Source: Elusimicrobiota bacterium
GTDB lineage: Bacteria > Elusimicrobiota > Elusimicrobia > UBA1565 > UBA9628
NCBI GenBank assembly: GCA_016209035.1
Contig: JACQWX010000035.1
Span: 45,565-109,564, forward strand
Direction of reading: 5' to 3'
Length of the DNA stretch: 64,000 nt
A model generated the notes under the pieces. It was not told the origin of the DNA. It ran no database searches and worked only from the letters and a program-made list of their open reading frames with translations. Position numbers and translations under genes: made by a program. Shown here piece after piece: positions 1-64,000 of this stretch; position 1 is the stretch's first letter, and the number at the start of each line of letters is the position of its first letter.

Positions 1-2
1 AA

Positions 3-659
3 GCCGCGGCCAAGCCCAAGGCGCCCGAGCCTGCGGCCAAGGCGCAGCGCCCTAAGCCCAAGAGAGCCGGTCCGCCGGTCAAGCCAGGCCCGACCCCCGC
101 CCAGATCGCCCGCGCCCAGGTCCGGCAGCGGAGGATCGATCTGACCCGCGAGCTCGCGGCCTTGAAGGACCCTGACGAGGCCGTGGCGGACTCCTCGGAG
201 GGGGTTGCGGCAGCGGACCTGGCCCTCCAAGACCATGGAAGGCCAGGCCCTCGCTCGCAAGCCTCCCTCGAGACCGGGCCTTCGGCCGCATCCGACCCCG
301 ATCTCAAGGACGCCCTCAACTCCCAGCCCATGGGCGGCGGGATCAAGCGCACGGAAGGCTCGATCTCATGGAGCATCGACGGCCCACTGGGGACCAGGAG
401 GCTGCTCCAGCGCCGACTGCCGATCAGCCCTGAGTGGGTGTCCCAGCGGGGCCTCGACCTCACGGTCCAAGTCAAGTTCCAGGTCCTGGAGGACGGCTCG
501 GTCAAGCCGGGAGCCATCATCAAGGTTACCTCCGGATTCCCGGAGCTCGACCGGCTCGCTTTGGACGCCATCAAGCTCTGGAAGTTCGAGGCCGTGCCTA
601 AGTTGGGCGCCTCCGCCCCGCAGACCTGGGGAGTGGTCACGCTGAGATTCACCATGTGA
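3..659 (+). CDS. tonB: TonB family energy transducer (5'-truncated by window edge)
   Basis: Frame is open from position 3 with a Pro/Lys/Ala-rich linker (AAAKPKAPEPAAK...). C-terminus has TonB_C motifs (VQVKFQVLEDGSV...TSGFPELDRLALDAIKLWKF). Confidence 0.8.
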   Translation, partial: AAAKPKAPEPAAKAQRPKPKRAGPPVKPGPTPAQIARAQVRQRRIDLTRELAALKDPDEAVADSSEGVAAADLALQDHGRPGPRSQASLETGPSAASDPDLKDALNSQPMGGGIKRTEGSISWSIDGPLGTRRLLQRRLPISPEWVSQRGLDLTVQVKFQVLEDGSVKPGAIIKVTSGFPELDRLALDAIKLWKFEAVPKLGASAPQTWGVVTLRFTM

Positions 660-727
660 CGGCCGCGGCCATCGGGACCCGGCCGCGGGACGAGCACCCC
701 TAATTCGGTATAATCCAGGCTGCTGCC

Positions 728-3208
728 ATGGGATTCCTAGGGAGAGCGCACGGCCGAGCCAGGCGCCATGCGACGGTCGCGGCGCTGGCGTTGGCGGCGA
801 GCCTGGCCTTGGCCGCCGGCGTCCCGCTCCGCGCTGAAGGCGCTTCGGGGACGGTGAAGAGCAAGAAAGCCGCCTCCCTGGACGGCTGGGATTCGCTCAA
901 GATGGAGGGGTCCGCCATCCTCGGCGAGCTCAAGCTGCAGAGCGGCGACTACTCCGGAGCGCGCGAGACCTTCGGCGAGTCCCTGGAGACCAGCGTGAAC
1001 CTCCGGGACCCGTCGAGCCCGGTCATGGCGCTCGATCTCTACCGCAGCGCGCTCCTGGCCGCCGGCCGGGGCGAGGTCGACGAGGCGCGAGGCCACCTTG
1101 AGATCCTCATCAACCGCTACCCCGACTCAGAATTCGCCGTCAAGGGCAGGCAGCTCCTGGCCCTCATCGACCGCGGGGACAAGGTCCGCATCGAAGGGGA
1201 GGAGCCGGTCGAACTCGAGCCCCTGGGCGCGCGGCCCGGCGCCAAGCTCTCCCGCATCCGAGCGAGCCTCCGGAAAGAGCTCTGGCGCGACGCCTTGGGC
1301 CAGACCCGGGGATTCCTGGCCGCCAGCCCGGACCACGAGTTGGCGGGCGAGGCGCGCCTCTTGGAGGGCCTGCTCTACCTCAAAGTCCAGCCCGCCAAAG
1401 CCGCGCCGGTCCTCACGCGCGTGGCCCGGGGCGGTCCCTCGCACCTGCGCTCCCGCGCCGCCTACCTGCTCGGGTCCGCCGCGGTCTCCCTGCGCAACTG
1501 CTCCTGGTTGGCCGAGGACCTTCCCGACCCGTCCGGACCTGTCCTTCGGACAGATACCCCCCGGCCGGACCGCTGGCAGCGGGCGCCGGACCGCTGGCAG
1601 CGGGCGCCGGACCGCTGGCAGCGGGCAGGCTCGGTGTGGGCCGCGGCCTGCGACGACTTAAGCGGCCGGCCCGAGTCGGCCGAAGTCAAGTACCGGTCCG
1701 TGGCGGAGTCCGCCGGGGAGACCCCGCTCAAAGCGTATGCCCTGGCCGCTTTGGCTCAAGCGGCAGCCCGGCAGCAAGAATACGGCTCCGCCCTCATGCT
1801 CATGGACAAGGCCGTCTCCGAAGCCGACCGCCACGATCTCGACGACGTGGCTGCGGTGGCCGCGCTCTCCCGCGGTCACCTGCTCTACAAGCTGCGCCGC
1901 TACCGGGAGGCGGCCTTGGCCTACGGGGCCTTTGCCGGCGCCTATCCCCAGGACCCGAACAGGACCCTGGCATTGTACCACCGGGCGCTTGCTCTCAAAT
2001 GGGCGGGCGACAACCGCTCGGCCATCCAGGGATTCGAGAGCCTCATCGTCCGCTTCCCGGAAACGGTCTATGCCCCGGACGCCCGGCTGCAGCTCGGCCT
2101 CCTCTACGATGAGACGGGCCACTCCCAGAAGGCGGTCGAGAGCTACCGCCGGATGGCCGAGGGGGGCCTTGAGAACCGGAGGGAATCCCTCCTGCTCGAG
2201 GCCCAGCACCATTACAACCGCAAGCGCTACCTCTCCGCCATCCCGCTCTACTGGAAGTTCCTCGCGGAGTTCCCCGACGATCCCCGCCAGGCCGAGGTGG
2301 CGACGCTCCTGCTCACCTCTTACTGGGTGGGCTCCAAGGACGACCCAGGCTTCCTCAAGGCCGCGGAGATGTTCCCCGACCATCCCATCGTGGCGAACCT
2401 GCGCTGGAACCTCGCCGCCCAGGCCCACCGGCAGGGAGACTGCCGGAAGGCCGTGCCCAACCTCCAGCGGTTCGAAGCCGAATACCCTGATTCCCCCCGC
2501 ATGGAGGAAGGCCTGATGCTCAAGGCCGAATGCCTCTACGAGCTCAAGGACTACCGCCTGGCGGCCGACGCTTTCACCGAGCTCATTCGGCGCTACCCCA
2601 GGAGCAAGCGCGTCCGCGACGCCCGGTTCAAGAAGGGCCTGGCCTTGCATGGGGCCGGGGACTTCTCGGCCAGCGCCGCCGCCATGAGGCTGGTCGGAGG
2701 CTCGGACTCGCTCGCCGCGGACGCCGCCTACAACGCCGCGCTCTCCGCCGTGAAGACCGGGGACAAGGCCGAAGCCCTCGCCTCGCTCGAGGGCTTCGTG
2801 AACGATTTCCCCAGGCATCCCCGCGCGGGCTGGGCCTTCTTCAAGCTGGGGGAGCTGCGGGAAGGAGCGGGCCGGCACGCGGCCGCGGCCTTGGCCTATG
2901 GCCAGGCCACCGAGAACAGGTCCCAAGCGCTCTTCAACATGGGCCGCTGCTACGAGAGGATCAAGGATAGGCTTGAGGCCAAGAAGGCCTACGAGGCCCT
3001 GCTCAAGGCGCGGCCCGCCAACGACTCCCACCGGCTCAACGGCCTGGCCAGGCTGGGCCTGTTCTACGAGCTCGAAGGGAAGTTCAAGAAGGCCGCCCAG
3101 GTCTACGCCGACATCCTCAAGAACGCTCCCCAGGGCGACATCCTGGAGCTGGCGCGCAAGAGGCTGCTCGCGCTCACCAAGGACGGCTCGCTCACCACGA
3201 CGCGCTGA
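728..3208 (+). CDS. Exported tetratricopeptide-repeat protein (BamD/YbgF-like repeats)
   Basis: 826-aa ORF with an N-terminal signal-like segment and many TPR units ending in YP/FP-x-S motifs. TATAAT at 709-714. Confidence 0.8.
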   Translation: MGFLGRAHGRARRHATVAALALAASLALAAGVPLRAEGASGTVKSKKAASLDGWDSLKMEGSAILGELKLQSGDYSGARETFGESLETSVNLRDPSSPVMALDLYRSALLAAGRGEVDEARGHLEILINRYPDSEFAVKGRQLLALIDRGDKVRIEGEEPVELEPLGARPGAKLSRIRASLRKELWRDALGQTRGFLAASPDHELAGEARLLEGLLYLKVQPAKAAPVLTRVARGGPSHLRSRAAYLLGSAAVSLRNCSWLAEDLPDPSGPVLRTDTPRPDRWQRAPDRWQRAPDRWQRAGSVWAAACDDLSGRPESAEVKYRSVAESAGETPLKAYALAALAQAAARQQEYGSALMLMDKAVSEADRHDLDDVAAVAALSRGHLLYKLRRYREAALAYGAFAGAYPQDPNRTLALYHRALALKWAGDNRSAIQGFESLIVRFPETVYAPDARLQLGLLYDETGHSQKAVESYRRMAEGGLENRRESLLLEAQHHYNRKRYLSAIPLYWKFLAEFPDDPRQAEVATLLLTSYWVGSKDDPGFLKAAEMFPDHPIVANLRWNLAAQAHRQGDCRKAVPNLQRFEAEYPDSPRMEEGLMLKAECLYELKDYRLAADAFTELIRRYPRSKRVRDARFKKGLALHGAGDFSASAAAMRLVGGSDSLAADAAYNAALSAVKTGDKAEALASLEGFVNDFPRHPRAGWAFFKLGELREGAGRHAAAALAYGQATENRSQALFNMGRCYERIKDRLEAKKAYEALLKARPANDSHRLNGLARLGLFYELEGKFKKAAQVYADILKNAPQGDILELARKRLLALTKDGSLTTTR
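1565..1627 (+). repeat. In-frame 21-bp tandem repeat x3 (PDRWQRA)
   Basis: ccggaccgctggcagcgggcg at 1565 and 1586; the third copy at 1607 differs only in its last base. Confidence 0.95.
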
Positions 3209-3244
3209 CAAGGTCAGCGCAATCGGACCTTCCGCGGGTGCTTG

Positions 3245-4855
3245 CTATTCGATGAGGTTCGCCTCCCTGAGCGGTTCGATTACGCCGTTCTGGAGCTTGC
3301 TCTTGTCGAAACCTTTCTCGGATTCGGCGCGGATGCTGACGTCTACTTTCCCGGCCATGTCTGCCAGGTTCGCAATCGCGTTCCATGCCGTGTAGAGATG
3401 GTCGCGGTCGGCGGTGAAGCTCACTTGAACGACTTTTTCCAGGGATGGCGGTGGTGTGGCGCCGGATATTGTTCCAGGCGGCGGCGTAGGCCCTGGCGGC
3501 GGTGTCGGACTTGGGAGCACAGGACCGGGGCCGGGCTGAGGCATAGCCTCGGCAGGAATCGCCTGGGGCAGCATCACAAAGCCGGATTCAAGGTCAACCT
3601 CGTCGTCTGAGATGGAGACCTCGAAGCGAACCTTGCTCCGGGCAACCTGATACTTGCCGGCGGCATCAAGCCCAGGCGCCGTGCCGGTGAAGTAGCCAAA
3701 ATGGCCCTCCTTGACCCCCTCGGCAATCCCCCCGCGAATTGCGTCGTCGGACAGCAGCCGGGTGAACCCCAGAAAGGAGTAATAGCCGGCCACAATATCC
3801 ACGCACTTCACGCCTGAAGCCGAGGGTGCGCCTTGACCGAGTTTGAATGACTCGACGATTTTCGCCGGCTTGAGTATTGTGAAGACCCTCTTCTGAACCT
3901 GCGTGATCAATTCCATGGTGCGCTCATAGATCATCGCCTGATGCTTTTCGCTGATCGTCGTCTGAAGGGACCGCCCGCCGACCGCGACCTTCTCAATAGT
4001 AATGGCGCCCTGGTCGAGTTTGGGAAGCCAGACTTCCGGGTAGAGCTTCACGAACGCGGACTCGGCGGCGCCGGCGTGAGTGGCCTTGCGCTCCCGAAGT
4101 TCGTCGGTCTGCTCCTTGGTGAGGTTATGTTTCTTGGCCGCCTTGCCGACGCGATCAACCGCGATGTGATAGCGGACTTCGCGGCGCACACTCTCCGTTT
4201 GGTCCGTAGCTGGAATCGCCAGAGCCAAGCCGTTCCGGTATGTGCGGGGTTTGCTGCCGCACTTCTCAATAAACTCGCTCGCAAGGGCGTCCTTCTCTTT
4301 GGCCGACTTGTTGGCGAAGTCGAGGGGTAGATAGGCAATCTGGAAGCGGGGCTGTTCGTCGGGGATGTCGCCGGACGATCCGGGCCAGGCGATGGCGCCG
4401 TGGTGCCCGGCGAGCCGTTCCTCCAGCATGGTTTTTATCTGGGCGGTGACCAAACTCTCATCCCGCGCGACCGCGTCCGCCTCAGTTTCGATGAGCAGGG
4501 TAACGTTCGGGTCCTGCTTGAAGCAGTAGCGTACACCGTCGAAGTGGAGGTACTGTTGCGCCTTCTGAATTGTGAGCGGTTCTCCGGGGTACTGGCACAG
4601 GTCGGTTACGAACTTCGCCGCGTTGGCCCGCCCGAGGCTCTGCTTCTTGTTGTCCGGGCCATTCTCCGGCACAAACCGCGAGGCAGGCACCAGCGCGCCA
4701 TAGACGGCTGCCCGGCAAGCGACCAGAGGCCGCCGCGCCCACCAGAGGTGCAGGGTCGAGATATGCCCCTTGCGGACGGACTTCTCCCGGCTGGCCTCGG
4801 CGGAGATGGCCTCGATGGGCAGGTAGTCTTCGATCAGGCGTTTGTCATCCGCCAT
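3245..4855 (-). pseudogene. In-frame chimera: DUF1156 (DNA methylase N-terminus) fused to the C-terminal part of a DUF499 ATPase
   Basis: N-terminus [41 protein letters not shown] is the DUF1156 signature. After ~100 aa it switches to [17 protein letters not shown]..., typical of DUF499 C-terminal regions. No methylase motifs and no Walker A remain. Confidence 0.75.
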
Positions 4856-6572
4856 TGGCAAGACCTTGGTTCAGGATTGCGGCCATTGCGTCGAGTTTCT
4901 CAATGACCTCGGAATGGATTTCCTCCGCCTTCATCTGCGCCGCAATCTGGAAGTAGTCCTTTTTTGACAGCCGGCACTCAGCCCGCTCCAACAAGCCTGG
5001 CAGGATGGATTTGCCGGCCGGGGTGGAGATCAAGTAATCGCTGTCCTTGAGCGGGTCCTTGAGAGCGGGCGGGGGAAAGTTCTCGTTCAGGAACTCCTCC
5101 GCCTGCTTCCGGCTGCCGATGGAAAACAGGGGCTCAGGTCCGGCTATAAACCGCAAGAGCGCTTCGGGATGAAGGATATAGTTTTCGATCTCGTAGCGCC
5201 GCCACCGCAAGAGCGCAAGGTTGTCCGCGGCAATCTCGTGGTCGGGTAGGTTCCGGTTGTCTCCGTCCAACAGTAGAACACCCTTTACCGCGGGTGAAAT
5301 GGCCTTGAGGCCGAAGAAATGCGCTTTTGCTTCACGGGCATCTCGTCCATGAATCGGGCAGACAAAGGGGGAGGCCGCAAACCGCGCGAAGGGGTGATTG
5401 AGAATGCGGGCGAACTCCGCGAGGATTTTAAAATCGGCCTCGTCTTCGACGTAGAGAATGTGCTGGCCGTTCTCCGCGGCCAGGATATCCAGAGAGGAGA
5501 GCCGCTTTAGCGCCTCCCGGACCTGGTCGCGGTCGGTTTCGATGGCCAGACGATGCGGGCTGCCGTAGAAAGAGAGAATTTGCTCCGGCCCTGTATCCTC
5601 CAGGAGAATCTCCGAGTGCGTGGAGATCAGAAGCTGGCAGGCCCGCTTGCGGGCGACGGCGCGCAGAAGGTCGTACACCTGGCGTTGCAGGATCACGTGG
5701 AGATGAGCGTCCGGCTCGTCGAGCAGCAGCACGGAGGCGGACCGCGTATAGAAAAAGCCAAGCAATGTCAGGACCTGATGAAAACCGCTGCCTGCAGAGG
5801 CAATGTCGAAGGCCGTCTTTGTCTCGCCGTGAGTGTATTCGACCCGGATGAATGGGTCGGCTGCTTCCGCATACTGAGGTTCCTTGATTTGATACCTGAA
5901 AAGGCCGAAGATATCCTCGGTCAAGGCACGCCAGTGGCCGGTCTTCTCCTTCTGGTCCGTGCGATAGACCTCAAGAAGAAGGTTGCGCAGTATGTCTCCC
6001 GGCTTTCCCTGCCCAACGAGACGATTCTGAAACCCTAGTTGGAGTCCGGTCTCTTCCGCGCCGATGCCCGAGAAGGGCGGCACATGGACGATTTTGATAT
6101 CGCGGGCCGCCGCGGGAACATCGCTGATGATGTTGCCTGCATCATCCGCCAATTTGACGTAAATCTGCTCTTTGTTCGTGTAGCGCAAAGTCACGCTTAG
6201 GCGCCAGTCGTCTTTCCCCGGATTCTTTCCATAGAGCGTGATGGCCGCCAATTTCGGTTGACCGGCCGCCGCCCCATCTTTCTCTCCTTGACTGTAAGCC
6301 GTATCACGATCAAACCACAGCAGGTTCATCTCGCGTAAAGGAATGGCTGTGAAATCACCGCGGGAAATGGGAACGCCGGTTCTCTGCTTGGCTTTGGACG
6401 ACTCCGCGTGCTCCGCCATCCATCGCTGCAACGCGAGATTCCAGACCGCTACAGCTTGCAGCAACGTCGTCTTGCCGGAGTTGTTCGGACCAGCCAGGAC
6501 CACGTCATCGTTTACATCAAACGATTGCGACTGAAACCGTTTGAAGCCATCGAGTGTGATCTTTGTGATCAT
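4845..6572 (-). CDS. ABC-type ATPase with C-terminal TOPRIM-like nuclease domain (OLD/AAA_15-like defence protein)
   Basis: Walker [10 protein letters not shown], signature SAGSGFHQ, Walker [13 protein letters not shown]-loop STHS. C-terminal YVEDEAD, LLDGD and RYEIENY. Confidence 0.8.
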
Positions 6573-9500
6573 GTTTCTCCTGTTGCTCGTGCGGCGACAG
6601 ACTGTATCGCATCCGCCGGTATGTCATAGAACCTCGCCGACACGACCGGCTTGGCCGCGTGTTCGAGATGTTTGGCCGGATTCTGGATCATGACCGGCAG
6701 TGGATCGGGATTGTTCAGGGGGTTCCAGACCACGTAGAGCCAGAAGGAATCGCCGAGTTGCTGGGCCTTGTACCATTCGTTGGTGGTCAGGCGGATGGGT
6801 TGGCCTTTCTTGCGGCCCTTGACCTCGATGCGGCGGACGCCGGCGATTGGATCGCGATAGCCGGTCTGCGGGTCGGCGGGGCCGAGGCTGCGGACATCGA
6901 AGCCGATCTTCTTGTGGCCGACCTTTTCGGTCTCCCACCCTCGCCCGGTTTCGTGGGCGATGACGACGTCCTCGGCGGCAAGCTCGCTCCGGCGTTTGGC
7001 GTCTGGATCGAGGTCGTCGAAAAGGTCGGGGGGAACCGGCCTCTCCATCTGGGTCGCGGGGAGAACGACGGCGGTAGCTAGATAGCGCAATGGACCGTGC
7101 CGGGCGACTTCCAGGCGTTTGAGCCCGTCAAGCCGTTCCTGCCGGGTGCGCTGGAGGTCGGCCAGGTCGTGCTCGGCGCGCTGGCGCGTCAGGGCGATCT
7201 CGGATGCGGCGGCCTCGCGGGCGCGCAAGGACATGACGCGGTTCTGCGCGGCATGGATGCGGGCCGTGAAGGACTTTTCGAGGTAGTCCCGGCAGACTTC
7301 CCGGCGGTCCTGCTGATAGGTGGCTTTCAGGAAGTCCGCGGCGGGGCCGGAGTCGAACCGGCGCACGGCGGCCGGCGGGGATGGATGGACCGGGAGGTCC
7401 AGCAACACGTCGGCGGGAATGATGGAGAACCTCTCCGGCGGGTCGCCGGCGGTCTCTTCGCGCACGGCGACCAGTTCGCCGTAGAGGGATTGCGGCACGC
7501 CCTTGGTGTTCTGGCCGCGGATGGAGATTTCAAAGAAGTGCAGGAGATACGGGGCCAAGGCTTCGGCCTCGACGAAAAAGGCCGTAGCGCCGGAGAGCGG
7601 CGCAAGACGCTCGTTTAGTTTCTCATCAATGGCGGAGTAAAGCGGGTGGCCGGGACCGAGCAAGACGGCGTCCACGTGTTGGTCCTGCTCCAGGTGGCCC
7701 TTGTGGAACGTGATCTTCCGGTAGGAGGGTTCCGGTTTGCCCAGGTTTTGAACGGTCTTCAGTCGTTCGGAGCGCAAGTCGGCGAGGACGTGCTCCACTC
7801 GCCAAAGGCCGTCCGCGCGAGATTCCACTTTGAGCCCGATCTCCCGGGATGCCTTGACGAATTGGTCTTCGACATAACGCGGCATCAGGCGGCGTTCCTC
7901 GGCCTCCACGTTGTCCTTCTGGAAGCCGGAAAAGTCCACGTTCGTGCGGGCCAGGGCGATGCCGGTGGCGACCTCGTAGCGCATCAGCCGGGACGGGTCC
8001 ACTTTCTCGATGAGGTCGAGGTATTCGTCCAGGCGGCGCGGGTCATGGGCGGCTTCGCGCAGCATTTCGGGGAGGTTTATGTCGTTGAGGGACAGTACCT
8101 CGCCGATAACATCGAAGACGCGATCGGCGAGAACGGCGCGCATCTGGTCGAGCTTCTTCAGAAGCCGTTGAAGGATACGGCCCTCGATGATGGGCTGGCC
8201 GTCCTCGGATTCGGCGGAGACGAAGTTGAAGGCGCGGCACTCGCGGGTCTGCCCGATACGGTGGATGCGGCCCAGCCGCTGTTCCAAGCGGGTCGGGTTC
8301 CACGGCAGGTCGTAATTGACCATCAGGTGGCAGAATTGGAGGTTGATCCCTTCGCCGGCGGCTTCGGTGGCGACGCAGACCTGCCGGGAGACGCGGAAGT
8401 CCTCCTGGGCGCGTTTGCGCTCATGCGGGTTCATGCCGCCGTGTATTTCGCACGTGGAATAGCCCCACTTGTCGAGGTGTTCGCGCAAGTGGGTCATCGT
8501 GTCGCGGTGCTCCGTGAAGATCAGGAGCTTGCCGCGGCCGTCCTTGAGTTCGTGGAACTCGGCCTTCCTCAGGCACTCCTGAAGCGCGGCGAGCTTCGAG
8601 TCTGCCTCCGGGCCTTTGTCCTTCAGGCGCTTTGAGGCGGCGAAGCGCCCAGGGGCAATCCGGGCCGAGCCGGAGAATGTCGCGGCGAATCTCGCCGGCC
8701 TTGTCCGCCAGCCGATGCGGCTCCGGGAAAAGGTCGGGGTCCAGCAGGCGGACGAAGTGCGCGAACCGGTCGTCGTCGCCGTGGTGGGGCGTCGCGGTCA
8801 AAAGGACCACATGGTCGGCCTGGGCGGTTAGTTTCTCGGCGAGTTGATAGCGATTGGTTTTTTCGGCCTCGTCCCCGCGTGAGGAGGATCGCTTCGTGTA
8901 GGCGCTGCACTTGTGGGCCTCGTCAATGATGACGAGGTCCCACCGCTGCTGCCAGACACGCTCCCTCACGTCCTCTTGCTTGGCGTAGTCCATTGAAGCC
9001 ACAACTTGGTTGCTGCGTTGCCAGGGGTTGGTCAACTGCTGTTGGTCCACGGCCGAAAAGATGATGTCGAAGGATTCGCCGAACCATCGGAGCATTTCGT
9101 CCTGCCATTGGATGGTCAGCGGTGAAGGGCAGAGGATGAGGACGCGTTCAACGGCTTCCCTGAGTCTCAGTTCCTTGATGAGCAACCCGGCCATGATCGT
9201 CTTGCCTGCGCCGGGGTCGTCCGCAAGCAGGAAGCGCAGGCGGGGTTGCGGCAACATCTTGAGATAGACCGCTTCGATCTGATGGGGCAACGTCCGAATT
9301 CCTGAAAGGCTGACGGCGAAATGGGGATCGTGCGCGTAGGCCAGGCGGATGCGGGTTGACTCGATCAACAGGCGGACTTGCTCTGCGTCGGCTGGTTTGG
9401 TCGTTATTGTGTCGTTGTCGTTGCCGCCGATGAGTATCTGGGCTTCATCCTCGGAGATCGCCGTTTCGTCGAGGGATCCGTCGGCCAAGCGCACGCGGCA

Positions 9501-9632
9501 TTCAAAGCCGTGCCCGATAGGGCGAACGCCTTCCAACACTACGGGGGCAGGAAAATGACCCGGCAGGCCGATCCGTTTGCCGATGGGGAATCTGCCGCTC
9601 TCTCCACTCATCTTGTCTCTATTGATTGACAC
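6569..9632 (-). pseudogene. SNF2-family helicase with C-terminal DUF3883 nuclease-like domain, broken by a deletion/frameshift near 8630
   Basis: The 5' ORF (8421-9632) has LLADDPGAGKT, IIDEAH and LLTATPH. The 3' frame has LIFTEHRDT, ATEAAGEGINLQ, YDLPWNPTRLEQRLGRIHRIGQ and GFDVRS...IEVKGR...LTTNEW. The frame changes at LRRLK/KRLKDK. Confidence 0.85.
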
Positions 9633-9820
9633 GTATCAAACGTTCGAACCCGAGCTCAGGTTCGCAATTGATTGCCCAACGTTTTCCGAAAAACCAAGTA
9701 GGAAATTTTAGCATGATTTCTACCGCAGGGAACGGATAGCGAAGGGATTGTCCGATGGATGGGAGCCGTCGAATGCGACCAGGGATCCTCCACACTTTTC
9801 ATATAATCCAGGGACTGACC

Positions 9821-9946
9821 ATGAATCCCCTGCTCAACCTGCTCGGTGCCGTCACTGTCACCGTCATCATCGCCATGGGATGGGCCTCGCCTGCCTGGCC
9901 CGGCACCGCAGCCGCGCTTGCCGCGTTCATCTTGATGGGGAGGTGA
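9821..9946 (+). CDS. Small hydrophobic membrane peptide
   Basis: MNPLLNLLGAVTVTVIIAMGW... follows TATAAT (9802-9807) and ends 3 nt before the SD-led DASS gene. Confidence 0.4.
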   Translation: MNPLLNLLGAVTVTVIIAMGWASPAWPGTAAALAAFILMGR

Positions 9947-9949
9947 CAC

Positions 9950-11329
9950 ATGACTAGCTGGCGCCATCCAATGATCGGGCCCGTGCTCGGGGCCTGCGTC
10001 TGGCTGGCCATCGGGTCCTGCGGCCTGTCTCCTGAGGCCAGGAAGCTGGCCGCCGTCATGGCCTGCGTCGTGTCCTGGTGGGTGGCGGAGTCCATGCCCC
10101 TGGCCGTGTCCGCCCTTCTGGCGAGCTGCGCAACCGTCGTGCTCGGGATCGCCCCGGCCAAGAAGGTGTTCGCGGCCTACGGCGACCCCGTCATCATGCT
10201 GTTCCTCGGGTCTTTCTGGCTGGCCGAAGCCATGAGCGTCCACGGCTTGGACCGGCGCATCGCCGTGCGCCTGCTCTCCTTGCCGGCCTTGAGCCGGAGC
10301 CCCCGCACCTTGATCGCGGGGCTCGGGTGCGTGGCCGCGGCCATCTCAGCCTGGGTCTCCAACACGGCCACCACCGCCATGCTCCTGCCCGTGGCCTTGG
10401 GGATGCTCTCAGCCATCCCGGCCGCCTCCCGTGACTCCGAGTTCGAGAGCAGGCTCCTGCTGATGCTCGCTTTCTCGGCCTCGGTCGGCGGGCTGGCCAC
10501 GCCGGTGGGCACCCCGCCCAACCTCATCGGCATGGGGATGCTGGACCGTCTCGCCGGGGTGCGCTTGAGCTTCCTCGGCTGGATGAAGATGGGCATCCCG
10601 CTGGCCTTGGCCTCGCTGGCTTTCGCGGGCCTGCTCTTGTGCCGCGGCGTCAAGACGCCCGCGGGCTGGGACGGCCTGCGGCGCTACCTGGAGGAGGTTG
10701 GGCGCGAGCTCGGGCCATGGTCCCGCGGAGAGAAGAACACCCTGCTGGCCCTGGGCCTGGCCGTGTGCCTATGGCTCTTCGCCGGCGAGGCCGTGCCCGA
10801 AGGGGTCGCGGCTCTCCTGGCCGCGAGCCTCCTTTTCCTGCTGAAGGACGAAGCGGACCTGCCCACCCTCACCTGGGAGGCCGCCTGCCGCATCGACTGG
10901 GGAGTGCTCCTCCTCTTCGGCGGCGGCATGAGCCTGGGACAACTCCTCTTCGAGACCGGGCTCGCCGACGCCCTGGGCCGGGGCCTCACCGCCTTCCTGG
11001 GCGTGCGGTCCTCCTTCGGGACCGCGGGCGTCTCAGGAGGCCTGGCCCTGGTCACGAGCGAGCTGTCCTCCAACACGGCCTCGGCCAATGTCGCGGTCCC
11101 CACGGCCCTGGCCCTGGCCAAGGCGACGGCCGTCGATCCCGCCTACCCGGCCCTGGCAGCGACCCTGTGCGCGAGCTTCGGCTTCCTCCTGCCGGTCTCG
11201 ACGCCGCCCAACACCCTCGTCTACGGCACGGGCAAGGTCGCCTTGAAGGACATGATGCGCTTCGGCCTAGCGCTGGACGTCTTCGGCTTCTTCCTGGTCT
11301 GGCTTGGGTTGGGTCTCCTGGGAAGATGA
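9950..11329 (+). CDS. DASS/SLC13 family sodium-coupled anion symporter
   Basis: SNTATTAMLLP, GGLATPVGTPPN, SNTASA and LPVSTPPN motifs; highly hydrophobic; GGAGG SD. Confidence 0.92.
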   Translation: MTSWRHPMIGPVLGACVWLAIGSCGLSPEARKLAAVMACVVSWWVAESMPLAVSALLASCATVVLGIAPAKKVFAAYGDPVIMLFLGSFWLAEAMSVHGLDRRIAVRLLSLPALSRSPRTLIAGLGCVAAAISAWVSNTATTAMLLPVALGMLSAIPAASRDSEFESRLLLMLAFSASVGGLATPVGTPPNLIGMGMLDRLAGVRLSFLGWMKMGIPLALASLAFAGLLLCRGVKTPAGWDGLRRYLEEVGRELGPWSRGEKNTLLALGLAVCLWLFAGEAVPEGVAALLAASLLFLLKDEADLPTLTWEAACRIDWGVLLLFGGGMSLGQLLFETGLADALGRGLTAFLGVRSSFGTAGVSGGLALVTSELSSNTASANVAVPTALALAKATAVDPAYPALAATLCASFGFLLPVSTPPNTLVYGTGKVALKDMMRFGLALDVFGFFLVWLGLGLLGR

Positions 11330-11554
11330 GAAGGCGGACAGGAAGGAAGAGGCGCAAGCAGCCACGCATGCACTGCCCAGGGGCGGGAGCCCACTTGCCG
11401 TAACGCTCCATGATCGATCTGTCCAGGTCCAGAGTCTCGACAGGAGTTTAGCGATGCTCGTTTGGGAAGCATGCCGAGGGGGCCTGCAAGTCCGTGTCGA
11501 GGTGGCATGTTAAAACAAACGCGCTGTATCTCGTCGATGACGACCCAGCGGTCT

Positions 11555-12781
11555 TTAGGCCCCAGTTCCCCGGAAAGCAAGGATGGCGGCGGCGACGCGG
11601 TCCACCAGATGCCTGAACCCCGAGAACCCCAGATAGGGCCGCTCAAGCACCGGATGGTCGGCATAGTCGGGGTAGCCCACCGGGACATGGATGGAGCCGC
11701 CGTCCGACGAGAGGGTCGAGCCGAAAAGCACCGGGGCGCGGTCGTCATCCGCTCCATCGTCGCCCCGCGACGAGGGCTCCTCTACGGCAAGGCCCAGCTC
11801 GCGGCATAAGTCGGCGAGCGCCTCCTCGAGATGCGGATCGTCCACTTCGATGACGGCCCGCCGGCCGCTGATCACCCTCTGTATGTGGGCCTGGACGGCC
11901 CGGGCCGCGGCGCGCGCCTCCTGGTCCACGAACCGGCGGCTGGCGGCCTCCTGGCCGAGGGCCCGGCCCAGCGACTCCATGAAGCGCTTGGTGCGCTTGA
12001 GGCCCAGCGGCAGGTCGAGCTCCACCAGCCGGACGCGGTTGCGCCGGGCCAGGGCGCGGGCCGCCCGCCTGCCGTAAGGCAGCGACACGATGACCGAGGC
12101 CCGCGCGACCTCTTGGAGCTCTTCCAAGCCCCGCCCGGAGAGCCAGACCGAAGCGACGCGCCACCCGAGGGCGCTGAAGAGCCGACGGAGCTCGCTGAGA
12201 TTGCCGGCATGGTCCGGCTCGTCGCGGTCGAAGAGGTAGCCGACCACCGCCGCAGTGCGGGGTCTGCGCCTTCGGCCCAGGGGCTGTCGACCCGGCGACC
12301 CGCGGCCCGGCAAGGGGATGCCTTGGGCCAGGGTCTCGCAGAACCGGGCGTAGCCGTCCAGCCAGGTGCCGCCCAGCGAGGCCGACGGGATGTGGAGCAC
12401 GGGCCGGCGGCCCAGGGCTGAGAACCTCCGGGCGATGTCCTTGAGCGGGAAATTGAGAAGCTCGTGGAAGTCGAACGAGGTCGTGAACACCGCGTCGGCG
12501 TCAGGGTAGCCGCAGACCCGCTCGAAAAGCCGCTCTATGGGGCGCAGGCGGTCGGTGGAGAGCCCGACGACCTCCTCCATCACGGCGGACTGCGCCGTAT
12601 GCAGTACGCGCGACCGGCCGAGCGGCCTGATGAGCTCGGACTTCAGGTTGTGGCAGTGCTGCATCTCCGCCTTGGTGGCCACGCAATAGGGCCCGTCGAC
12701 GATCAGGTAGGCGTTGGGGACGGCGTCGACCGCGACGAAGACCCCATTGAGGAAAGGGAGCATCTGGCAGCGGTCTTTCAT
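11555..12781 (-). CDS. Nitrogenase component-1 fold (NifDK/BchNB-like) oxidoreductase paralogue
   Basis: PFLNGVFVAVDAVPNAYLIVDGPYC, SLGGTWLDGY, GNLSELRRLFSALG, LPLGLKRT and PYLGFSG match the Oxidored_nitro architecture. The ATG overlaps the upstream stop. Confidence 0.75.
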   Translation of the reverse strand: MKDRCQMLPFLNGVFVAVDAVPNAYLIVDGPYCVATKAEMQHCHNLKSELIRPLGRSRVLHTAQSAVMEEVVGLSTDRLRPIERLFERVCGYPDADAVFTTSFDFHELLNFPLKDIARRFSALGRRPVLHIPSASLGGTWLDGYARFCETLAQGIPLPGRGSPGRQPLGRRRRPRTAAVVGYLFDRDEPDHAGNLSELRRLFSALGWRVASVWLSGRGLEELQEVARASVIVSLPYGRRAARALARRNRVRLVELDLPLGLKRTKRFMESLGRALGQEAASRRFVDQEARAAARAVQAHIQRVISGRRAVIEVDDPHLEEALADLCRELGLAVEEPSSRGDDGADDDRAPVLFGSTLSSDGGSIHVPVGYPDYADHPVLERPYLGFSGFRHLVDRVAAAILAFRGTGA

Positions 12782-14439
12782 GGCGCCAGGTGCCTCCGGT
12801 GTCGCGGGAAGGGCCTGGTCTCGCAGCGGCGCAGAAGCCTTCGGGCCGTCCTGATGAAGCCCTCCACCCCGAGCTCGAAGGCGTTCTCGCAGAAGCCCGC
12901 GATGCCGTGCCTGGCCAGGCGCGGGTCGAAGTTGAGATGCGTGAAAGCGAGGTCGACCCCGCCGGCGAGGAGCCCGTCGAGCTCGCCCGCGGTCTTGAAG
13001 GGCACGAACTCGACGCCCGCGGACAGGGACGCGGCAGGCCCCCGCCGCCACCCCTCCGCGGACCCGGCGTCGCAGACGAGGCAGCGCACCCTAAACCCCA
13101 TCTCGGCCAGCACGGACCCCACCGAGAAGCCCATGGGCCGGCCTCTGAGGACCATGGCCTCGAGGTCGGCGCGGTCGCCGACCAGGGCGACGGTGCGCTT
13201 GCTTGCTGCCTTGCGGAGCGCCAAGAGGCTTTCGAGACCGGCATGGGAGGCAGCGGCATGCCCGATGGGACGCGGGTCGAGCCCCAGCACCGCGGCTACC
13301 CTGGCCAGCCAAGCCTTCGTGCCCTCGATGCCGAAAGGAGGATGATAGCGCACCACGGAGAGGCCGTTGCGGATGAAGTGTTCGTCGCCGATCTTCTCCC
13401 AGCCGACCGGGTCCCCCCAGACCACGGCGCCGGCCGAGCCCACGCCCGGCATGGCCCGGATGTCGAGGTCCGGGAACATGGAGCCGGCGACCCGCAGGCC
13501 CAGGCTGCCCAGGAGCCGGCCCAGCTCGCCGCGGGCCGCCAAAGGCGCTCCCGCGAGGATGACGGCCTTGGGATCGCGAAGGCTTGAGAACCTGATCCTG
13601 CGCAGGATCCAGTCGATGACGTCATTGAAGGAGGAGCCCGAATCCCTGGTCTTGGAAGTCCAGACCACGCGCACGCGGGATCCCTTCTCGAGCCGCTTGA
13701 TGATGGGGCGGGGGTCGTCTCCCACGATCTCCGGAAGACAGGTGGTCATCAAGTGGATGAAGGCCGGCCTGCCGCGGGAGGCGGCCTCCCTCATCTTGGA
13801 GGCCAGCGCCTCGAGGGTCCTCCCTTGCGCGACCTCGCGCTCGCCCAGGTCCGTATCGTGGTACAGGATGTCGCGCCGGGAAGGGGGATAGCGGTCGTCC
13901 GCGAAGAGGCGCAGCGACGCGACGCTGGCCTGGACGCTGTTGAACCGGCACTCGCGCGACGCGTGCGAGACGACGGCGACCCCTTTCCCGAGGACCACCG
14001 CCTCCTCCAGGAACGGCTTCCTCGGGAAGAAGAACTTCCACCAATCCGCCGTATGGTCGGCCGTCCGATGGAACCGGTCGAGGCGGGAAGGCGGCTGGGG
14101 CCCCTGCGGGTCCGAGTAGAGGAGACCGTCCGCCTTGAGCCGGCGCAGCAGCTTGTCGAACGGGACCGCGCCCAGCACCGACGACAATGCCTGGCCATGG
14201 GAGGGGGCGCGGACTTGCCGGCCGGAGGCGGCGTCGCATGGCCGCAGCTCGCCCCCGCCCGACCCACGACGCACGAGCTCGTAGCTCAGGCGCTCCGAAG
14301 CGCGCGCCAACGAGAACTCGACGCCGCGGTCGCTGAAGCGGAGGGACTCGACGCTCCAGCCGGGCAGGGCTCGCCGCGCCAGAGTCCGGAAGAACTCCAG
14401 CCCGGCCTTCCCGGGCTTGTGCCGAACGACTCCCCGCAT
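12778..14439 (-). CDS. Nitrogenase component-1 fold paralogue with N-terminal extension
   Basis: HASRECRF, DTDLGEREVAQG, LMTTCLPEIVGDD (TCxxEhhGDD motif) and PPFGIEGTKAWL. Confidence 0.72.
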   Translation of the reverse strand: MRGVVRHKPGKAGLEFFRTLARRALPGWSVESLRFSDRGVEFSLARASERLSYELVRRGSGGGELRPCDAASGRQVRAPSHGQALSSVLGAVPFDKLLRRLKADGLLYSDPQGPQPPSRLDRFHRTADHTADWWKFFFPRKPFLEEAVVLGKGVAVVSHASRECRFNSVQASVASLRLFADDRYPPSRRDILYHDTDLGEREVAQGRTLEALASKMREAASRGRPAFIHLMTTCLPEIVGDDPRPIIKRLEKGSRVRVVWTSKTRDSGSSFNDVIDWILRRIRFSSLRDPKAVILAGAPLAARGELGRLLGSLGLRVAGSMFPDLDIRAMPGVGSAGAVVWGDPVGWEKIGDEHFIRNGLSVVRYHPPFGIEGTKAWLARVAAVLGLDPRPIGHAAASHAGLESLLALRKAASKRTVALVGDRADLEAMVLRGRPMGFSVGSVLAEMGFRVRCLVCDAGSAEGWRRGPAASLSAGVEFVPFKTAGELDGLLAGGVDLAFTHLNFDPRLARHGIAGFCENAFELGVEGFIRTARRLLRRCETRPFPRHRRHLAP

Positions 14440-14448
14440 ACCCGCCGG

Positions 14449-15780
14449 TCAGAGCAGCTCTGAGGCCAGAGCGGCCAGGCCCGAGCGCTCGATCTTGTCG
14501 AACTTGACGGAGCCCGCGACCTTCTGGCCCTTGAAGCGTTCCACGAGGTTGGACAGCCCGTTGGAGGCGGCGTCGAGGTAAGGGTTGTCGATCTGGTAGG
14601 GGTCGCCGGTCAAGACGACCTTGGTCCCCTCGCCCGCGCGCGAGATGATGGTCTTGACCTCGTGCGGGGTGAGGTTCTGCGCGTCGTCGATGATGATGTA
14701 CATGCGCGGCAGGCTCCTGCCGCGGAGGTACGAGACCGCCTCCACCTCGATCTTGTCCGACTCGAAGATGTCGGCCGCGTCGGTCAGCACCTCGTCCTGG
14801 GTCACCTGGCCGGAGGTGTCGCAGAGGAACTCGATGTTGTCCTTGACCGCGCCCATCCAGGTCGAAAGCTTCTCCTCCTTGGTCCCGGGCAGGAAGCCGA
14901 TGTCGCGGCCCACGGGCACGACGGGCCTCGAGATGAGGAGCCTTCGGTAGAGCCGGGACTCGAAGACCTGCTCCAAGCCCGCGGCCAAGGCGAGCAGGGT
15001 CTTGCCCGAGCCGGGCACGCCGATGAGCGTGACCAGGCTGACGTCCTTGTCCATGAGCAGGTCCAGCGCGAAGCGCTGCTGGACGTTCAGGGGCTTGATG
15101 CCCCACGGCTTGTGCTGGGCCGTGAGGGGCGCGAGCCCCTGTCCGGCCTTGAAGCGCGCCAGGCCGCTCGTGGAAGGATTCTCCGCCGACTTCAAGATCA
15201 CGAACTCGTTCGCCCGCAGGTCCGGGAAGGCGTCCTCGCCGAGCCGGTGGTCCTTGAAGAGCTTGTCGATCTCGGCCTGTCCGACCACGGCCTCCCTCCA
15301 GCCCTTGTAGAGGCCCTGGATGGGGGCCTTCTCGCGCTCGTAGTCCTGGGTCTCTATGCCCAGGATCTCGGCCTTGATCCTGAGGTTCATGTCCTTCGAG
15401 ATGAAGACCACGCTCTCGCCCTTCTCCTTGAGGAAGAGCGCGGTCGCGAGGATCTCGTTGTCCTTCTTGACCGAGGTCCCCTCGAACTGGGGCGGGAGCT
15501 TCTCGGCCCTGCGGTACTCGATCACGAGGGTCCCGCCGTGGTCCAGGGTCACGCCCTGCGAGAGCTTCCCCCGAGAGCGCAGGCGGTCCAGCTGGCGCGA
15601 GGCCTGCCGGACGGAATAGCCCCGGTCGTCGTTGAGGCGCTTGAATTGGTCGAGCTCCTCGATGACGGAGAGCGGCAGGACGACTTTCGATCGCTCGAAC
15701 CGGGCCAGCGACTCCGGGTCGTGGATGAGCACGTTGGTGTCCAGGACGAAGGTCCTGGCGACGCGCTGAGCCGGGTTCAT
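14449..15780 (-). CDS. PIN-domain PhoH family ATPase (PhoH2/YlaK type)
   Basis: FVLDTNVLIHDP PIN domain; Walker A GVPGSGKT; GFLPG, YLRGRS, IIDDAQNLT and TGDPYQIDNPY. Confidence 0.92.
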   Translation of the reverse strand: MNPAQRVARTFVLDTNVLIHDPESLARFERSKVVLPLSVIEELDQFKRLNDDRGYSVRQASRQLDRLRSRGKLSQGVTLDHGGTLVIEYRRAEKLPPQFEGTSVKKDNEILATALFLKEKGESVVFISKDMNLRIKAEILGIETQDYEREKAPIQGLYKGWREAVVGQAEIDKLFKDHRLGEDAFPDLRANEFVILKSAENPSTSGLARFKAGQGLAPLTAQHKPWGIKPLNVQQRFALDLLMDKDVSLVTLIGVPGSGKTLLALAAGLEQVFESRLYRRLLISRPVVPVGRDIGFLPGTKEEKLSTWMGAVKDNIEFLCDTSGQVTQDEVLTDAADIFESDKIEVEAVSYLRGRSLPRMYIIIDDAQNLTPHEVKTIISRAGEGTKVVLTGDPYQIDNPYLDAASNGLSNLVERFKGQKVAGSVKFDKIERSGLAALASELL

Positions 15781-17009
15781 GGGGTCGAGCTGAGCAGCGT
15801 CAGCGCGAACACCTTGGCGTCCCCGATGAGGAAGTCCAGCGTGCAGCGCTCGTTGGGCTGGTGCGCGGTCTCGTCGATCTTGGAGTAGACGACGGCCGGA
15901 AGCCCGAGCCTGCGCAGGAAGGCCGCCACGGTGCCGCCGCCGATGCCCCGCGGCTTGGGACGGATGCCGTGGACCTCCTTGATGGAGTCTACGAGCTTGC
16001 GGACGATCTCGGCGCCGGGGTCGGTGGGAGGCGCGGCCTCCCCCTTCTGCAGGTCCTCGAAGGAGATCTTGACCTTGTGCTTGCGCTCGACCGCCGTCGC
16101 CAGGCGGCGCAGCTCCTTGGCCACCTCGGCCAGCTTGTAGGCAGGCAGCACGCGCGAGTCGAGGTAGAAGACGTCCTCTCCCGGGATGGTGTTGACGTTG
16201 GGGACGTTGGGCTCCTTCTTGGTCGGCTCGAAGGTGGAGTAAGGAGGCTGGTAGAGGGAGTCCTTCTTGGAGAACTTCCTGTAGAGGCCGCCCATCGCGG
16301 TCACCAGCTCGCTCGCGGCGCGAAAGGCGTTGCGGCCGGCCGACGGCATGGAGGCGTGGCACTGGGCGCCGTGCGTCGTCACCTTCTGCCACCAGATGGA
16401 TTTCTCCGCGACCTCGACGAGCGAACCCTCCTTGTTGCCCCCGTCCGGCACCAGGAACATGTCCTTGGCGCCGAAGAGCCCGCGGTGCTTGCGCGTGAGC
16501 CAGTCCGCGCCGCAGCCCGAGCCCACTTCCTCGTCCGCCACGAAGAGGAGCGCCAAGTCGATGGGGGGCCTTGCGCCCGCGTCCATGAAGGAGCGCGCCA
16601 CCAGGATGCTCGCCGCCACGGCCTGCTGGTTGTCCTCCACGCCCCTGCCGTAGAGCTTGCCCCCCTCCACGTGGAGGGTGTAGGGGTCGGTCTTCCAGAG
16701 CTTGCGCTCGCCAGGCGGCACGATGTCGAGGTGCGACATGAGCCAGAGGGTCTTCGTCGAGCTCTGCCCCTTGTACCGGGCCACGATGTTGGGCCGGACC
16801 CCGTTCTTGGCCTTGGGGTCGGGCGCGTCGTAGCGCTGGACCGAGTCGAACTTGAGCTTGGCCAGTTCGGCCTGGAGCCAGACGGCCTTGTCGTACTCCC
16901 CCTCACCGCCGCTCGACGGAGCGATGGCCGGGATGGCGGTCAAGCCCCTCTCGAGCTCGACGGCGTAGTCGCGATAGGATTCGATGTTCCGAAGGATGGT
17001 GGATTTCAT
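15777..17009 (-). CDS. M20 family metallo-hydrolase (DapE/ArgE-like)
   Basis: SHLDIVPPG, LYGRGVEDN, ADEEVGS, AEKS, GGGT and AHQPNE. Confidence 0.9.
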   Translation of the reverse strand: MKSTILRNIESYRDYAVELERGLTAIPAIAPSSGGEGEYDKAVWLQAELAKLKFDSVQRYDAPDPKAKNGVRPNIVARYKGQSSTKTLWLMSHLDIVPPGERKLWKTDPYTLHVEGGKLYGRGVEDNQQAVAASILVARSFMDAGARPPIDLALLFVADEEVGSGCGADWLTRKHRGLFGAKDMFLVPDGGNKEGSLVEVAEKSIWWQKVTTHGAQCHASMPSAGRNAFRAASELVTAMGGLYRKFSKKDSLYQPPYSTFEPTKKEPNVPNVNTIPGEDVFYLDSRVLPAYKLAEVAKELRRLATAVERKHKVKISFEDLQKGEAAPPTDPGAEIVRKLVDSIKEVHGIRPKPRGIGGGTVAAFLRRLGLPAVVYSKIDETAHQPNERCTLDFLIGDAKVFALTLLSSTP

Positions 17010-18334
17010 GGGTCTCTCCTAGTCGGTCCGGATTCCAGGCTCTCGAGGGCCGAGCGCAGGCGCGGCAGCATCCTGGCGATGGCGGCCGGCGAGACCGCGC
17101 CCACGGAGAGGCGGAACCAACCCGTGTCGTCGGGAACGCCGAAGGCCTGGAACGGCACGGCGGCCAGGCCCGCCTCGCGCAGGAGGAAGAGCCGGATCTC
17201 CTCGTTGGACCGCAGGCTCGTCTTGTCCGGCGTCCTGCGGCCGATGAGGTCCAGGCGCACGGCCAGATAGATCGCGCCCGCGGGGCAGAGCGCCTCCACT
17301 GGGTGCCCCGCGGACTTCAACCGGACGAAACCCTCGTAAAGGGCGTCGAGGCGGCCGGACACGCCGGCCGTCATCTCCCGGCGATATGCGGCCACGCCCG
17401 CCTCGTCGGCGAGGAGCGCCGCGGTCGCGACCTGCTCGGGCCGCGGGGCCCAGGCCCCGACGTGGCCGAGCATCTGTGACATGCGGTTGATGAGGTCGGG
17501 CGGGCCCGCCGCCCATCCCACGCGCAGGCCCGTGGCCGCGAAGGGCTTGGATATGCCGTCCACGAAGATGGTGAAGGGCGCCATGGCGGGCCGAAGGCCC
17601 ACGGGTTCCACGTGACGCGTCGACCCGAAGGTCAGCATCCAGTAGACCTGGTCGTAGAGCACGAAGAGGGGGCGCTCGTCCCGGCCGCGCCGGGCGTTCT
17701 CCTCGAGGACGAGGTCGCATATCTCCCCCAGCGCCTCGGGGGCGAAGGCCGTCCCGGAGGGGTTGAGCGGCGAGTTCAGCGCCAGCAGGCGCGCGCCCCG
17801 CAAGGGCCCGGCCAGGCCGCGGGCTGACGGCAGGAAGCCCTCCTCCGGGCCGCAGGGCACGGCCACGCCCCGGGCGCCGGCCAGGTGGCAGTAGTGGTTG
17901 CTGTTCCACGAGGGGACCGGGTAGACCACCGTGTCCCCTGGGTCGAGCACTGCGCGGTAGGCCCCGTAGATGGCCGGCCGGGCGCCGCCGGTGATGAGTA
18001 TCCCCTGGACGGGGAAGCGCAAGCCCAGGGTCCGGGCGTAGAAGTCCGCCACGGCCTGCCTCAGCCCTGGCATCCCGTCCGAGGGCGGGTAGTTGGTCTC
18101 CCCGCGGGCGAGAGCGTCGCCGATGGCCTTCTCCAGTATCTTCGGCACGCGGAACTCCGAGGGGCCGAAGTCGCCCACCGTGAGGTTGCAGACATCCTTG
18201 CCGCCGGCGCTCAAGGCGCGGATCTCGGAGGCGATCCTGAGGATCTCGGAGCCGACGACGCCGGCCGCGATGGCGCCGGCGCGCCGCCCGGACGCGGCGT
18301 CGATCCCGGTGGAATCCACGTCGATGGGGCTCAC
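17006..18334 (-). CDS. PLP-dependent aminotransferase class I/II
   Basis: NSPLNPSG, DQVY, DGISKPFAATGLRVGW (PLP lysine) and WFRLS. Confidence 0.92.
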   Translation of the reverse strand: MSPIDVDSTGIDAASGRRAGAIAAGVVGSEILRIASEIRALSAGGKDVCNLTVGDFGPSEFRVPKILEKAIGDALARGETNYPPSDGMPGLRQAVADFYARTLGLRFPVQGILITGGARPAIYGAYRAVLDPGDTVVYPVPSWNSNHYCHLAGARGVAVPCGPEEGFLPSARGLAGPLRGARLLALNSPLNPSGTAFAPEALGEICDLVLEENARRGRDERPLFVLYDQVYWMLTFGSTRHVEPVGLRPAMAPFTIFVDGISKPFAATGLRVGWAAGPPDLINRMSQMLGHVGAWAPRPEQVATAALLADEAGVAAYRREMTAGVSGRLDALYEGFVRLKSAGHPVEALCPAGAIYLAVRLDLIGRRTPDKTSLRSNEEIRLFLLREAGLAAVPFQAFGVPDDTGWFRLSVGAVSPAAIARMLPRLRSALESLESGPTRRDP

Positions 18335-18446
18335 AGCGGCTCGGCCCAGGAACGTCTTTTCGTGTCGGCCATGGCTGTTGCCCGCGGGCAGCCGTTATCA
18401 TACTGAAATGGGAGCATCCTGTCACGAGCGGACGACGGATCGCCCG

Positions 18447-19493
18447 CTACCGGGCTCTCGGCTTCTTGGGGCGGGTCTTCAGGCCGGCTGACTCGGCCCA
18501 AGCCTCGAACTCGGCCTTGAGGCGGGCGTAGTTGGTCTCGGCGCTGGAGGCCGTCACCTCGGGCGCGAGGACCTTGCCCGCCGAACGGAACATGGCCGCG
18601 GCCGGCACGGTGTCTTCCCTGTAGATGCGCATCCTTTCCTGGAAGGCCTCGGCCGTGTCGTCGGGCCTGCCGCGGGCCAGGATGCGGCGCAGGAGCTCGG
18701 GCTCGGACACGTCGAGCGCGATCACCGCGTCGACCACTTCCGGCCCCAGCATGGCTTTCAAGGCCCGGGCCTCGACCACGCGCCTAGGGAAGCCGTCCAG
18801 GATGAAGCCGCGCTCCTTGACGTCAGGCTGCGCCAGGCGCTCCCTGACCACTGCCAGGACGAGGCCGGTGTCCACGAGCCTGCCCTGAGCCATCAGGGCC
18901 GCCACCTCCGGATGCGTGCGGGCATGGGCCCGCAGGAGCTCTCCCACCGAGATGTGCGGGACGCCGTAGTCCTTGCTCAGGAGCTTGGAATAGGTGCCCT
19001 TGCCCGAGCCCGGAGGCCCGGTGATGATGAGCCGGACCGGCCGGGAGAAGACCCGGGACCCAAGGGTCTGGACCTGGACCGGCGCCTGCGGGGCAGCTGC
19101 TGGAAAGGCGGCCGTCTCCGGGACCTGGACCACGGGCGCTTCGGCCTTGCCGTCGAATACCTTGGCCGAGAGCTCGGAGACCTTCTCCGGCGAAAGCCTC
19201 TCCTGCGATCCCGGCTGGAGGACTGATTCGGAGATCTTGGCCGAGTTCAAGGCCGGCGCCGCGGCCGGCGTCTGGACCTCCGGCAGGGCCGGGACCATCG
19301 CGGACGGCACGGCGCCCACGGTGACGGACGGGAACGGCGAGCCGAAGACCGGGTTGATGCTCGTCCGCCAGGCCTGCGGCAGGATCATGGGCGCGGTCGA
19401 GGATGGCGTCCGGACCTTGACAGGGACGGCTTGGAAGCCGCCCGCCAGGCAGATGCCGGGAAGCAGGAATAGGAGTCCAAAAGAACGCGACAT
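18447..19493 (-). CDS. Adenylate-kinase-family NMP kinase with N-terminal signal peptide and Pro/Ala-rich linker
   Basis: GPPGSGKGT, HISVGELLR, GFILDGFPR and a short lid (RGRPDD). N-terminus MSRSFGLLFLLPGICLA is signal-like. Confidence 0.8.
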   Translation of the reverse strand: MSRSFGLLFLLPGICLAGGFQAVPVKVRTPSSTAPMILPQAWRTSINPVFGSPFPSVTVGAVPSAMVPALPEVQTPAAAPALNSAKISESVLQPGSQERLSPEKVSELSAKVFDGKAEAPVVQVPETAAFPAAAPQAPVQVQTLGSRVFSRPVRLIITGPPGSGKGTYSKLLSKDYGVPHISVGELLRAHARTHPEVAALMAQGRLVDTGLVLAVVRERLAQPDVKERGFILDGFPRRVVEARALKAMLGPEVVDAVIALDVSEPELLRRILARGRPDDTAEAFQERMRIYREDTVPAAAMFRSAGKVLAPEVTASSAETNYARLKAEFEAWAESAGLKTRPKKPRAR

Positions 19494-19608
19494 GAGCGCG
19501 ACCGGTCTCACGGGGAAAAGTATAGCCGCCTCCTGCAAAATTGCGAGGGACGATGGGGCAGGCTCTCAGGGGACGATGGGCCTACCCAGGATTGCCCGGA
19601 ATGCCCAG

Positions 19609-21621
19609 CTAGCTCAGAGCCTGCAGACGCTTGAGCAGTTCCATGCCGCCGTAGAGCCGCTCGTCCGGGTTCGGGCGCAGGATGTCTGCGAAGACCGCGT
19701 CGAGCCCCTTGGGGAGCTCGGGCGACAAGGTCTGGGCAGGAGTGAACTTGGCGGCCTCCTTCTCCGCCAGGGAACCGCCGCGGAAGGGACGCGCGCCCGT
19801 CAGCATCTCGTAGAGGCAGATGCCGAAGGCGTAGATGTCCGAGGCCGGGACCGCCGGCCCCTTGTATTGCTCGGGCGCGAGGTAGGCCTGGGCGCCGGAG
19901 GCCTCCTTGCGGCCCAGGCGCGAGAGCGCTTCCTTGGCCTGCCGGGCGAGCCAGAAGTCGGTGATCCTGACCCCGCCTCGCTTGTCCACCAGGATGTTCG
20001 CGGGATTGAGGTCCGCGTGCACGACCTTCCCCCGATGGGCGCAGTCCAGGGCCTGGCAGACTTGGCTGGCGACGGCCAGGCCGTCGACGAACGGCCTGCG
20101 CTTCGACGCCTCCAGCATGCGGGAGAGGGGCTTGCCGTCCACATAGTCGGCCACCAGGAACAAATGCCCCTCGAAGGAGAACGCGTCGAAGAGGCCCACG
20201 ATGGACGGTTGGTTGGGCAACGCCAAGGACGTGGCCTCCTTGAGATACCGTCCGGCCTCGGCCGGGTCCGCGGAGAGTTCCGGCTTCATCCGCCTGATGG
20301 CCACCACCCGGCCGACCTTCTGGTCGAACCCTGAGTGGACGCGGCCCGTGGTGCCTTCGCCGATGAAGTCCGCGACCTCGTATCGCGAGGCCAGCTTGGC
20401 GCCGGAGTCCATGCTGCCGGCCTGCGCAACGCCTCCCCGGAAGGCCGGGAGGACGGCGCTGGGCGACTGGCGGGGCTCCCGCGCCGGAGCCGCGGGCGCC
20501 GGGGGAGCCTCGGCCCTGGAGCGCAGCCACTGGCTCAAGCCCATGATCATCCCGACCAGGGTGACCAGCGCCAATCCCGCCGCGATGGCGATCCTCGCGC
20601 CTTTGCCCAGCCCGCCCGCATCATCCTTCTTGCCTTTCTTCTCAGGCGGCCTTTCCCCAGGATAGAGGAAGAAGACGTCGGGATCGTCTTGGAGCGCCTG
20701 GACCGAAGCCAGGCTGCTCTCGTAGATGGGATCGAGAGCCGCGGCCTTCTTGAGCTCGTCCACCGACCCCTGCGAGTCGCCCAACCCCTTGAGAGCCCAC
20801 GCCTTGAGGGCGTGCGCCCGCGGGTCGGTCGGGTCGACGGTCAGCACCTTGTCCGCGGTCTCGACCGCCGCCTTGTAGCCCTTGGCGCAGTTGAGGGACT
20901 CTGCCTTTAGCTTGAGCAGGTTGAGGTCGTCGGGCGTGAGCTGGAGGCCCGCCTCGGCATCGGACAAGGCGGCGCGGCACTGCCGCTTGGACCTCAAGGC
21001 CACCCCTCGCAGGAGGAAGGCCCTGGGGTTGTGGGCATTGACCTCGATGGCCTCGGTGGCCAGCCTGATGGCCTCCCTGGCGTCGCCCGCCTCCAGCTTC
21101 GCCACGGCCTCGCCCGTCAGCCGCCTCGAGGCCTCGAACTGCGGATCCGCCATCGCCGGCTTCTCCGGTACCACCACCCCCGGCTCGAACTTCGGGCCTC
21201 CATCGTACCACTGGGGCTCCTTCGAGACGGCGGCGGGCGGCATTGGGGCGGCGGGCTTGGCGTCCGGCGCGCTCGCGCCGGCCTCCGGCGGAGCCCCGGG
21301 CATGGCCCCATCGGGCGAGTCGGTCCCCAACCGCTTGAGCGGGAGCTTGGGCGTGTATTTCGCCTTGGTCGGGAGGTCGGCCTTATCGCACGCCATCTGC
21401 GCGACGTCTTGGACGGTCCGGTTTCCGGGGTCCTGGCTCAAGGAGGCCCGGGCATCGGCGCAGGCCCCCTCCTTGTCCCCGCGCTTGAGCTTGTCGGCCG
21501 CCCGAGCCGCCAAGGCCGCGGGCCCGGAGGCGTCCAGGCCGGGAGTCACGCCGCCGTCATCCGCCGCGCCGACGACCGCCGCCGCCCAGAAGACCGCCGA
21601 GAGCACTCGGGCCCGTTTCAT
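19609..21621 (-). CDS. Membrane receptor: signal peptide, TPRs, TM helix, cytoplasmic Hanks-type (pseudo)kinase domain
   Basis: TPR helices, TM segment IAIAAGLALVTLVGMIMGL, then kinase subdomains IGEGTTG, VAIRR, HADLNPAN, DFW, YLAPEQ and SDIYAFG. Confidence 0.85.
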   Translation of the reverse strand: MKRARVLSAVFWAAAVVGAADDGGVTPGLDASGPAALAARAADKLKRGDKEGACADARASLSQDPGNRTVQDVAQMACDKADLPTKAKYTPKLPLKRLGTDSPDGAMPGAPPEAGASAPDAKPAAPMPPAAVSKEPQWYDGGPKFEPGVVVPEKPAMADPQFEASRRLTGEAVAKLEAGDAREAIRLATEAIEVNAHNPRAFLLRGVALRSKRQCRAALSDAEAGLQLTPDDLNLLKLKAESLNCAKGYKAAVETADKVLTVDPTDPRAHALKAWALKGLGDSQGSVDELKKAAALDPIYESSLASVQALQDDPDVFFLYPGERPPEKKGKKDDAGGLGKGARIAIAAGLALVTLVGMIMGLSQWLRSRAEAPPAPAAPAREPRQSPSAVLPAFRGGVAQAGSMDSGAKLASRYEVADFIGEGTTGRVHSGFDQKVGRVVAIRRMKPELSADPAEAGRYLKEATSLALPNQPSIVGLFDAFSFEGHLFLVADYVDGKPLSRMLEASKRRPFVDGLAVASQVCQALDCAHRGKVVHADLNPANILVDKRGGVRITDFWLARQAKEALSRLGRKEASGAQAYLAPEQYKGPAVPASDIYAFGICLYEMLTGARPFRGGSLAEKEAAKFTPAQTLSPELPKGLDAVFADILRPNPDERLYGGMELLKRLQALS

Positions 21622-21628
21622 GGCCTCG

Positions 21629-22861
21629 CTAGCGGACCTGCCCGGGCTCCGAGAGAAGCTCGCGCTCCAACGCGGCGTAGCGCTCCGTGACCTTGGAGAT
21701 GAAAGCGTGCTTCTCCGTGAAGTTGCCGGGGAAGAAGCTCCCCTTGAACCCGGCCACCACGAGCTTCCTCAAGGCGCGATGGTCGAGCTTGAGGTGCGTC
21801 ACGGCGAGCCCCAGCTCCCGCGTGACCGTGGTGGTCGAGACCAGCCGGTTGTCCGTGCAGAGGCTCACCGAGAGCCCCCGCTCGATCATCCGGCGGACGG
21901 GGTGTCCGGCGATGGAATTGATGGAGGGGTTGGTCTGCAGGTTGGAGGTGAGGCACACCTCGATGCCGATGCGCTGGGACGCGATGTACTCCGCGAGCTC
22001 GTCTACGAACCGCTTGCGGTCCGAGATCCTGGGCTCCTGGATCATCTTCTCAGCGAACAGGAAGGTGCCGTGGCCGATGCGATTGGCGTGGCACTGGGTG
22101 ATGGCTTGGAAAATGGACTCCGGCCCGTAGGCTTCGCCCGCGTGCACGGTCTTCTTGATGAAATGGTCGTGCGCGTACTGGTAGGCCTCCTTGTGCTTGA
22201 CCGCCGGGTAGCCCGACTCCTCCCCGGCCAGGTCGAAGCCGACGATGGGGAGGTCCTCCTTGCGCTTGAGCTCGACCGCGGCCCGGGCCAGCTCCAACGA
22301 GGCGGTGGCGTATACCTCCTGGTGCGGGGCGTAGTCCATGACGTGCAGGAGGTCCGCGTAGTACGGAGACATCCCACCCTTGAACCGCCGCATGGCGCAC
22401 ACGATGATCCCGTAGTGGAACGGGAGGTCCTTGCCCGAGCGGACCGCCGCCGAGGAGTTGTGCCGCTTGGCGGCGGCGGCCATGCCCCGGTCGACCGCGC
22501 GCACGACCTCCGCGGTGGACAGCGACTCGCAGGCGTGGAGCTGGGGGGCGAAGCGCGCCTCCACGTAGCGGACGTTCTCGCCGATGTTGTCCTGGACGAA
22601 CTCGTGGGCCACGCGCTCGAGGTTGTCGGGTGAGCGAAGCACCGCGGTCGTGATTGCGAAGCCGCGCAGATATTCCGGCAGATCCCTGTACGTCCTCTTG
22701 AAGACCAACTCCCTCAAGCCCGCCTCGGAGTACGACGGGAGCTTGACCTTGGCGCGCCGCGCCAGCTCGATGAGGGTGGCAGGGCGCAGGGACCCGTCCA
22801 AGTGCACGTGCAGGTCCGACTTGGGGATGCGCTTGATGAATTCTCCGAGGCCGTTGTCCAT
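21629..22861 (-). CDS. add: Adenosine deaminase family protein
   Basis: PKSDLHVHLDGS, FDLAGEE, TVHAGE, RIGHG, EVCLTSN and CTDN. Confidence 0.9.
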   Translation of the reverse strand: MDNGLGEFIKRIPKSDLHVHLDGSLRPATLIELARRAKVKLPSYSEAGLRELVFKRTYRDLPEYLRGFAITTAVLRSPDNLERVAHEFVQDNIGENVRYVEARFAPQLHACESLSTAEVVRAVDRGMAAAAKRHNSSAAVRSGKDLPFHYGIIVCAMRRFKGGMSPYYADLLHVMDYAPHQEVYATASLELARAAVELKRKEDLPIVGFDLAGEESGYPAVKHKEAYQYAHDHFIKKTVHAGEAYGPESIFQAITQCHANRIGHGTFLFAEKMIQEPRISDRKRFVDELAEYIASQRIGIEVCLTSNLQTNPSINSIAGHPVRRMIERGLSVSLCTDNRLVSTTTVTRELGLAVTHLKLDHRALRKLVVAGFKGSFFPGNFTEKHAFISKVTERYAALERELLSEPGQVR

Positions 22862-22920
22862 GACAACATCATGCCTTGCCGGCTACGCCGGTGTCAAGGA
22901 GTGTGCCCGAGGCGGCGGGA

Positions 22921-23553
22921 TCAGCGGATCGGGCCGGTGCAGGCGTAGACGAAGGCGGGCGGCGCGTTGCGGAACACCCACCGGCGGTCGATGTCCCTGA
23001 AGTAGTCCTCGAGGAACTCCTCGGCGGGAAATGTCGAGATGGCCCCCTCGAACCTCTTGAAGGGCACCGCGGTCCCGTGCATGTAGACCAGCTGGGTGAA
23101 CACGCCCTTGGGCCTTAAGCGCGCGACGACGGCCCGGAGGATATCGTGGCGCGTCCGGTCCGGCATCAGGGTCAGCCCCAGCGAGGAGGCGACAGCGTCC
23201 ACGTCGGAAAGCCCGCGGGCCGCCAGCGCCGGGAGCAGGCCCTCGGCCCCGCCGCAGACGACCTCGACCCTGGGGTCCTTGAACTGGGAGCGGGCGAACT
23301 CGGCCAGGGAGGCGTTGAGCTCGAAGGCCAGCAGGCGGGCGCTCGAAGGCATGCGCTCGAGGAGAGCCTGGGTGACGACCCCGGTGCCCACGCCGAACTC
23401 CACGACCAGCTTGGCCCGGCCGAGCCTGAGCGGCTCGACCATGTCCCGCACCACCGCCGGCGAACTGGGGAAGAAGGAGGCGGTCCGCTTGAAGTCCTTC
23501 ATCCCGGCCTTGACCATGAGGCGCAGCCGCTTGATGGGGGTAGGCTGATTCAT
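22921..23553 (-). CDS. Class I SAM methyltransferase (phospholipid N-methyltransferase PmtA-like)
   Basis: PSSPAV, VVEFGVGTGVVT, SSLGL and a C-terminal NAPPAFVY motif. Confidence 0.8.
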   Translation of the reverse strand: MNQPTPIKRLRLMVKAGMKDFKRTASFFPSSPAVVRDMVEPLRLGRAKLVVEFGVGTGVVTQALLERMPSSARLLAFELNASLAEFARSQFKDPRVEVVCGGAEGLLPALAARGLSDVDAVASSLGLTLMPDRTRHDILRAVVARLRPKGVFTQLVYMHGTAVPFKRFEGAISTFPAEEFLEDYFRDIDRRWVFRNAPPAFVYACTGPIR

Positions 23554-23893
23554 CGGTGCCAGGCGTCGCCGCGCCTGACGCCTAGTATATCATTCGTCCC
23601 ACTCCTTCGTGGGCCCTTGGGCTTCGCCGGAGTGGGCACAATTCGGGCGGGATCCTTCCCCTTTGGACCCTGCCGCAGGTCGCTGGTACAATAGGGCCAA
23701 GATGAAGCTGATGCCGGCGTTGGCGCTCGCGGCCTTGGCGTCCTACCAGGCATGGGCCGGGCCTGCGGCGCAGGCCCGACCGAAGGCCAAGCAAGCCCCC
23801 TCGACTCCTCCAGGCTCCCGGTAGGACCGCACCTCCTTGCCTGGCAAGGCAACGCCTTGCAGGCCCCGCCGATGTTCCGCTATACTCCGTTCC

Positions 23894-24520
23894 ATGCAGA
23901 CCATGACCATCACGGAGATGATGCGTCTCTCCATCGCGATGCCGGTCCTGGCCACGATCTCGGTGCTCGTGGCGGCCGTCGCGCTCGAACGCATGTATTT
24001 CTTCTGGATCGCCGCCCGGATGCCGGTGGGGCTGTGGTTCGCCATCCGCTCGAAGCTCGATGACGGCGACAAGGATGGCGCCCTGGCGTTGTGCCGGCGC
24101 TCGGAGTCCGTCATGGCCCAGGCCCTCTCGAGGCTCCTGCACCTGCCCAAGGCCGATACCGAATCCTTGATGGAGGCCTTCCAGCTCTACCGCCAGCGCA
24201 TGCAGCTCGACCTGTCCCGGAGGGTGGGGCTCTTCGGCACGGTCAGCTTCATCGCCCCCCTCATCGGCCTCTTCGGCACCGTGCTGGGCATCATGCGGGC
24301 CTTCCACGACCTCTCGGTGCAGGGCGTGGGCGGCCCCTCGGTGGTGGCGGCCGGCATCTCCGAAGCCCTCATCACGACCGCGGCCGGCATCGGCGTCGCG
24401 GTGGTGAGCGCCGTGCTCTACAACTACTTCACCATGGCGGCCCGCCACCGGCTCAACACCATGGACCTCTGGGTCCTGGAGCTCTCCGCGCTCCTTGAGC
24501 GACCGGACGCCGAAACCTGA
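23894..24520 (+). CDS. exbB: MotA/TolQ/ExbB proton channel
   Basis: [17 protein letters not shown] and [16 protein letters not shown]. Confidence 0.92.
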
Positions 24521-24521
24521 C

Positions 24522-24986
24522 ATGGCCGGGCCCTGGCGGCGCGATGACGAGGCCGATCCCATCAGCGACGTGAACGTCGTGCCGTTGGCCGACGTGTCCT
24601 TGGTCCTGCTCATCATCCTGCTGGTCCTCTCGCCCATGACGGTCGAATCCAGGCTCCATGTGAAGACGGCGGCCAGATCCGCCGATGACGCGCCCTCGCC
24701 GGCCCCTGCGCTCGCGGCTGAGCCGCCCCAGCGCGTCAAGGACCTCGTCTTGATGGTGGACCTCGGGCCCGCGGGCGTGATGGTCGGCGACACGTTCTTC
24801 GCCGACCGCAGGGAGTTCCTGGCCTATATGCGCCTCGATCTCTCCACCAGGGCCGACCGGAAGGTCTTCCTCGCCCCGCATCCCGACGTCCCTCACGGCA
24901 TGGTGGTCGAGACCATCGAGCAGCTCAAGGCCTGCGGAGCGGACGCCGTGGCCCTGGTCCAGACCAGGGAATGGGGCTCCGACTAG
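24522..24986 (+). CDS. exbD: ExbD/TolR family protein
   Basis: VNVVPLADVSLVLLII TM helix with the conserved Asp. Confidence 0.88.
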   Translation: MAGPWRRDDEADPISDVNVVPLADVSLVLLIILLVLSPMTVESRLHVKTAARSADDAPSPAPALAAEPPQRVKDLVLMVDLGPAGVMVGDTFFADRREFLAYMRLDLSTRADRKVFLAPHPDVPHGMVVETIEQLKACGADAVALVQTREWGSD

Positions 24987-24989
24987 CCT

Positions 24990-25445
24990 ATGGCCAAGTA
25001 CCCCATCCTGAGGCTGGTGCGCAGGCAGGAGGAGGCCAAGCCCGTCACCGAGGTGAACATCATCCCGGTCATCGACATCTCGCTGGTCCTGCTCGTCATC
25101 CTGTTCGTGACCGCGCCGCTCCTCTCCGTGCCCAACGTGGCGGTGGACCTCCCGCCCGCGGGGCAGCCGGCGGGCCAGGACGCCTTCATCGCCGTCACTT
25201 ACGCGCTGGACGGCCGCATGAGCCTCATGTCCCAGCCCACCGACTGGCCAGACCTCGTGCGGGAGCTCTCCGGCGAAGTGAAGCGCAGACCCGGCGCGCC
25301 GGTGGTCCTCCGGGTGGACAAGGGCGTGCGCTACGGCGTGGTCCAGCGCCTGATCGCGGCCGCCAAGGACGCCGGCGCCTCCAGCATCGCCTTGGGCGGC
25401 CAGCCCAAGAAGCCTCCACCGAGGCGGGAGGCGCCAGGCACCTAG
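24990..25445 (+). CDS. exbD: ExbD/TolR family protein (second copy)
   Basis: EVNIIPVIDISLVLLVI; VLRVDKGVRYG. Confidence 0.9.
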   Translation: MAKYPILRLVRRQEEAKPVTEVNIIPVIDISLVLLVILFVTAPLLSVPNVAVDLPPAGQPAGQDAFIAVTYALDGRMSLMSQPTDWPDLVRELSGEVKRRPGAPVVLRVDKGVRYGVVQRLIAAAKDAGASSIALGGQPKKPPPRREAPGT

Positions 25446-25447
25446 CC

Positions 25448-26314
25448 ATGCTGCTCTCTCTGGCCGTCGCGGCGCTCATGGCGGCTCCGGCCTGGGCCGC
25501 AGGCCCAGGGGCATCCGAGAAGCCGGAGGAAGGCGCGACCCTCATCCGGCAGGACGTCACCATCCGTTCCAAGACGGTCGCCGGCCCCGACGTCAAAGCC
25601 CCGAGGCCTGGCCCGGCGCCGGCCGTCCTGCGGGAGGTGATCGAGTCCCTGGAGATCTACAAGCGCGAACATCCCGGGGAAGCCCAGCTCGTCAAGCTCG
25701 GCGCGACCCTCAGGCGCCTGGGCCTGCCCTTCCCTCGTCCGCCGTACCTCGTGTTCGCGCTGAAGAAAGACATGGATTTCGACTGGTGGCGCTTCGAGGT
25801 CCTCGACGGCGGCGTCCTGGTCTGGCACACCGCGGGCGAGGGGCCGCTCTACGGGAAGCTGGAATGGGACGGGACCGGGTATTCAGGCGCCATGGCGGCG
25901 CAGGTCGGCAGATCCTACCGCTGGAGCTTCTCGGCCGCGTTGGGCAAGGAGCGCTACGGCGCCGAGAGCGAGCCCATCGTGCTCACGTCCATGGCCTACG
26001 GCGAGGCCCTCGGGACCGGCCACCTCGAGGCCTCCAACGGCCTCGTCTTCGAGCCCAAGACCGCCCAATTCGCCAAGGACGCCAAGGCCTACCTCATCCC
26101 CATGGCCAACAAGCTGCGCGCCTCACGGATGGCCGACCAGGCCTACAAGCTCACGCTCTACCACGCCGACCCCGGCTCGCCCCTCTCCAAAGCCAGGGCC
26201 GCGGCCCTGCAGAAGTTCTTCTCCCAATACCTGGTCATCTCCCCGACGAGGGTCGAGGTCGAGGTCCGCTCCAGCCGCGAGCGCGGGGAAGCGCTGGACT
26301 GCCCCGTCCCCTGA
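25448..26314 (+). CDS. Exported protein with Ig-like segment and degenerate OmpA-like C-terminus
   Basis: Signal peptide MLLSLAVAALMAAPAWA; EWDG motif; LSKARAAALQKFF resembles the OmpA LSxxRAxxV helix. Confidence 0.6.
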   Translation: MLLSLAVAALMAAPAWAAGPGASEKPEEGATLIRQDVTIRSKTVAGPDVKAPRPGPAPAVLREVIESLEIYKREHPGEAQLVKLGATLRRLGLPFPRPPYLVFALKKDMDFDWWRFEVLDGGVLVWHTAGEGPLYGKLEWDGTGYSGAMAAQVGRSYRWSFSAALGKERYGAESEPIVLTSMAYGEALGTGHLEASNGLVFEPKTAQFAKDAKAYLIPMANKLRASRMADQAYKLTLYHADPGSPLSKARAAALQKFFSQYLVISPTRVEVEVRSSRERGEALDCPVP

Positions 26315-26570
26315 GAGCCGGGGGCCGTATTCCCCCTCATAGGACTGCGTAGAATTCCGTATTGGCGCGGAGCCAGGGCTGGAGTACAATCTATGTGGAT
26401 CCCATGGACTCGGCCGCCCCCCTCCCCCCGACCATCGCCCCGCAAACCCGGACGGAAGTCCCCCGCCCCGACGCGATCCCCGGCATCGTGACCCGGGAAG
26501 CGCCGCGGGTCCGGTTCCGCATCCGCTGGCGCTCCGCGGAGTGCTTCCGCATCCAGCCCGGCCTCGAAGG

Positions 26571-27308
26571 CTAAAGAAAGTTCTCGAGGCCGCGTTGGGC
26601 GACCAGCCTCGCCGCGGCGTCTAGCTTGGCCTGAGTGCCGATCTCGGCCCAGAGGCTCGCATCCGAGCGGAAAGCTCGGATGCTGGCGCCCTCGGCCGCC
26701 AGCCGCAGGTAGGTCCCGGTGATCGGGAAAGCGCCTGTCTCGGTCATGCGGTCGAACAAGGCGGGAGAGACCACATGGATCCCGTCGAAGGCGAGCTCGT
26801 CGGCCTCCGCCGCGGGCAGGCCGGCCCAGACCGGCGGCTGGTCCGCGGCCTTGCGGCCGCGGAGGTTCCCTTCCTTGTCGAACAGCAGATGACGGGAGCT
26901 GTCCCTTTCGCGCACGGATAGAGTCGCCAAGGCGCCCGCGGTCCGATGGACGCAGTACAGGCCCGCCAGGTCCACGGTGCTCAAGACGTCGGCATTATGA
27001 AGGAAGAAGTCCTGCCGACCGAGGAAGGCGGCAGCCTTCTTCAGCCCTCCGCCTGTCCCAAGGAGCTCCTCTTCCCTCGAGAATTCGAAGCGCACGCCGA
27101 AATACCCGTTCTTCTTGAGGAACTCCTCGATCATTTCGCCCTTGTGATGGAGGTTGATGACGACCTCGTCCACCCCGGCGGCCTTGAGCCTGCGGATGAC
27201 GAACTCCAGGACGGGGGTCCCCGCCACCTCGATGAGAGCCTTGGGCCCGGCGTCGGTGAGGGGCTTCAAGCGCGTGCCCTGGCCCGCGGCCAGGATCATC
27301 GCTTTCAT
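26571..27308 (-). CDS. Sugar-phosphate nucleotidyltransferase (MurU-like)
   Basis: MKAMILAAGQGTRLKPLT..PKAL and LGTGGG; coupled to the AmgK-like gene. Confidence 0.85.
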   Translation of the reverse strand: MKAMILAAGQGTRLKPLTDAGPKALIEVAGTPVLEFVIRRLKAAGVDEVVINLHHKGEMIEEFLKKNGYFGVRFEFSREEELLGTGGGLKKAAAFLGRQDFFLHNADVLSTVDLAGLYCVHRTAGALATLSVRERDSSRHLLFDKEGNLRGRKAADQPPVWAGLPAAEADELAFDGIHVVSPALFDRMTETGAFPITGTYLRLAAEGASIRAFRSDASLWAEIGTQAKLDAAARLVAQRGLENFL

Positions 27309-28744
27309 TCCAGGGCGAGGTGCGCGACCTCGACGTCGACGTCGAACTTCGACCGCAGGTGGTCGGCGAGCCGCTCGGCGCCGTAGACGGAGCGGTGCTG
27401 GCCGCCCGTGCATCCAAACGCCACGAGCAGGTCCGTGAAGTTCCTCGCCTGGTAGTTCTCCACGGTCTGGTCGATGATGCCGAAGACCTTCTCGAGCCAG
27501 CCATGGACCGCCTGCTCGCGGTCGAGGAAGTCGATGACCTCGGGGTCTTTCCCGGTCAGCTTCGCGAAGCGCTCGAGCTTGCCTGGGTTGGGCAAGGCCC
27601 TGCAGTCGAACACGTATCCCCCGCCGTGCCCCTTGGGGTCGGCCGGCACGCCGCTGCGGTAGGAGAAGCTCTGCACCCGGACCATGAGCCGGAGCTTGGC
27701 GTCCGTGAACTGCCTCAGGTACGAGGAGCCGATGAGCCCGTGGAAGACCTTGGTCAGGACCGGGATCTCGACGGGCATGCGCGCCGTGCGCAGGAGGTAC
27801 TCGAGGTTCCTGATGGCGTAGGGGATGCTCTTGAGGAAATGCACCTTCCTCTCGTAGAACCCCCGCAGGCCGTAGGTCCCCAGGGCCTGCATGATCCGGA
27901 TGAAGACGTAGCCGTGGAAGTTGCCGAGGAACTTCTCCTTGTCGAGAGGGATGATCCCGGAGACCGCCTCCATGTAGAGGTCCAGGAGGCGCTCGCGCAG
28001 GGAGAACGGCATGTCGGCCTTGCCATCGTAGAGAAGCGAGGCGATGTCGTACTGCAGGGCCCCCTTGCGGCCTCCCTGGTAGTCGATGAAGTGCGGGGTC
28101 CCGTGCCGGACCATGATGTTGCGCGACTGGAAATCCCGGTAGAGGAAGTAGTCAGCCTCGCCCTGGCAGAGGTAGTCGGCCAGTCTGTTGAAGTCCTCCT
28201 CCAGGGCGGACTCGTCGAAGGTCGCTTTGGAAAGGGTCAGGAAGTAGTACTTGAAGTGGTTGAGGTCCCACATCATGGATTGCCGGTCGAACCTGGCCCG
28301 CGGGTAGCAGATGGAGTAGTCCAGGACCCTGCCCGCCGTGATCTGGAACCGCGGCAGCATCCGGACCGCGGACTCGTAGAGGGAGACCACCTCGTCCGGG
28401 AAGCCCGCGCTCGTGCGGCGCTCGGAGAGGAACTCGAAGAGGTTGGTCTCGCCGAGGTCCTCCTCCAGGTAGAGGCCGCCGGCCAGGTCCTCGGCGTATA
28501 TCTCGGGGACGGGAAGGCCCAGGGCCCGGAACTGCCTCGAGAACCCCAGGAACGCGACGTTCTCCTTCGGGTCGGGGCCGTAGGCGCCGATGACCGAGCG
28601 CTTGGCGCTCTTGATGCGGTGGTACCTCCGGGCGGAGCCGTCGCTCCTCAAGGGGACGACGCTCTCGGCGTCTTCGCCGAAGCGGCTCCGGAACAGCTCC
28701 TTGAGCGAGTCCTCCAGGGCCGCGAAGGTCTCCGGCTTTTCCAT
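27305..28744 (-). CDS. AmgK-like aminosugar phosphotransferase fused to a RapZ C-terminal domain
   Basis: DGSARRYHR, EDLGE, YRDFQSRN and IDYQG; C-terminal SFSY...FDCRALPNPG...FGCTGGQHRSVY. Confidence 0.85.
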   Translation of the reverse strand: MEKPETFAALEDSLKELFRSRFGEDAESVVPLRSDGSARRYHRIKSAKRSVIGAYGPDPKENVAFLGFSRQFRALGLPVPEIYAEDLAGGLYLEEDLGETNLFEFLSERRTSAGFPDEVVSLYESAVRMLPRFQITAGRVLDYSICYPRARFDRQSMMWDLNHFKYYFLTLSKATFDESALEEDFNRLADYLCQGEADYFLYRDFQSRNIMVRHGTPHFIDYQGGRKGALQYDIASLLYDGKADMPFSLRERLLDLYMEAVSGIIPLDKEKFLGNFHGYVFIRIMQALGTYGLRGFYERKVHFLKSIPYAIRNLEYLLRTARMPVEIPVLTKVFHGLIGSSYLRQFTDAKLRLMVRVQSFSYRSGVPADPKGHGGGYVFDCRALPNPGKLERFAKLTGKDPEVIDFLDREQAVHGWLEKVFGIIDQTVENYQARNFTDLLVAFGCTGGQHRSVYGAERLADHLRSKFDVDVEVAHLALE

Positions 28745-28850
28745 GGCAGGACTCATTGTACTCAATTCCGCCATGGGATGCGCGGGGCGCATCCCATGGC
28801 GGTCCTTGTCATGGGGACTCCTCAATGCTATCTTCTCCGTCCGGAATCCC

Positions 28851-30032
28851 ATGGTCTCCCGCTGGCTCACCTTGAAGGAAGGCCTCAGCAGGAACGTCGT
28901 CGTCCTCAGCGTCGTGAGCGGGCTCACCGACGTCTCCAGCGAGATGCTCTACCCCATCCTGCCCCTGTTCCTGACCGGCGTCCTGGGCGCTCCCATGACC
29001 GTGGTCGGGCTCATCGAAGGGATAGCCGAGGCAACGGCCAGCATCCTCAAGGCGGCCAGCGGCTGGTGGTCGGACCGGGTCTCTGCCAGGAAGCCCTTCA
29101 CCCTCTGGGGCTACGGGCTTTCCGCCATCTCCAAGCCCCTCCTGGCCCTTGCCTCGACCTGGCACCTGGTGCTGCTCTCCCGCTTCCTCGACAGGGTGGG
29201 CAAGGGGGTCAGGACCTCGGCCCGTGACGCGCTCATCGCGGATTCGACCGGGAGCAGGCATTGGGGCAAGGCCTTCGGCTTCCACAGGGCCATGGACACG
29301 GCGGGAGCCGCCATCGGGCCGCTCCTGGCGCTCTACCTGCTCGAGATGCGGCATGTCAGCTACCAGGGCGTCTTCATCCTCGCCTTCGTCCCCGCCATCG
29401 CCGGAGTCCTGGTGCTGGCCGCCTTCGTGCAGGAAGCCCGCCCTCCGGGCTCGCCCCATTCCCATCACTCAAAGGAAGGGACAGTCCCGCTTTCGCCGGG
29501 GTTCAAGAGGTTCCTGCTCGCCTACGGCGTCTTCGCCGTGGGCAACAGCAGCGACGTCTTCATCCTGCTGAAGGCCAAGGACGCCGGCTTCTCCACGACC
29601 GCGGTCATCCTGGCGTACGTGGGCTACAACCTGGTCTACGCCCTGGCCGCGGCGCCCGCGGGCTGGCTCTCCGACAGGCTCGGCCGGGCCAGGACCATGG
29701 CCTTCGGCCTGGCGGTCTTCTCGGCGGTCTACCTCGGCTTCGCCCTGGCCTCTTCGCAAGCCGCCTTGTTCCTCCTCTTCGCGGTCTACGGCGTCTACGC
29801 CGCGTTCGCCGAGAACGTGGCAAAGGCCATGGTGGCGGACCTGAGCGTCCCCGAGAACCGCGGCGCAGCCATGGGGGCATTCCAGGGCACGACCGGACTC
29901 CTCGCCTTCGTGGCCAGCGCCCTGGCCGGCCTGCTCTGGACGCACGTCTCTCCGGCAACCCCCTTCATCCTGGCCTCGGCCTGCGGAGTCCTTTCAGCCG
30001 GCTTGGTGCTTGCGTTGCCTCCTCATAAATAG
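28851..30032 (+). CDS. MFS transporter
   Basis: DVSSEMLYP, GWWSDRV..RK, DRVGKGVRTSARDA and GWLSDRLGR. Confidence 0.92.
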   Translation: MVSRWLTLKEGLSRNVVVLSVVSGLTDVSSEMLYPILPLFLTGVLGAPMTVVGLIEGIAEATASILKAASGWWSDRVSARKPFTLWGYGLSAISKPLLALASTWHLVLLSRFLDRVGKGVRTSARDALIADSTGSRHWGKAFGFHRAMDTAGAAIGPLLALYLLEMRHVSYQGVFILAFVPAIAGVLVLAAFVQEARPPGSPHSHHSKEGTVPLSPGFKRFLLAYGVFAVGNSSDVFILLKAKDAGFSTTAVILAYVGYNLVYALAAAPAGWLSDRLGRARTMAFGLAVFSAVYLGFALASSQAALFLLFAVYGVYAAFAENVAKAMVADLSVPENRGAAMGAFQGTTGLLAFVASALAGLLWTHVSPATPFILASACGVLSAGLVLALPPHK

Positions 30033-30077
30033 CACAATCCCGTCCACATAGATATGGGAATTTGTTATCATAGGCGC

Positions 30078-32501
30078 GTGCCGCCTTCCAAGGCCGGGTT
30101 TCTCGCCAGGGTCGTGGCTGGACTGGCCTTTTGCGCCCTGTCGTCCCTGACCCTCCCGGACGCGGCCCGCGCCCAATTCTGGTCCCAGGTCTCCACCGCG
30201 GGCTTCAACAGCGCGCAGAACAGGTACCTCACCCGGGGGACCACCGCCACCTTCAGCGGGACCACCTACATCGTGTTCGGCACCTCGAACCCCTACGCGG
30301 GAGCGCAGGTGTGGCGGTCCTCGACCACGACGGACTGGAACCAGGCCAACTCCTCGGGCTTCGACGTCAACGGCTCTTCGAACGAAGCGGTCTCCTGGAT
30401 GGCGTCCTTCTACAACGGCCTGTTGGCCGGCGTCTCCTCCCGGCAGGTCCCGACCGGCGCCGGGGCCAGGATCTACCGCAGCTCCACGAGCGCCGACACC
30501 TGGACCTTGGTGTTCTCGACGGCCACCGCCGCCAACTCGAACTTGAGCGGCGCGGAGAGCTTCGCGCTGTGGGGCTCGAAGATCTATGTCGGCTTCAAGA
30601 ACGCGACGTCCGGGGCGGAGATCTGGCGCTCCACCTCGGCATCGGCTCCCACCGACTGGGTCCAGGTCTCGACCAACGGCTTCGGCATCGGGACCGCCAA
30701 CGAGACCGTGACCTCCATCAGGGCCTTCGGCTCGGGGCTCTACGCCGCGACCGCGGGCAACACCACCCAGCGAGGACAGATTTGGCGCTCCGTGGACGGC
30801 CTCACGTGGAGCCAGATCCTCGTGGCCTCCAATACCTTCCAACTCAACACGCAGGGCATCACGGCCCTGGAATCCTTCAACGGCTACCTCTACGCCGGGA
30901 CGCGGCACGCCTCCGGGGCGCAACTCTGGCGGTCCGCCGACCCGACCGCGGGCGCGGGGTCCTGGACCCAGGTCACGAGCCCGGACGGTCTCGCCAACAC
31001 CCGGTTCTCGGTGGACAGGAGCTCCGAGATCCGCTCGCTTCTGGATGCGGGCGGGGTGCTCTGGATCGGCACCTGGGAACCGGGCCGCTACGCAGCCACC
31101 ACGGGCGGCCGCGTCTACCGCAGCACCGAGGGGACCACCTTCCCCCCCTCCGCCAGCAACGGCATCGGATTCGGCAGCCAGGACAGGGAGTGGATCGGCG
31201 GCTTCGTGTCGACCGGAGGCTACGTCTACGCCGGCACGAGGGACGAGGCGCTTGGAGGATCGGTCTGGCGCACGACGGGGACCCTGCCTGGCCAGCCGAC
31301 CCTCTCCGGAGCCGCCATGGGCGTCTCGAGCATCGCGTGGACCTGGTCCACGGTCAATGTCGCCAACGGCTACCGCGTCTACGACACGGCCTGGGTCAAC
31401 CTCGCCGGAGACCTCCAGCCCGACACGACCTATTCCTACGAGGCCGGCCTCACCATCAACACGGCCTACACCCGCTATCTCGCGGCCTTCAACGATCTCG
31501 GGGTCTCCACCTCCGCCGCCCTGACCCGCTTCGCCGCCTCGACCTCGCCGTATGGGACCGCTTTCCAAATGGTGGGCGGCTCCTCGGTCACGCTGACCTG
31601 GGAGAAGAACGGCAACCTGACAGGGACAACCTACTACGTCAGCTACTGGGTCACGGACGGCAGCCCGCTCACCACGAACGTCACCACCGAGACCGCGACC
31701 ATCACCCAGCTCAACGGCATGACCACCTACTACTTCAAGGTCCGTTCCGCCAACGGCGACGGAGCGTACAGCGGCTACGACGTCACGAAGACGACCTGCA
31801 CCAATCCGGTCACCTACGCCGACGCCACGGCGGACCCCAGCGCGGGAGTCGAGATCACCATCAACACGCCGGCAGGGCTCCTGTCGGTCGCCATACCGCC
31901 CGGGGCTTTCGAGAACGCCACGGCCGTCTCCGTCAGCGTCCCGGCGTCCTACCAGGCCGTGGCCGCCTCCGACTTCTCCTTGACCGCAACGGGCGTCGGC
32001 GTGGAGATCACCGTCGGCGGCGGGCTCCAGCCCTTGAAGCCGGTCCTCCTTTCCATCCCATTCAGGGACGCCGACGTCGCGGGCATGAACGCCGCGCGGC
32101 TCATCATCGCCCGCTACGACAGGGACCACCGCTCCTGGGTGCCGCTCAAGTCCTCGGCGGACAACAACCGGGTCTCCGCCCTCACCACCCATCTTTCCCA
32201 GTTCCAGGTCATGCAGTCGGTCCCGGCCGCGACGCTCGACAGCGTGAAGGTCTTCCCCAACCCCCTGCGCCCGACCGCGGGCCATGCCTCCATGACCTTC
32301 GTCAACCTGCCCGCGGATTCCGACATCCGCATCCACACCTTCAAGGGCTCCCTCGTGCGCAAGCTCAGGGCCGACAACGCCGGCATGGCCTCCTGGGACG
32401 GGATCAACTGGTTCGGCGTGCCCGCGGCGAGCGGAGTCTACCTTGCCTACATCCGGGGCAACGGCGCCACGCGCCTCGTCAAGGTGGCGATCCAGCGATG
32501 A
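30078..32501 (+). CDS. Exported beta-propeller/FN3 protein with C-terminal T9SS-CTD/FlgD-like sorting domain
   Basis: Repeated GAxhWRS..W blades and FN3-like YYFKVRSANG; C-terminus VKVFPNP...GSLVRKL...WDG...ASGVY...KVAIQR. Confidence 0.8.
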   Translation: MPPSKAGFLARVVAGLAFCALSSLTLPDAARAQFWSQVSTAGFNSAQNRYLTRGTTATFSGTTYIVFGTSNPYAGAQVWRSSTTTDWNQANSSGFDVNGSSNEAVSWMASFYNGLLAGVSSRQVPTGAGARIYRSSTSADTWTLVFSTATAANSNLSGAESFALWGSKIYVGFKNATSGAEIWRSTSASAPTDWVQVSTNGFGIGTANETVTSIRAFGSGLYAATAGNTTQRGQIWRSVDGLTWSQILVASNTFQLNTQGITALESFNGYLYAGTRHASGAQLWRSADPTAGAGSWTQVTSPDGLANTRFSVDRSSEIRSLLDAGGVLWIGTWEPGRYAATTGGRVYRSTEGTTFPPSASNGIGFGSQDREWIGGFVSTGGYVYAGTRDEALGGSVWRTTGTLPGQPTLSGAAMGVSSIAWTWSTVNVANGYRVYDTAWVNLAGDLQPDTTYSYEAGLTINTAYTRYLAAFNDLGVSTSAALTRFAASTSPYGTAFQMVGGSSVTLTWEKNGNLTGTTYYVSYWVTDGSPLTTNVTTETATITQLNGMTTYYFKVRSANGDGAYSGYDVTKTTCTNPVTYADATADPSAGVEITINTPAGLLSVAIPPGAFENATAVSVSVPASYQAVAASDFSLTATGVGVEITVGGGLQPLKPVLLSIPFRDADVAGMNAARLIIARYDRDHRSWVPLKSSADNNRVSALTTHLSQFQVMQSVPAATLDSVKVFPNPLRPTAGHASMTFVNLPADSDIRIHTFKGSLVRKLRADNAGMASWDGINWFGVPAASGVYLAYIRGNGATRLVKVAIQR

Positions 32502-33445
32502 GGACCCTCTGGGCCGGCGCGCTCCTGTGGGGCCTGCCCCTGTCGGCCGGCGCCGTCAACTTCGACCAGGGCGCCAAGGGCACGAACTCGGCCGGGTTCC
32601 TCGAGCTCGCGCCCGGCGCCAGGGCCGCGGCCCTGGGCGAGGCCTATGCCGCGGTCGCCGACGAGGCGAGCGCGCTCTACTGGAACCCGGCGGCGCTCAC
32701 CCGCATCCCGAAGCGCTCGGCCGCGCTCATGCACGCCGAGTACGTCGAAGACAGCTACTTCGACTACGCCGCCATCGCCGCCAACCTCGGCAAATGGGGC
32801 GTTATCGGGTCCGGGATGCAGTTCTTCTCGGCCGGCAAGCTCGCCCACACGGACGACGCCGGGGGGGCCCTGGGCACTTTGTATCCTTTCGGACTGGCCG
32901 TCTCCCTGGGCTACGCCTACAAGCTCGACGGCTTTGAAATCATGGAGGACTTCAACGGGGTCTCGGTGGGGTTCTCCGCCAAACTCGTGCGCGCCGAGAT
33001 CGCCGAGACGGACACCACTGGCGCCTTCGACATCGGCCTGCTGACCCCGGAGTACTTCGAGCGCCTGCGGTGCGCCTTCACCGTGGCCAACCTGGGCCGG
33101 GGGCTCCAGTTCGAGGATGAGTTCGCGCCGCTGCCCACCGCCTTTCGCTTGGGCAGCGTGGTGAAGCTGAGGCCTGGCTGGATCGCGTCCGCGGACATCG
33201 TGTTCCCGCGGAACAACCGGGTCTACCCCACCGTGGGGACGGAGTACCTGTGGCCGGCCGGCAAGGACATGACGCTGGCGGCCCGGGCCGGCTTCAACGC
33301 CAACACGGTCGGAGACATCCAAGGCTTCTCCGGAGCCTCCTTCGGCGCGGGCGTGACCTACATGGGCATGTCCGTGGATTACGGCTTCCTGCCTCTGGGC
33401 GGCCTGGGACAAGCCCACCGGGTCTCCCTGTCCTTCGGCTTCTAG
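32498..33445 (+). CDS. PorV/PorQ family outer-membrane beta-barrel
   Basis: FLELAPGARAAALGEAY..ADEASALYWNPAAL; C-terminal HRVSLSFGF. The ATG overlaps the upstream stop. Confidence 0.85.
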   Translation: MRTLWAGALLWGLPLSAGAVNFDQGAKGTNSAGFLELAPGARAAALGEAYAAVADEASALYWNPAALTRIPKRSAALMHAEYVEDSYFDYAAIAANLGKWGVIGSGMQFFSAGKLAHTDDAGGALGTLYPFGLAVSLGYAYKLDGFEIMEDFNGVSVGFSAKLVRAEIAETDTTGAFDIGLLTPEYFERLRCAFTVANLGRGLQFEDEFAPLPTAFRLGSVVKLRPGWIASADIVFPRNNRVYPTVGTEYLWPAGKDMTLAARAGFNANTVGDIQGFSGASFGAGVTYMGMSVDYGFLPLGGLGQAHRVSLSFGF

Positions 33446-33449
33446 GCCC

Positions 33450-33500
33450 AGGCGCCAGGCTTCGAGTCGGGCGACTCGCCCTGGGCCAAGCCTGGCGCCT
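33450..33500. repeat. 51-bp REPIN-like element (13-bp inverted repeats, 25-nt spacer)
   Basis: AGGCGCCAGGCTT at 33450-33462 and AAGCCTGGCGCCT at 33488-33500; a second copy lies at 55202-55252. Confidence 0.7.
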
Positions 33501-33515
33501 CTCTAGCGCTTCGCG

Positions 33516-34358
33516 CTAGAGATCGATGACGAGGCCGGCCCGGCCCATGTCCACTTCCAGGCCGTTGCCCGCTTTGGCGGCCATCCTGCGCGCATCGTCG
33601 AGCATGGCGTCCACGGCCTCGTCCGAGCGGTCCTGGTTGAGGTGCCACAGGACCAGGTGCTTGACCCCGGCTTCGACGGCCAGGCGCACCGCGTCCAGGA
33701 ACATGGAGTGGCCCCAGCCTCGGGTGCACTTCTCGTACTCCTTGGGCAGGAACTCGCCGTCGTGGATGAGGACGTCGACGCCCCGCAGGAACTTGGCGTA
33801 GTCCTTGAAGTCCTTCCCGCCCGGATGGCGGTAGGCGAGCTCGTTGTCCGGGAAGAAGGCGAACTTCTTCCTCCCCTCGTTGATGATGAACCCGTAGCCG
33901 TTGTTGGGGTGCGAGAGCGGGAGGCTCTTCACGCGCAACCCCGCCACGTCGAAATCCTCCGGGCACTCCTCCTTGAACACCAGGTTCGCGGCGACCTCCT
34001 GGAGGTCCACCGGGAAGAAGGGAGCGCGCATGGTCTTCTGGAGGAAGACCTTGACCGACTGCTGGGCGTGCGTGCACCCGGTGAACAGCAGGGTGGAGTC
34101 CTTCCGGTAGAGAGGCTTGAAGAACGGGAAGCCCAGGAGATGGTCCCAATGCGCGTGGCTGAGCATGATGTGGAAATCGCGCTGCTTCCCGGCCAGGGCC
34201 TTGTTGCCCAGAGGCCGGATGCCGTTGCCGCCGTCCAGGATGATGGTGTCGCCTTTGGCGGTCTCGACCTCGACGCAGGTCGTGTCCCCGCCGTACCTGA
34301 CGTATTCCGGACCCGAGACCGGGACCGAACCGCGCGCTCCCCACACCGTGATCCTCAT
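33516..34358 (-). CDS. MBL-fold metallo-hydrolase
   Basis: WGARGS.P, YGGDTTC, SHAHWDHLLG, GWGHS and LWHLN. Confidence 0.9.
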   Translation of the reverse strand: MRITVWGARGSVPVSGPEYVRYGGDTTCVEVETAKGDTIILDGGNGIRPLGNKALAGKQRDFHIMLSHAHWDHLLGFPFFKPLYRKDSTLLFTGCTHAQQSVKVFLQKTMRAPFFPVDLQEVAANLVFKEECPEDFDVAGLRVKSLPLSHPNNGYGFIINEGRKKFAFFPDNELAYRHPGGKDFKDYAKFLRGVDVLIHDGEFLPKEYEKCTRGWGHSMFLDAVRLAVEAGVKHLVLWHLNQDRSDEAVDAMLDDARRMAAKAGNGLEVDMGRAGLVIDL

Positions 34359-34397
34359 CTGGATTCCTTTTTATGAAATCGGCGGCGTCGTGTCAAA

Positions 34398-35705
34398 CTA
34401 GAGCTCCGTCGCCCAGCCCTGGCCCTTGAGCCTCGCCCCTGCCTCCACCGCCTTCAGGAACACGGAGCGCAGGGCATCGCTCATCAGGGCGCGCTTCACC
34501 GGCGAAAGCCCCAGGAAGGCGCCGACCGCTGCGCGCATGAAATCCTGGCCGATGTTCCCGGGCTCGGCGAAGAGCTGGTTCTGGAGGGTCCCCCTCTCCA
34601 GGCAGCCCAGGATGATCTTTCGGAAGGTGGTCTCGGGATGGATGACCCTTTTTCCGCGGCGAGCGAGGCTCGCCGCGCAATCCCGGCACTTCATGACGCA
34701 GACTCCGCACCCGAGGCAGGTCGTCTGGTCCACTTCCGCGACAAGGGCCTCCCTCTCAACCGCCGGCCTCGGAGCGAGGCTCATGGCCGAGATCGGGCAC
34801 GCCGAGACGCACGCGCCGCATCCGGAGCACCTGTCCTCAGCCACCTCGCAGATGAAGCTCGACGACATGACCGCGTTGGGGTAGCCGTGCTTGGCTATGC
34901 CGCGCAGAGCCATGCAGCAGCACTTGCAGCAATGGCAGATGAAGGTGACGTTCCTCCTGACGTTGTCCGCGTTGAGCACCAAGCCCAGGTCCCGGGACCG
35001 GGCCAAGGCGTCGCGCACCTCACGCTTGGAGGCTTCCCTGGCCAAGCCCCGCCGGATGAGGAAATCGGCCGCGTAGCCGAAAGAGGTGCACACCCCCGGC
35101 GGCACGGAGCAGGGCTTAAGCCCCAGGTGCCGGGCCTTGTGCCTGCAGGCGCACGCGCCCATGGCGGCCTTGTCGGCCGCCGAGACGATGGCAGAGGCCT
35201 TCTCGTAGTCGAGCACCTCCATGCCGACCTCGGGCCGGAAGGCCTCTTCGTGAGGCAGAGCCCGCATCACGGAGACCTTCTCTCCGGCGCCGAAATTCGC
35301 CTGGTAGAATCCGCCGCCCTCCTCGATGTAGTCGTGGAAGAGCCGGGACAGCCTCTTGACGTCCGCCACGCCGGAGCGCATCATGGTGAACTCGAAGAAG
35401 CCGATGACCATGGGCGCGGGCATGAAGTAGGACTCCCCATCGAGGCAGAGGTCCACCACCAGGCCTTTGGCCGCCATGCCTTCGAGGAGCGTCCTGAGAC
35501 GGGCATCCGGAAGCCCCGCAGCCTCCACGAGACGCCCGATGGTCGACGCGCCGGCAGGCATGCGCACCAGGAGGTCGGCCTCCTCCTCGGAGTAGAGCCC
35601 CTTGAGGATCTCCCTCAAGGTCTCGTTCCACGGCGCCCTGCAGCTCAAGCCGTCGACCTTCTCGCCCAGCCGCCGATAGAGGTCCTTGCCTGCCGCGTGA
35701 CCCAT
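34398..35705 (-). CDS. 4Fe-4S dicluster domain protein
   Basis: CACRH, ICHCCKCCC, CSGCGACVSACP and CLGCGVCVMKC. Confidence 0.88.
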   Translation of the reverse strand: MGHAAGKDLYRRLGEKVDGLSCRAPWNETLREILKGLYSEEEADLLVRMPAGASTIGRLVEAAGLPDARLRTLLEGMAAKGLVVDLCLDGESYFMPAPMVIGFFEFTMMRSGVADVKRLSRLFHDYIEEGGGFYQANFGAGEKVSVMRALPHEEAFRPEVGMEVLDYEKASAIVSAADKAAMGACACRHKARHLGLKPCSVPPGVCTSFGYAADFLIRRGLAREASKREVRDALARSRDLGLVLNADNVRRNVTFICHCCKCCCMALRGIAKHGYPNAVMSSSFICEVAEDRCSGCGACVSACPISAMSLAPRPAVEREALVAEVDQTTCLGCGVCVMKCRDCAASLARRGKRVIHPETTFRKIILGCLERGTLQNQLFAEPGNIGQDFMRAAVGAFLGLSPVKRALMSDALRSVFLKAVEAGARLKGQGWATEL

Positions 35706-35706
35706 G

Positions 35707-36366
35707 TCAGTATCCCGGGTCCTTCACCGCGGGCATGCTCATCTTCCCTCCTCCCGGGGCGGGCTTGAGCGGCAAGGCGTCTCCGACGGGAAGCGGGAGC
35801 CTCCCTTCATCCTCCTGGGCGGGGGACTCAGAGGCCCGGCCCCGCTCCCGGCCGAGGAGGGCAGGAGCATGCGGGTCGAACCTTTCGACAGGCGCCTTGA
35901 CGCGTCCCGAAAGCCGCGACTCGACGCGGGTCGTGCCTCCGTAAGGCGCGTCCGGGGAGCCGAGGAAGACCAGCACCAGGGCCTCGGGCTCCACCCGCAG
36001 GACCCTCGCGACCGCGGTCATCGTGCCCCTTCCCCCGGTCTGCGGGACCTGCTCCTCGTTGGTCCAGACGATCCTCTGCGAGCAGTTCCCAGCGGCGCAG
36101 GTCATCCCCCGGACCGGCCGGGCGACCTCCCAGACCACGATCTTGCCCGGGCACCGTTCCGGCTCGGTCCGGCACTCCCGCCAGCTCACCTCCTCGGCTT
36201 GGCGCTGCCACACCCTCAGGTAGCGCTGTTCGGAGCGCTCCTCCCAGAATGCCTCCACGACGGCGCCCGGGTCCCACCAAGCGATCACGAGGAGCACGGC
36301 GCAGACGCCGGCGAAGCAGGCCAGGAAGATGCGAGCCGCCCTGACGCGCAAGGGAAGCGCTCTCAT
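35707..36366 (-). CDS. Hypothetical membrane-anchored protein
   Basis: N-terminal TM segment; TGcTATGAT lies 7 nt upstream of the ATG. Confidence 0.5.
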   Translation of the reverse strand: MRALPLRVRAARIFLACFAGVCAVLLVIAWWDPGAVVEAFWEERSEQRYLRVWQRQAEEVSWRECRTEPERCPGKIVVWEVARPVRGMTCAAGNCSQRIVWTNEEQVPQTGGRGTMTAVARVLRVEPEALVLVFLGSPDAPYGGTTRVESRLSGRVKAPVERFDPHAPALLGRERGRASESPAQEDEGRLPLPVGDALPLKPAPGGGKMSMPAVKDPGY

Positions 36367-36391
36367 GCAGAGTATCATAGCATCCCGATGA

Positions 36392-37052
36392 GAGCCCCTC
36401 CACTTCTTCGAGGTGGACGCCTTCATGTCCGCTCAAAGGAGCGCCGACGCCATCATGCTCCTGCCCATGGGAGAGTATCCCGAGGTCCTGCCGCACTACC
36501 GCAGGCTCCTGACGGCCAACGCCGATTTCGTCCGGCGCATGGCGCCTGACAAGCCTCTCGAGCCCGCGGCCGGCATCCACATCGTCATCGAGGACAAGGT
36601 GCCAGGCCCCGGGTCGAGCCAGCGCATAGGCCCGCTACCCCGAGGCCTGCGCCGTCTCCACCGACTCGGCCGGACGGCGCGAGCCGGTCGCCATCCCCGA
36701 GTCCGTGGCCGCGGGATTCCCGGAGGCGATGCTGACCGTGCCCGCCTCGCGGGGCTCCTACCAGACCACGGTCCTTTCAGCCGGCGAGAAACGCCTGGGC
36801 GAGGCTGCCTGGCTCCTCGCCCGCTTGTGGGCATCGGCGTTCGCCGAGGCTGGGAGCCCCAAGAACCTGACCCGGCGGTTCGTGAAGCTCGAGGACATCC
36901 GCGTCAAGGACGACTACCCGGCCCCGGACTACCTGACCGAACGGGCCTCCACCAAGACCGCTGAGCCCAAGTCCATGGCGGTCGAGCCCATCACCCCGGT
37001 CTCGGGCGCGGTGGAGATCACCCCTGCCGGCGTCCTGCCCGTCAAGCACTGA
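36392..37052 (+). pseudogene. Two unrelated start-less gene fragments joined near a REP-like motif
   Basis: Coding-like GC3 usage in EPLHFFEVDAFMSAQ...IVIEDK, and in a different frame ...EKRLGEAAWLLARLWASAFAEAGSP...PVKH*. AGGTGCCAGGC at 36597. Confidence 0.4.
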
Positions 37053-37094
37053 AACCGGTTGCGCCGGGGGCAGGCCAACATGTATAAAGTGGCC

Positions 37095-37691
37095 ATGGAA
37101 TGCCCCAAGTGCAAGGCCCAGAACGCCGACAACGCCGTCTTCTGCTCGCTGTGCTTCGAGAACTTCAAGCCCAAGCCGAAGAGCGCGACCTCCGCCGCCA
37201 GGCTGCTGGCCTTCCCTGAGGTGACCTCCACCCACGAACGCTGGATCGTCAAAGGCCCTCTAGTCATCGCCGAGAACGGCCTCCATTTCTTCGTCAAGGA
37301 ATTGACCTACGTTGAGGGGGAGACGGGCGAGAACATCGGCAGGAAGCTCGGAGGCGAGCTCGGGGTCCTGGGAACCTTCGTCGGGTCCGTGGCCGGGTCC
37401 CTGGTGGACGGCGCCATCAACGAGCACCCCGGCAAGCCCGAGAAACTCTTCTTCTTCCCCACCCCCGCGGTCATGGAGCAGTTCCGGGGCGTCCTCCAAG
37501 ACGCCCCCGCCATCCCCGACTGCGCGGAGTACTACCTCGTGAAGAAGGAGGAAATCCTCGAGATCTCCTTCGGCATGCTGGGCGGCATGACGGTCAAGTC
37601 GAAGTTCGTGGTGCTCGAGGTGGCCGGCCCGGAGCCCGAGGAGAAGGTGTCGGGCTTCCTGGCCTTCCGGGGCTACCGCGTCAAGCACTAG
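37095..37691 (+). CDS. Zinc-ribbon domain protein
   Basis: MECPKCKAQNADNAVFCSLC; Gly-rich hydrophobic segment. Confidence 0.75.
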   Translation: MECPKCKAQNADNAVFCSLCFENFKPKPKSATSAARLLAFPEVTSTHERWIVKGPLVIAENGLHFFVKELTYVEGETGENIGRKLGGELGVLGTFVGSVAGSLVDGAINEHPGKPEKLFFFPTPAVMEQFRGVLQDAPAIPDCAEYYLVKKEEILEISFGMLGGMTVKSKFVVLEVAGPEPEEKVSGFLAFRGYRVKH

Positions 37692-37765
37692 AGCCCCGCG
37701 GCACGCGGCCCCTGCACGAATCGTCGGGGATTGTCCCCTCCGCCCCATTTATGCTATCTTAGCCT

Positions 37766-37842
37766 TGCGGGGTGGAGCAGCCCGGTAGCTCGCAAGGCTC
37801 ATAACCTTGAGGTCGCTGGTTCAAATCCAGCCCCCGCAACCA
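37766..37842 (+). tRNA. Initiator tRNA-fMet (CAT), CCA encoded
   Basis: TGCGGGG...CAAGG-CTCATAA-CCTTG...TTCAAAT...CCCCGCAACCA; A11:U24 pair; closely resembles bacterial tRNA-fMet. TGcTATCTT lies upstream. Confidence 0.97.
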
Positions 37843-37866
37843 TTTCCCAACGGAGAAGTGCACTAA

Positions 37867-37893
37867 CCCGGGCCTAAAAAGCCCGGGGTTTTT
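37867..37893 (+). terminator. Intrinsic terminator after tRNA
   Basis: CCCGGGC/GCCCGGG stem followed by TTTTT. Confidence 0.75.
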
Positions 37894-37940
37894 GTCGTCC
37901 AAAACCCGTGCAATGCCTCAAGGTTAGTGGAGGATCGGGA

Positions 37941-38195
37941 ATGGACAAAATCTCCGCCTTCGCCCCCGCCGCTGCCGGCCGAGTGCCCTTTTGCCAGGCC
38001 TCGGAGACGTTTCGCCTCCACTGCAAGGCGCAGAACCTGACGCCGCTCACCCGCGACTGGTACGAGTGGCGGCTCAAGGGAATTGCCCCGCAGCATCGAT
38101 TCGGAGACTCTTTGGATCACGGGCACATACCGCAGCAACACTGTCATTGCCCAGCGACATCTCACTTCAAAGCCATAGAGATTGACTATCTCTAA
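37941..38195 (+). pseudogene. Remnant N-terminus of a tyrosine recombinase/integrase
   Basis: GGAGG SD; FRLHCKAQNLTPLTRDWYEWRL resembles the integrase SAM-like N-terminal domain. It lies directly after the tRNA and degenerates after ~47 codons. Confidence 0.55.
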
Positions 38196-38216
38196 TTTAC
38201 AACCTATAATAGAGCC

Positions 38217-39410
38217 ATGTACTCTAGATGCATAGACCTGCCCAAGCGCAATAGCTTCTTTCTCTTCGGCCCCCGGCTGACCGGCAAGAGTACGCTCTTG
38301 CGCCGAGCTTTCGCGGATGAAGATGTTTTTTTTCTGGACTTGATCCATCCATCCGTTCATCAAAAGTACCTCGCCGAGCCGGCGGCGCTCCTGCGCGAGA
38401 TCGAAGCCGCCAAGGGGAAGTACAAGCGGGTGGTGCTTGACGAGATACAGCGCGTCCCCGCGCTCCTGGATGCGGTGCACCATCTCATGGAATCCCCTTC
38501 GGGACGCCATCTCCAGTTCATCATGAGCGGGTCGAGCGCCAGGAAACTCAAGCGCTCCAAGGCCAACCTCTTGGGCGGTCGCGCGTGGTCTTTGGAGCTT
38601 TTCCCCCTCACCCACGAGGAACTTGGCGATGACTTCGTCCTGGAAAAGGCCCTCGCCTTCGGGACCCTGCCCAGGATCTATGCCGCGCAGGGGACAGAGG
38701 CGGAGGAAGACCTGCGGGCTTACGTGGGAACCTATCTGACCGAGGAGATCAAGGCGGAAGCCCTGACCCGCAATCTCGGAGCCTTCATCCGCTTCTTGCC
38801 GATGGCCGCGGCCGAGAGCGGACACACCATCAACGCCTCCAATATCGGCCGGGAAGTGGGAATCAGCTACAAGACAGTCCAGGAATACTTTCAAATCCTG
38901 GAGGATACCCTCCTGGGATTCTGGCTTGAGCCGTTCGCCAAGACCGTGCGAAGACGGATGGCCAAGCAGCCCAAGTTCTACTTCTTCGACACGGGAGTGC
39001 TTCGGGCTCTCAAGAAAACCCTGAAGGTTCCGCTGGAGCGCTCCAGCCCGGAGTTCGGCGACCTTTTCGAGAACTTCTTCATCAACGAAGTCAGGCGCCT
39101 CAATTCCTATCGCCGCCTCGATCAGACTCTCAGTTTTTACCGAACGGAGGCCGGAGCCGAGGTGGACCTGGTCGCGCAGCGACCGGGGAAGTCCTGGCTG
39201 GCCATGGAAATCAAAGCCACGGAGCGCCCCTCGTCATCCCATTGCTCCGGTCTTTTGTCCTTTGCCGACATCATGCCCGGGGCGGAACTCTTCCTGGTTT
39301 GCAGAACGGACCAGCCGCAGCTTTTCCGATTCGGAAAGCGCACGGTACGCGCCTTGCCGTGGCTGGATTGCCTCAAGATGCTCTCAGGCCCCGCGCAAAA
39401 ATCATCTTGA
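38217..39410 (+). CDS. AAA_14 ATPase with DUF4143 domain
   Basis: GPRLTGKST, VLDEIQRVP, SGSSARKL..NLLGGRA, KFYFFDTG, FENF and EVDLV..MEIK. Promoter TTGACT-N17-TATAAT lies 6 nt upstream. Confidence 0.92.
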   Translation: MYSRCIDLPKRNSFFLFGPRLTGKSTLLRRAFADEDVFFLDLIHPSVHQKYLAEPAALLREIEAAKGKYKRVVLDEIQRVPALLDAVHHLMESPSGRHLQFIMSGSSARKLKRSKANLLGGRAWSLELFPLTHEELGDDFVLEKALAFGTLPRIYAAQGTEAEEDLRAYVGTYLTEEIKAEALTRNLGAFIRFLPMAAAESGHTINASNIGREVGISYKTVQEYFQILEDTLLGFWLEPFAKTVRRRMAKQPKFYFFDTGVLRALKKTLKVPLERSSPEFGDLFENFFINEVRRLNSYRRLDQTLSFYRTEAGAEVDLVAQRPGKSWLAMEIKATERPSSSHCSGLLSFADIMPGAELFLVCRTDQPQLFRFGKRTVRALPWLDCLKMLSGPAQKSS

Positions 39411-39434
39411 CATCCGGCGCTCCTCTGCTATAAT
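39407..39434 (+). promoter_or_regulatory. Sigma70-type promoter TTGACA-N16-TATAAT with extended -10 TG
   Basis: TTGACA at 39407-39412, TGC, then TATAAT at 39429-39434. Confidence 0.75.
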
Positions 39435-39439
39435 TTCTT

Positions 39440-39504
39440 AGGCTCCAAGGTTAGCTGCACATCCTTGGGCAATACCGGCCCGCCGAGAGGCGGGTTTCGT
39501 GTTT
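39440..39504 (+). ncRNA. Putative ~65-nt small RNA (hairpin plus terminator)
   Basis: Follows a consensus promoter; CCAAGG/CCTTGG hairpin, then GCCCGCC-GAGA-GGCGGGT-TTCGTGTTT; no ORF. Confidence 0.5.
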
Positions 39505-39511
39505 AATGGCC

Positions 39512-39539
39512 TTGACAAATCATAACAATCTGTTATACT
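39512..39539 (+). promoter_or_regulatory. higBA promoter with overlapping palindromic operator
   Basis: TTGACA-N16-TATACT; ATAACA-atc-TGTTAT palindrome at 39522-39536. Confidence 0.75.
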
Positions 39540-39550
39540 CTTAAAGAAGC

Positions 39551-39838
39551 GTGAGACTGAACCACAGGGAACTCATCGGGGAGTTCGTTCGTGAGCATCC
39601 CGACTCCGGCGCTTCGCTGCGGGCATGGCAGAGGAACATGGAATCCAACGGCTTCCAGAACTTCGTCGAACTGAGGCGAGCGTTCGGCTCCGTGGATTAT
39701 GTCAGTCCTCATGCTGTCTTCAACATTTCGGGGAACAAGTACCGCTTGATTGGCGTTGTCAACTACGGACTTCAGACTGTCGCCATCAAGCACGTCCTGA
39801 CCCACGCCGAATATGACAGGGGAGCCTGGAGGAAATAG
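39551..39838 (+). CDS. higB: HigB family toxin
   Basis: FGSVDYV...VFNISGNKYRLI...VLTHAEYD; toxin-first gene order. Confidence 0.92.
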   Translation: MRLNHRELIGEFVREHPDSGASLRAWQRNMESNGFQNFVELRRAFGSVDYVSPHAVFNISGNKYRLIGVVNYGLQTVAIKHVLTHAEYDRGAWRK

Positions 39839-39839
39839 T

Positions 39840-40307
39840 ATGACCGTCCAGACTTTGGAAAGGAAGCTCAAGACCTTCGAGGAGCCCGTGTCCCATCCAC
39901 TGCTCAGGTGGCTCTATCTCCATTTGCCACCGCAACCGATCACCAGCAGGAAGATGCACAAAGCCTATGCCGACTCAGTGGGCATCTTGATGACAGAGCT
40001 TGAGCTGGGAAAGCTCGAAGGCTCGGATCGGGGAGCGGTGACGAAATATCTGAAATCAGTCCTCCCATTCGTTGAGCAGTACGAGAAGAAGGAATATCCG
40101 AGCGGGTCCGTAAGCCCCGAGGAGATGCTGCGATTCTTCATGGAGCAACACGGCTTGGCCCAGCAGGATTTAGCGGAGGAATTAGGAGGGCAGCCCGCGG
40201 TCTCCTATGTCTTAAACGGCAGGCGCAAGCTGACCAGGGAACAAATCGTCAGGCTTGCCCGCAGATTCGGCGTCTCGGAGGCGACGTTCTACCCTTCGGG
40301 CGCATAA
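39840..40307 (+). CDS. higA: HigA family HTH antitoxin
   Basis: YEKKEYP...LRFFMEQHGLAQQDLAEELG..AVSYVLNGRRKLT. Confidence 0.9.
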   Translation: MTVQTLERKLKTFEEPVSHPLLRWLYLHLPPQPITSRKMHKAYADSVGILMTELELGKLEGSDRGAVTKYLKSVLPFVEQYEKKEYPSGSVSPEEMLRFFMEQHGLAQQDLAEELGGQPAVSYVLNGRRKLTREQIVRLARRFGVSEATFYPSGA

Positions 40308-40325
40308 GACCGGCTTTCGGGCCGG

Positions 40326-40352
40326 AACCCCCGAAAGGGGGTTTTGTGTTTT
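40326..40352 (+). terminator. Intrinsic terminator after higA
   Basis: AACCCCC-GAAA-GGGGGTT followed by TTGTGTTTT; preceded by a CCGGC/GCCGG hairpin. Confidence 0.8.
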
Positions 40353-40672
40353 CAGGGACAACCGCAGGCCGCCGCCCTTGCCCGCGCTCTCGGCTTTGGC
40401 CCGTGAATTGAGGTGCTTGTCCCCGTCGAGGTCCAGGAATAGCTCGTCGTTCGAGTAGTCCCCGTCGCCAGAGAGGTCCGCCAGGACCGCATCCGCTGAA
40501 CCGCGGCGGCTTCTCGCGGGCCAACGCGACGGGCCTGCGGCTGTCCATGGCCGGCAGCCCGAGCGGCCAGCCTCCCTCCACAGATGTCCGGGGACCGCCC
40601 CTGGCCGCACCCAGCCAGCGCCAGCAACGAAGAGACGGCGACGGCACATGGGAACAGCGCCCATCCTTTCAT
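40352..40672 (-). pseudogene. Fragmented lipoprotein gene
   Basis: MKGWALFPCAVAVSSLLALAGC lipobox. Coding-like text continues in another frame (ADLSGDGDYSNDELFLDLDGD) and ends at the higBA terminator. Confidence 0.4.
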
Positions 40673-40703
40673 CGTCGTCAGCATATAAAATAGAATGGCC
40701 TTG

Positions 40704-41186
40704 ATGCCGCTCTTGACCGAGAGCCGGGCTCGTGTCGCGCGCCAGTTCGGCAAGTACTTCCTGGCGGGCCTCCTGGCCACGGCCGTGGATGTCGCGACTT
40801 TCTATCTGGTCGCGATCGCCGTGTTCCCCTCCCTCGCCCCAGGAGACCCGGCCGCCGTCCTGCTGGGCTTCAAACCCGCGCCCATCTCCGAGAGCCTGCG
40901 CTCCACCCACTACGTGTGGGGCAAGGTCATCGCGTTCATGCTGTCCTGCCTGACCGCCTACATCGCCAACATCCTGTGGGTCTTCACCCCGGGGCGGCAC
41001 TCCAAGGCAGTCGAGGTGACGCTCTTCTTCGTGGTCTCGGCCATGAGCTTCTTCATCGGCACGGCGCTCGGCTGGCTGCTCATCCGCCTGACCGGCCTGC
41101 CCACGACCTACGCCTACATCGCCAACGGGGTCGCGTCCCTGTCCCTCAACTTCGTGTGCCGGAAGTTCATCGTGTTCAAGGGCTGA
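40704..41186 (+). CDS. GtrA family membrane protein
   Basis: QFGKYFLAGLLATAVD, WVF and NFVCRKFIVF. Confidence 0.88.
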   Translation: MPLLTESRARVARQFGKYFLAGLLATAVDVATFYLVAIAVFPSLAPGDPAAVLLGFKPAPISESLRSTHYVWGKVIAFMLSCLTAYIANILWVFTPGRHSKAVEVTLFFVVSAMSFFIGTALGWLLIRLTGLPTTYAYIANGVASLSLNFVCRKFIVFKG

Positions 41187-41275
41187 AGGGCCGGCCACTT
41201 CGGCGACTTGGGCCACGAAAGGCGCCGAAAGCGCGAAAAGTACAATGCCAGGCGCCGATATGGTAGATTTGGAGC

Positions 41276-42547
41276 ATGGCTGACATCCATCGCCGCTTCC
41301 GCCGCTTCTTGACCCTGCCCTTCGCGCTGGGCCTGTGGCTGGCGCCGGGCATCCAGGCCGGGAGCCCGGGCTCGGCCTTCGACGAGCTGGACCAGGAGGC
41401 CAAGAAGGCCCCCGGCCAGCGCAAGGGCAAGGGCTCGGGGCCCAAGAGCCTCTTCGAGGAGACCATGGCGGCGTACGAGGACCGGTACGAGACGCTGTCG
41501 GCCGGCATGGAGGCCGCCTACCAGAGCATGGAGCGCAAGATGGCGGCGGAACAGGCCAAGCTGCAGAAGCAGGTCCAGGGGAAGTGGACGGAGTTCCACC
41601 CCTCCACGAACAAGGAATGGGTGGAGTACAGCCCCAAGGCCGACTCCATGAGCAAGGTGGATTTCGAGAGAGGCGAGGTGGAGGTCGAGGTCCTGGTCCC
41701 GGTGGAGGAGGTCGCTCCGGCGAAGAAGGAGCGCAAGGACATCAAGCTCGACGACCTCGACGCCAAGGAGGTCGAGAAGCTCAAGTCCCTCGCCGAGGAG
41801 AAGATCCGCGGGCAGGCCAAGTCCATGGTCACGCAGAAGGAGGAAGGCAAGGCCGAGGTCATGAAGGACCAGATCAAGACCCCGGACGGCAAGCCGGTCG
41901 ACGAGAAGAACGTGGACCGGTTCGTCAAGGAGACCATCGCGCCCAAGATGCAGGTCGAAGACAAGCCCGTCGTGGCCCAGGACGGCAAGCCCCGCATGAA
42001 GGTCAAGGTCAAGATCGCCATGGCCCCGGAGCACCTCAAGGTCAGGGCCCAGCGCTACTCGGCCCAGGTCAACGCCTACGCGAAGAAGTACGGCCTCGAA
42101 GCGGCCCTCATCTACGCGGTCATCCACACCGAGTCCTACTTCAACCCCAAGGCGAGGTCCGTGGCAGGGGCCCTGGGCCTGATGCAGCTGGTGCCCAGGA
42201 CAGCTGGCGTGGAGGCCTACAAATACCTCTATAAGGAAGAGAAGCTGATCACCCCTGAGTATCTTTTCAACCCGGACAACAACATCATGCTGGGCTCGAC
42301 CTACCTGCACATGCTCCACACCCGGCACTACGGCAAGCTCAAGAACCCCGAGAGCCGGCGGAGCCTGAGCGTGGCGGCCTACAACTGCGGGCCGGGGAAC
42401 GTCAGGAAGACCGTTACCTCGAGGCATGACGTGGACAACCTGAGCGGCGAGGAAGTGGTGCGGCTGCTCAAGAGCCTGACCCCGAAAGAGACCCAGGCCT
42501 ACGTCCCGCACGTGCTCGAGCGCATGGAGCTCTACCGCGACCTCTGA
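41276..42547 (+). CDS. MltC-like lytic transglycosylase (DUF3393 plus SLT)
   Basis: VDFERGEVEVE; IHTESYFNPKARS, GLMQLVP, AAYNCGPG and ETQAYV. Confidence 0.9.
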   Translation: MADIHRRFRRFLTLPFALGLWLAPGIQAGSPGSAFDELDQEAKKAPGQRKGKGSGPKSLFEETMAAYEDRYETLSAGMEAAYQSMERKMAAEQAKLQKQVQGKWTEFHPSTNKEWVEYSPKADSMSKVDFERGEVEVEVLVPVEEVAPAKKERKDIKLDDLDAKEVEKLKSLAEEKIRGQAKSMVTQKEEGKAEVMKDQIKTPDGKPVDEKNVDRFVKETIAPKMQVEDKPVVAQDGKPRMKVKVKIAMAPEHLKVRAQRYSAQVNAYAKKYGLEAALIYAVIHTESYFNPKARSVAGALGLMQLVPRTAGVEAYKYLYKEEKLITPEYLFNPDNNIMLGSTYLHMLHTRHYGKLKNPESRRSLSVAAYNCGPGNVRKTVTSRHDVDNLSGEEVVRLLKSLTPKETQAYVPHVLERMELYRDL

Positions 42548-42553
42548 GGGACC

Positions 42554-44428
42554 TCAGAACTCCCGCAGGACCTCGTCGGCGCCCCGGCGCATGTCATACC
42601 AGAAGGACATCGCCGCCTCCTTGCGGTCCTTGTCGAAGAAATCGATCCACTTGGACAGCTTCGGGTCCTTGTTCCCCTCCACGTCCCTGAGGCGCTTCAA
42701 GGCCGAGGCCACGAAGTCTATGTTCCTCTCGGACTCCCAGTAGACCGCGGCGTTGCGGCTGTGGATGCGGGTGGCCGTCATGTCGATCCTCTTCAAGTAC
42801 TCGTCCTTCTTGCCGTAGAGCGAGCCGATGATGTCGGGCATCATGTCCTCGGCCCAGCCGCGGTGGAAGCGGCACATCCCCATGTTGTCGACCAGGAGCT
42901 CCTTGCGCATCCGCTCGGCGCACTTGCGTCCCAGCTGCCTGGGCGGCAGGAACTCGGGCTCATAGAAGAAGTAGTACTTGCCCATCATGGCCATGGGCGC
43001 CAAGGCGCCGGGCACCCAGTACTGGTTGGGGGTCATCCAGCCGTTCCTGGCGTTGGCGTTGTAGACGAAGGCGTCGTGGATCCTCTTGTCCTTGCCCCGG
43101 GCCAGGGACCGGGCCAGCTTGCGCGCGCCGTGGCGCAGGTCGAGGAGGCCCTTCCTCCGGATCATGGAGTCCAGCAGGGCCGCGCCGAGGTCCGCGTTGT
43201 GCATGGAGTCGGTCTCGACCTTGAACCCCTCGGGCGAGAAGCAGGGCGCGGCCGAGACCCCGAGGTCCGCTGGCGCAAGCCACCCCTCGGCCAGGCACTC
43301 CATGAGCCAGGAGAGCACGCACCCGGCCGAGATCGCGTCCAAGCCGTAGACCGAAGCGCGCTCGTTGAGCTTCTCGGCGGCCCGCTGGTCGAAGACGCCG
43401 CTCAAGGGGCCCATGGCCTGGTAGGGCTCGTAGTCCTTCTTAAACTCGTTGTTGAGCTTCTTGCACACCGCGACGCAGGGCTCGCCGCAGGTGGACACCT
43501 GCTTCTTGGCGATGCTCTCCTCGTTGAACTGCCGCAGGTAGTGCTCGAGCACGAGCTTACGGTGCAGGTCCACGCGCCGCGCCTCGTCCCAGTACACGCT
43601 GCGGTAGTTGAAGGACATCATCCTGCCCTTGAGCGTGGCGAAGTTGACGCCGAAGGTGCCGCCGGTCTTGACGTCCTCCTTGAAGCGGTACTTGGCGGTC
43701 GCGGCCATGTCCTTGGCCGCCAGAGACATCTGGTAGCGCTGCTGGAACCATTCGTCGGCTACCTTGCGGTCCCGGAAGTCCTCGCCCACCACGGTCCCTC
43801 CATAGACGAGGGCGGCGACGCCGTGGGCCTGCAGGAGTTGGGAGCCCAGGCCCCCTCTGCCGGCCCAGCTGTCCACGAAGGTGAGCTTGCCGTCCTTGCA
43901 AGGAGCGGTCGCGATGGCGCCGAAATCGGTCTCGGCGGCCGAGGGCCCCACCGCCAGGACGCGGGGCTCCTTGGAGTACTTGCCGCCGTAGCGTCCCAGG
44001 GCATGCTCCATGAGCGCGAAGACTCCCCCCCGTCCCTGGGACCAGACGGTCTCCAGGCTCACCGGGGAGAGCTCGACCTCCACCTCCTCGCCGTGCGCGC
44101 GGTTGAGGCACAGGATGGAGGCAGACGCGGCCCTGCCGCGGATGGCGACCATGTTCAAGCCCAGGTTGTCGAAGACCAGGCCCGCCCCGCCCATGGACGA
44201 GACGTAGACGTTGTGCCAGCAGGCTGAGTAGGCCACGAAGAAAAGCCGGTTCGACCCGGGCAGGATGGAGCCGGCCAGCAGGCCCGTCCCGATGTTGAAG
44301 GTGCCCTCGTTGGCGGCCAGGTGGAACCCCAGGTCGATGGGCCCGAAGAAGTCCCCCACCCGGTAGCGCTTCATCCGGTAGTAGCCGGTCCCCGCGTCGA
44401 TGAACAGGACCTTGAGCGTGTTCTCCAT
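42554..44428 (-). CDS. Aldehyde:ferredoxin oxidoreductase family protein
   Basis: SSMGG, WAGRGGLGS, CGEPCVAVCKK, DYEPY, GLDAISAG and DNMGMCRFHR. Confidence 0.88.
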   Translation of the reverse strand: MENTLKVLFIDAGTGYYRMKRYRVGDFFGPIDLGFHLAANEGTFNIGTGLLAGSILPGSNRLFFVAYSACWHNVYVSSMGGAGLVFDNLGLNMVAIRGRAASASILCLNRAHGEEVEVELSPVSLETVWSQGRGGVFALMEHALGRYGGKYSKEPRVLAVGPSAAETDFGAIATAPCKDGKLTFVDSWAGRGGLGSQLLQAHGVAALVYGGTVVGEDFRDRKVADEWFQQRYQMSLAAKDMAATAKYRFKEDVKTGGTFGVNFATLKGRMMSFNYRSVYWDEARRVDLHRKLVLEHYLRQFNEESIAKKQVSTCGEPCVAVCKKLNNEFKKDYEPYQAMGPLSGVFDQRAAEKLNERASVYGLDAISAGCVLSWLMECLAEGWLAPADLGVSAAPCFSPEGFKVETDSMHNADLGAALLDSMIRRKGLLDLRHGARKLARSLARGKDKRIHDAFVYNANARNGWMTPNQYWVPGALAPMAMMGKYYFFYEPEFLPPRQLGRKCAERMRKELLVDNMGMCRFHRGWAEDMMPDIIGSLYGKKDEYLKRIDMTATRIHSRNAAVYWESERNIDFVASALKRLRDVEGNKDPKLSKWIDFFDKDRKEAAMSFWYDMRRGADEVLREF

Positions 44429-44491
44429 GCTCAACAGAATTTAGCACGAAAACGCCTTCCCCCGCAACCGAGGTTTTGATACCATGGGGGC

Positions 44492-44722
44492 ATGCCGACC
44501 CTGGTGAGGGTCAAGGTGCACCCGGACAGCAGGCAGGACCGCGTCGAGCGGGTCTCGCCCACCCACTACGAGGTATGGGTCAAGGCCAAGCCCGAGGCGG
44601 GACGCGCCAACGCAGCGGCCCTGGGCCTGGTGGCCGCCGCGCTCGGAGTGAAACCCAAGCGCCTGCGCATCGCCAAGGGAGCCCTGTCCCCGAACAAGAT
44701 CGTGGAGGTGCTCGGCTCGTGA
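44492..44722 (+). CDS. DUF167 (YggU-like) protein
   Basis: VRVKVHP...VKAKPEAGRAN..L...LGV...IAKG. Confidence 0.88.
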   Translation: MPTLVRVKVHPDSRQDRVERVSPTHYEVWVKAKPEAGRANAAALGLVAAALGVKPKRLRIAKGALSPNKIVEVLGS

Positions 44723-45330
44723 GCGACGAACCTCTCTCCAGTTGGGAACGGCTCTACCACATGCTCGAGCCGGAGAAGCTGCCCTGGGACGCGGGCAAGC
44801 CGGACGAGGAACTCGTCAAGCTCGTTGATTCGGGATTCCTGGCCCCCGGGCCCGCGCTCGACGTCGGGTCAGGGCTGGGTCACGACGCGGTGTTCCTGGC
44901 CGCCAAGGGGTTCCAGGTGACCGCGGTGGACATTTCAGCCACGGCGGTCAAGCTCGCCCAGGAGAGGGCCCAGGCCGCCGAGGTCAAGGACAAGATCGAC
45001 TTCCAAGCCACGGATGTCCTGCGCATGGAGGCGGCCCCGGGACGATTCTCCTTGATCAACGACCGCGGCTTCTTCCACTATCTGCGCGACGACTCCCGCG
45101 CGGCCTACATCGGCTTTCTCAGACGATCCCTCTCGGACCGGGGGCTCGTGTTCCTGCGCGTCTACAGCGACAAGGAGCCTCCTTGCCTGGGTCCGCTGCG
45201 CTACTCGATGGAGGAGCTCAAGCGCCTCTTCGAAAGGGCTTTCGACATCGAGGGGCTCAAGGAGAGCGTCTTCGAGGGAGCCTCGAAGGCGAAGTCCCTG
45301 GTGGCGTTGTTGCGCAAGAAGGCGGCCTAG
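44719..45330 (+). CDS. Class I SAM methyltransferase (TPMT/TehB-like)
   Basis: LPWDAG.PD, ALDVGSGLG, VTAVDIS and DRGFFH. The GTG overlaps the upstream stop. Confidence 0.88.
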   Translation: MSDEPLSSWERLYHMLEPEKLPWDAGKPDEELVKLVDSGFLAPGPALDVGSGLGHDAVFLAAKGFQVTAVDISATAVKLAQERAQAAEVKDKIDFQATDVLRMEAAPGRFSLINDRGFFHYLRDDSRAAYIGFLRRSLSDRGLVFLRVYSDKEPPCLGPLRYSMEELKRLFERAFDIEGLKESVFEGASKAKSLVALLRKKAA

Positions 45331-45683
45331 CGTTTCTCGAGACGGTCCGCGATCTTGGCCAGCTCGGCGCCGACCCCTTTCAAGCCCTTCTTGAGGTTCT
45401 CCCGCACCTTCTCGGCGGTCTCCTTGCCGGATTCCTTGCCGAGGATGACGACCTTCTTGAGCTGGTCCCCGACCTTGCGGCCCTGGTCGCTCTCCTTGGC
45501 CGTCTGGAGCGCGCTGACCACCTTCTCGCCCACGCGCTGAAGGCTCCGGGATATCTCGGAGCTCAAGTCCTTGAGCTCAGGGCTCCTGGCCGCGGCCCGG
45601 AAGGCCTTCTCGACCTGCTTGCCGAGCTCGGTGACTTCCTTCGTGAGATTCGGACGCTGCGTCTTGTTGCATTTCTTCGCCAT
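45327..45683 (-). CDS. Small Lys/Glu-rich helical hypothetical protein
   Basis: 118-aa ORF with good codon usage and a GGAGG SD. Confidence 0.75.
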   Translation of the reverse strand: MAKKCNKTQRPNLTKEVTELGKQVEKAFRAAARSPELKDLSSEISRSLQRVGEKVVSALQTAKESDQGRKVGDQLKKVVILGKESGKETAEKVRENLKKGLKGVGAELAKIADRLEKR

Positions 45684-48600
45684 GGCTACCCTCCATCCTA
45701 GTCGTATCCCGTATCATATCATGACGCCGCGGCGACGGCAAGGCGCTTGACGCGGCGAGGAGGTCCGCGAGGGACTCGTGGAACTTCACGTCGTCGAGGT
45801 CCGTCACGTTGCTCAAGGAACGGTTGGCCGAGGTGAAGACCAAGGACGCCAGGTAGTAGGCCTGCCTCGCGTCGTCGAGGCCCGACTCGACGATCGCCTT
45901 GACCAGGGGGTGGCCCCTGGAGACCCCCACCGTCCGGGAATCGTCGAGCAGGACCGGCTCGTTGAAGGATTCCTCCCTCCACTCCACGGCTCCGGGCAGG
46001 ACCATCATGCCCCGCAGGCCCTTGACCTGCTTGAGGACCCTGCGCAGGGCCGCGAGGTTCGCGGGCTCGGGCGGCCGGGCGGGTTCCGGGACCGGCTCCA
46101 CGGGCCGGGACAGAATCGCCGGCGTGACCTCGGCCGGCTTGAAGGGCCTGAGCTTGACGCCCAACTTCTTGCAGACCAGGCTCTGGATCGCGAGCTGCTC
46201 GCACTTGCCCAGGACCGGAATCCAGGCGTCTTCGGGGAAGTGAAGATAGACCGCCTTCGGTGAGTAAGGGAGGCACCCCCTCTCCCTGGCTCTCGACCAC
46301 AGGCCCTCGATGCTGGCAAGATCGAGGCCCAGGGCCGGCAGCATCTTGAGCGCCCACATCCTTGCCAGGACCGTTCCCAACCGGCCCTCCGGCCTTTTCT
46401 CCGGGAGATCGTTGAGCCCCAGGACCTTGAGGACGTAGCGCACCGCGGTCCGGTGCTTGGCGTCGGCAGGCCCGCCCATGGGCCAGGCATCGAGGAAATC
46501 CTCGTAGAACCGGCAGAACATCTGGAGCAGGACCTCCTCGGACGGAATGCACTCCGGGTCCGGCGAGGAGGAAAGGTCGAAGAGCCCGACCCCGGCCAAT
46601 GGGAGCCCCTTGGGGGAGAGCCTCAACAGAGGCTCGCCAGGGGCCTTGCGGAAGATGAGCTCGGGTGTCTCCTTGAAGCGCTCGGGCAGGCCGATGAGCG
46701 CGGTCAGGCCAAGCTCTTCGTAGCGTCTCTCGAAAAGCATCGGCCCCACGGCTTTGGTGAAACCCAGGGCAGGAGCCGGCATGGTCTGAGCTGACATCGC
46801 CGGCGCGGGACGTGCCGGAGCCACAGGGGCGGCCGCCTCAAGACAGGGCGCGGGCTCCCCGGCCCCGGCCCCCTCAGGAAGGTCCGGGAATCCCACGATC
46901 ATGAGATGGTCGGCCCTCAGAGGCCAGAGCCTCTTGACGGCGTCGAGGTCCGCGGGGTCCAAGATGAGGCCCGCCCAGAGGCGCGCCCCTGACTCGCGCA
47001 GGGCGTAGAACACAGAACCGCCGCCAGCCAGCTTCGCCCCCAAGTTCCCCAGCGTGATGCCGGCCGCCGTCGCTGTCTGGAAGAAGGGGAGCAGGCGCAG
47101 CAGGTCCTGGAGCCGCGTCGAGGCGCCTTCGACGGTCTTGCCCGGCCAAGGAGCGCAGAGCCTGGACACGGCCTTGAGCAGGAAGCGCCTGGCCGAATGC
47201 TCCGGGCACCGCCAGGCCGTGCCGTGGCGCTCCACGACCGCGGCAGCCAAGGCCAGGCCGACGTCGTAGCGGCCGCAGAGCTTCGCTTCCAGGTCGGGCA
47301 GCTTCGCGTCTTTGCCGAAGGCCGTGACCGTGCCCCAGGGGAGGGAGAGCTTCCTGCCTCCCTCGCCTTCGCCCACGGTCAGATGGACTTCGGGCGAGGC
47401 GACCGCGAGCAGGCAGCCGAGATGGCTCTTGTGCTCGCAGGCAGGCGCGGGCGTCTTCCTGAACACGAGGCGCACGCCTTCGAGGCCGTCCACCCCCAGG
47501 AACCCGGCATCCGGCAGGATGGCGCCGAGGAGAGCGTCGGTGTACTCCTTCCCCACGATGACCCTCTCCGACCGTAGGGGACCTGCGGCCGCGACCGCGT
47601 CGAGGACGCAGAAGACCTTCCCCTCGTTGAAGGCGCAGCGCAGGCGCTCGTAGTCGAGCCAGCCCGTTTCGGTCCGGAACAAGGATACCTTCCCGGCCCA
47701 TCGGCGGGCCTCGGCGCTGGCGGCCCCTTCCTTGCCCTCGACGGCCGCGGCCGCGAGATAGTCCAGGAGAGCCTCCCTGATGGCGGCGGTGCGCCCGTCC
47801 GTCTTCCAGCAATCGTATTCCTTGGCAAGCCTCCGGTAGAGCTCCGCGGCGCATCCGGCCGCGGCCGCCGCGGCCTGGCCGAGCTCCGCATCGGTCCTCA
47901 GGCTGCCGGCCAAGAGCGAGACCGCGGCCGCCACGAAGCGGGGCTTGGGCGCCACGTCCAGGAGTCTCGGGCCCGCGTCTTCGCAGACGTAGATGTGGGA
48001 CCGCCGGGAGCGGGACAGGACCGGAATCCCCACCTCGAGCCGGGCTCGGCCGTCCTTGAAGGTGTCGCGGATGAGGAGGTCGGTGAAGCCCATCTGCGAG
48101 AGGACCTTGAGGTCCTCGTGAGCCGGGCCCGGAGCCGAGCCCGCGACGCCCCCCCACTCCTCGACCGCGAACGACATGTCCCTGATTGCGTCCGGGAAGA
48201 GCTTGGTCAGGAGCCTGAGCACCCTCTCGGACGAGAGCCAGACGGCCGGGAAGAAGCGCTTGGCGCCCTTCTCATAGCGCTTCGACACCGCCACGAACCC
48301 CATCCGGTTGCGCGCGGCGTCCACGTCGAACAGGCTCAGTATCTCGCCGCCCGAGCCCAACAGCGTGGGCTGGGTCCAGAGAGCCTTGTGCAAAGGGTCC
48401 CTGCTGTCCTTGGCATAGCCGGAGAGGTTGGACTCGCACGCGTCCAACAGCCACGCCTGGATGCGTCCCAGGCGCTCGAGATCCTCCCGGCCCCGGTCCG
48501 GCTTGTCCGAGACGAAGCGCAGGGCCTTGCCCAGCAAGCTCAGCAGGCCGGGCCCCTCGGCCGCCCTGCTGCGGTCCAGGATGTCCCTCCAGGGGGATAC

Positions 48601-49557
48601 GCCGATCTTGGCGATGAGGCTCGACGCCTTATGGAGTCTGGCCTCGTTGCCCGAGAGGACCTTGAGCAAAAGCTTGTCGGCTTGGGCCGCCACCTTGTCC
48701 ATGGTCGTCTTGTACCGGCCGCTCTTGGCCACCCCGGTCTGCGAGGCGTTCAGGAAGAAGAGGTCGTCGTTGACCAGCCCGTCCACCTGGAACCGGGGGA
48801 GCTGGTGGGAGACCGGCCCGACCTCCACGCCGTAGGTGAAGACGCGCAGGCTGCTCTCCTGGGCAAGGCTCTGAGGCGCGGTGAGCCACACGCGCACGCC
48901 TTCCTCGTCGAAATAGACGCTGACGTCGGGGTCGAGCGCCGGGATGCTGGCGGCCTCCTTGCCGTCCACGAGGACGGAGGTTGGAGCCGCCTGGCAGGAA
49001 CGCCGCACGAGCGCCGCGACCTCGTCGAAGGCGCCCACGAGCTCGCCGCGGTGGACCTCGAACACCGTGTCGGTCCCGGCCTCGGACACCGCCTGGACCT
49101 TCTCCGAGCGCAGGGACTCGACATCGAGCCTGACCCTGCCGCCCTGGGAGCCCGAAGTCACGCTCAGGCAGTCTTGCTTGAACCGCAGCGCGGTCAGCAG
49201 GGCCACGGCCAGCTCCTTGTCCCTGGCGGTATCGGCCGTGCGCTTGTTGAACAAGACGGAATAGGGGTCCTCCAACTCCGCCCGCGAGAAGGGCCTGCCG
49301 TCGAACCTCACCTCCAGGCGGCTCGTCCCGAGCGACGCGCCGCGGCCGGTCTGGATGCGGATGCGCTTGGCCCCGCCGGCCACCGCGGCTCGCAGGAGCG
49401 GCAGGACGAACATCCCCGCCTCCGGCAACTGGAAGCGCATGAGCTTGTCGAGGGCGCGGCCGCGGTCGATCTTGAAGGAGCCGGTCTCGACCAACGCGGC
49501 CCCTTCGCTGTCGGGAAGCCCTCCGGTCCCGGAGCCCAGCTCGGTCTCGGGGCTCAT
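45577..49557 (-). CDS. Giant HSP90-like protein with catalytically degenerate GHKL domain
   Basis: N-terminal GSFKIDRGRALDKL..FQLP..FVLPLLRAAVAGGAKRIRI..FDG aligns with the GHKL fold but lacks the N, G1 and G2 box residues. VSRGHPLVK near the C-terminus. The ATG overlaps the upstream stop. Confidence 0.65.
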   Translation of the reverse strand: MSPETELGSGTGGLPDSEGAALVETGSFKIDRGRALDKLMRFQLPEAGMFVLPLLRAAVAGGAKRIRIQTGRGASLGTSRLEVRFDGRPFSRAELEDPYSVLFNKRTADTARDKELAVALLTALRFKQDCLSVTSGSQGGRVRLDVESLRSEKVQAVSEAGTDTVFEVHRGELVGAFDEVAALVRRSCQAAPTSVLVDGKEAASIPALDPDVSVYFDEEGVRVWLTAPQSLAQESSLRVFTYGVEVGPVSHQLPRFQVDGLVNDDLFFLNASQTGVAKSGRYKTTMDKVAAQADKLLLKVLSGNEARLHKASSLIAKIGVSPWRDILDRSRAAEGPGLLSLLGKALRFVSDKPDRGREDLERLGRIQAWLLDACESNLSGYAKDSRDPLHKALWTQPTLLGSGGEILSLFDVDAARNRMGFVAVSKRYEKGAKRFFPAVWLSSERVLRLLTKLFPDAIRDMSFAVEEWGGVAGSAPGPAHEDLKVLSQMGFTDLLIRDTFKDGRARLEVGIPVLSRSRRSHIYVCEDAGPRLLDVAPKPRFVAAAVSLLAGSLRTDAELGQAAAAAAGCAAELYRRLAKEYDCWKTDGRTAAIREALLDYLAAAAVEGKEGAASAEARRWAGKVSLFRTETGWLDYERLRCAFNEGKVFCVLDAVAAAGPLRSERVIVGKEYTDALLGAILPDAGFLGVDGLEGVRLVFRKTPAPACEHKSHLGCLLAVASPEVHLTVGEGEGGRKLSLPWGTVTAFGKDAKLPDLEAKLCGRYDVGLALAAAVVERHGTAWRCPEHSARRFLLKAVSRLCAPWPGKTVEGASTRLQDLLRLLPFFQTATAAGITLGNLGAKLAGGGSVFYALRESGARLWAGLILDPADLDAVKRLWPLRADHLMIVGFPDLPEGAGAGEPAPCLEAAAPVAPARPAPAMSAQTMPAPALGFTKAVGPMLFERRYEELGLTALIGLPERFKETPELIFRKAPGEPLLRLSPKGLPLAGVGLFDLSSSPDPECIPSEEVLLQMFCRFYEDFLDAWPMGGPADAKHRTAVRYVLKVLGLNDLPEKRPEGRLGTVLARMWALKMLPALGLDLASIEGLWSRARERGCLPYSPKAVYLHFPEDAWIPVLGKCEQLAIQSLVCKKLGVKLRPFKPAEVTPAILSRPVEPVPEPARPPEPANLAALRRVLKQVKGLRGMMVLPGAVEWREESFNEPVLLDDSRTVGVSRGHPLVKAIVESGLDDARQAYYLASLVFTSANRSLSNVTDLDDVKFHESLADLLAASSALPSPRRHDMIRDTTRMEGSHGEEMQQDAASESHEGSHRARQAGREGLPGRGQEP

Positions 49558-51269
49558 CTCGCCCTCGGCGGCGCGTCGAGCCTGAGCGCCGCGTGCAGGA
49601 GCTTGGCCTCGACCTTCTCGGCGAGGTTCGAGAACCTCCCCACCTGGTCCGGCGGGACCTCGCCGTCGTTCAAGTGCATCACCTTCAGGCACATGTACGC
49701 CGCCAGGCCCGGCATCCGCTCATGGACGGCGGCGAGGTTCCTGACGAACGGATGGTCGGCGTTGAGCAGGGCGTGGCCCCGGGCGCGCCAGAGCGAGAAC
49801 AAGGACGGCGTGTGTCTCTCGTCGGCCCGGGAGAGGCCGCCCGGGCTCGCCTGAGTGACGAAGATCCTGTCCGTGATGCACGAACCGGCGTAGTCGAAGT
49901 TCGCCATGTCGATGCCGAGGTACTTGGCGCCGGTGCCGGCGTCCATGCCGGAGAGGGTCTTCAGGAAGGCGCGCATCCCGGCGTCGAGCTTGGGCCCGGG
50001 CAGGACCGACGGCATGATGTAGGTCGTCGACGCGTCCCGGACCGTGATGCCCCGCTCGAGCCATTGGCCGCCGAGCTCCGCGGCCCAGGGGCCTTCGACC
50101 AGGACAGGGAAGCCCTTGGCCGCCAGCGCCAAGGCCACCTTGTCGGCCGTCTTGGCCAGGTAGAGCGCGTGGCCGGACTCGTGGAGGGCGCTGCCGATCC
50201 CGCTCAGGGAGACGGCCTTGCCAGTGACCGACGGGAAGATGGGCCAGTCCGAGCGCTTCCACCTCGCGAACATCCCGCCGAGGAGCCACTTGAGGTACCG
50301 GAGCCGCGACATCCAGCGCTCCGACAAGCGCGGCTCGGGCTTGAGCCCTGAGGCGGCCCTGGAGGCGATCTCTTGCGCGGCCTCGCCGAGCTCGGCCTTG
50401 AGCTTGGCCGGGAGCTCGTCCTCGGCCAGGCGCTTGACGATGGCCATGGCCTTGCGGAAGTTGTCGTCCTCGAGGACGTTGTCCCGGGTGATGGTGTGCT
50501 CGAGGTAGCGCGACTTGATCTTGACCGCGACCCCGGGGAAGTGCTCCTTGCGGCCCTCCTTGAGGGTGAGGCCCTTGTTGTAGAACCCGAAGAAGGGCGC
50601 GGGCTCACCTGTGAAGCCCAGCACGATCTCGGTGCCCTCCTCGGAGTGGCGCAGGCTCTCGCCCTCCGGCAGGGTGAAGGGCTCGTTGATGAGCTGGGGC
50701 CGGCCGCCGGCCCTTCGGTCGTGGAAATAGATGCGGGTGTCCGAGTGCTTGCACCAGAAGCGCACGGTCTTCAAGGAGTCCTCGGCGAGCTTGGGGTACT
50801 CCCCGGCGCCCATCTTCTTGAAGAGCTCGACGAGGGTCCCCTCGCGCATCGCGCTCACGCGGAACTTCTCGTAGCGCTTGTAGCTCGGGAAATCCAGCCT
50901 CCACGACTCCCCGGCCTTGGCCGTGTGCACCCGGACCAGGTCGGGCCGCAGGCTGAAGACGGAGACGATGCCCACGCCGAACTTGCCGATCTTGGTGAGG
51001 TCGTCCTCCTTGGTCGAGCGGAACAGCACCAGGAAGTACTCGTCGATGATGCGCTCGTCCATGCCCTCGCCGTCGTCCTCCACCGCCATGCGGGCGGCGC
51101 CGGTCTTGCCGTCGTATTCCAGGGTCACGTCGATGCGGTTGGAGCCGGCGTCGATGGAGTTCTGGATGAGCTCCCGGTAGAAGGCCAGGGGGTCGGAGAA
51201 CTGGTCGACTAAGTCCTTGACCAGGCCCGGGACCGACGCGGTGGCCGCGCCCTTGGCTTTACCCGCCAT
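49554..51269 (-). CDS. HSP90/HtpG-like GHKL ATPase
   Basis: RELIQNSIDAG (N box), VEDDGEGM (G1), STK..IGKFGVG (G2) and GTLVEL (G3); C-terminal LLNADHPFVRNL; GGAGG SD. Confidence 0.85.
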   Translation of the reverse strand: MAGKAKGAATASVPGLVKDLVDQFSDPLAFYRELIQNSIDAGSNRIDVTLEYDGKTGAARMAVEDDGEGMDERIIDEYFLVLFRSTKEDDLTKIGKFGVGIVSVFSLRPDLVRVHTAKAGESWRLDFPSYKRYEKFRVSAMREGTLVELFKKMGAGEYPKLAEDSLKTVRFWCKHSDTRIYFHDRRAGGRPQLINEPFTLPEGESLRHSEEGTEIVLGFTGEPAPFFGFYNKGLTLKEGRKEHFPGVAVKIKSRYLEHTITRDNVLEDDNFRKAMAIVKRLAEDELPAKLKAELGEAAQEIASRAASGLKPEPRLSERWMSRLRYLKWLLGGMFARWKRSDWPIFPSVTGKAVSLSGIGSALHESGHALYLAKTADKVALALAAKGFPVLVEGPWAAELGGQWLERGITVRDASTTYIMPSVLPGPKLDAGMRAFLKTLSGMDAGTGAKYLGIDMANFDYAGSCITDRIFVTQASPGGLSRADERHTPSLFSLWRARGHALLNADHPFVRNLAAVHERMPGLAAYMCLKVMHLNDGEVPPDQVGRFSNLAEKVEAKLLHAALRLDAPPRAR

Positions 51270-51337
51270 GGCGGCCTCCCGGACGGCTCCGCACGGCCCG
51301 CACGCCACGCTCCGTTCTCATGATCCCTCGCGTTTCA

Positions 51338-51613
51338 CTAATATATCAGATTGCGGCCCGCCGGCACCGGCCCCGCTCCCGCGGGCCAGGAATTCCGCCT
51401 TCGCTGCCGTATCGGTCGATCCATCCGACCGTCTCCGGCAGGATCTTGGCGCCCCGGGTGCCGCTGACGTGCTTGAGGACCCGCCGCCGCGCAGCACAGG
51501 AGCGGCAGGACGAACATGTCCGGGTCGGGGAGCTGGAAGTCCCTGAGCTTGTCCAGGGCCAGGGACCGGTCGACCTTGAAGCCCCCGGTCCCGACGAGGG
51601 CGTCAGGAGGCAC
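51338..51613 (-). pseudogene. Internally deleted paralogue of the 45577-49557 gene
   Basis: GGFKVDRSLALDKLRDFQLPDPDMFVLPLL matches the giant protein's N-terminus. After a frame switch, RRVLKHVSGTRGAKILPETVGW matches its near-C-terminal RRVLKQVKGLRGMMVLPGAVEW. Confidence 0.8.
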
Positions 51614-53183
51614 GGCCTTCTGTCAGGCCCTGCGCCGCGGCCCGCTGGGCGCTCAAGTGGAATCGGATCTCCTGGACCCGGCCCTGGAAGCGCTCCTCCT
51701 CGGCCTTGGCCTGGGCCTCGCGCTCGAAGCGGACGTGCTCGGTGATGAGTTCCTGGATGCGGCTCGCCGTCACGGTCCTGGAGAGCTCGGCGATCATCTT
51801 GGCCTTGGCCGCGAAGTCCAGGCTGAAGTACTCGGGAGGCTCGGTGAAATCCTCGATCTCGGTGAGGACGCGGCCCGCGAGGTTGTCCACGGAGCGGCCG
51901 GAGAGCTTCTCCTTGATGCAGCGCTCTCCCAAAGCGCGCCACTCGTCCTCGGAGCACTTGAGCCACGGCCCTTTGCCGCGGAGCTTCACGACGCGCAGGA
52001 GGCGGACGTAGTCCTCGACGGCCTCGGGCCCCAGGGCCTTGATGGGCGTCTGGGAGAGGCGGCTTAAGGTCGCCGAATCCATGTGCAGGGTGTTGGCGTC
52101 GCAGACCATGAACCACTTGCCGTTCTTCGGGCCGATGGTGCCGTCGAGGATGCCGAAGATGGCGCCGAGGTTGGCCTTCTCCTCCTGGCGGATGTCGGCG
52201 TCCCCGCGCGCGGCGAAGGCGGTGTCGATGTCGGGCCAGTAGACCCCGCAGACCCCCTCGAACCTGAAGACCTCCTCCTGGAAGATCTCGAGCAGGCGGC
52301 TCGCGGACTGGTTCTGATACGAGGAGGCCCAGTCCGTGCGCCGGATGACGCGCATCCGAGCCGGGACGGACGCCTTCCTGCAGAGGTCCAGGAAGTGGTT
52401 GCCGATGGCGTGAGCGGTCACGGTCTTGCCGCAGCCGGGAGCGCCCAGCACGAAGAGGATCTGGTTGCGCACGCCTTTGGGGTTCTTGCCCTCCTTCAGG
52501 TCGAAGCCCGCGATATCGCGGGCCAGCCTGGAGCCGGCCTTGATGAACTCGGCGTTGCCCACCACGTCCTCGAAGGTGACGGGGTTGAGGGCGCTTGGCT
52601 CCTCCATCTTGACCCTGTTGACCCTGAGGCCTGAGAACTGGAGCCTCGGGGTCTCGACCGACAAGTCCGCGGGCGGCGGGAACATCCGGACCAGGAGCCT
52701 GGCCACGAGCCTGAAGTAGGAGCCGAGGCACCGCAGGGACTCCGCGTCGCGCTTCAAGCGCTTCGAGCCGTCCGGGTGGCGCTGGTAGAAGCGCAGGAAG
52801 CTCGCCGCGTCCTTTAGCAGGATGTCGAGGGTCTCCCTGCCGCCGGCTTTCGCCAGGTCCTGGTAGTCGCGCAGGGCCAGGCCCGCGGCATCGGGCGGCT
52901 CCTCGGCCGCTCCAAGCCCCGCCAGGCGGTCCGCCGCGTCCTCGATGAAGAGGCGGCCGAAGACCGGGCCCGGGAGCCCCTGGGCCTGGGGATTGCGCAA
53001 GCCGGCCGAGGCCGAGGCCAAGGCCTGCGCCAGAGCGTCCAGGATGGAGAGGTTCAAGGCCGTGGTGCCGAAATCGCCAAGGTCTGCCTCGCAGAGGATG
53101 CGGCCTAGGCCCGCCGCGACCACGGCCCGCCTCGCGTCCGCCAGTTCCGCGTCGATGTCTCGCCGCTCGATCTTTAGCTTCAT
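51603..53183 (-). CDS. AAA+ ATPase (classical-clade-like) with variant Walker B
   Basis: VTFEDVVGN, Walker A GAPGCGKT, pore loop ASSYQNQS, Walker B position VYWPDID, and ILDG / DAN..MDSATLSRL second-region-of-homology motifs. Confidence 0.82.
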   Translation of the reverse strand: MKLKIERRDIDAELADARRAVVAAGLGRILCEADLGDFGTTALNLSILDALAQALASASAGLRNPQAQGLPGPVFGRLFIEDAADRLAGLGAAEEPPDAAGLALRDYQDLAKAGGRETLDILLKDAASFLRFYQRHPDGSKRLKRDAESLRCLGSYFRLVARLLVRMFPPPADLSVETPRLQFSGLRVNRVKMEEPSALNPVTFEDVVGNAEFIKAGSRLARDIAGFDLKEGKNPKGVRNQILFVLGAPGCGKTVTAHAIGNHFLDLCRKASVPARMRVIRRTDWASSYQNQSASRLLEIFQEEVFRFEGVCGVYWPDIDTAFAARGDADIRQEEKANLGAIFGILDGTIGPKNGKWFMVCDANTLHMDSATLSRLSQTPIKALGPEAVEDYVRLLRVVKLRGKGPWLKCSEDEWRALGERCIKEKLSGRSVDNLAGRVLTEIEDFTEPPEYFSLDFAAKAKMIAELSRTVTASRIQELITEHVRFEREAQAKAEEERFQGRVQEIRFHLSAQRAAAQGLTEGRAS

Positions 53184-54142
53184 AGTGTGTAGATCAGGTT
53201 CCTCGTGCCCGCCTCCTCGAGTCTCTTGCGGAGCTCCGCGGCCGCGGAAGCCTCGCACACGAACTTCCTGTCCTTGTGCACGCGGTAGCCGAGCCTCCGC
53301 GCCTCCTCCTCCACGATGGACCGGGACCCCTCGGACAGGAAGCGCCGGTAGATGCCGCCGAACGGGTCGTCGTCGCGGTCCTCCTGGAGATGGATCGAGG
53401 CCCGGTCCGTGGGCAGGTGGAGGACGTAGCGGCCTTCGGCCCAGCCCTTGGGCGCGGGCGCGGCCGGGCTCCACAGGGGGCCGATGCGGGCCCTCGTCAC
53501 CTCCTCCACGCGCACGCCCGGGAGCTTCCCCATGAGGAGGAACGCGATCTCGGAGTCGTCGCCCGTGTACATCTCGAGCTTCTCGCGCAGGTCCGAGGTC
53601 TGCCGGCTGTAGTCGCCCGCGCGCTCGATGATGCGGCCTCGCTCCCACTCCGACTGCTCGAGCATGAGCGTGTGGCGCACGAAGATCTGCTCCGCCGGGT
53701 CGAACCGGTCGAACACCACCTCGAAGAAGGCCGAACGCCGGCCCGGGTCCTGGCGCCGCAGGGCGACCTCGACCCTGGTCAGGGGCTTCAAGGGCACCCC
53801 ACAGAGGCGGCGGTAGTACTCGACCTTGGCCTCGATCGCGGGCTCGGGCCTGCGCCCGCACCGGCGGCGAGCCTCGATCTCCACGATGAAGCCCGGCGCG
53901 GTCTGCCGGTCGGCCCAGACGTCCACCAGATGCTTCATCCCGGGCAGGCCGCTGCATCGGTCCACCTTGATGCCCCGGTGCGTTCCGTTGTGGAAGGAGG
54001 GGGCGAGCGCCCTGAGAAAGTCGCTGCACTGGTAGGGGTCCGGGAAGGTCTTGCCCAGCCTGCCGGCCAGGACCATCCGGGAAGCGGTGGCCGCGAGGTC
54101 CTCGAGCTCCTGGTCGGAGACGGCCTTGAGACGCGAAATCAG
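53180..54142 (-). CDS. Hypothetical protein (probable CTG start at 54142; first ATG at 54076)
   Basis: Good codon usage. The frame is open and coding-like upstream of the ATG (LISRLKAVSDQELEDLAATASR), back to a CTG overlapping the upstream stop. Its own stop overlaps the AAA start. Confidence 0.7.
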   Translation of the reverse strand: MISRLKAVSDQELEDLAATASRMVLAGRLGKTFPDPYQCSDFLRALAPSFHNGTHRGIKVDRCSGLPGMKHLVDVWADRQTAPGFIVEIEARRRCGRRPEPAIEAKVEYYRRLCGVPLKPLTRVEVALRRQDPGRRSAFFEVVFDRFDPAEQIFVRHTLMLEQSEWERGRIIERAGDYSRQTSDLREKLEMYTGDDSEIAFLLMGKLPGVRVEEVTRARIGPLWSPAAPAPKGWAEGRYVLHLPTDRASIHLQEDRDDDPFGGIYRRFLSEGSRSIVEEEARRLGYRVHKDRKFVCEASAAAELRKRLEEAGTRNLIYTL

Positions 54143-55191
54143 CTCTTCCCCCCCCGCTCCTTCCTCGCGAGCTCGATGGTCTCGTTGATCCGGGACTCCT
54201 TGATCTCCCGCTCCGCCTTGAGGTTGCTCTCGACCAAGGCCTCGGTCTCGGCGTCGTAGATCTTCATCTCCGCGGTCATGCGGTCCACGTTCTTCGCGAG
54301 GAACAGCGAGGTGTCGGAGGCCAGGGTCGCGAGCTTGTTGACCGACTTCTTGAGCGACTCCATGGAGCGGTGCATCTCCACCGAGAGCTCGCCCGCCTTG
54401 GAGATGGAGGCCAGGCCCGCGAGGTTGCCGTGGAGCTCGTTCAAGACCTCGTTGCCGGACTCGTAGAGGCTCGTCATGTTGCCGTGCAGGTTGGTCATGA
54501 TCTCCAGGAAGTTGTTGTTCATCTTCACGATGGCGGAGAGCCGGTCCTCGGCGTTCGAGTAGAGCCTGAGCTTGGCCCCGTGCTCCCAGATGGCCCTCTT
54601 GAGCTCGTCGATCCTGGCCGCGAGCTCGCGCGCCTCGGAGCTCTTCGGGTCCATGGACGCCATGCCGGCCTCGACCTTCTTGCGCAGGTCCTCGAGCTCC
54701 AGCACGTAGCTCGCCGCCTTCTCCTCGTTATGGGCCGCCGCCAGCATCTTCTTGTTGAGGCGGGTGATGTCGTTCTGCAGGTTCTTGATGTCGGACTGCA
54801 AGGCGTCGAGGTAGTTGCCGACCTCCTTGACCCTGGTCTGGGCGATCTCGATCTTCTCGCCGAGGAGCTCCTTGAGGTCCCGGCTGGGCGCGAAGCCTCC
54901 CAGGAGCGGGAGCTTGGCCAGAAGCCCCTTCACGTTCGCGCCGATCTGCCGGAAGGCGAAGATGGCCGAGAGGTACTCCATCACGGTCTTCTGCCCCGCG
55001 ATGTCCGCGGACATCTCCTTCGAGAGCCTGGAATAGGCGTCGGAGAGCTCGCCGAACTTCTGTAGGTCGGTCGTGTTCTTGGCCTGGTAGTCGCCCAGCA
55101 TCTTCTCCAGGCCCTCGCGGGTGTAGCCTTCCCCGTCGTAGACCACCTGCTTGCTGAGCGTGTCGGTGACTGCTTTCTGATCGATCGCCAT
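54139..55191 (-). CDS. All-helical coiled-coil protein, TelA/KlaA (toxic anion resistance)-like
   Basis: 350 aa with heptad patterns, an amphipathic GLLAKLPLLGGF segment and C-terminal IYDAET reminiscent of TelA; GGAGG SD. The family call is an inference. Confidence 0.6.
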   Translation of the reverse strand: MAIDQKAVTDTLSKQVVYDGEGYTREGLEKMLGDYQAKNTTDLQKFGELSDAYSRLSKEMSADIAGQKTVMEYLSAIFAFRQIGANVKGLLAKLPLLGGFAPSRDLKELLGEKIEIAQTRVKEVGNYLDALQSDIKNLQNDITRLNKKMLAAAHNEEKAASYVLELEDLRKKVEAGMASMDPKSSEARELAARIDELKRAIWEHGAKLRLYSNAEDRLSAIVKMNNNFLEIMTNLHGNMTSLYESGNEVLNELHGNLAGLASISKAGELSVEMHRSMESLKKSVNKLATLASDTSLFLAKNVDRMTAEMKIYDAETEALVESNLKAEREIKESRINETIELARKERGGKS

Positions 55192-55201
55192 GGGAGCCTC
55201 C

Positions 55202-55252
55202 AGGTGCCAGGCTTGAACCGCGGCATGGGACCGGGAACCAAGCCTGGCGCCT
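55202..55252. repeat. 51-bp REPIN-like element, second copy
   Basis: AGGTGCCAGGCTT at 55202-55214, 25-nt spacer, AAGCCTGGCGCCT at 55240-55252. Confidence 0.7.
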
Positions 55253-55310
55253 AGTGTATCAAATTCCTCCCCGCCCTGGACGGCGACCAGTTATGATATG
55301 ATTCTTCGGC

Positions 55311-56492
55311 ATGAACCGGCCGCACGACAAGACGTCCCATTCCTATTACTCACGGGAAGGGACTGTCCCGCAAGGCGGGACGCCCCTGCGGGTCTTCCTG
55401 CCCGCGCCCGAGGCCGCCCTCAGGGTCGCCGGAGTCCCGACCATCGTGCGCACGGCGCACGCGCTCAAGTACCTCGCGCCAGAGACGGTCCTCCTCTGGG
55501 GAGGCGGGGCCAAGCAGTTTGGGCCCTGGAAGGACAAGCTCAACGGCGTCAGGTTCCAGACCGCCCCGGACGGCATCCCGCCCGCCGGCTTCGTCGATGG
55601 CAAGGCCGCCCTGATGGTCGTGTCCCCTGAGGGCTACGCCGAGCCCGGCGGCTTGGCCGAGTTCCACGAGACCGCCCACGAAAGGGCCAAGCCCCTGCGC
55701 TGGGTCCACCGCGGACGGACCGTTGCGGCCTACTACCCTCCGGGCTCGGACTGGGCCCGCGCCCAGCCGGACAAGCTGCTCGACCCTCCCGAAGCCGAAA
55801 CGTTCGAGGCCCCTGAGAACTCCTGGTGGCCGGCCGCCACCCCTGAGGACCTCCATCGGGCCGAGAAGTCCCTCTACGACCGCCTGCCCCAGCCCAACGA
55901 CGGCTACATCGCCCAGCTCGACCGGCGCGTCTCCATCCCCCTTTCCAAGCTCTTCGTCCGGACCCCGGTCACCCCGAACCAGATCACGGCTTCCGCGCTC
56001 GTCCTGGGCCTCATGGGTTCCTGGCTCATCTCCACCGCCGTCTACCCCTTGGCTGTGCTGGGCGCCTTCATCCTATGGCTCTGCGTCATCCTGGACGGCT
56101 GCGACGGCGAGGTGGCCAGGCTCAAGCTCATGATGTCCCCTGAGGGCGGCAGGTTCGACGTCATCGTCGACAACGTCGTCCACGTGGCGCTGTTCCTCGG
56201 CATCGCGGTGGCCATGCATCGCCAGGACCCCGCGGCGAACATCCTGCTCCCCTTGGCGGTCCTGCTGACGGGCTTCGGCGCCTGCGGGTTCACGGTCTGG
56301 TGGCTCGTCTTGCGCCACCCCAAGGACGCCCGCCACGAGGCCCAGGTCCTGGTGGACAAGCTCTCGAGCCGCGACTTCATCTACCTCATCGTGGTCCTGG
56401 CCGTCCTGGGCAAGCTCGGCTGGTTCCTCTGGGCCGCCGCGGTCGGGTCGCACGTCGTCAACCTGGCGTTCTGGTGGGTGTGCCGCCGCTGA
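55311..56492 (+). CDS. CDP-alcohol phosphatidyltransferase with N-terminal soluble domain
   Basis: VTPNQIT and LDGCDGEVAR...SPEGGRFDVIVD signature. Confidence 0.88.
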   Translation: MNRPHDKTSHSYYSREGTVPQGGTPLRVFLPAPEAALRVAGVPTIVRTAHALKYLAPETVLLWGGGAKQFGPWKDKLNGVRFQTAPDGIPPAGFVDGKAALMVVSPEGYAEPGGLAEFHETAHERAKPLRWVHRGRTVAAYYPPGSDWARAQPDKLLDPPEAETFEAPENSWWPAATPEDLHRAEKSLYDRLPQPNDGYIAQLDRRVSIPLSKLFVRTPVTPNQITASALVLGLMGSWLISTAVYPLAVLGAFILWLCVILDGCDGEVARLKLMMSPEGGRFDVIVDNVVHVALFLGIAVAMHRQDPAANILLPLAVLLTGFGACGFTVWWLVLRHPKDARHEAQVLVDKLSSRDFIYLIVVLAVLGKLGWFLWAAAVGSHVVNLAFWWVCRR

Positions 56493-56499
56493 CACCAGT

Positions 56500-57273
56500 C
56501 TATAGGCCCCAGCCGCGCAGCGCGTCCCTCTCTTCCTGCGAGGACCTGACCTTCTTGAACCGAGCCCGAGGCTTGCCCTTCACCGCCGCCTCGCAATCCT
56601 TCCAGGCCGCATGGCGGGCTAGCACGCCGGCCACCAGGCTCAAGTAGACCGGGAAGCCTGGCTCGGGACGCCCCCTCCGGGAAGCGCAGGCCCCGGCATC
56701 GCGGCGCCGCGGCGCCGTCTCCGCCAGGGCCAGCGTCAGGTCATGCCCGTATCCGGAGGCTGGCCCGTCGTAGAGCGGCTCGGGACACCCCTCGGCGAAG
56801 GACAGGGCGATGGCGTCCGCGCGGCAGTTGCCGAGGATGCCGGAGTGCCCCGGCACCTGGACCCAGCGCACTATCCTGGGGCCGCGAATGGCGACCAGGC
56901 TGTCGAGATCCTCCCACAGGTCGCGGTTGAGCACTTCCGAGCCGTCGGGCCGGACCCAGCCCTTGCGCTTCCAGCCCGCGAGCCAGCGGGTCATACCCAG
57001 CACGAGGTAGCTCGAGTCCGCGCGGATCTCGACCGGACCGGGAGGCGCGGCCCTCAGGGCCTCGACCGCGGCCTTGAGCTCCATCCGGTTGTTGGTGGTG
57101 CGGGCTTGGACGCCGCCCGGCCCGGCCGGCGTGCCGCCAAGCTCCCGCACGGAGCCGTCGGGAAGGTCGAGGATGGCGGCCCAGCCTCCGGGGCCGGGGT
57201 TCCCGACGCAGGCGCCGTCCGTGAAGGCGACGCAGGGCTCCGGCCTCCTAGCCGCCGACTGTCTTGATGACAC
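56500..57273 (-). CDS. rnhA: Ribonuclease HI with C-terminal hybrid-binding (Cauli_VI-like) domain
   Basis: FTDGACVGNPGPGGW, TTNNRMEL, ADSSY, NRDLW and VPGHSG.LGN.RAD; C-terminal WKDCEAAVKG..ARFKK. Confidence 0.9.
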   Translation of the reverse strand: MSSRQSAARRPEPCVAFTDGACVGNPGPGGWAAILDLPDGSVRELGGTPAGPGGVQARTTNNRMELKAAVEALRAAPPGPVEIRADSSYLVLGMTRWLAGWKRKGWVRPDGSEVLNRDLWEDLDSLVAIRGPRIVRWVQVPGHSGILGNCRADAIALSFAEGCPEPLYDGPASGYGHDLTLALAETAPRRRDAGACASRRGRPEPGFPVYLSLVAGVLARHAAWKDCEAAVKGKPRARFKKVRSSQEERDALRGWGL

Positions 57274-58471
57274 GGGCGAGCATCTCGCGCAGGTGCAGAG
57301 CCCGGTCCCGCTGGGCGAGCATCAGGCCGACGGAGAGGATGAAGTAGAGGCAGGCGAAGGAGTAGCGCACCTCGGTCTGAGGGAAGAACATCTGCGTCGT
57401 GAACAGGGAGAACAGCATGACGGCCTCCGGGATGGAGAAGGTCAGGTTCATGAGCACCACGATGCCGAAGAGGGACTGGGCCGAGGTGAGCAGGATCTCC
57501 TCCGCCTGACGGGCGTCGAGGTGCATGGCGGCCGGATGGCCCGCGGAGAGGCTATAGGCGGCGGGCAGCATGCCCACGAGCAGGGTCCATTGGTTGACCT
57601 TGGACGAGACCAAGGTCCGCAGCCCCACCTCCGCCTTGCCTTTGAGCGCGAAGAGCAGGGCCACGATGAACTCCGGGGCCTCCGACGCCAGAGGCGCCAG
57701 CCACTGCACGAGGATGAACTCCTCGATGCCCCAGTGGCGGCCCAGCTCCAGGATGCCCTCAGCGAAGGGCTCCGCCGAGATGAAGATGGCGAAGGCCGAG
57801 AACAGGAACAGCGCCGCCACGGCCAGGCGCCGCCAGAGAGCGGGCAGCCCGGCAATGATGAGCGCCGGCCCCACGATCTCAGGCTCCTCCACCTCCGCCC
57901 TCGAGCACATGTAGGCGTAGACCCCGAAGAGGGAGAGCAGGAAGACGCAATCCATGAGGGAGAGCGTGGACTTGAGCGGCAGGATGATCGAATACAGGGT
58001 CGCGACCAGCAGGGTTATGATCTCCGGGGAGTTGCGTTCGCTGAGCCGGACGGTCTTCTGCCGCCGCTTGAACCAGCAGGCGAAGAGCACGGCAGGCCAG
58101 CCCACGCCGATGAGCAGGCGGTTGGCGCCGGTCATGTTCGCCGCCGCGTAGGCGGTGTAGACCGGGTCCTTCGCCGCCTTCCAGGCGAAGTACATGTCGA
58201 CCGCGTACTCGGGCAGTACCGCGATGAGGGCCAGGATGCCGATGGCCACGCTCTGGGGGATGTCCTTCTCGGCAGCCTCAGCGGCCCAGGTCAGCAGGAA
58301 CGCGGCGCCGAAGATGCACAGGCCGGGCAGCAGCGCGGTGAAGGGCTGACCCGGATGGCCTCCGAAGGCCCAGACCCCGACCCATTGCAGGCACAAGAGA
58401 ACCGCCGCGGCCACCAGCAGCCACGGGCCTCCGGACGCCCGGGCCGCCCTTCCAGCCTCCACGTTCGACAT
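57248..58471 (-). CDS. CaCA family cation:proton/Na+:Ca2+ antiporter
   Basis: AVLPEYAVD..ANMTGAN and LASEAPEF..SSKVNQWTLL alpha repeats. Confidence 0.88.
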   Translation of the reverse strand: MSNVEAGRAARASGGPWLLVAAAVLLCLQWVGVWAFGGHPGQPFTALLPGLCIFGAAFLLTWAAEAAEKDIPQSVAIGILALIAVLPEYAVDMYFAWKAAKDPVYTAYAAANMTGANRLLIGVGWPAVLFACWFKRRQKTVRLSERNSPEIITLLVATLYSIILPLKSTLSLMDCVFLLSLFGVYAYMCSRAEVEEPEIVGPALIIAGLPALWRRLAVAALFLFSAFAIFISAEPFAEGILELGRHWGIEEFILVQWLAPLASEAPEFIVALLFALKGKAEVGLRTLVSSKVNQWTLLVGMLPAAYSLSAGHPAAMHLDARQAEEILLTSAQSLFGIVVLMNLTFSIPEAVMLFSLFTTQMFFPQTEVRYSFACLYFILSVGLMLAQRDRALHLREMLARVIKTVGG

Positions 58472-58622
58472 GGGCGGGATTCTATCACATTTCCCCCGAG
58501 CCCTGACATTGCGCCCGCCTCCGGCCTGCCGGCGGCCTCGGAAAAGCGCTGTTTTCGCCAGCATTATTGCCGCTTGTCAATAGGACCTCCCCCTTGAATT
58601 CCAGCCCCTGACATTCTGGGCC

Positions 58623-58650
58623 TTGACAAAACCAGGGGGTCTGCTAAACT
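58623..58650 (+). promoter_or_regulatory. Sigma70-type promoter TTGACA-N16-TAAACT with extended -10
   Basis: TTGACA at 58623-58628, TGC, then TAAACT at 58645-58650. Confidence 0.7.
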
Positions 58651-58744
58651 TGATACTGTAGGACAACCCGTCCGCGCTTCCGCGCTGGAACGGGCCTGTT
58701 GAGGTTAGGCCCGAGGCCCCGGCGAGGGGAAGAGCGAGGATGGG

Positions 58745-58822
58745 CGATAAATGGCAAACCCGCCGCAAGGCGGGGGCGCAAAGCCAAGGCTCCCTCGGGG
58801 AGGGAGGGCCAGGTTGCCGAAC
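58745..58822 (+). ncRNA. c-di-GMP-I (GEMM) riboswitch aptamer
   Basis: GGCAAA-CCCGCC-GCAA-GGCGGG-GGCGCAAAGCC...GGTTGCCGA: GNRA-capped P2 and the conserved GCAAAGC junction. G occupies the ligand-discriminating position. Confidence 0.88.
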
Positions 58823-58878
58823 AAAAGATGGCCATGATGCTGGCTGGGGCTTTAGACCCTCGGGGTAGTCGCAAAGCC

Positions 58879-58923
58879 TATCCTGTTGCGGCAGGCAGGT
58901 CTGCCGCAGCGGGATATTTTTTT
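58879..58923 (+). terminator. Intrinsic terminator (riboswitch expression platform)
   Basis: 16-bp stem TATCCTGTTGCGGCAG / CTGCCGCAGCGGGATA followed by T7. Confidence 0.88.
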
Positions 58924-59168
58924 GCGGTCCTCCCGAACGCGCGTACGCGCGCGTACGACAACCGTGCTTCCTTGCGAGTGGGTCGATGGTCCCATCAACC
59001 GCTAGGCCCCCTTACGACCTCCCGCAAGACCAACGGCCCAGGCGCCAGCCTCATCGGCGGTCTACACTAATGGGGAGAGCCGCCATGCAACAAAAAGTTA
59101 ACACGCCCGAAACAACCATGAAACAGGCCGGGGGTAAAGTTATCTCGGAGACGGAAGGAGGCGCCGAG

Positions 59169-59591
59169 ATGAATACCACCGAGACCTCGAAGAAGTTCTT
59201 CCTGGCGTGCGCAGTGGCAGTGGCCCTGGGCCTGCTCGCACCGAAGGCTCAGGCGCAAGAAGGGCTCCTCGACCTCAATCAGAAGATGCTGCGTGGCTCC
59301 GCCATCGTCGAGAGCTGGGGCGCGCCGGCCGACAAGACTTCCTGCAGGATGGCGAGCATCCTCGGGATATGCGGCGACGGCGTCGGGATGCAGGCCCGGT
59401 CCCCCCGCAAGCCCGGCAGCTGGCTCGTGGGCTGGCGGAACCTGCGCAACCTCAACCTGAACCTCACCCGGTTCAACCCGAAGAAGGCCGCGCCGAACCG
59501 GCTCTTCCAGATCGTCAAGATGTTCATCGACGATGTGGAGATCGCCGAGGTCGGCGACTTCAAGATCAAGCTCTCGATCTCGCTGGAATGA
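59169..59591 (+). CDS. Small exported hypothetical protein
   Basis: AAGGAGG SD; signal peptide ending AQA; two Cys in the mature part. Confidence 0.75.
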   Translation: MNTTETSKKFFLACAVAVALGLLAPKAQAQEGLLDLNQKMLRGSAIVESWGAPADKTSCRMASILGICGDGVGMQARSPRKPGSWLVGWRNLRNLNLNLTRFNPKKAAPNRLFQIVKMFIDDVEIAEVGDFKIKLSISLE

Positions 59592-59594
59592 CGC

Positions 59595-60659
59595 CTACTG
59601 GTTCTCGAAATACTCGGTCGTATATTCGCGCACCGATTTGGCCACCTTCTCCGCGAGCTTCACCCGGCTCCTGCGGGCGGCCTCGTCGTAGTCGCCCGAG
59701 GCCTGCCGGTCGGTGACGTCGAACCGCTGGATGGTCTTGCTCGTGCGGCCGTCTTTCAAGGACACGGTGACCGTGCTCCGGGCCCACTTCCAATCCGCCG
59801 TCTTGTTGTCGCCCTTCATCGGCCCGGTCGCTACCTTGCCCGACACCACGATGTCCATCTCGGCGGGCGTGGTGGCCGTCTGCGCCTCGAACCCGAAGGA
59901 GGTCAGCCCCTTGATGATGCCGGTCTCGACCTCGTCGCCGCAGTCGGACCGCGTCTCCCCCCGCTCGCCCTTCATGGCGCACTGGAAGTCCACGTAGACC
60001 TCGAGCTGGGCGATGGCCTTGTTGGCGAGGCTCTTGACCTGGGCCTGGTTGAAGGGGCTCGGGATGGACCGCCCTTTGCTGTCGAGCACCCGGTACTGGC
60101 CGTTGAGGTCCTCCCGGGCCTTCAGGAGCGCCAGGAGCCGCATGGCGGCCTTGATGCGGCCGAGCTTCTCCGAGGACGCGTCCACCTGGCTCGACCACTC
60201 CTGGGCCTGCCCGTCGAGGTCCTTGATCTTGTCCTCGATGGCGCCCTTGGCCTTCTCGCGCTCGAGCACGGCCAGGGCGTAGTAGACCTTCGTGGCCGGA
60301 TCCTTCCAGGCGTCGACCACCTCGACTCCCTCGAGGACCCCGTTCGTCACGGTCTGGACCGAGTCCGAGACGGACGTCGAGAATGACCGCTCGGTCTTGT
60401 CGCCCTTGCCGCGGTTGGTCTCGGACATGGCGCTGTCGAGCTTGGCGGAGACCTGGAGCTTGAAGAACTTGGAGACCTCGCTGCGGGCGCGCTCCTTGGC
60501 GATGTCCTCCTTGTCTCCCAGGCCGACGCCTGTGACGTACGCCTCCCTGGGGTACTCGCTGGAGGCTCCCTTGACGGTCCATTCCGGCTTGCCGCCGGCG
60601 AAGGACGCGCCTGCGCAGAGCGTCAGGCCTGACGCGAGAACGAAAAGGTTCCTCTTCAT
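59595..60659 (-). CDS. LPP20-like exported protein
   Basis: Signal peptide, KPEW...YVTGVG..AKERAR and LEGVEVVDAW..YYALAVL; GGAGG SD. Confidence 0.75.
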   Translation of the reverse strand: MKRNLFVLASGLTLCAGASFAGGKPEWTVKGASSEYPREAYVTGVGLGDKEDIAKERARSEVSKFFKLQVSAKLDSAMSETNRGKGDKTERSFSTSVSDSVQTVTNGVLEGVEVVDAWKDPATKVYYALAVLEREKAKGAIEDKIKDLDGQAQEWSSQVDASSEKLGRIKAAMRLLALLKAREDLNGQYRVLDSKGRSIPSPFNQAQVKSLANKAIAQLEVYVDFQCAMKGERGETRSDCGDEVETGIIKGLTSFGFEAQTATTPAEMDIVVSGKVATGPMKGDNKTADWKWARSTVTVSLKDGRTSKTIQRFDVTDRQASGDYDEAARRSRVKLAEKVAKSVREYTTEYFENQ

Positions 60660-60739
60660 GCTGTCCTCCTCGTGGGTCCGGCTATCGTACGACACCATGC
60701 TATCAAAAAAGCTCCACGCGCCGCCACGGGCCCGACACC

Positions 60740-62644
60740 CTAGAATTCGTAGGCGGAGCGGTGGATGCCGCGCAGGTCGGCGTAGTCGATGAAGCGGGAG
60801 TAGAAGGGGTGCTGGGCCAGGGTGGCGGAATCCCCGATCATCACGAGGAGCCTGCGGCTGCGCGTGATGGCGACGTTCATGCGCCTGACATCCGCCAGGA
60901 AGCCCACCTCGGCCTCGTTGTTGGAGCGCACGAGCGACACCACGGCGGCCTCCTTCTCCCTGCCCTGGAACCCGTCCACGGACCCGATCTCGAGGCCCGG
61001 CACCCGCAGCAGGCTCTTAAGGAGCCTGGCCTGAGCCACGTAGGGGGTCAGGATGGCCAGGTCCTTGGGTCTGATGCCGCTGGCCAGGAGCGCGCTTGCG
61101 ATCTTAACCGCGAGCTTGGCCTCCCCAGGGTTCTCGCGGCTCTCGAGCAGCTCGTTCCAGGTCTCATCGAAGCCCGCGCCGGCCGTGTCGATGAAATGCA
61201 GAGGGCTCTCCGTCAGAGCGCCGGCCGCCACGCCCTCCAGACCCGCCGCGGTGTGGGTCCGGACCGACTCGTCGGCGATGAGCTTGTCGTCGTAGAACTC
61301 CCGCGAGGGGAAGCCCATGATGGTCTCGTGCATGCGGTACTGCACGCGCAGGAGCGTCTGGAGGTCCGAGGGCAGGAGGGATTTCAGGCGCTCGAAGAGC
61401 GTGGTCGAGAGCCCCCCTTTGGCCGCCTCCTGGGAGTAGATGGTCGGGGGCAACTGCATGGAGTCGCCGGCGAACACGGCCTTGCGGGCCATGGTGAGCG
61501 GCACCCACGAGAGAGGCTCGGTCGCCTGGGAGGCCTCGTCGAGCACGACCAAGTCGAAAGCGCCGTCCGCCAGCTTGCGGGAGATTCCCGCGTGCGTGCC
61601 GAGCACCACGTGGGCGCCGGCCACGATTTGCGCCGATAGCTCGAACTCGATGTCCCGGGCCTTCCTCCAGAGCCTGCGGATCTCGCGCTCCCGTTCCTGC
61701 CTCTCGCCGTAGCCGAGCTGGCCCCGCCCGAACCGGGAGCCCTTCCTCGCCAGGCGCTCGCGCAGCAGGTCGAGCTCCCGAACCTCGTCGTAGGACGGGT
61801 CCGCCTCGACCATGTGCGCCAGGTTGGCCTCGCGCAGGGACTCCAGGGTCCGAGCCGGATGCCCCAGCCGCGCGCACCGCAGCCCCGTAGCCAGGAGCTT
61901 CTCCAGCACGTTGTCCACGGCCACGTTCGAAGGCGCGGTGGCCAGGACCTTCTGGCCGAGCGCGGCTGCCTGCCGGATGAGCTCCACCAGGACCGTGGTC
62001 TTGCCCGTCCCGGGCGGGCCATGGACCAGGGCGACATCCTCGGCCTCGAGGCAGGTCCGGACGGCTTCGCGCTGATACTCGTTGAGCGCGTCGTTGAAGG
62101 GATCCCTCCAGCGCTTGGCGCCCAGGGTCTTGGGGTCCCTCTTGCCCAAGGCGATGTCGCGCAGGGCAGCCAAGCGGCTCTTCTTGGCGTCGAGGACCGC
62201 GGTCAGGGCCCTCTTCATCTGCTTGTAGGTGGCCTCGGAGCCGATGAGGTCGATCTGGCACCCCGGCCCGAGGCGCGAGGGGCCGGGCCCGTTCACGGAC
62301 GCGGTCACGGCGGAGTCCTCGACCTTGTAGAGGGTCGCCTCCATGGTCTTGGGGTCGAACCCGGCGGGGAAGGCGACCATCACGAGGTCCCCGGGCCCCA
62401 TGGAGTGGAAAGGAGAGATCTCCTCGCCCTTGGAGGAACGCGTGAACTTGAGCAGGGAAGTCCCGCCCACTCCATCGTCGACCGACACGAGCTCCAAACC
62501 CGTCACGGTCTTGCCCATGGCCACGCGGGTCTCGAGCGGGAAGCGGCCGAGCTCCCGCATGTTCTCGTCGCGCTCAGCGAGCCGCTCGATCTCGATGAGC
62601 TCTAGGAACCGCTCGAAGAACTTCTGGGCGTACTTTGATTTCAA
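60740..62644 (-). CDS. SF1B DNA/RNA helicase (IGHMBP2/Upf1-like)
   Basis: HGPPGTGKTT, APSNVAVDN, LDEASQ, GDSMQLPP, QYRM, VDGFQGREKE and RRMNVAITR. Confidence 0.93.
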   Translation of the reverse strand: MKSKYAQKFFERFLELIEIERLAERDENMRELGRFPLETRVAMGKTVTGLELVSVDDGVGGTSLLKFTRSSKGEEISPFHSMGPGDLVMVAFPAGFDPKTMEATLYKVEDSAVTASVNGPGPSRLGPGCQIDLIGSEATYKQMKRALTAVLDAKKSRLAALRDIALGKRDPKTLGAKRWRDPFNDALNEYQREAVRTCLEAEDVALVHGPPGTGKTTVLVELIRQAAALGQKVLATAPSNVAVDNVLEKLLATGLRCARLGHPARTLESLREANLAHMVEADPSYDEVRELDLLRERLARKGSRFGRGQLGYGERQEREREIRRLWRKARDIEFELSAQIVAGAHVVLGTHAGISRKLADGAFDLVVLDEASQATEPLSWVPLTMARKAVFAGDSMQLPPTIYSQEAAKGGLSTTLFERLKSLLPSDLQTLLRVQYRMHETIMGFPSREFYDDKLIADESVRTHTAAGLEGVAAGALTESPLHFIDTAGAGFDETWNELLESRENPGEAKLAVKIASALLASGIRPKDLAILTPYVAQARLLKSLLRVPGLEIGSVDGFQGREKEAAVVSLVRSNNEAEVGFLADVRRMNVAITRSRRLLVMIGDSATLAQHPFYSRFIDYADLRGIHRSAYEF

Positions 62645-62681
62645 GGCTCCATTGTAGCAATACTTTGTTATACTCGCGGCC

Positions 62682-63811
62682 ATGGCGTTCAAGGGCTTGG
62701 CCGACCTCCTCAGAAGGCCCCCCCCAGGCTCAGGGGAGCTCGCGAAGAACCCGGAGCTCTACGTCCCGGGCAACCGCCTCAGCCTCCTGGCCGACGGGGA
62801 GGAGACCTTCCGCTCCATGTGGGAGGCCATCGAAGGGGCCCAGGAGAGCGTCAACATCGAGACCTACATCTTCCGGGCCGACAGCACCGGCCGCGAGTTC
62901 GCCGGCCGCCTCATGGCCATGGCGCGCAAGGGAGTCCCCGTGCGCCTCATCATCGACGCGGTCGGCTCCATCGACACCAACCCCTTCTTCCTGGGCAGGA
63001 TGGCGGACGCGGGCGTGCAGATTCTCGACTACCATCCGGTGGCGCCCTGGCGGCGCAGGTGGTCGTGGGGCAGGCGCGACCACCGCAAGCTCCTGGTCGT
63101 GGACGGCAAGATCGGGTTCACGGGCGGGGTCAACATCTCGGACGACCACCTCCCTTCAGCCAAGGGCGGGCAGGAGTGGCGGGATTGTCACGTGCGGGTG
63201 GAAGGCCCGGCGGCCTTCGAGCTCGAGAGGGTCTTCCGCATGCCCTGGTTCAAGGAGACCCGGGCATGGTTCCGCTCCCCCGGGCCAACCAGGAGCTCCT
63301 GCACCGCTTCCGCATCCGCTCCGCCTACCTGCACGCCCTGCGCGCGGCCCAGAAGGAAGTCATCATCGCCAACGCCTACTTCATCCCGGACCTCGGCATC
63401 CGCAGGGCCCTCGTCGCCGCCGCCCGGCGGGGAGTAAGGGTGAGGGTCCTCGTGCCCGGCCACTCCGACTTCGCCGCGGTCTGGTACGCCAGCCGCCGGC
63501 GCTACGACCTCCTCCTGAAGAACGGGGTGGAGGTCTGCGAATGGAACGGCTCCATGCTCCACGCCAAGGCCGTGGTCGTGGACCGCCGGTGGTGCAGCGT
63601 CGGGTCCTACAACCTCGACCACCGGAGTCTCCTGCACAACCTGGAGGTGAACCTCCACGTCCTCGACGACAAGGTCGCGGGGCCGCTCGCGCAACGCCTC
63701 GACGACGACATCTCACGCTCGCGCAGGCTCACCCTGGGCCTATGGCGCAAGCGCCCTGTCGTGGAGAAGGCCGCCGAGAGGGTCTTCTACCTCTTCCGGT
63801 ACCTGTTCTGA
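62682..63811 (+). pseudogene. Cardiolipin synthase (ClsB-like PLD) with a frameshift near 63280
   Basis: The first HKD motif (RDHRKLLVVDG) is in ORF 62682-63437. NAYF and the second HKD (LHAKAVVVD) are in another frame. Confidence 0.85.
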
Positions 63812-64000
63812 CCGGCAGACGCGGAAGGGGCAGGGGGCCCGCCGGCGGTCGAGTCCTTGAGGCGCTTCTTCCCCCTCCAGAAGAAGACGGCCATCAGGGT
63901 CGCCGATAGGTTGACCACCACGAGCGACACGAACGGCGCGGCCGCGTCGAACATGAACCCGAGGATGTAGGAGGACCCCATGATGGCGGCCAACTCGGCG
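63787..64000 (-). CDS. 3' end of a membrane protein (truncated by window edge)
   Basis: Hydrophobic C-terminal helices with coding-like codon usage. Confidence 0.5.
   Translation of the reverse strand, partial: AELAAIMGSSYILGFMFDAAAPFVSLVVVNLSATLMAVFFWRGKKRLKDSTAGGPPAPSASAGQNRYRKR

Follow-up and report, generated by a model that had tools for sequence, protein, structure and literature searches.

A conserved bacterial gene module with a divergent Hsp90, giant inactive Hsp90-like paralogues and an AAA+ protein

Introduction

Does a run of co-oriented genes in an Elusimicrobiota bacterium, in which an Hsp90-like ATPase is encoded beside a giant protein that resembles it, form a single system, and if so, of what kind? 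The locus lies in a stretch of 64,000 nucleotides (contig JACQWX010000035.1, assembly GCA_016209035.1), which was analysed as a whole and is termed the window below. A sequence-only reading of the window had proposed a candidate system containing a TelA-like coiled-coil protein (G1), an unrecognised protein (G2), a variant AAA+ protein (G3) and two Hsp90-like proteins, one active (G4) and one inactive (G5). Its interpretation was partly supported: it stood as far as the conserved module, the Hsp90 character of G4, the inactive G5 and a gene remnant are concerned, whereas the proposed action of G3 on G1, the pairing of G4 with G5 and the description of G1 as a TelA relative stay hypothetical.

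Organization of the gene cluster

The genes of the cluster are as follows.

45577-55191, minus strand: the locus, comprising five genes in the same orientation and a remnant
54139-55191, minus strand: G1, a helical protein of 350 aa
53180-54142, minus strand: G2, 320 aa, without a family and of unrecognised fold; predicted partner of G1
51603-53183, minus strand: G3, a 526-aa AAA+ protein of the classical clade with a variant Walker B motif
51400-51601, minus strand: remnant, pieces resembling the start and end of a second G5 paralogue
49554-51269, minus strand: G4, a divergent Hsp90 paralogue of 571 aa with intact ATP-binding motifs
45577-49557, minus strand: G5, a giant pseudo-Hsp90 of 1,326 aa

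The open reading frame calls agreed with the co-oriented gene set noted earlier, the five minus-strand genes overlapping by 4 nt at the G1/G2, G2/G3 and G4/G5 junctions, while a spacer of 330 nt separates G3 and G4. For G2, homologues conserve the N-terminal stretch, which favours the start at 54142 over an alternative ATG at 54076 that would give 298 aa. Transmembrane segments were predicted in none of the module proteins.

G4, a divergent Hsp90

The Bergerat-fold ATP site of G4 is complete in its sequence motifs (the catalytic Glu, the Mg-binding Asn, DxGxG, GxxGxG and the GT box), and the corresponding E33, N37, D65-x-G-x-G, G95-x-x-G98-x-G100 and G144-T145 are invariant in all 16 aligned sequences, which bears out the intact boxes that had been read from the DNA. 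Also invariant is R254, inside a conserved S-R-Y-L-E-H-T stretch that may resemble the Hsp90 catalytic loop with its middle-domain arginine. G4 was matched by HATPase_c_3 (E 9.7e-13), and its N-domain by the sacsin ATP-binding model NF047352 (E 1.2e-11), by Pfam SACS and, at the domain level, by TmtA of the PADLOC Tiamat system (E 6.7e-10; residues 18-115, 98 residues). The Pfam HSP90 model (PF00183) did not match G4 at E<=0.1 and, at E<=1e-10, found nothing in the genome of the window.

The AF2 model of G4 (pLDDT 84.2, pTM 0.74) retrieved full-length HtpG, Hsc82 and TRAP1 in Foldseek at E 5e-20 to 1e-17; with VIA, it was aligned to GRP94 (Z 19.3; 463 aligned, model 1-559), TRAP1 (Z 17.0) and HtpG (Z 15.2). 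The fold of the M-domain was matched by 2gq0 (VIA, Z 7.2), and that of the C-terminal domain by 8oxu (Z 7.8, model 424-559) and by the HtpG C-terminal domain 1sf8 (Z 7.3, model 434-560).

49575-50000, minus strand: Hsp90-type C-terminal (dimerisation) domain of G4, residues ~424-565, from VIA on the predicted model

The predicted structure thus strongly supports G4 as a divergent yet complete Hsp90 of N-M-C architecture with intact ATP-binding motifs, and the Hsp90 likeness originally ascribed to it extends over the full protein.

The giant G5 proteins and the gene remnant

By sequence, G5 had no match in Pfam or in the PDB. Its N-terminus was aligned with the N-domain of G4 (hhalign 98%, E 2.7e-13, 245 columns), and in this alignment all of the ATP-motif positions of G4 are replaced: the Glu/Asn, DxGxG, GxxGxG and the Arg of the S-R-Y-L-E-H stretch are lacking. 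A second region of homology was found towards the C-terminus, where G5 residues ~1068-1257 align with G4 340-552 (hhalign 87.8%, E 3.3e-6, and 90.2%, E 1.5e-6).

48673-49494, minus strand: degenerate GHKL-like domain of G5, residues ~22-295, from the alignment to G4
45787-46356, minus strand: domain of G5 homologous to the C-terminal region of G4, residues ~1068-1257, from hhalign

The HP-hh-type motifs that had been seen in both proteins (N/R-x-x-H-P) fall inside the C-terminal alignment, and the inactive G4-like domain proposed for G5 is recovered as an N-terminal homologue in which every ATP motif is lost. These alignments strongly support G5 proteins as giant paralogues that keep the N- and C-terminal Hsp90-like domains. 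Internal repeats were hinted at (hhalign 40-54%).

The number of G5 copies ranges from one to four per locus, in keeping with the variable inactive giants envisaged at the outset, and G5 is missing from one clade of six Vulcanimicrobiota-type loci. A former second copy in the window had likewise been suggested, and the remnant indeed carries G5-like start and end pieces. Its N-terminal piece is identical to G5 residues 21-82 at 34 of 62 positions, its C-terminal piece, in a different frame, to residues 1167-1200 at 16 of 34 (blastx), and it was matched by the HMM of the G5 N-domain (E 2.1e-16). The different frames and partial overlap of the pieces fit an internal deletion in a putative G5 paralogue.

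The AAA+ protein G3

G3 consists of an N-terminal helical region of ~190 aa, one AAA domain (Pfam PF00004, 27.5 bits; cut-off 21.2) and a C-terminal helical tail. A profile search of the PDB returned NVL, p97, NSF and ClpB at E 2.6e-4 to 0.09, in alignments that span the Walker A side only. All 17 sequences compared share the Walker A motif G-P-G-C-G-K-T, which fits GxxGxGK[ST]. Equally invariant (17/17) is the Walker B stretch W-P-D318-I319-D320-T, in which an Ile stands at the Glu position in departure from hhhhDE; since the Walker B glutamate is lacking, hydrolysis is uncertain. N364 and R375, invariant in the same 17 sequences, were assigned by eye as putative sensor-1 Asn and arginine finger. 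In PADLOC, G3 was matched at the domain or coiled-coil level by mad8 and IetA (E 2e-3 to 3e-3). Five genomes have a cluster without G3, and in four of these a genome search did not find it elsewhere; G3 is dispensable in some lineages.

G1, G2 and their predicted complex

G1 is better conserved than any other protein of the module, with a mean column identity of 78% (alignment A1); its homologues are 66-86% identical within the order, those of the Vulcanimicrobiota-type loci 45-48%. Among the matches listed (at least 120), all G1 clusters were at least 56% identical, and their records are named for several phyla. The protein is helical, with weak coiled-coil-type matches in profile searches. 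No Pfam family was found for it, and its Kyte-Doolittle hydropathy never exceeds 1.13 in any 19-residue window.

The relation of G1 to TelA was approached by sequence and by structure. PF05816 did not match G1 at E<=0.1, nor any of 42 distant members of the G1 family at E<=1e-3; in the window's genome it retrieved nothing, while the same search retrieved true TelA genes in six relatives. In two hhalign runs, the probability was 0.8% (E 0.072, P 0.07) and 1.9% (E 0.026, P 0.03, 226 columns), the alignment of the second run, G1 62-302 to TelA 47-307, being low-scoring but global and colinear. In the ESM Atlas, feature scores were 0.93 to a cluster automatically named 'putative TelA' and 0.91 to one in which 10% of the members carry PF05816, and, for a cluster composed entirely of PF05816 proteins, the Atlas model gave a TM of 0.67/0.58 (318 residues). 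G1 and TelA are alike in length, in their all-helical nature and in their Atlas models, but no sequence-level membership was found. By these profile searches G1 falls outside the TelA family of Pfam; of the earlier label, the structural likeness survives as a lead.

No family match was obtained for G2 in Pfam, NCBIfam, PADLOC or PHROGs. Its AF2 model (pLDDT 88.8, pTM 0.88) retrieved nothing from the PDB with Foldseek at E<=1e-3 and had no match in BFVD, and the best VIA score was Z 5.9; as modelled, G2 folds confidently into an unrecognised fold. The complex prediction for G1:G2 scored 0.80 (runs 0.77-0.81; contact agreement at least 79%, partner pLDDT at least 83), the best of three controls scoring 0.00. 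Of 80 solved complexes 58 scored at least as high, as did two of 110 mismatched pairs, a calibration that applies roughly because custom alignments were used for G1:G2. The contacts are predicted on two stretches of G1.

54781-54879, minus strand: G1 residues 105-137, conserved helix with predicted G2 contact (interface list)
54409-54444, minus strand: G1 residues 250-261, second predicted G2-contact patch

Both hold many invariant columns of alignment A1; the complex of G1 and G2 is predicted to form via the most conserved patches of G1.

Distribution and linkage

Among 61 related genomes, G1 was detected in 23, and the three other genes in subsets of these 23 (G2 in 22, G4 in 21, G3 in 20); none of the four was found in the remaining 38. 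Because related genomes are not independent, such co-occurrence counts, as well as the tree shuffles given below, overstate the support. Canonical HtpG is independent of the module, occurring in eight of the 61 (six with the module and two without). In a sample of the phylum the module was present in 15 of 401 genomes, and in one genus in one of 23, presence or absence being mostly uniform inside genera. The cluster was found again at loci from records that carry Elusimicrobiota, Vulcanimicrobiota or Myxococcota in their titles. The gene trees of G1, G2 and G3 group by host family, with 3-5 label changes against 7.5-9.2 when shuffled; none of 200 shuffles was as low as observed.

Of the 42 copies of G4 whose flanks were long enough to judge, 36 have an adjoining G5, including all nine of those distant from G1-G3. 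In five genomes G4 is not beside G1-G3, and in all five it was found elsewhere; at three loci G4-G5 faces G1-G2-G3 in convergent orientation with adjacency kept, and some genomes have further G4-G5 pairs at other sites. Even where unlinked or convergent, the unit is retained in the genome. Whether the upstream genes are linked to the Hsp90 pair elsewhere, on which the original proposal depended, is answered by the shared presence pattern of G1-G4 and by their adjacency across phyla. The cluster is one conserved, co-inherited module rather than a neighbourhood that arose by chance.

A match to an existing defence model would have undercut the same proposal, and none was found at the system level in PADLOC or NCBIfam. 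In PADLOC, G1 was matched by LmuB (2.8e-5), DruC (6e-4) and JetC (1e-3), at the coiled-coil or domain level, and G2 and G5 had no matches (PADLOC 2.0); no module protein scored above the NCBIfam cut-offs. Nor did PADLOC, NCBIfam, Pfam or PHROGs contain a model covering the module, in agreement with the initial impression that the combination corresponds to no named system. The locus represents an apparently undescribed, conserved bacterial module in which a divergent chaperone of Hsp90 type is encoded together with its giant inactive copies, with an AAA+ motor, with a very conserved helical protein and with one whose fold is not recognised.

Comparison with known systems

With the Hsp90 family (HtpG, TRAP1, GRP94), G4 shares the N-M-C architecture, the Bergerat motifs and the fold of the C-terminal domain. 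Unlike these proteins it is missed by PF00183, is shorter and has no charged linker, and its operon includes dedicated partners, with an inactive giant paralogue alongside. To our knowledge, bacterial HtpG is generally described as acting without dedicated co-chaperones.

Sacsin and the sacsin-like GHL ATPases of Tiamat-NOV, as far as the available parts of their descriptions go, resemble the module in the N-domain of G4 (matching NF047352, SACS and TmtA) and in G5, a giant built on an Hsp90-like domain with hinted internal repeats. They differ in that the module lacks the DUF3684, NOV_C nuclease, J and HEPN domains named there and in that the Hsp90-like domain of G5 appears catalytically dead; moreover, the fold of G4 is closer to Hsp90 proper than to sacsin SR1 (Z 19.3 versus 13.5). 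In the Pfam searches, DUF3684, NOV_C (PD-(D/E)xK) or another effector domain was found neither in G4 nor in 17 G5 relatives. The prokaryotic Hsp90-like immune proteins of Nicastro et al. (2023), in the account that the Tiamat preprint gives of them, carry fused N-terminal HD or calcineurin-like effectors; an Hsp90-type core with a rapidly evolving modular region recalls G5, but G4 and G5 are set apart from that account by having no fused effectors.

By analogy only, a G4:G5 pair would recall MutL-alpha-type heterodimers and asymmetric Hsp90 dimers, in which a GHKL dimer has unequal ATPase sites, although in G5 ATP binding is apparently lost altogether. Vps4/ESCRT-III and NSF/SNARE, in which a classical AAA+ protein acts on helical assemblies, invite comparison with G3, a classical-clade AAA+ of one AAA domain whose N-terminal region is helical and whose gene adjoins that of a helical protein. 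In contrast to those systems, no MIT or NSF-N domain was detected in G3, and its Walker B reads D-I-D rather than D-E; G3 is dispensable in some lineages, and G1 has no more in common with ESCRT-III than a weak resemblance of hairpins (Atlas row 8, TM 0.38).

Possible roles of the module

We tentatively favour a chromosomal, mostly vertically inherited and dedicated protein-remodelling machine with two ATPases, which would act on a G1:G2 scaffold. The main rival, possible if on the unlikely side, is a conflict (anti-phage or anti-mobile-element) system, in which G5 would sense the invader, G4 transduce the signal, G1:G2 serve as effector (for example as a membrane-active helical protein) and G3 arm or reset it. 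Such a system would fit the patchy spread in the phylum, the copy variation and deletion remnant of G5, the additional G4-G5 pairs, the domain-level match to TmtA and the far faster divergence of G5, which is 54% and 47% identical to its nearest relatives against 71-86% for G1-G4; at one of 16 loci, an AAA_21 and DUF4276 pair adjoins the cluster. The absence of a system-level match in PADLOC and NCBIfam argues against it, as does that of HD, calcineurin-like and nuclease domains in G4 and G5 (Pfam) and of predicted transmembrane segments. Housekeeping genes flank the cluster in the window and in 15 of 16 other loci (in one Vulcanimicrobiota locus it lies between dnaG-rpoD and mreB-mreC-PBP2), the flanks are syntenic among the nearest relatives, and no integrase or transposase occurred among the scanned flanking ORFs. 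G1 had no match in plasmids and phages (tblastn), the gene trees follow host families, and the usual defence effectors are far less conserved than G1. On balance, a cellular role is likelier than that of a mobile defence island.

A TelA-type module for envelope or toxic-anion stress, with a TelA/YaaN-like G1 at the membrane and both ATPases maintaining it, is improbable: the Atlas scores and the colinear alignment speak for it, but such TM scores are easily reached by long helical bundles, PF05816 and the hhalign probabilities speak against it, and the genes next to the cluster include no Ter or Kla member. That G1-G2-G3 and G4-G5 are unrelated units, adjacent by chance in this genome, is very improbable. 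The non-overlapping spacer, the three convergent loci and the genomes with unlinked units would suit this view, but the single presence/absence pattern over the 61 genomes, the persistence of G4 wherever it is unlinked and the adjacency kept across phyla and after inversion contradict it.

In the favoured remodelling machine, G4 would pair with G5 via the Hsp90-type C-terminal domain, forming a clamp that is asymmetric in having a single functional ATPase site, and the long variable middle of G5 would provide a binding platform. The G1:G2 complex would be the scaffold or client of the clamp, and G3, where present, would disassemble or reset G1:G2 assemblies. The machine would have no fixed composition, since G3 is missing in some genomes and G5 in six loci. 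As to its output, a helical scaffold, cytoplasmic or membrane-proximal, is our guess.

Beyond the sequence-only reading, the analysis adds the dispensability of G3, the clade without G5, the predicted binding of G1 to G2 and the unlinked or convergent G4-G5 units. A bolder proposal, which we regard as doubtful, is that the active Hsp90 forms asymmetric dimers with interchangeable giant pseudo-Hsp90s and, with the variant AAA+ protein, assembles and dismantles a G1:G2 scaffold of a new fold class. If true, a dedicated set of partners would be seen here for the first time in a prokaryotic Hsp90, the pseudo-Hsp90 giants would be a bacterial counterpart of sacsin, and Elusimicrobiota, Vulcanimicrobiota and Myxococcota would have in common a previously unseen cell-biological machine.

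Organization of the gene module

All genes of the module are encoded on the minus strand, in a stretch of ~64-71% GC within a high-GC window.

Features of the module, 45577-55191, from the G1 end
54139-55191, minus strand: G1, helical protein, 350 aa
53180-54142, minus strand: G2, protein without a family, 320 aa
51603-53183, minus strand: G3, AAA+ protein, 526 aa
G3-G4 spacer of ~330 nt, minus strand: counted among the six features of the module
49554-51269, minus strand: G4, divergent Hsp90 paralogue, 571 aa
45577-49557, minus strand: G5, giant pseudo-Hsp90, 1,326 aa

Four-base overlaps occur at each of the G1/G2, G2/G3 and G4/G5 junctions, as expected of the co-oriented, overlapping gene set described in the sequence-only reading. 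In the spacer, one piece resembles the beginning of a G5 and another its end, and the two are read in different frames, an arrangement that fits the deleted second G5 paralogue proposed in that reading. The module is bordered by ordinary genes: an SLT transglycosylase, an AFOR-like oxidoreductase and a methyltransferase on one flank, and a CDP-alcohol phosphatidyltransferase, an RNase H and a Na/Ca exchanger on the other. The scan for DNA signals, which is uninformative for this phylum, returned one sigma-70-like site (0.4 expected), not near 51340, and three terminator-like sites (5.0 expected). Elsewhere in the window, a c-di-GMP-I riboswitch (RF01051; 58743-58821, plus strand), which scores 65 bits where the gathering score is 35, is located ~165 nt upstream of an ORF (58986-59591) encoding 201 aa without a Pfam family, and the sole tRNA is a tRNA-Met (CAT) at 37766-37842 on the plus strand.

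Conservation and co-occurrence of the module

Among 61 related genomes, a sample that includes many incomplete MAGs and in which relatives are not independent, G1 was detected in 23, G2 in 22, G4 in 21 and G3 in 20, always in the same genomes; the remaining 38 yielded none of the four. A pattern scan with one genome per species yielded 53 loci carrying a G2 relative, with record titles naming Elusimicrobiota, Vulcanimicrobiota, Myxococcota (including Bradymonadales) and 'Deltaproteobacteria'. G1 adjoins G2 in 47 of these loci (in four of the other six, the contig ends too early for it), and G3 and G4 are present in 36 and 37, respectively. Where G4 was not beside G1-G3 it was found elsewhere in the genome (5 of 5 cases), and G3 was not found anywhere in four of the five genomes without it in the cluster. 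Sixteen loci taken from individual relative genomes showed matching patterns and were not entered a second time in these counts. The cluster is real, and the linkage of its genes presumed in the sequence-only reading holds up in other genomes.

The data also show two evolutionary sub-modules. After 5 of the 47 G4 copies examined had been set aside as lying at a contig end, G5 was directly beside G4 in 36 of the 42 copies counted; the six exceptions all belong to a single group of related loci of the Vulcanimicrobiota type. G1-G2-G3 and the G4-G5 unit are convergently oriented in three loci.

Individual loci show further variation. The L061 module (14748-19926) has no G5, nor do five related loci (L062-L066). 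In L110 (4731-9098), from a genome of the same genus, G1 is followed directly by G4 without G2 or G3; the G4 frame is 715 aa long with an extra G5-type C-terminal piece, and the opposite strand encodes a G5 N-domain. The module at this locus appears to be rearranged or in decay. Two G4 matches in relative genomes (G039:C15:107485-109128 and G056:C128:639-2381) contain one in-frame TGA each and may be pseudogenes or assembly errors. An insert of ~4.5 kb, with ORFs lacking a Pfam family, separates G3 from G4 in L054 (12538-17056; the same stretch is L029 5956-10412). WD40/beta-propeller-like proteins of ~625 aa are encoded after the G5 gene in L057 (16438-18321) and L058 (9779-11656), and in both an unannotated ORF of ~440 aa comes next.

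The Hsp90 paralogue, its giant relative and the AAA+ protein

The N-terminal ATPase domain of G4 was recognized by Pfam (HATPase_c_3, E 9.7e-13), and none of its GHKL motif residues varies among the 16 relatives aligned; the Pfam HSP90 model gives no match. The AlphaFold2 model (pLDDT 84.2, pTM 0.74) matched full-length Hsp90s in Foldseek at E 5e-20 to 1e-17, and Hsp90s were also its top matches in VIA structure comparison (GRP94, Z 19.3; TRAP1, Z 17.0; HtpG, Z 15.2), the GRP94 alignment comprising 463 residues over model positions 1-559 with an rmsd of 12.5. Single domains were matched separately as well, namely the C-terminal domain of Hsp90 (Z 7.8 and 7.3) and the middle domain of HtpG (Z 7.2). 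In contrast, MutL, topoisomerase II, MORC and sacsin SR1 cover only the N-terminal 190-330 residues (Z 13-15). Because of these full-length and separate domain matches, the modelled G4 is a complete yet very divergent Hsp90, in keeping with the earlier assignment of an HSP90-like GHKL ATPase with intact motif boxes.

G5 has no sequence match in Pfam or in the PDB (best profile E 1), and NCBIfam, PADLOC and PHROGs returned nothing specific. Its relationship to G4 is evident at both ends: the N-domain of G4 has its homologue in the first ~250 residues (hhalign 98%, E 2.7e-13), and G4 340-552 has one in the last ~200 ordered residues (hhalign 88-90%). G5 has other residues in place of the catalytic Glu, the Mg-binding Asn, the DxGxG and GxxGxG boxes and the conserved Arg, in agreement with the inactive HSP90-like giant of the first description. 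Internal repeats reached hhalign probabilities no higher than 40-54%, too low for them to be claimed.

G3 lies above the Pfam AAA cut-off and has weak PDB profile matches to NVL, p97, NSF and ClpB. Its Walker A is intact and its Walker B reads D-I-D in 17 of 17 aligned sequences, so that the designation of a variant AAA+ protein is upheld.

Two unannotated families and their predicted contact

No family was found for G2 in Pfam, NCBIfam, PADLOC or PHROGs (best PDB profile E 0.76). Its model is confident (pLDDT 88.8, pTM 0.88), and Foldseek returned nothing at E<=1e-3 from the PDB or BFVD; the ESM Atlas model (pLDDT 0.33) was unfit as a basis for searching. The best matches in the wide VIA comparison were T-fold enzymes (Z 5.0-5.9 over ~95 residues), values below the typical best Z of unmatched models, and consequently this candidate was rejected and no fold assigned.

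The helical G1 likewise gave nothing specific in Pfam, NCBIfam, PADLOC or PHROGs, its best PDB profile match being a photosystem protein (E 0.024). The proposed likeness to TelA (PF05816) retains a lead from the ESM Atlas; the sequence tests do not confirm it, and two hhalign runs scored low. None of the five module proteins contains a hydrophobic stretch of transmembrane strength. The G1 family is small: a search of 1.84 billion representatives yielded 98 at E<=1e-3. Identity is 56% or higher in every one of the 120 G1 clusters listed, and the G2 family comprises 71 clusters. Two distant G1-like proteins, P0250 (474 aa) and P0259 (578 aa), have long extra C-terminal helical regions and come from AT-rich organisms, so the family extends beyond the high-GC lineages seen here. 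The protein P0247 (407 aa) consists of a sacsin-type GHKL N-domain, a low-complexity linker and then a Met-initiated G1-like sequence; it was therefore rejected as a true GHKL-G1 fusion, and its sequence probably reflects read-through from a truncated G4 into G1. This protein places G1 after G4 in yet another organism.

Complex prediction for the invariant pair of G1 and G2 gave a score of 0.80 (three runs, 0.77-0.81), against 0.00 for the best of three controls; of 80 solved complexes 58 scored that high, as did 2 of 110 mismatched pairs, a calibration that is only rough with own alignments. The runs share at least 79% of their contacts, with partner pLDDT of at least 83. The predicted interface involves G1 residues 105-137 and 250-261, among its most conserved stretches, and a long helix (68-106) and a sheet edge of G2. 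The prediction supports, but does not show, binding of G1 to G2.

Cellular role or conflict

The module can tentatively be read as a cellular protein-remodelling machine. Housekeeping genes flank it in the window and in 15 of the 16 other loci scanned, the exception being L048, in which an AAA_21/AAA_15 ATPase and DUF4276, a defence-type pair, are encoded immediately upstream of G1 (7003-8753, minus strand). In L061 (Vulcanimicrobiota-type) it has dnaG-rpoD on one side and, on the other, two mreB genes, mreC and a PBP2-type transpeptidase, 4628-7998 being part of the neighbouring stretch upstream of the module. Trees of G1, G2 and G3 (the last a quick version) agree mutually and follow host families, with 3-5 label changes versus 7.5-9.2 in shuffles, none of 200 shuffles being as low. 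Presence is mostly uniform within genera, G1 is very conserved, and G1 has no plasmid or phage match.

That the module serves instead in biological conflict is the main alternative, and a somewhat less likely one. It would account for the divergence of G5, which is 47-54% identical between nearest relatives versus 71-86% for G1-G4, and for its numbers, with 1-4 copies per locus and the remnant in the window; additional G4-G5 pairs occur elsewhere in genomes. The distribution is patchy as well, since no more than 15 of the 401 genomes sampled from the phylum carry G1, and 1 of 23 in one genus, and the literature reports Hsp90-like immune proteins that carry fast-evolving modules. The housekeeping flanks, the host-following trees and the lack of plasmid or phage matches for G1 argue against such a role. 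A TelA-type stress module, for which the Atlas lead on G1 would speak and the low hhalign scores would not, appears improbable.

Proposed mechanism

Computation provides four elements on which a mechanism may be based: the intact ATP site of G4, a catalytically dead G5 that retains both end domains, co-inheritance, and the predicted G1:G2 interface. Hsp90 and MutL-type GHL proteins are described as constitutive C-terminal dimers that undergo ATP-driven N-terminal closure. By analogy with this working mode, G4 and G5 would pair as an asymmetric clamp of which a single site is active, and the long variable middle of G5 would provide a binding platform. Gene order and the AAA+ clade suggest that G1:G2 may be a scaffold or client, which G3 would reset. 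Sacsin, a giant with repeated Hsp90-like domains, has been linked to intermediate-filament organization; the likeness of G5 and the helical G1 to sacsin and intermediate filaments is an attractive analogy, not evidence.

Novelty and significance

The combination of genes is absent from the models of Pfam, NCBIfam, PADLOC and PHROGs, and three of the five proteins (G1, G2 and G5) have no family. It is also not described in the literature searched, mainly titles and abstracts, in line with the earlier view that it corresponds to no named system; published work on Hsp90-like immune proteins could bear on this point.

Bacterial Hsp90 is poorly understood and is not known to rely on dedicated co-chaperones. 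In the module, a paralogue of Hsp90 shares an operon with fixed partners. It is accompanied by giant copies of itself that are catalytically dead, by an AAA+ motor and by two unannotated families, one of which (G2) has a confident model and no recognized fold. Should the module prove to be a cellular machine, asymmetric Hsp90 clamps and sacsin-like giants could be studied in a tractable bacterial model; should it turn out to be a defence system, it would represent a new type of immune architecture, centred on Hsp90, in which separate paralogues act as sensors. On either reading, the unannotated G1, G2 and G5 families gain a context and testable partners.
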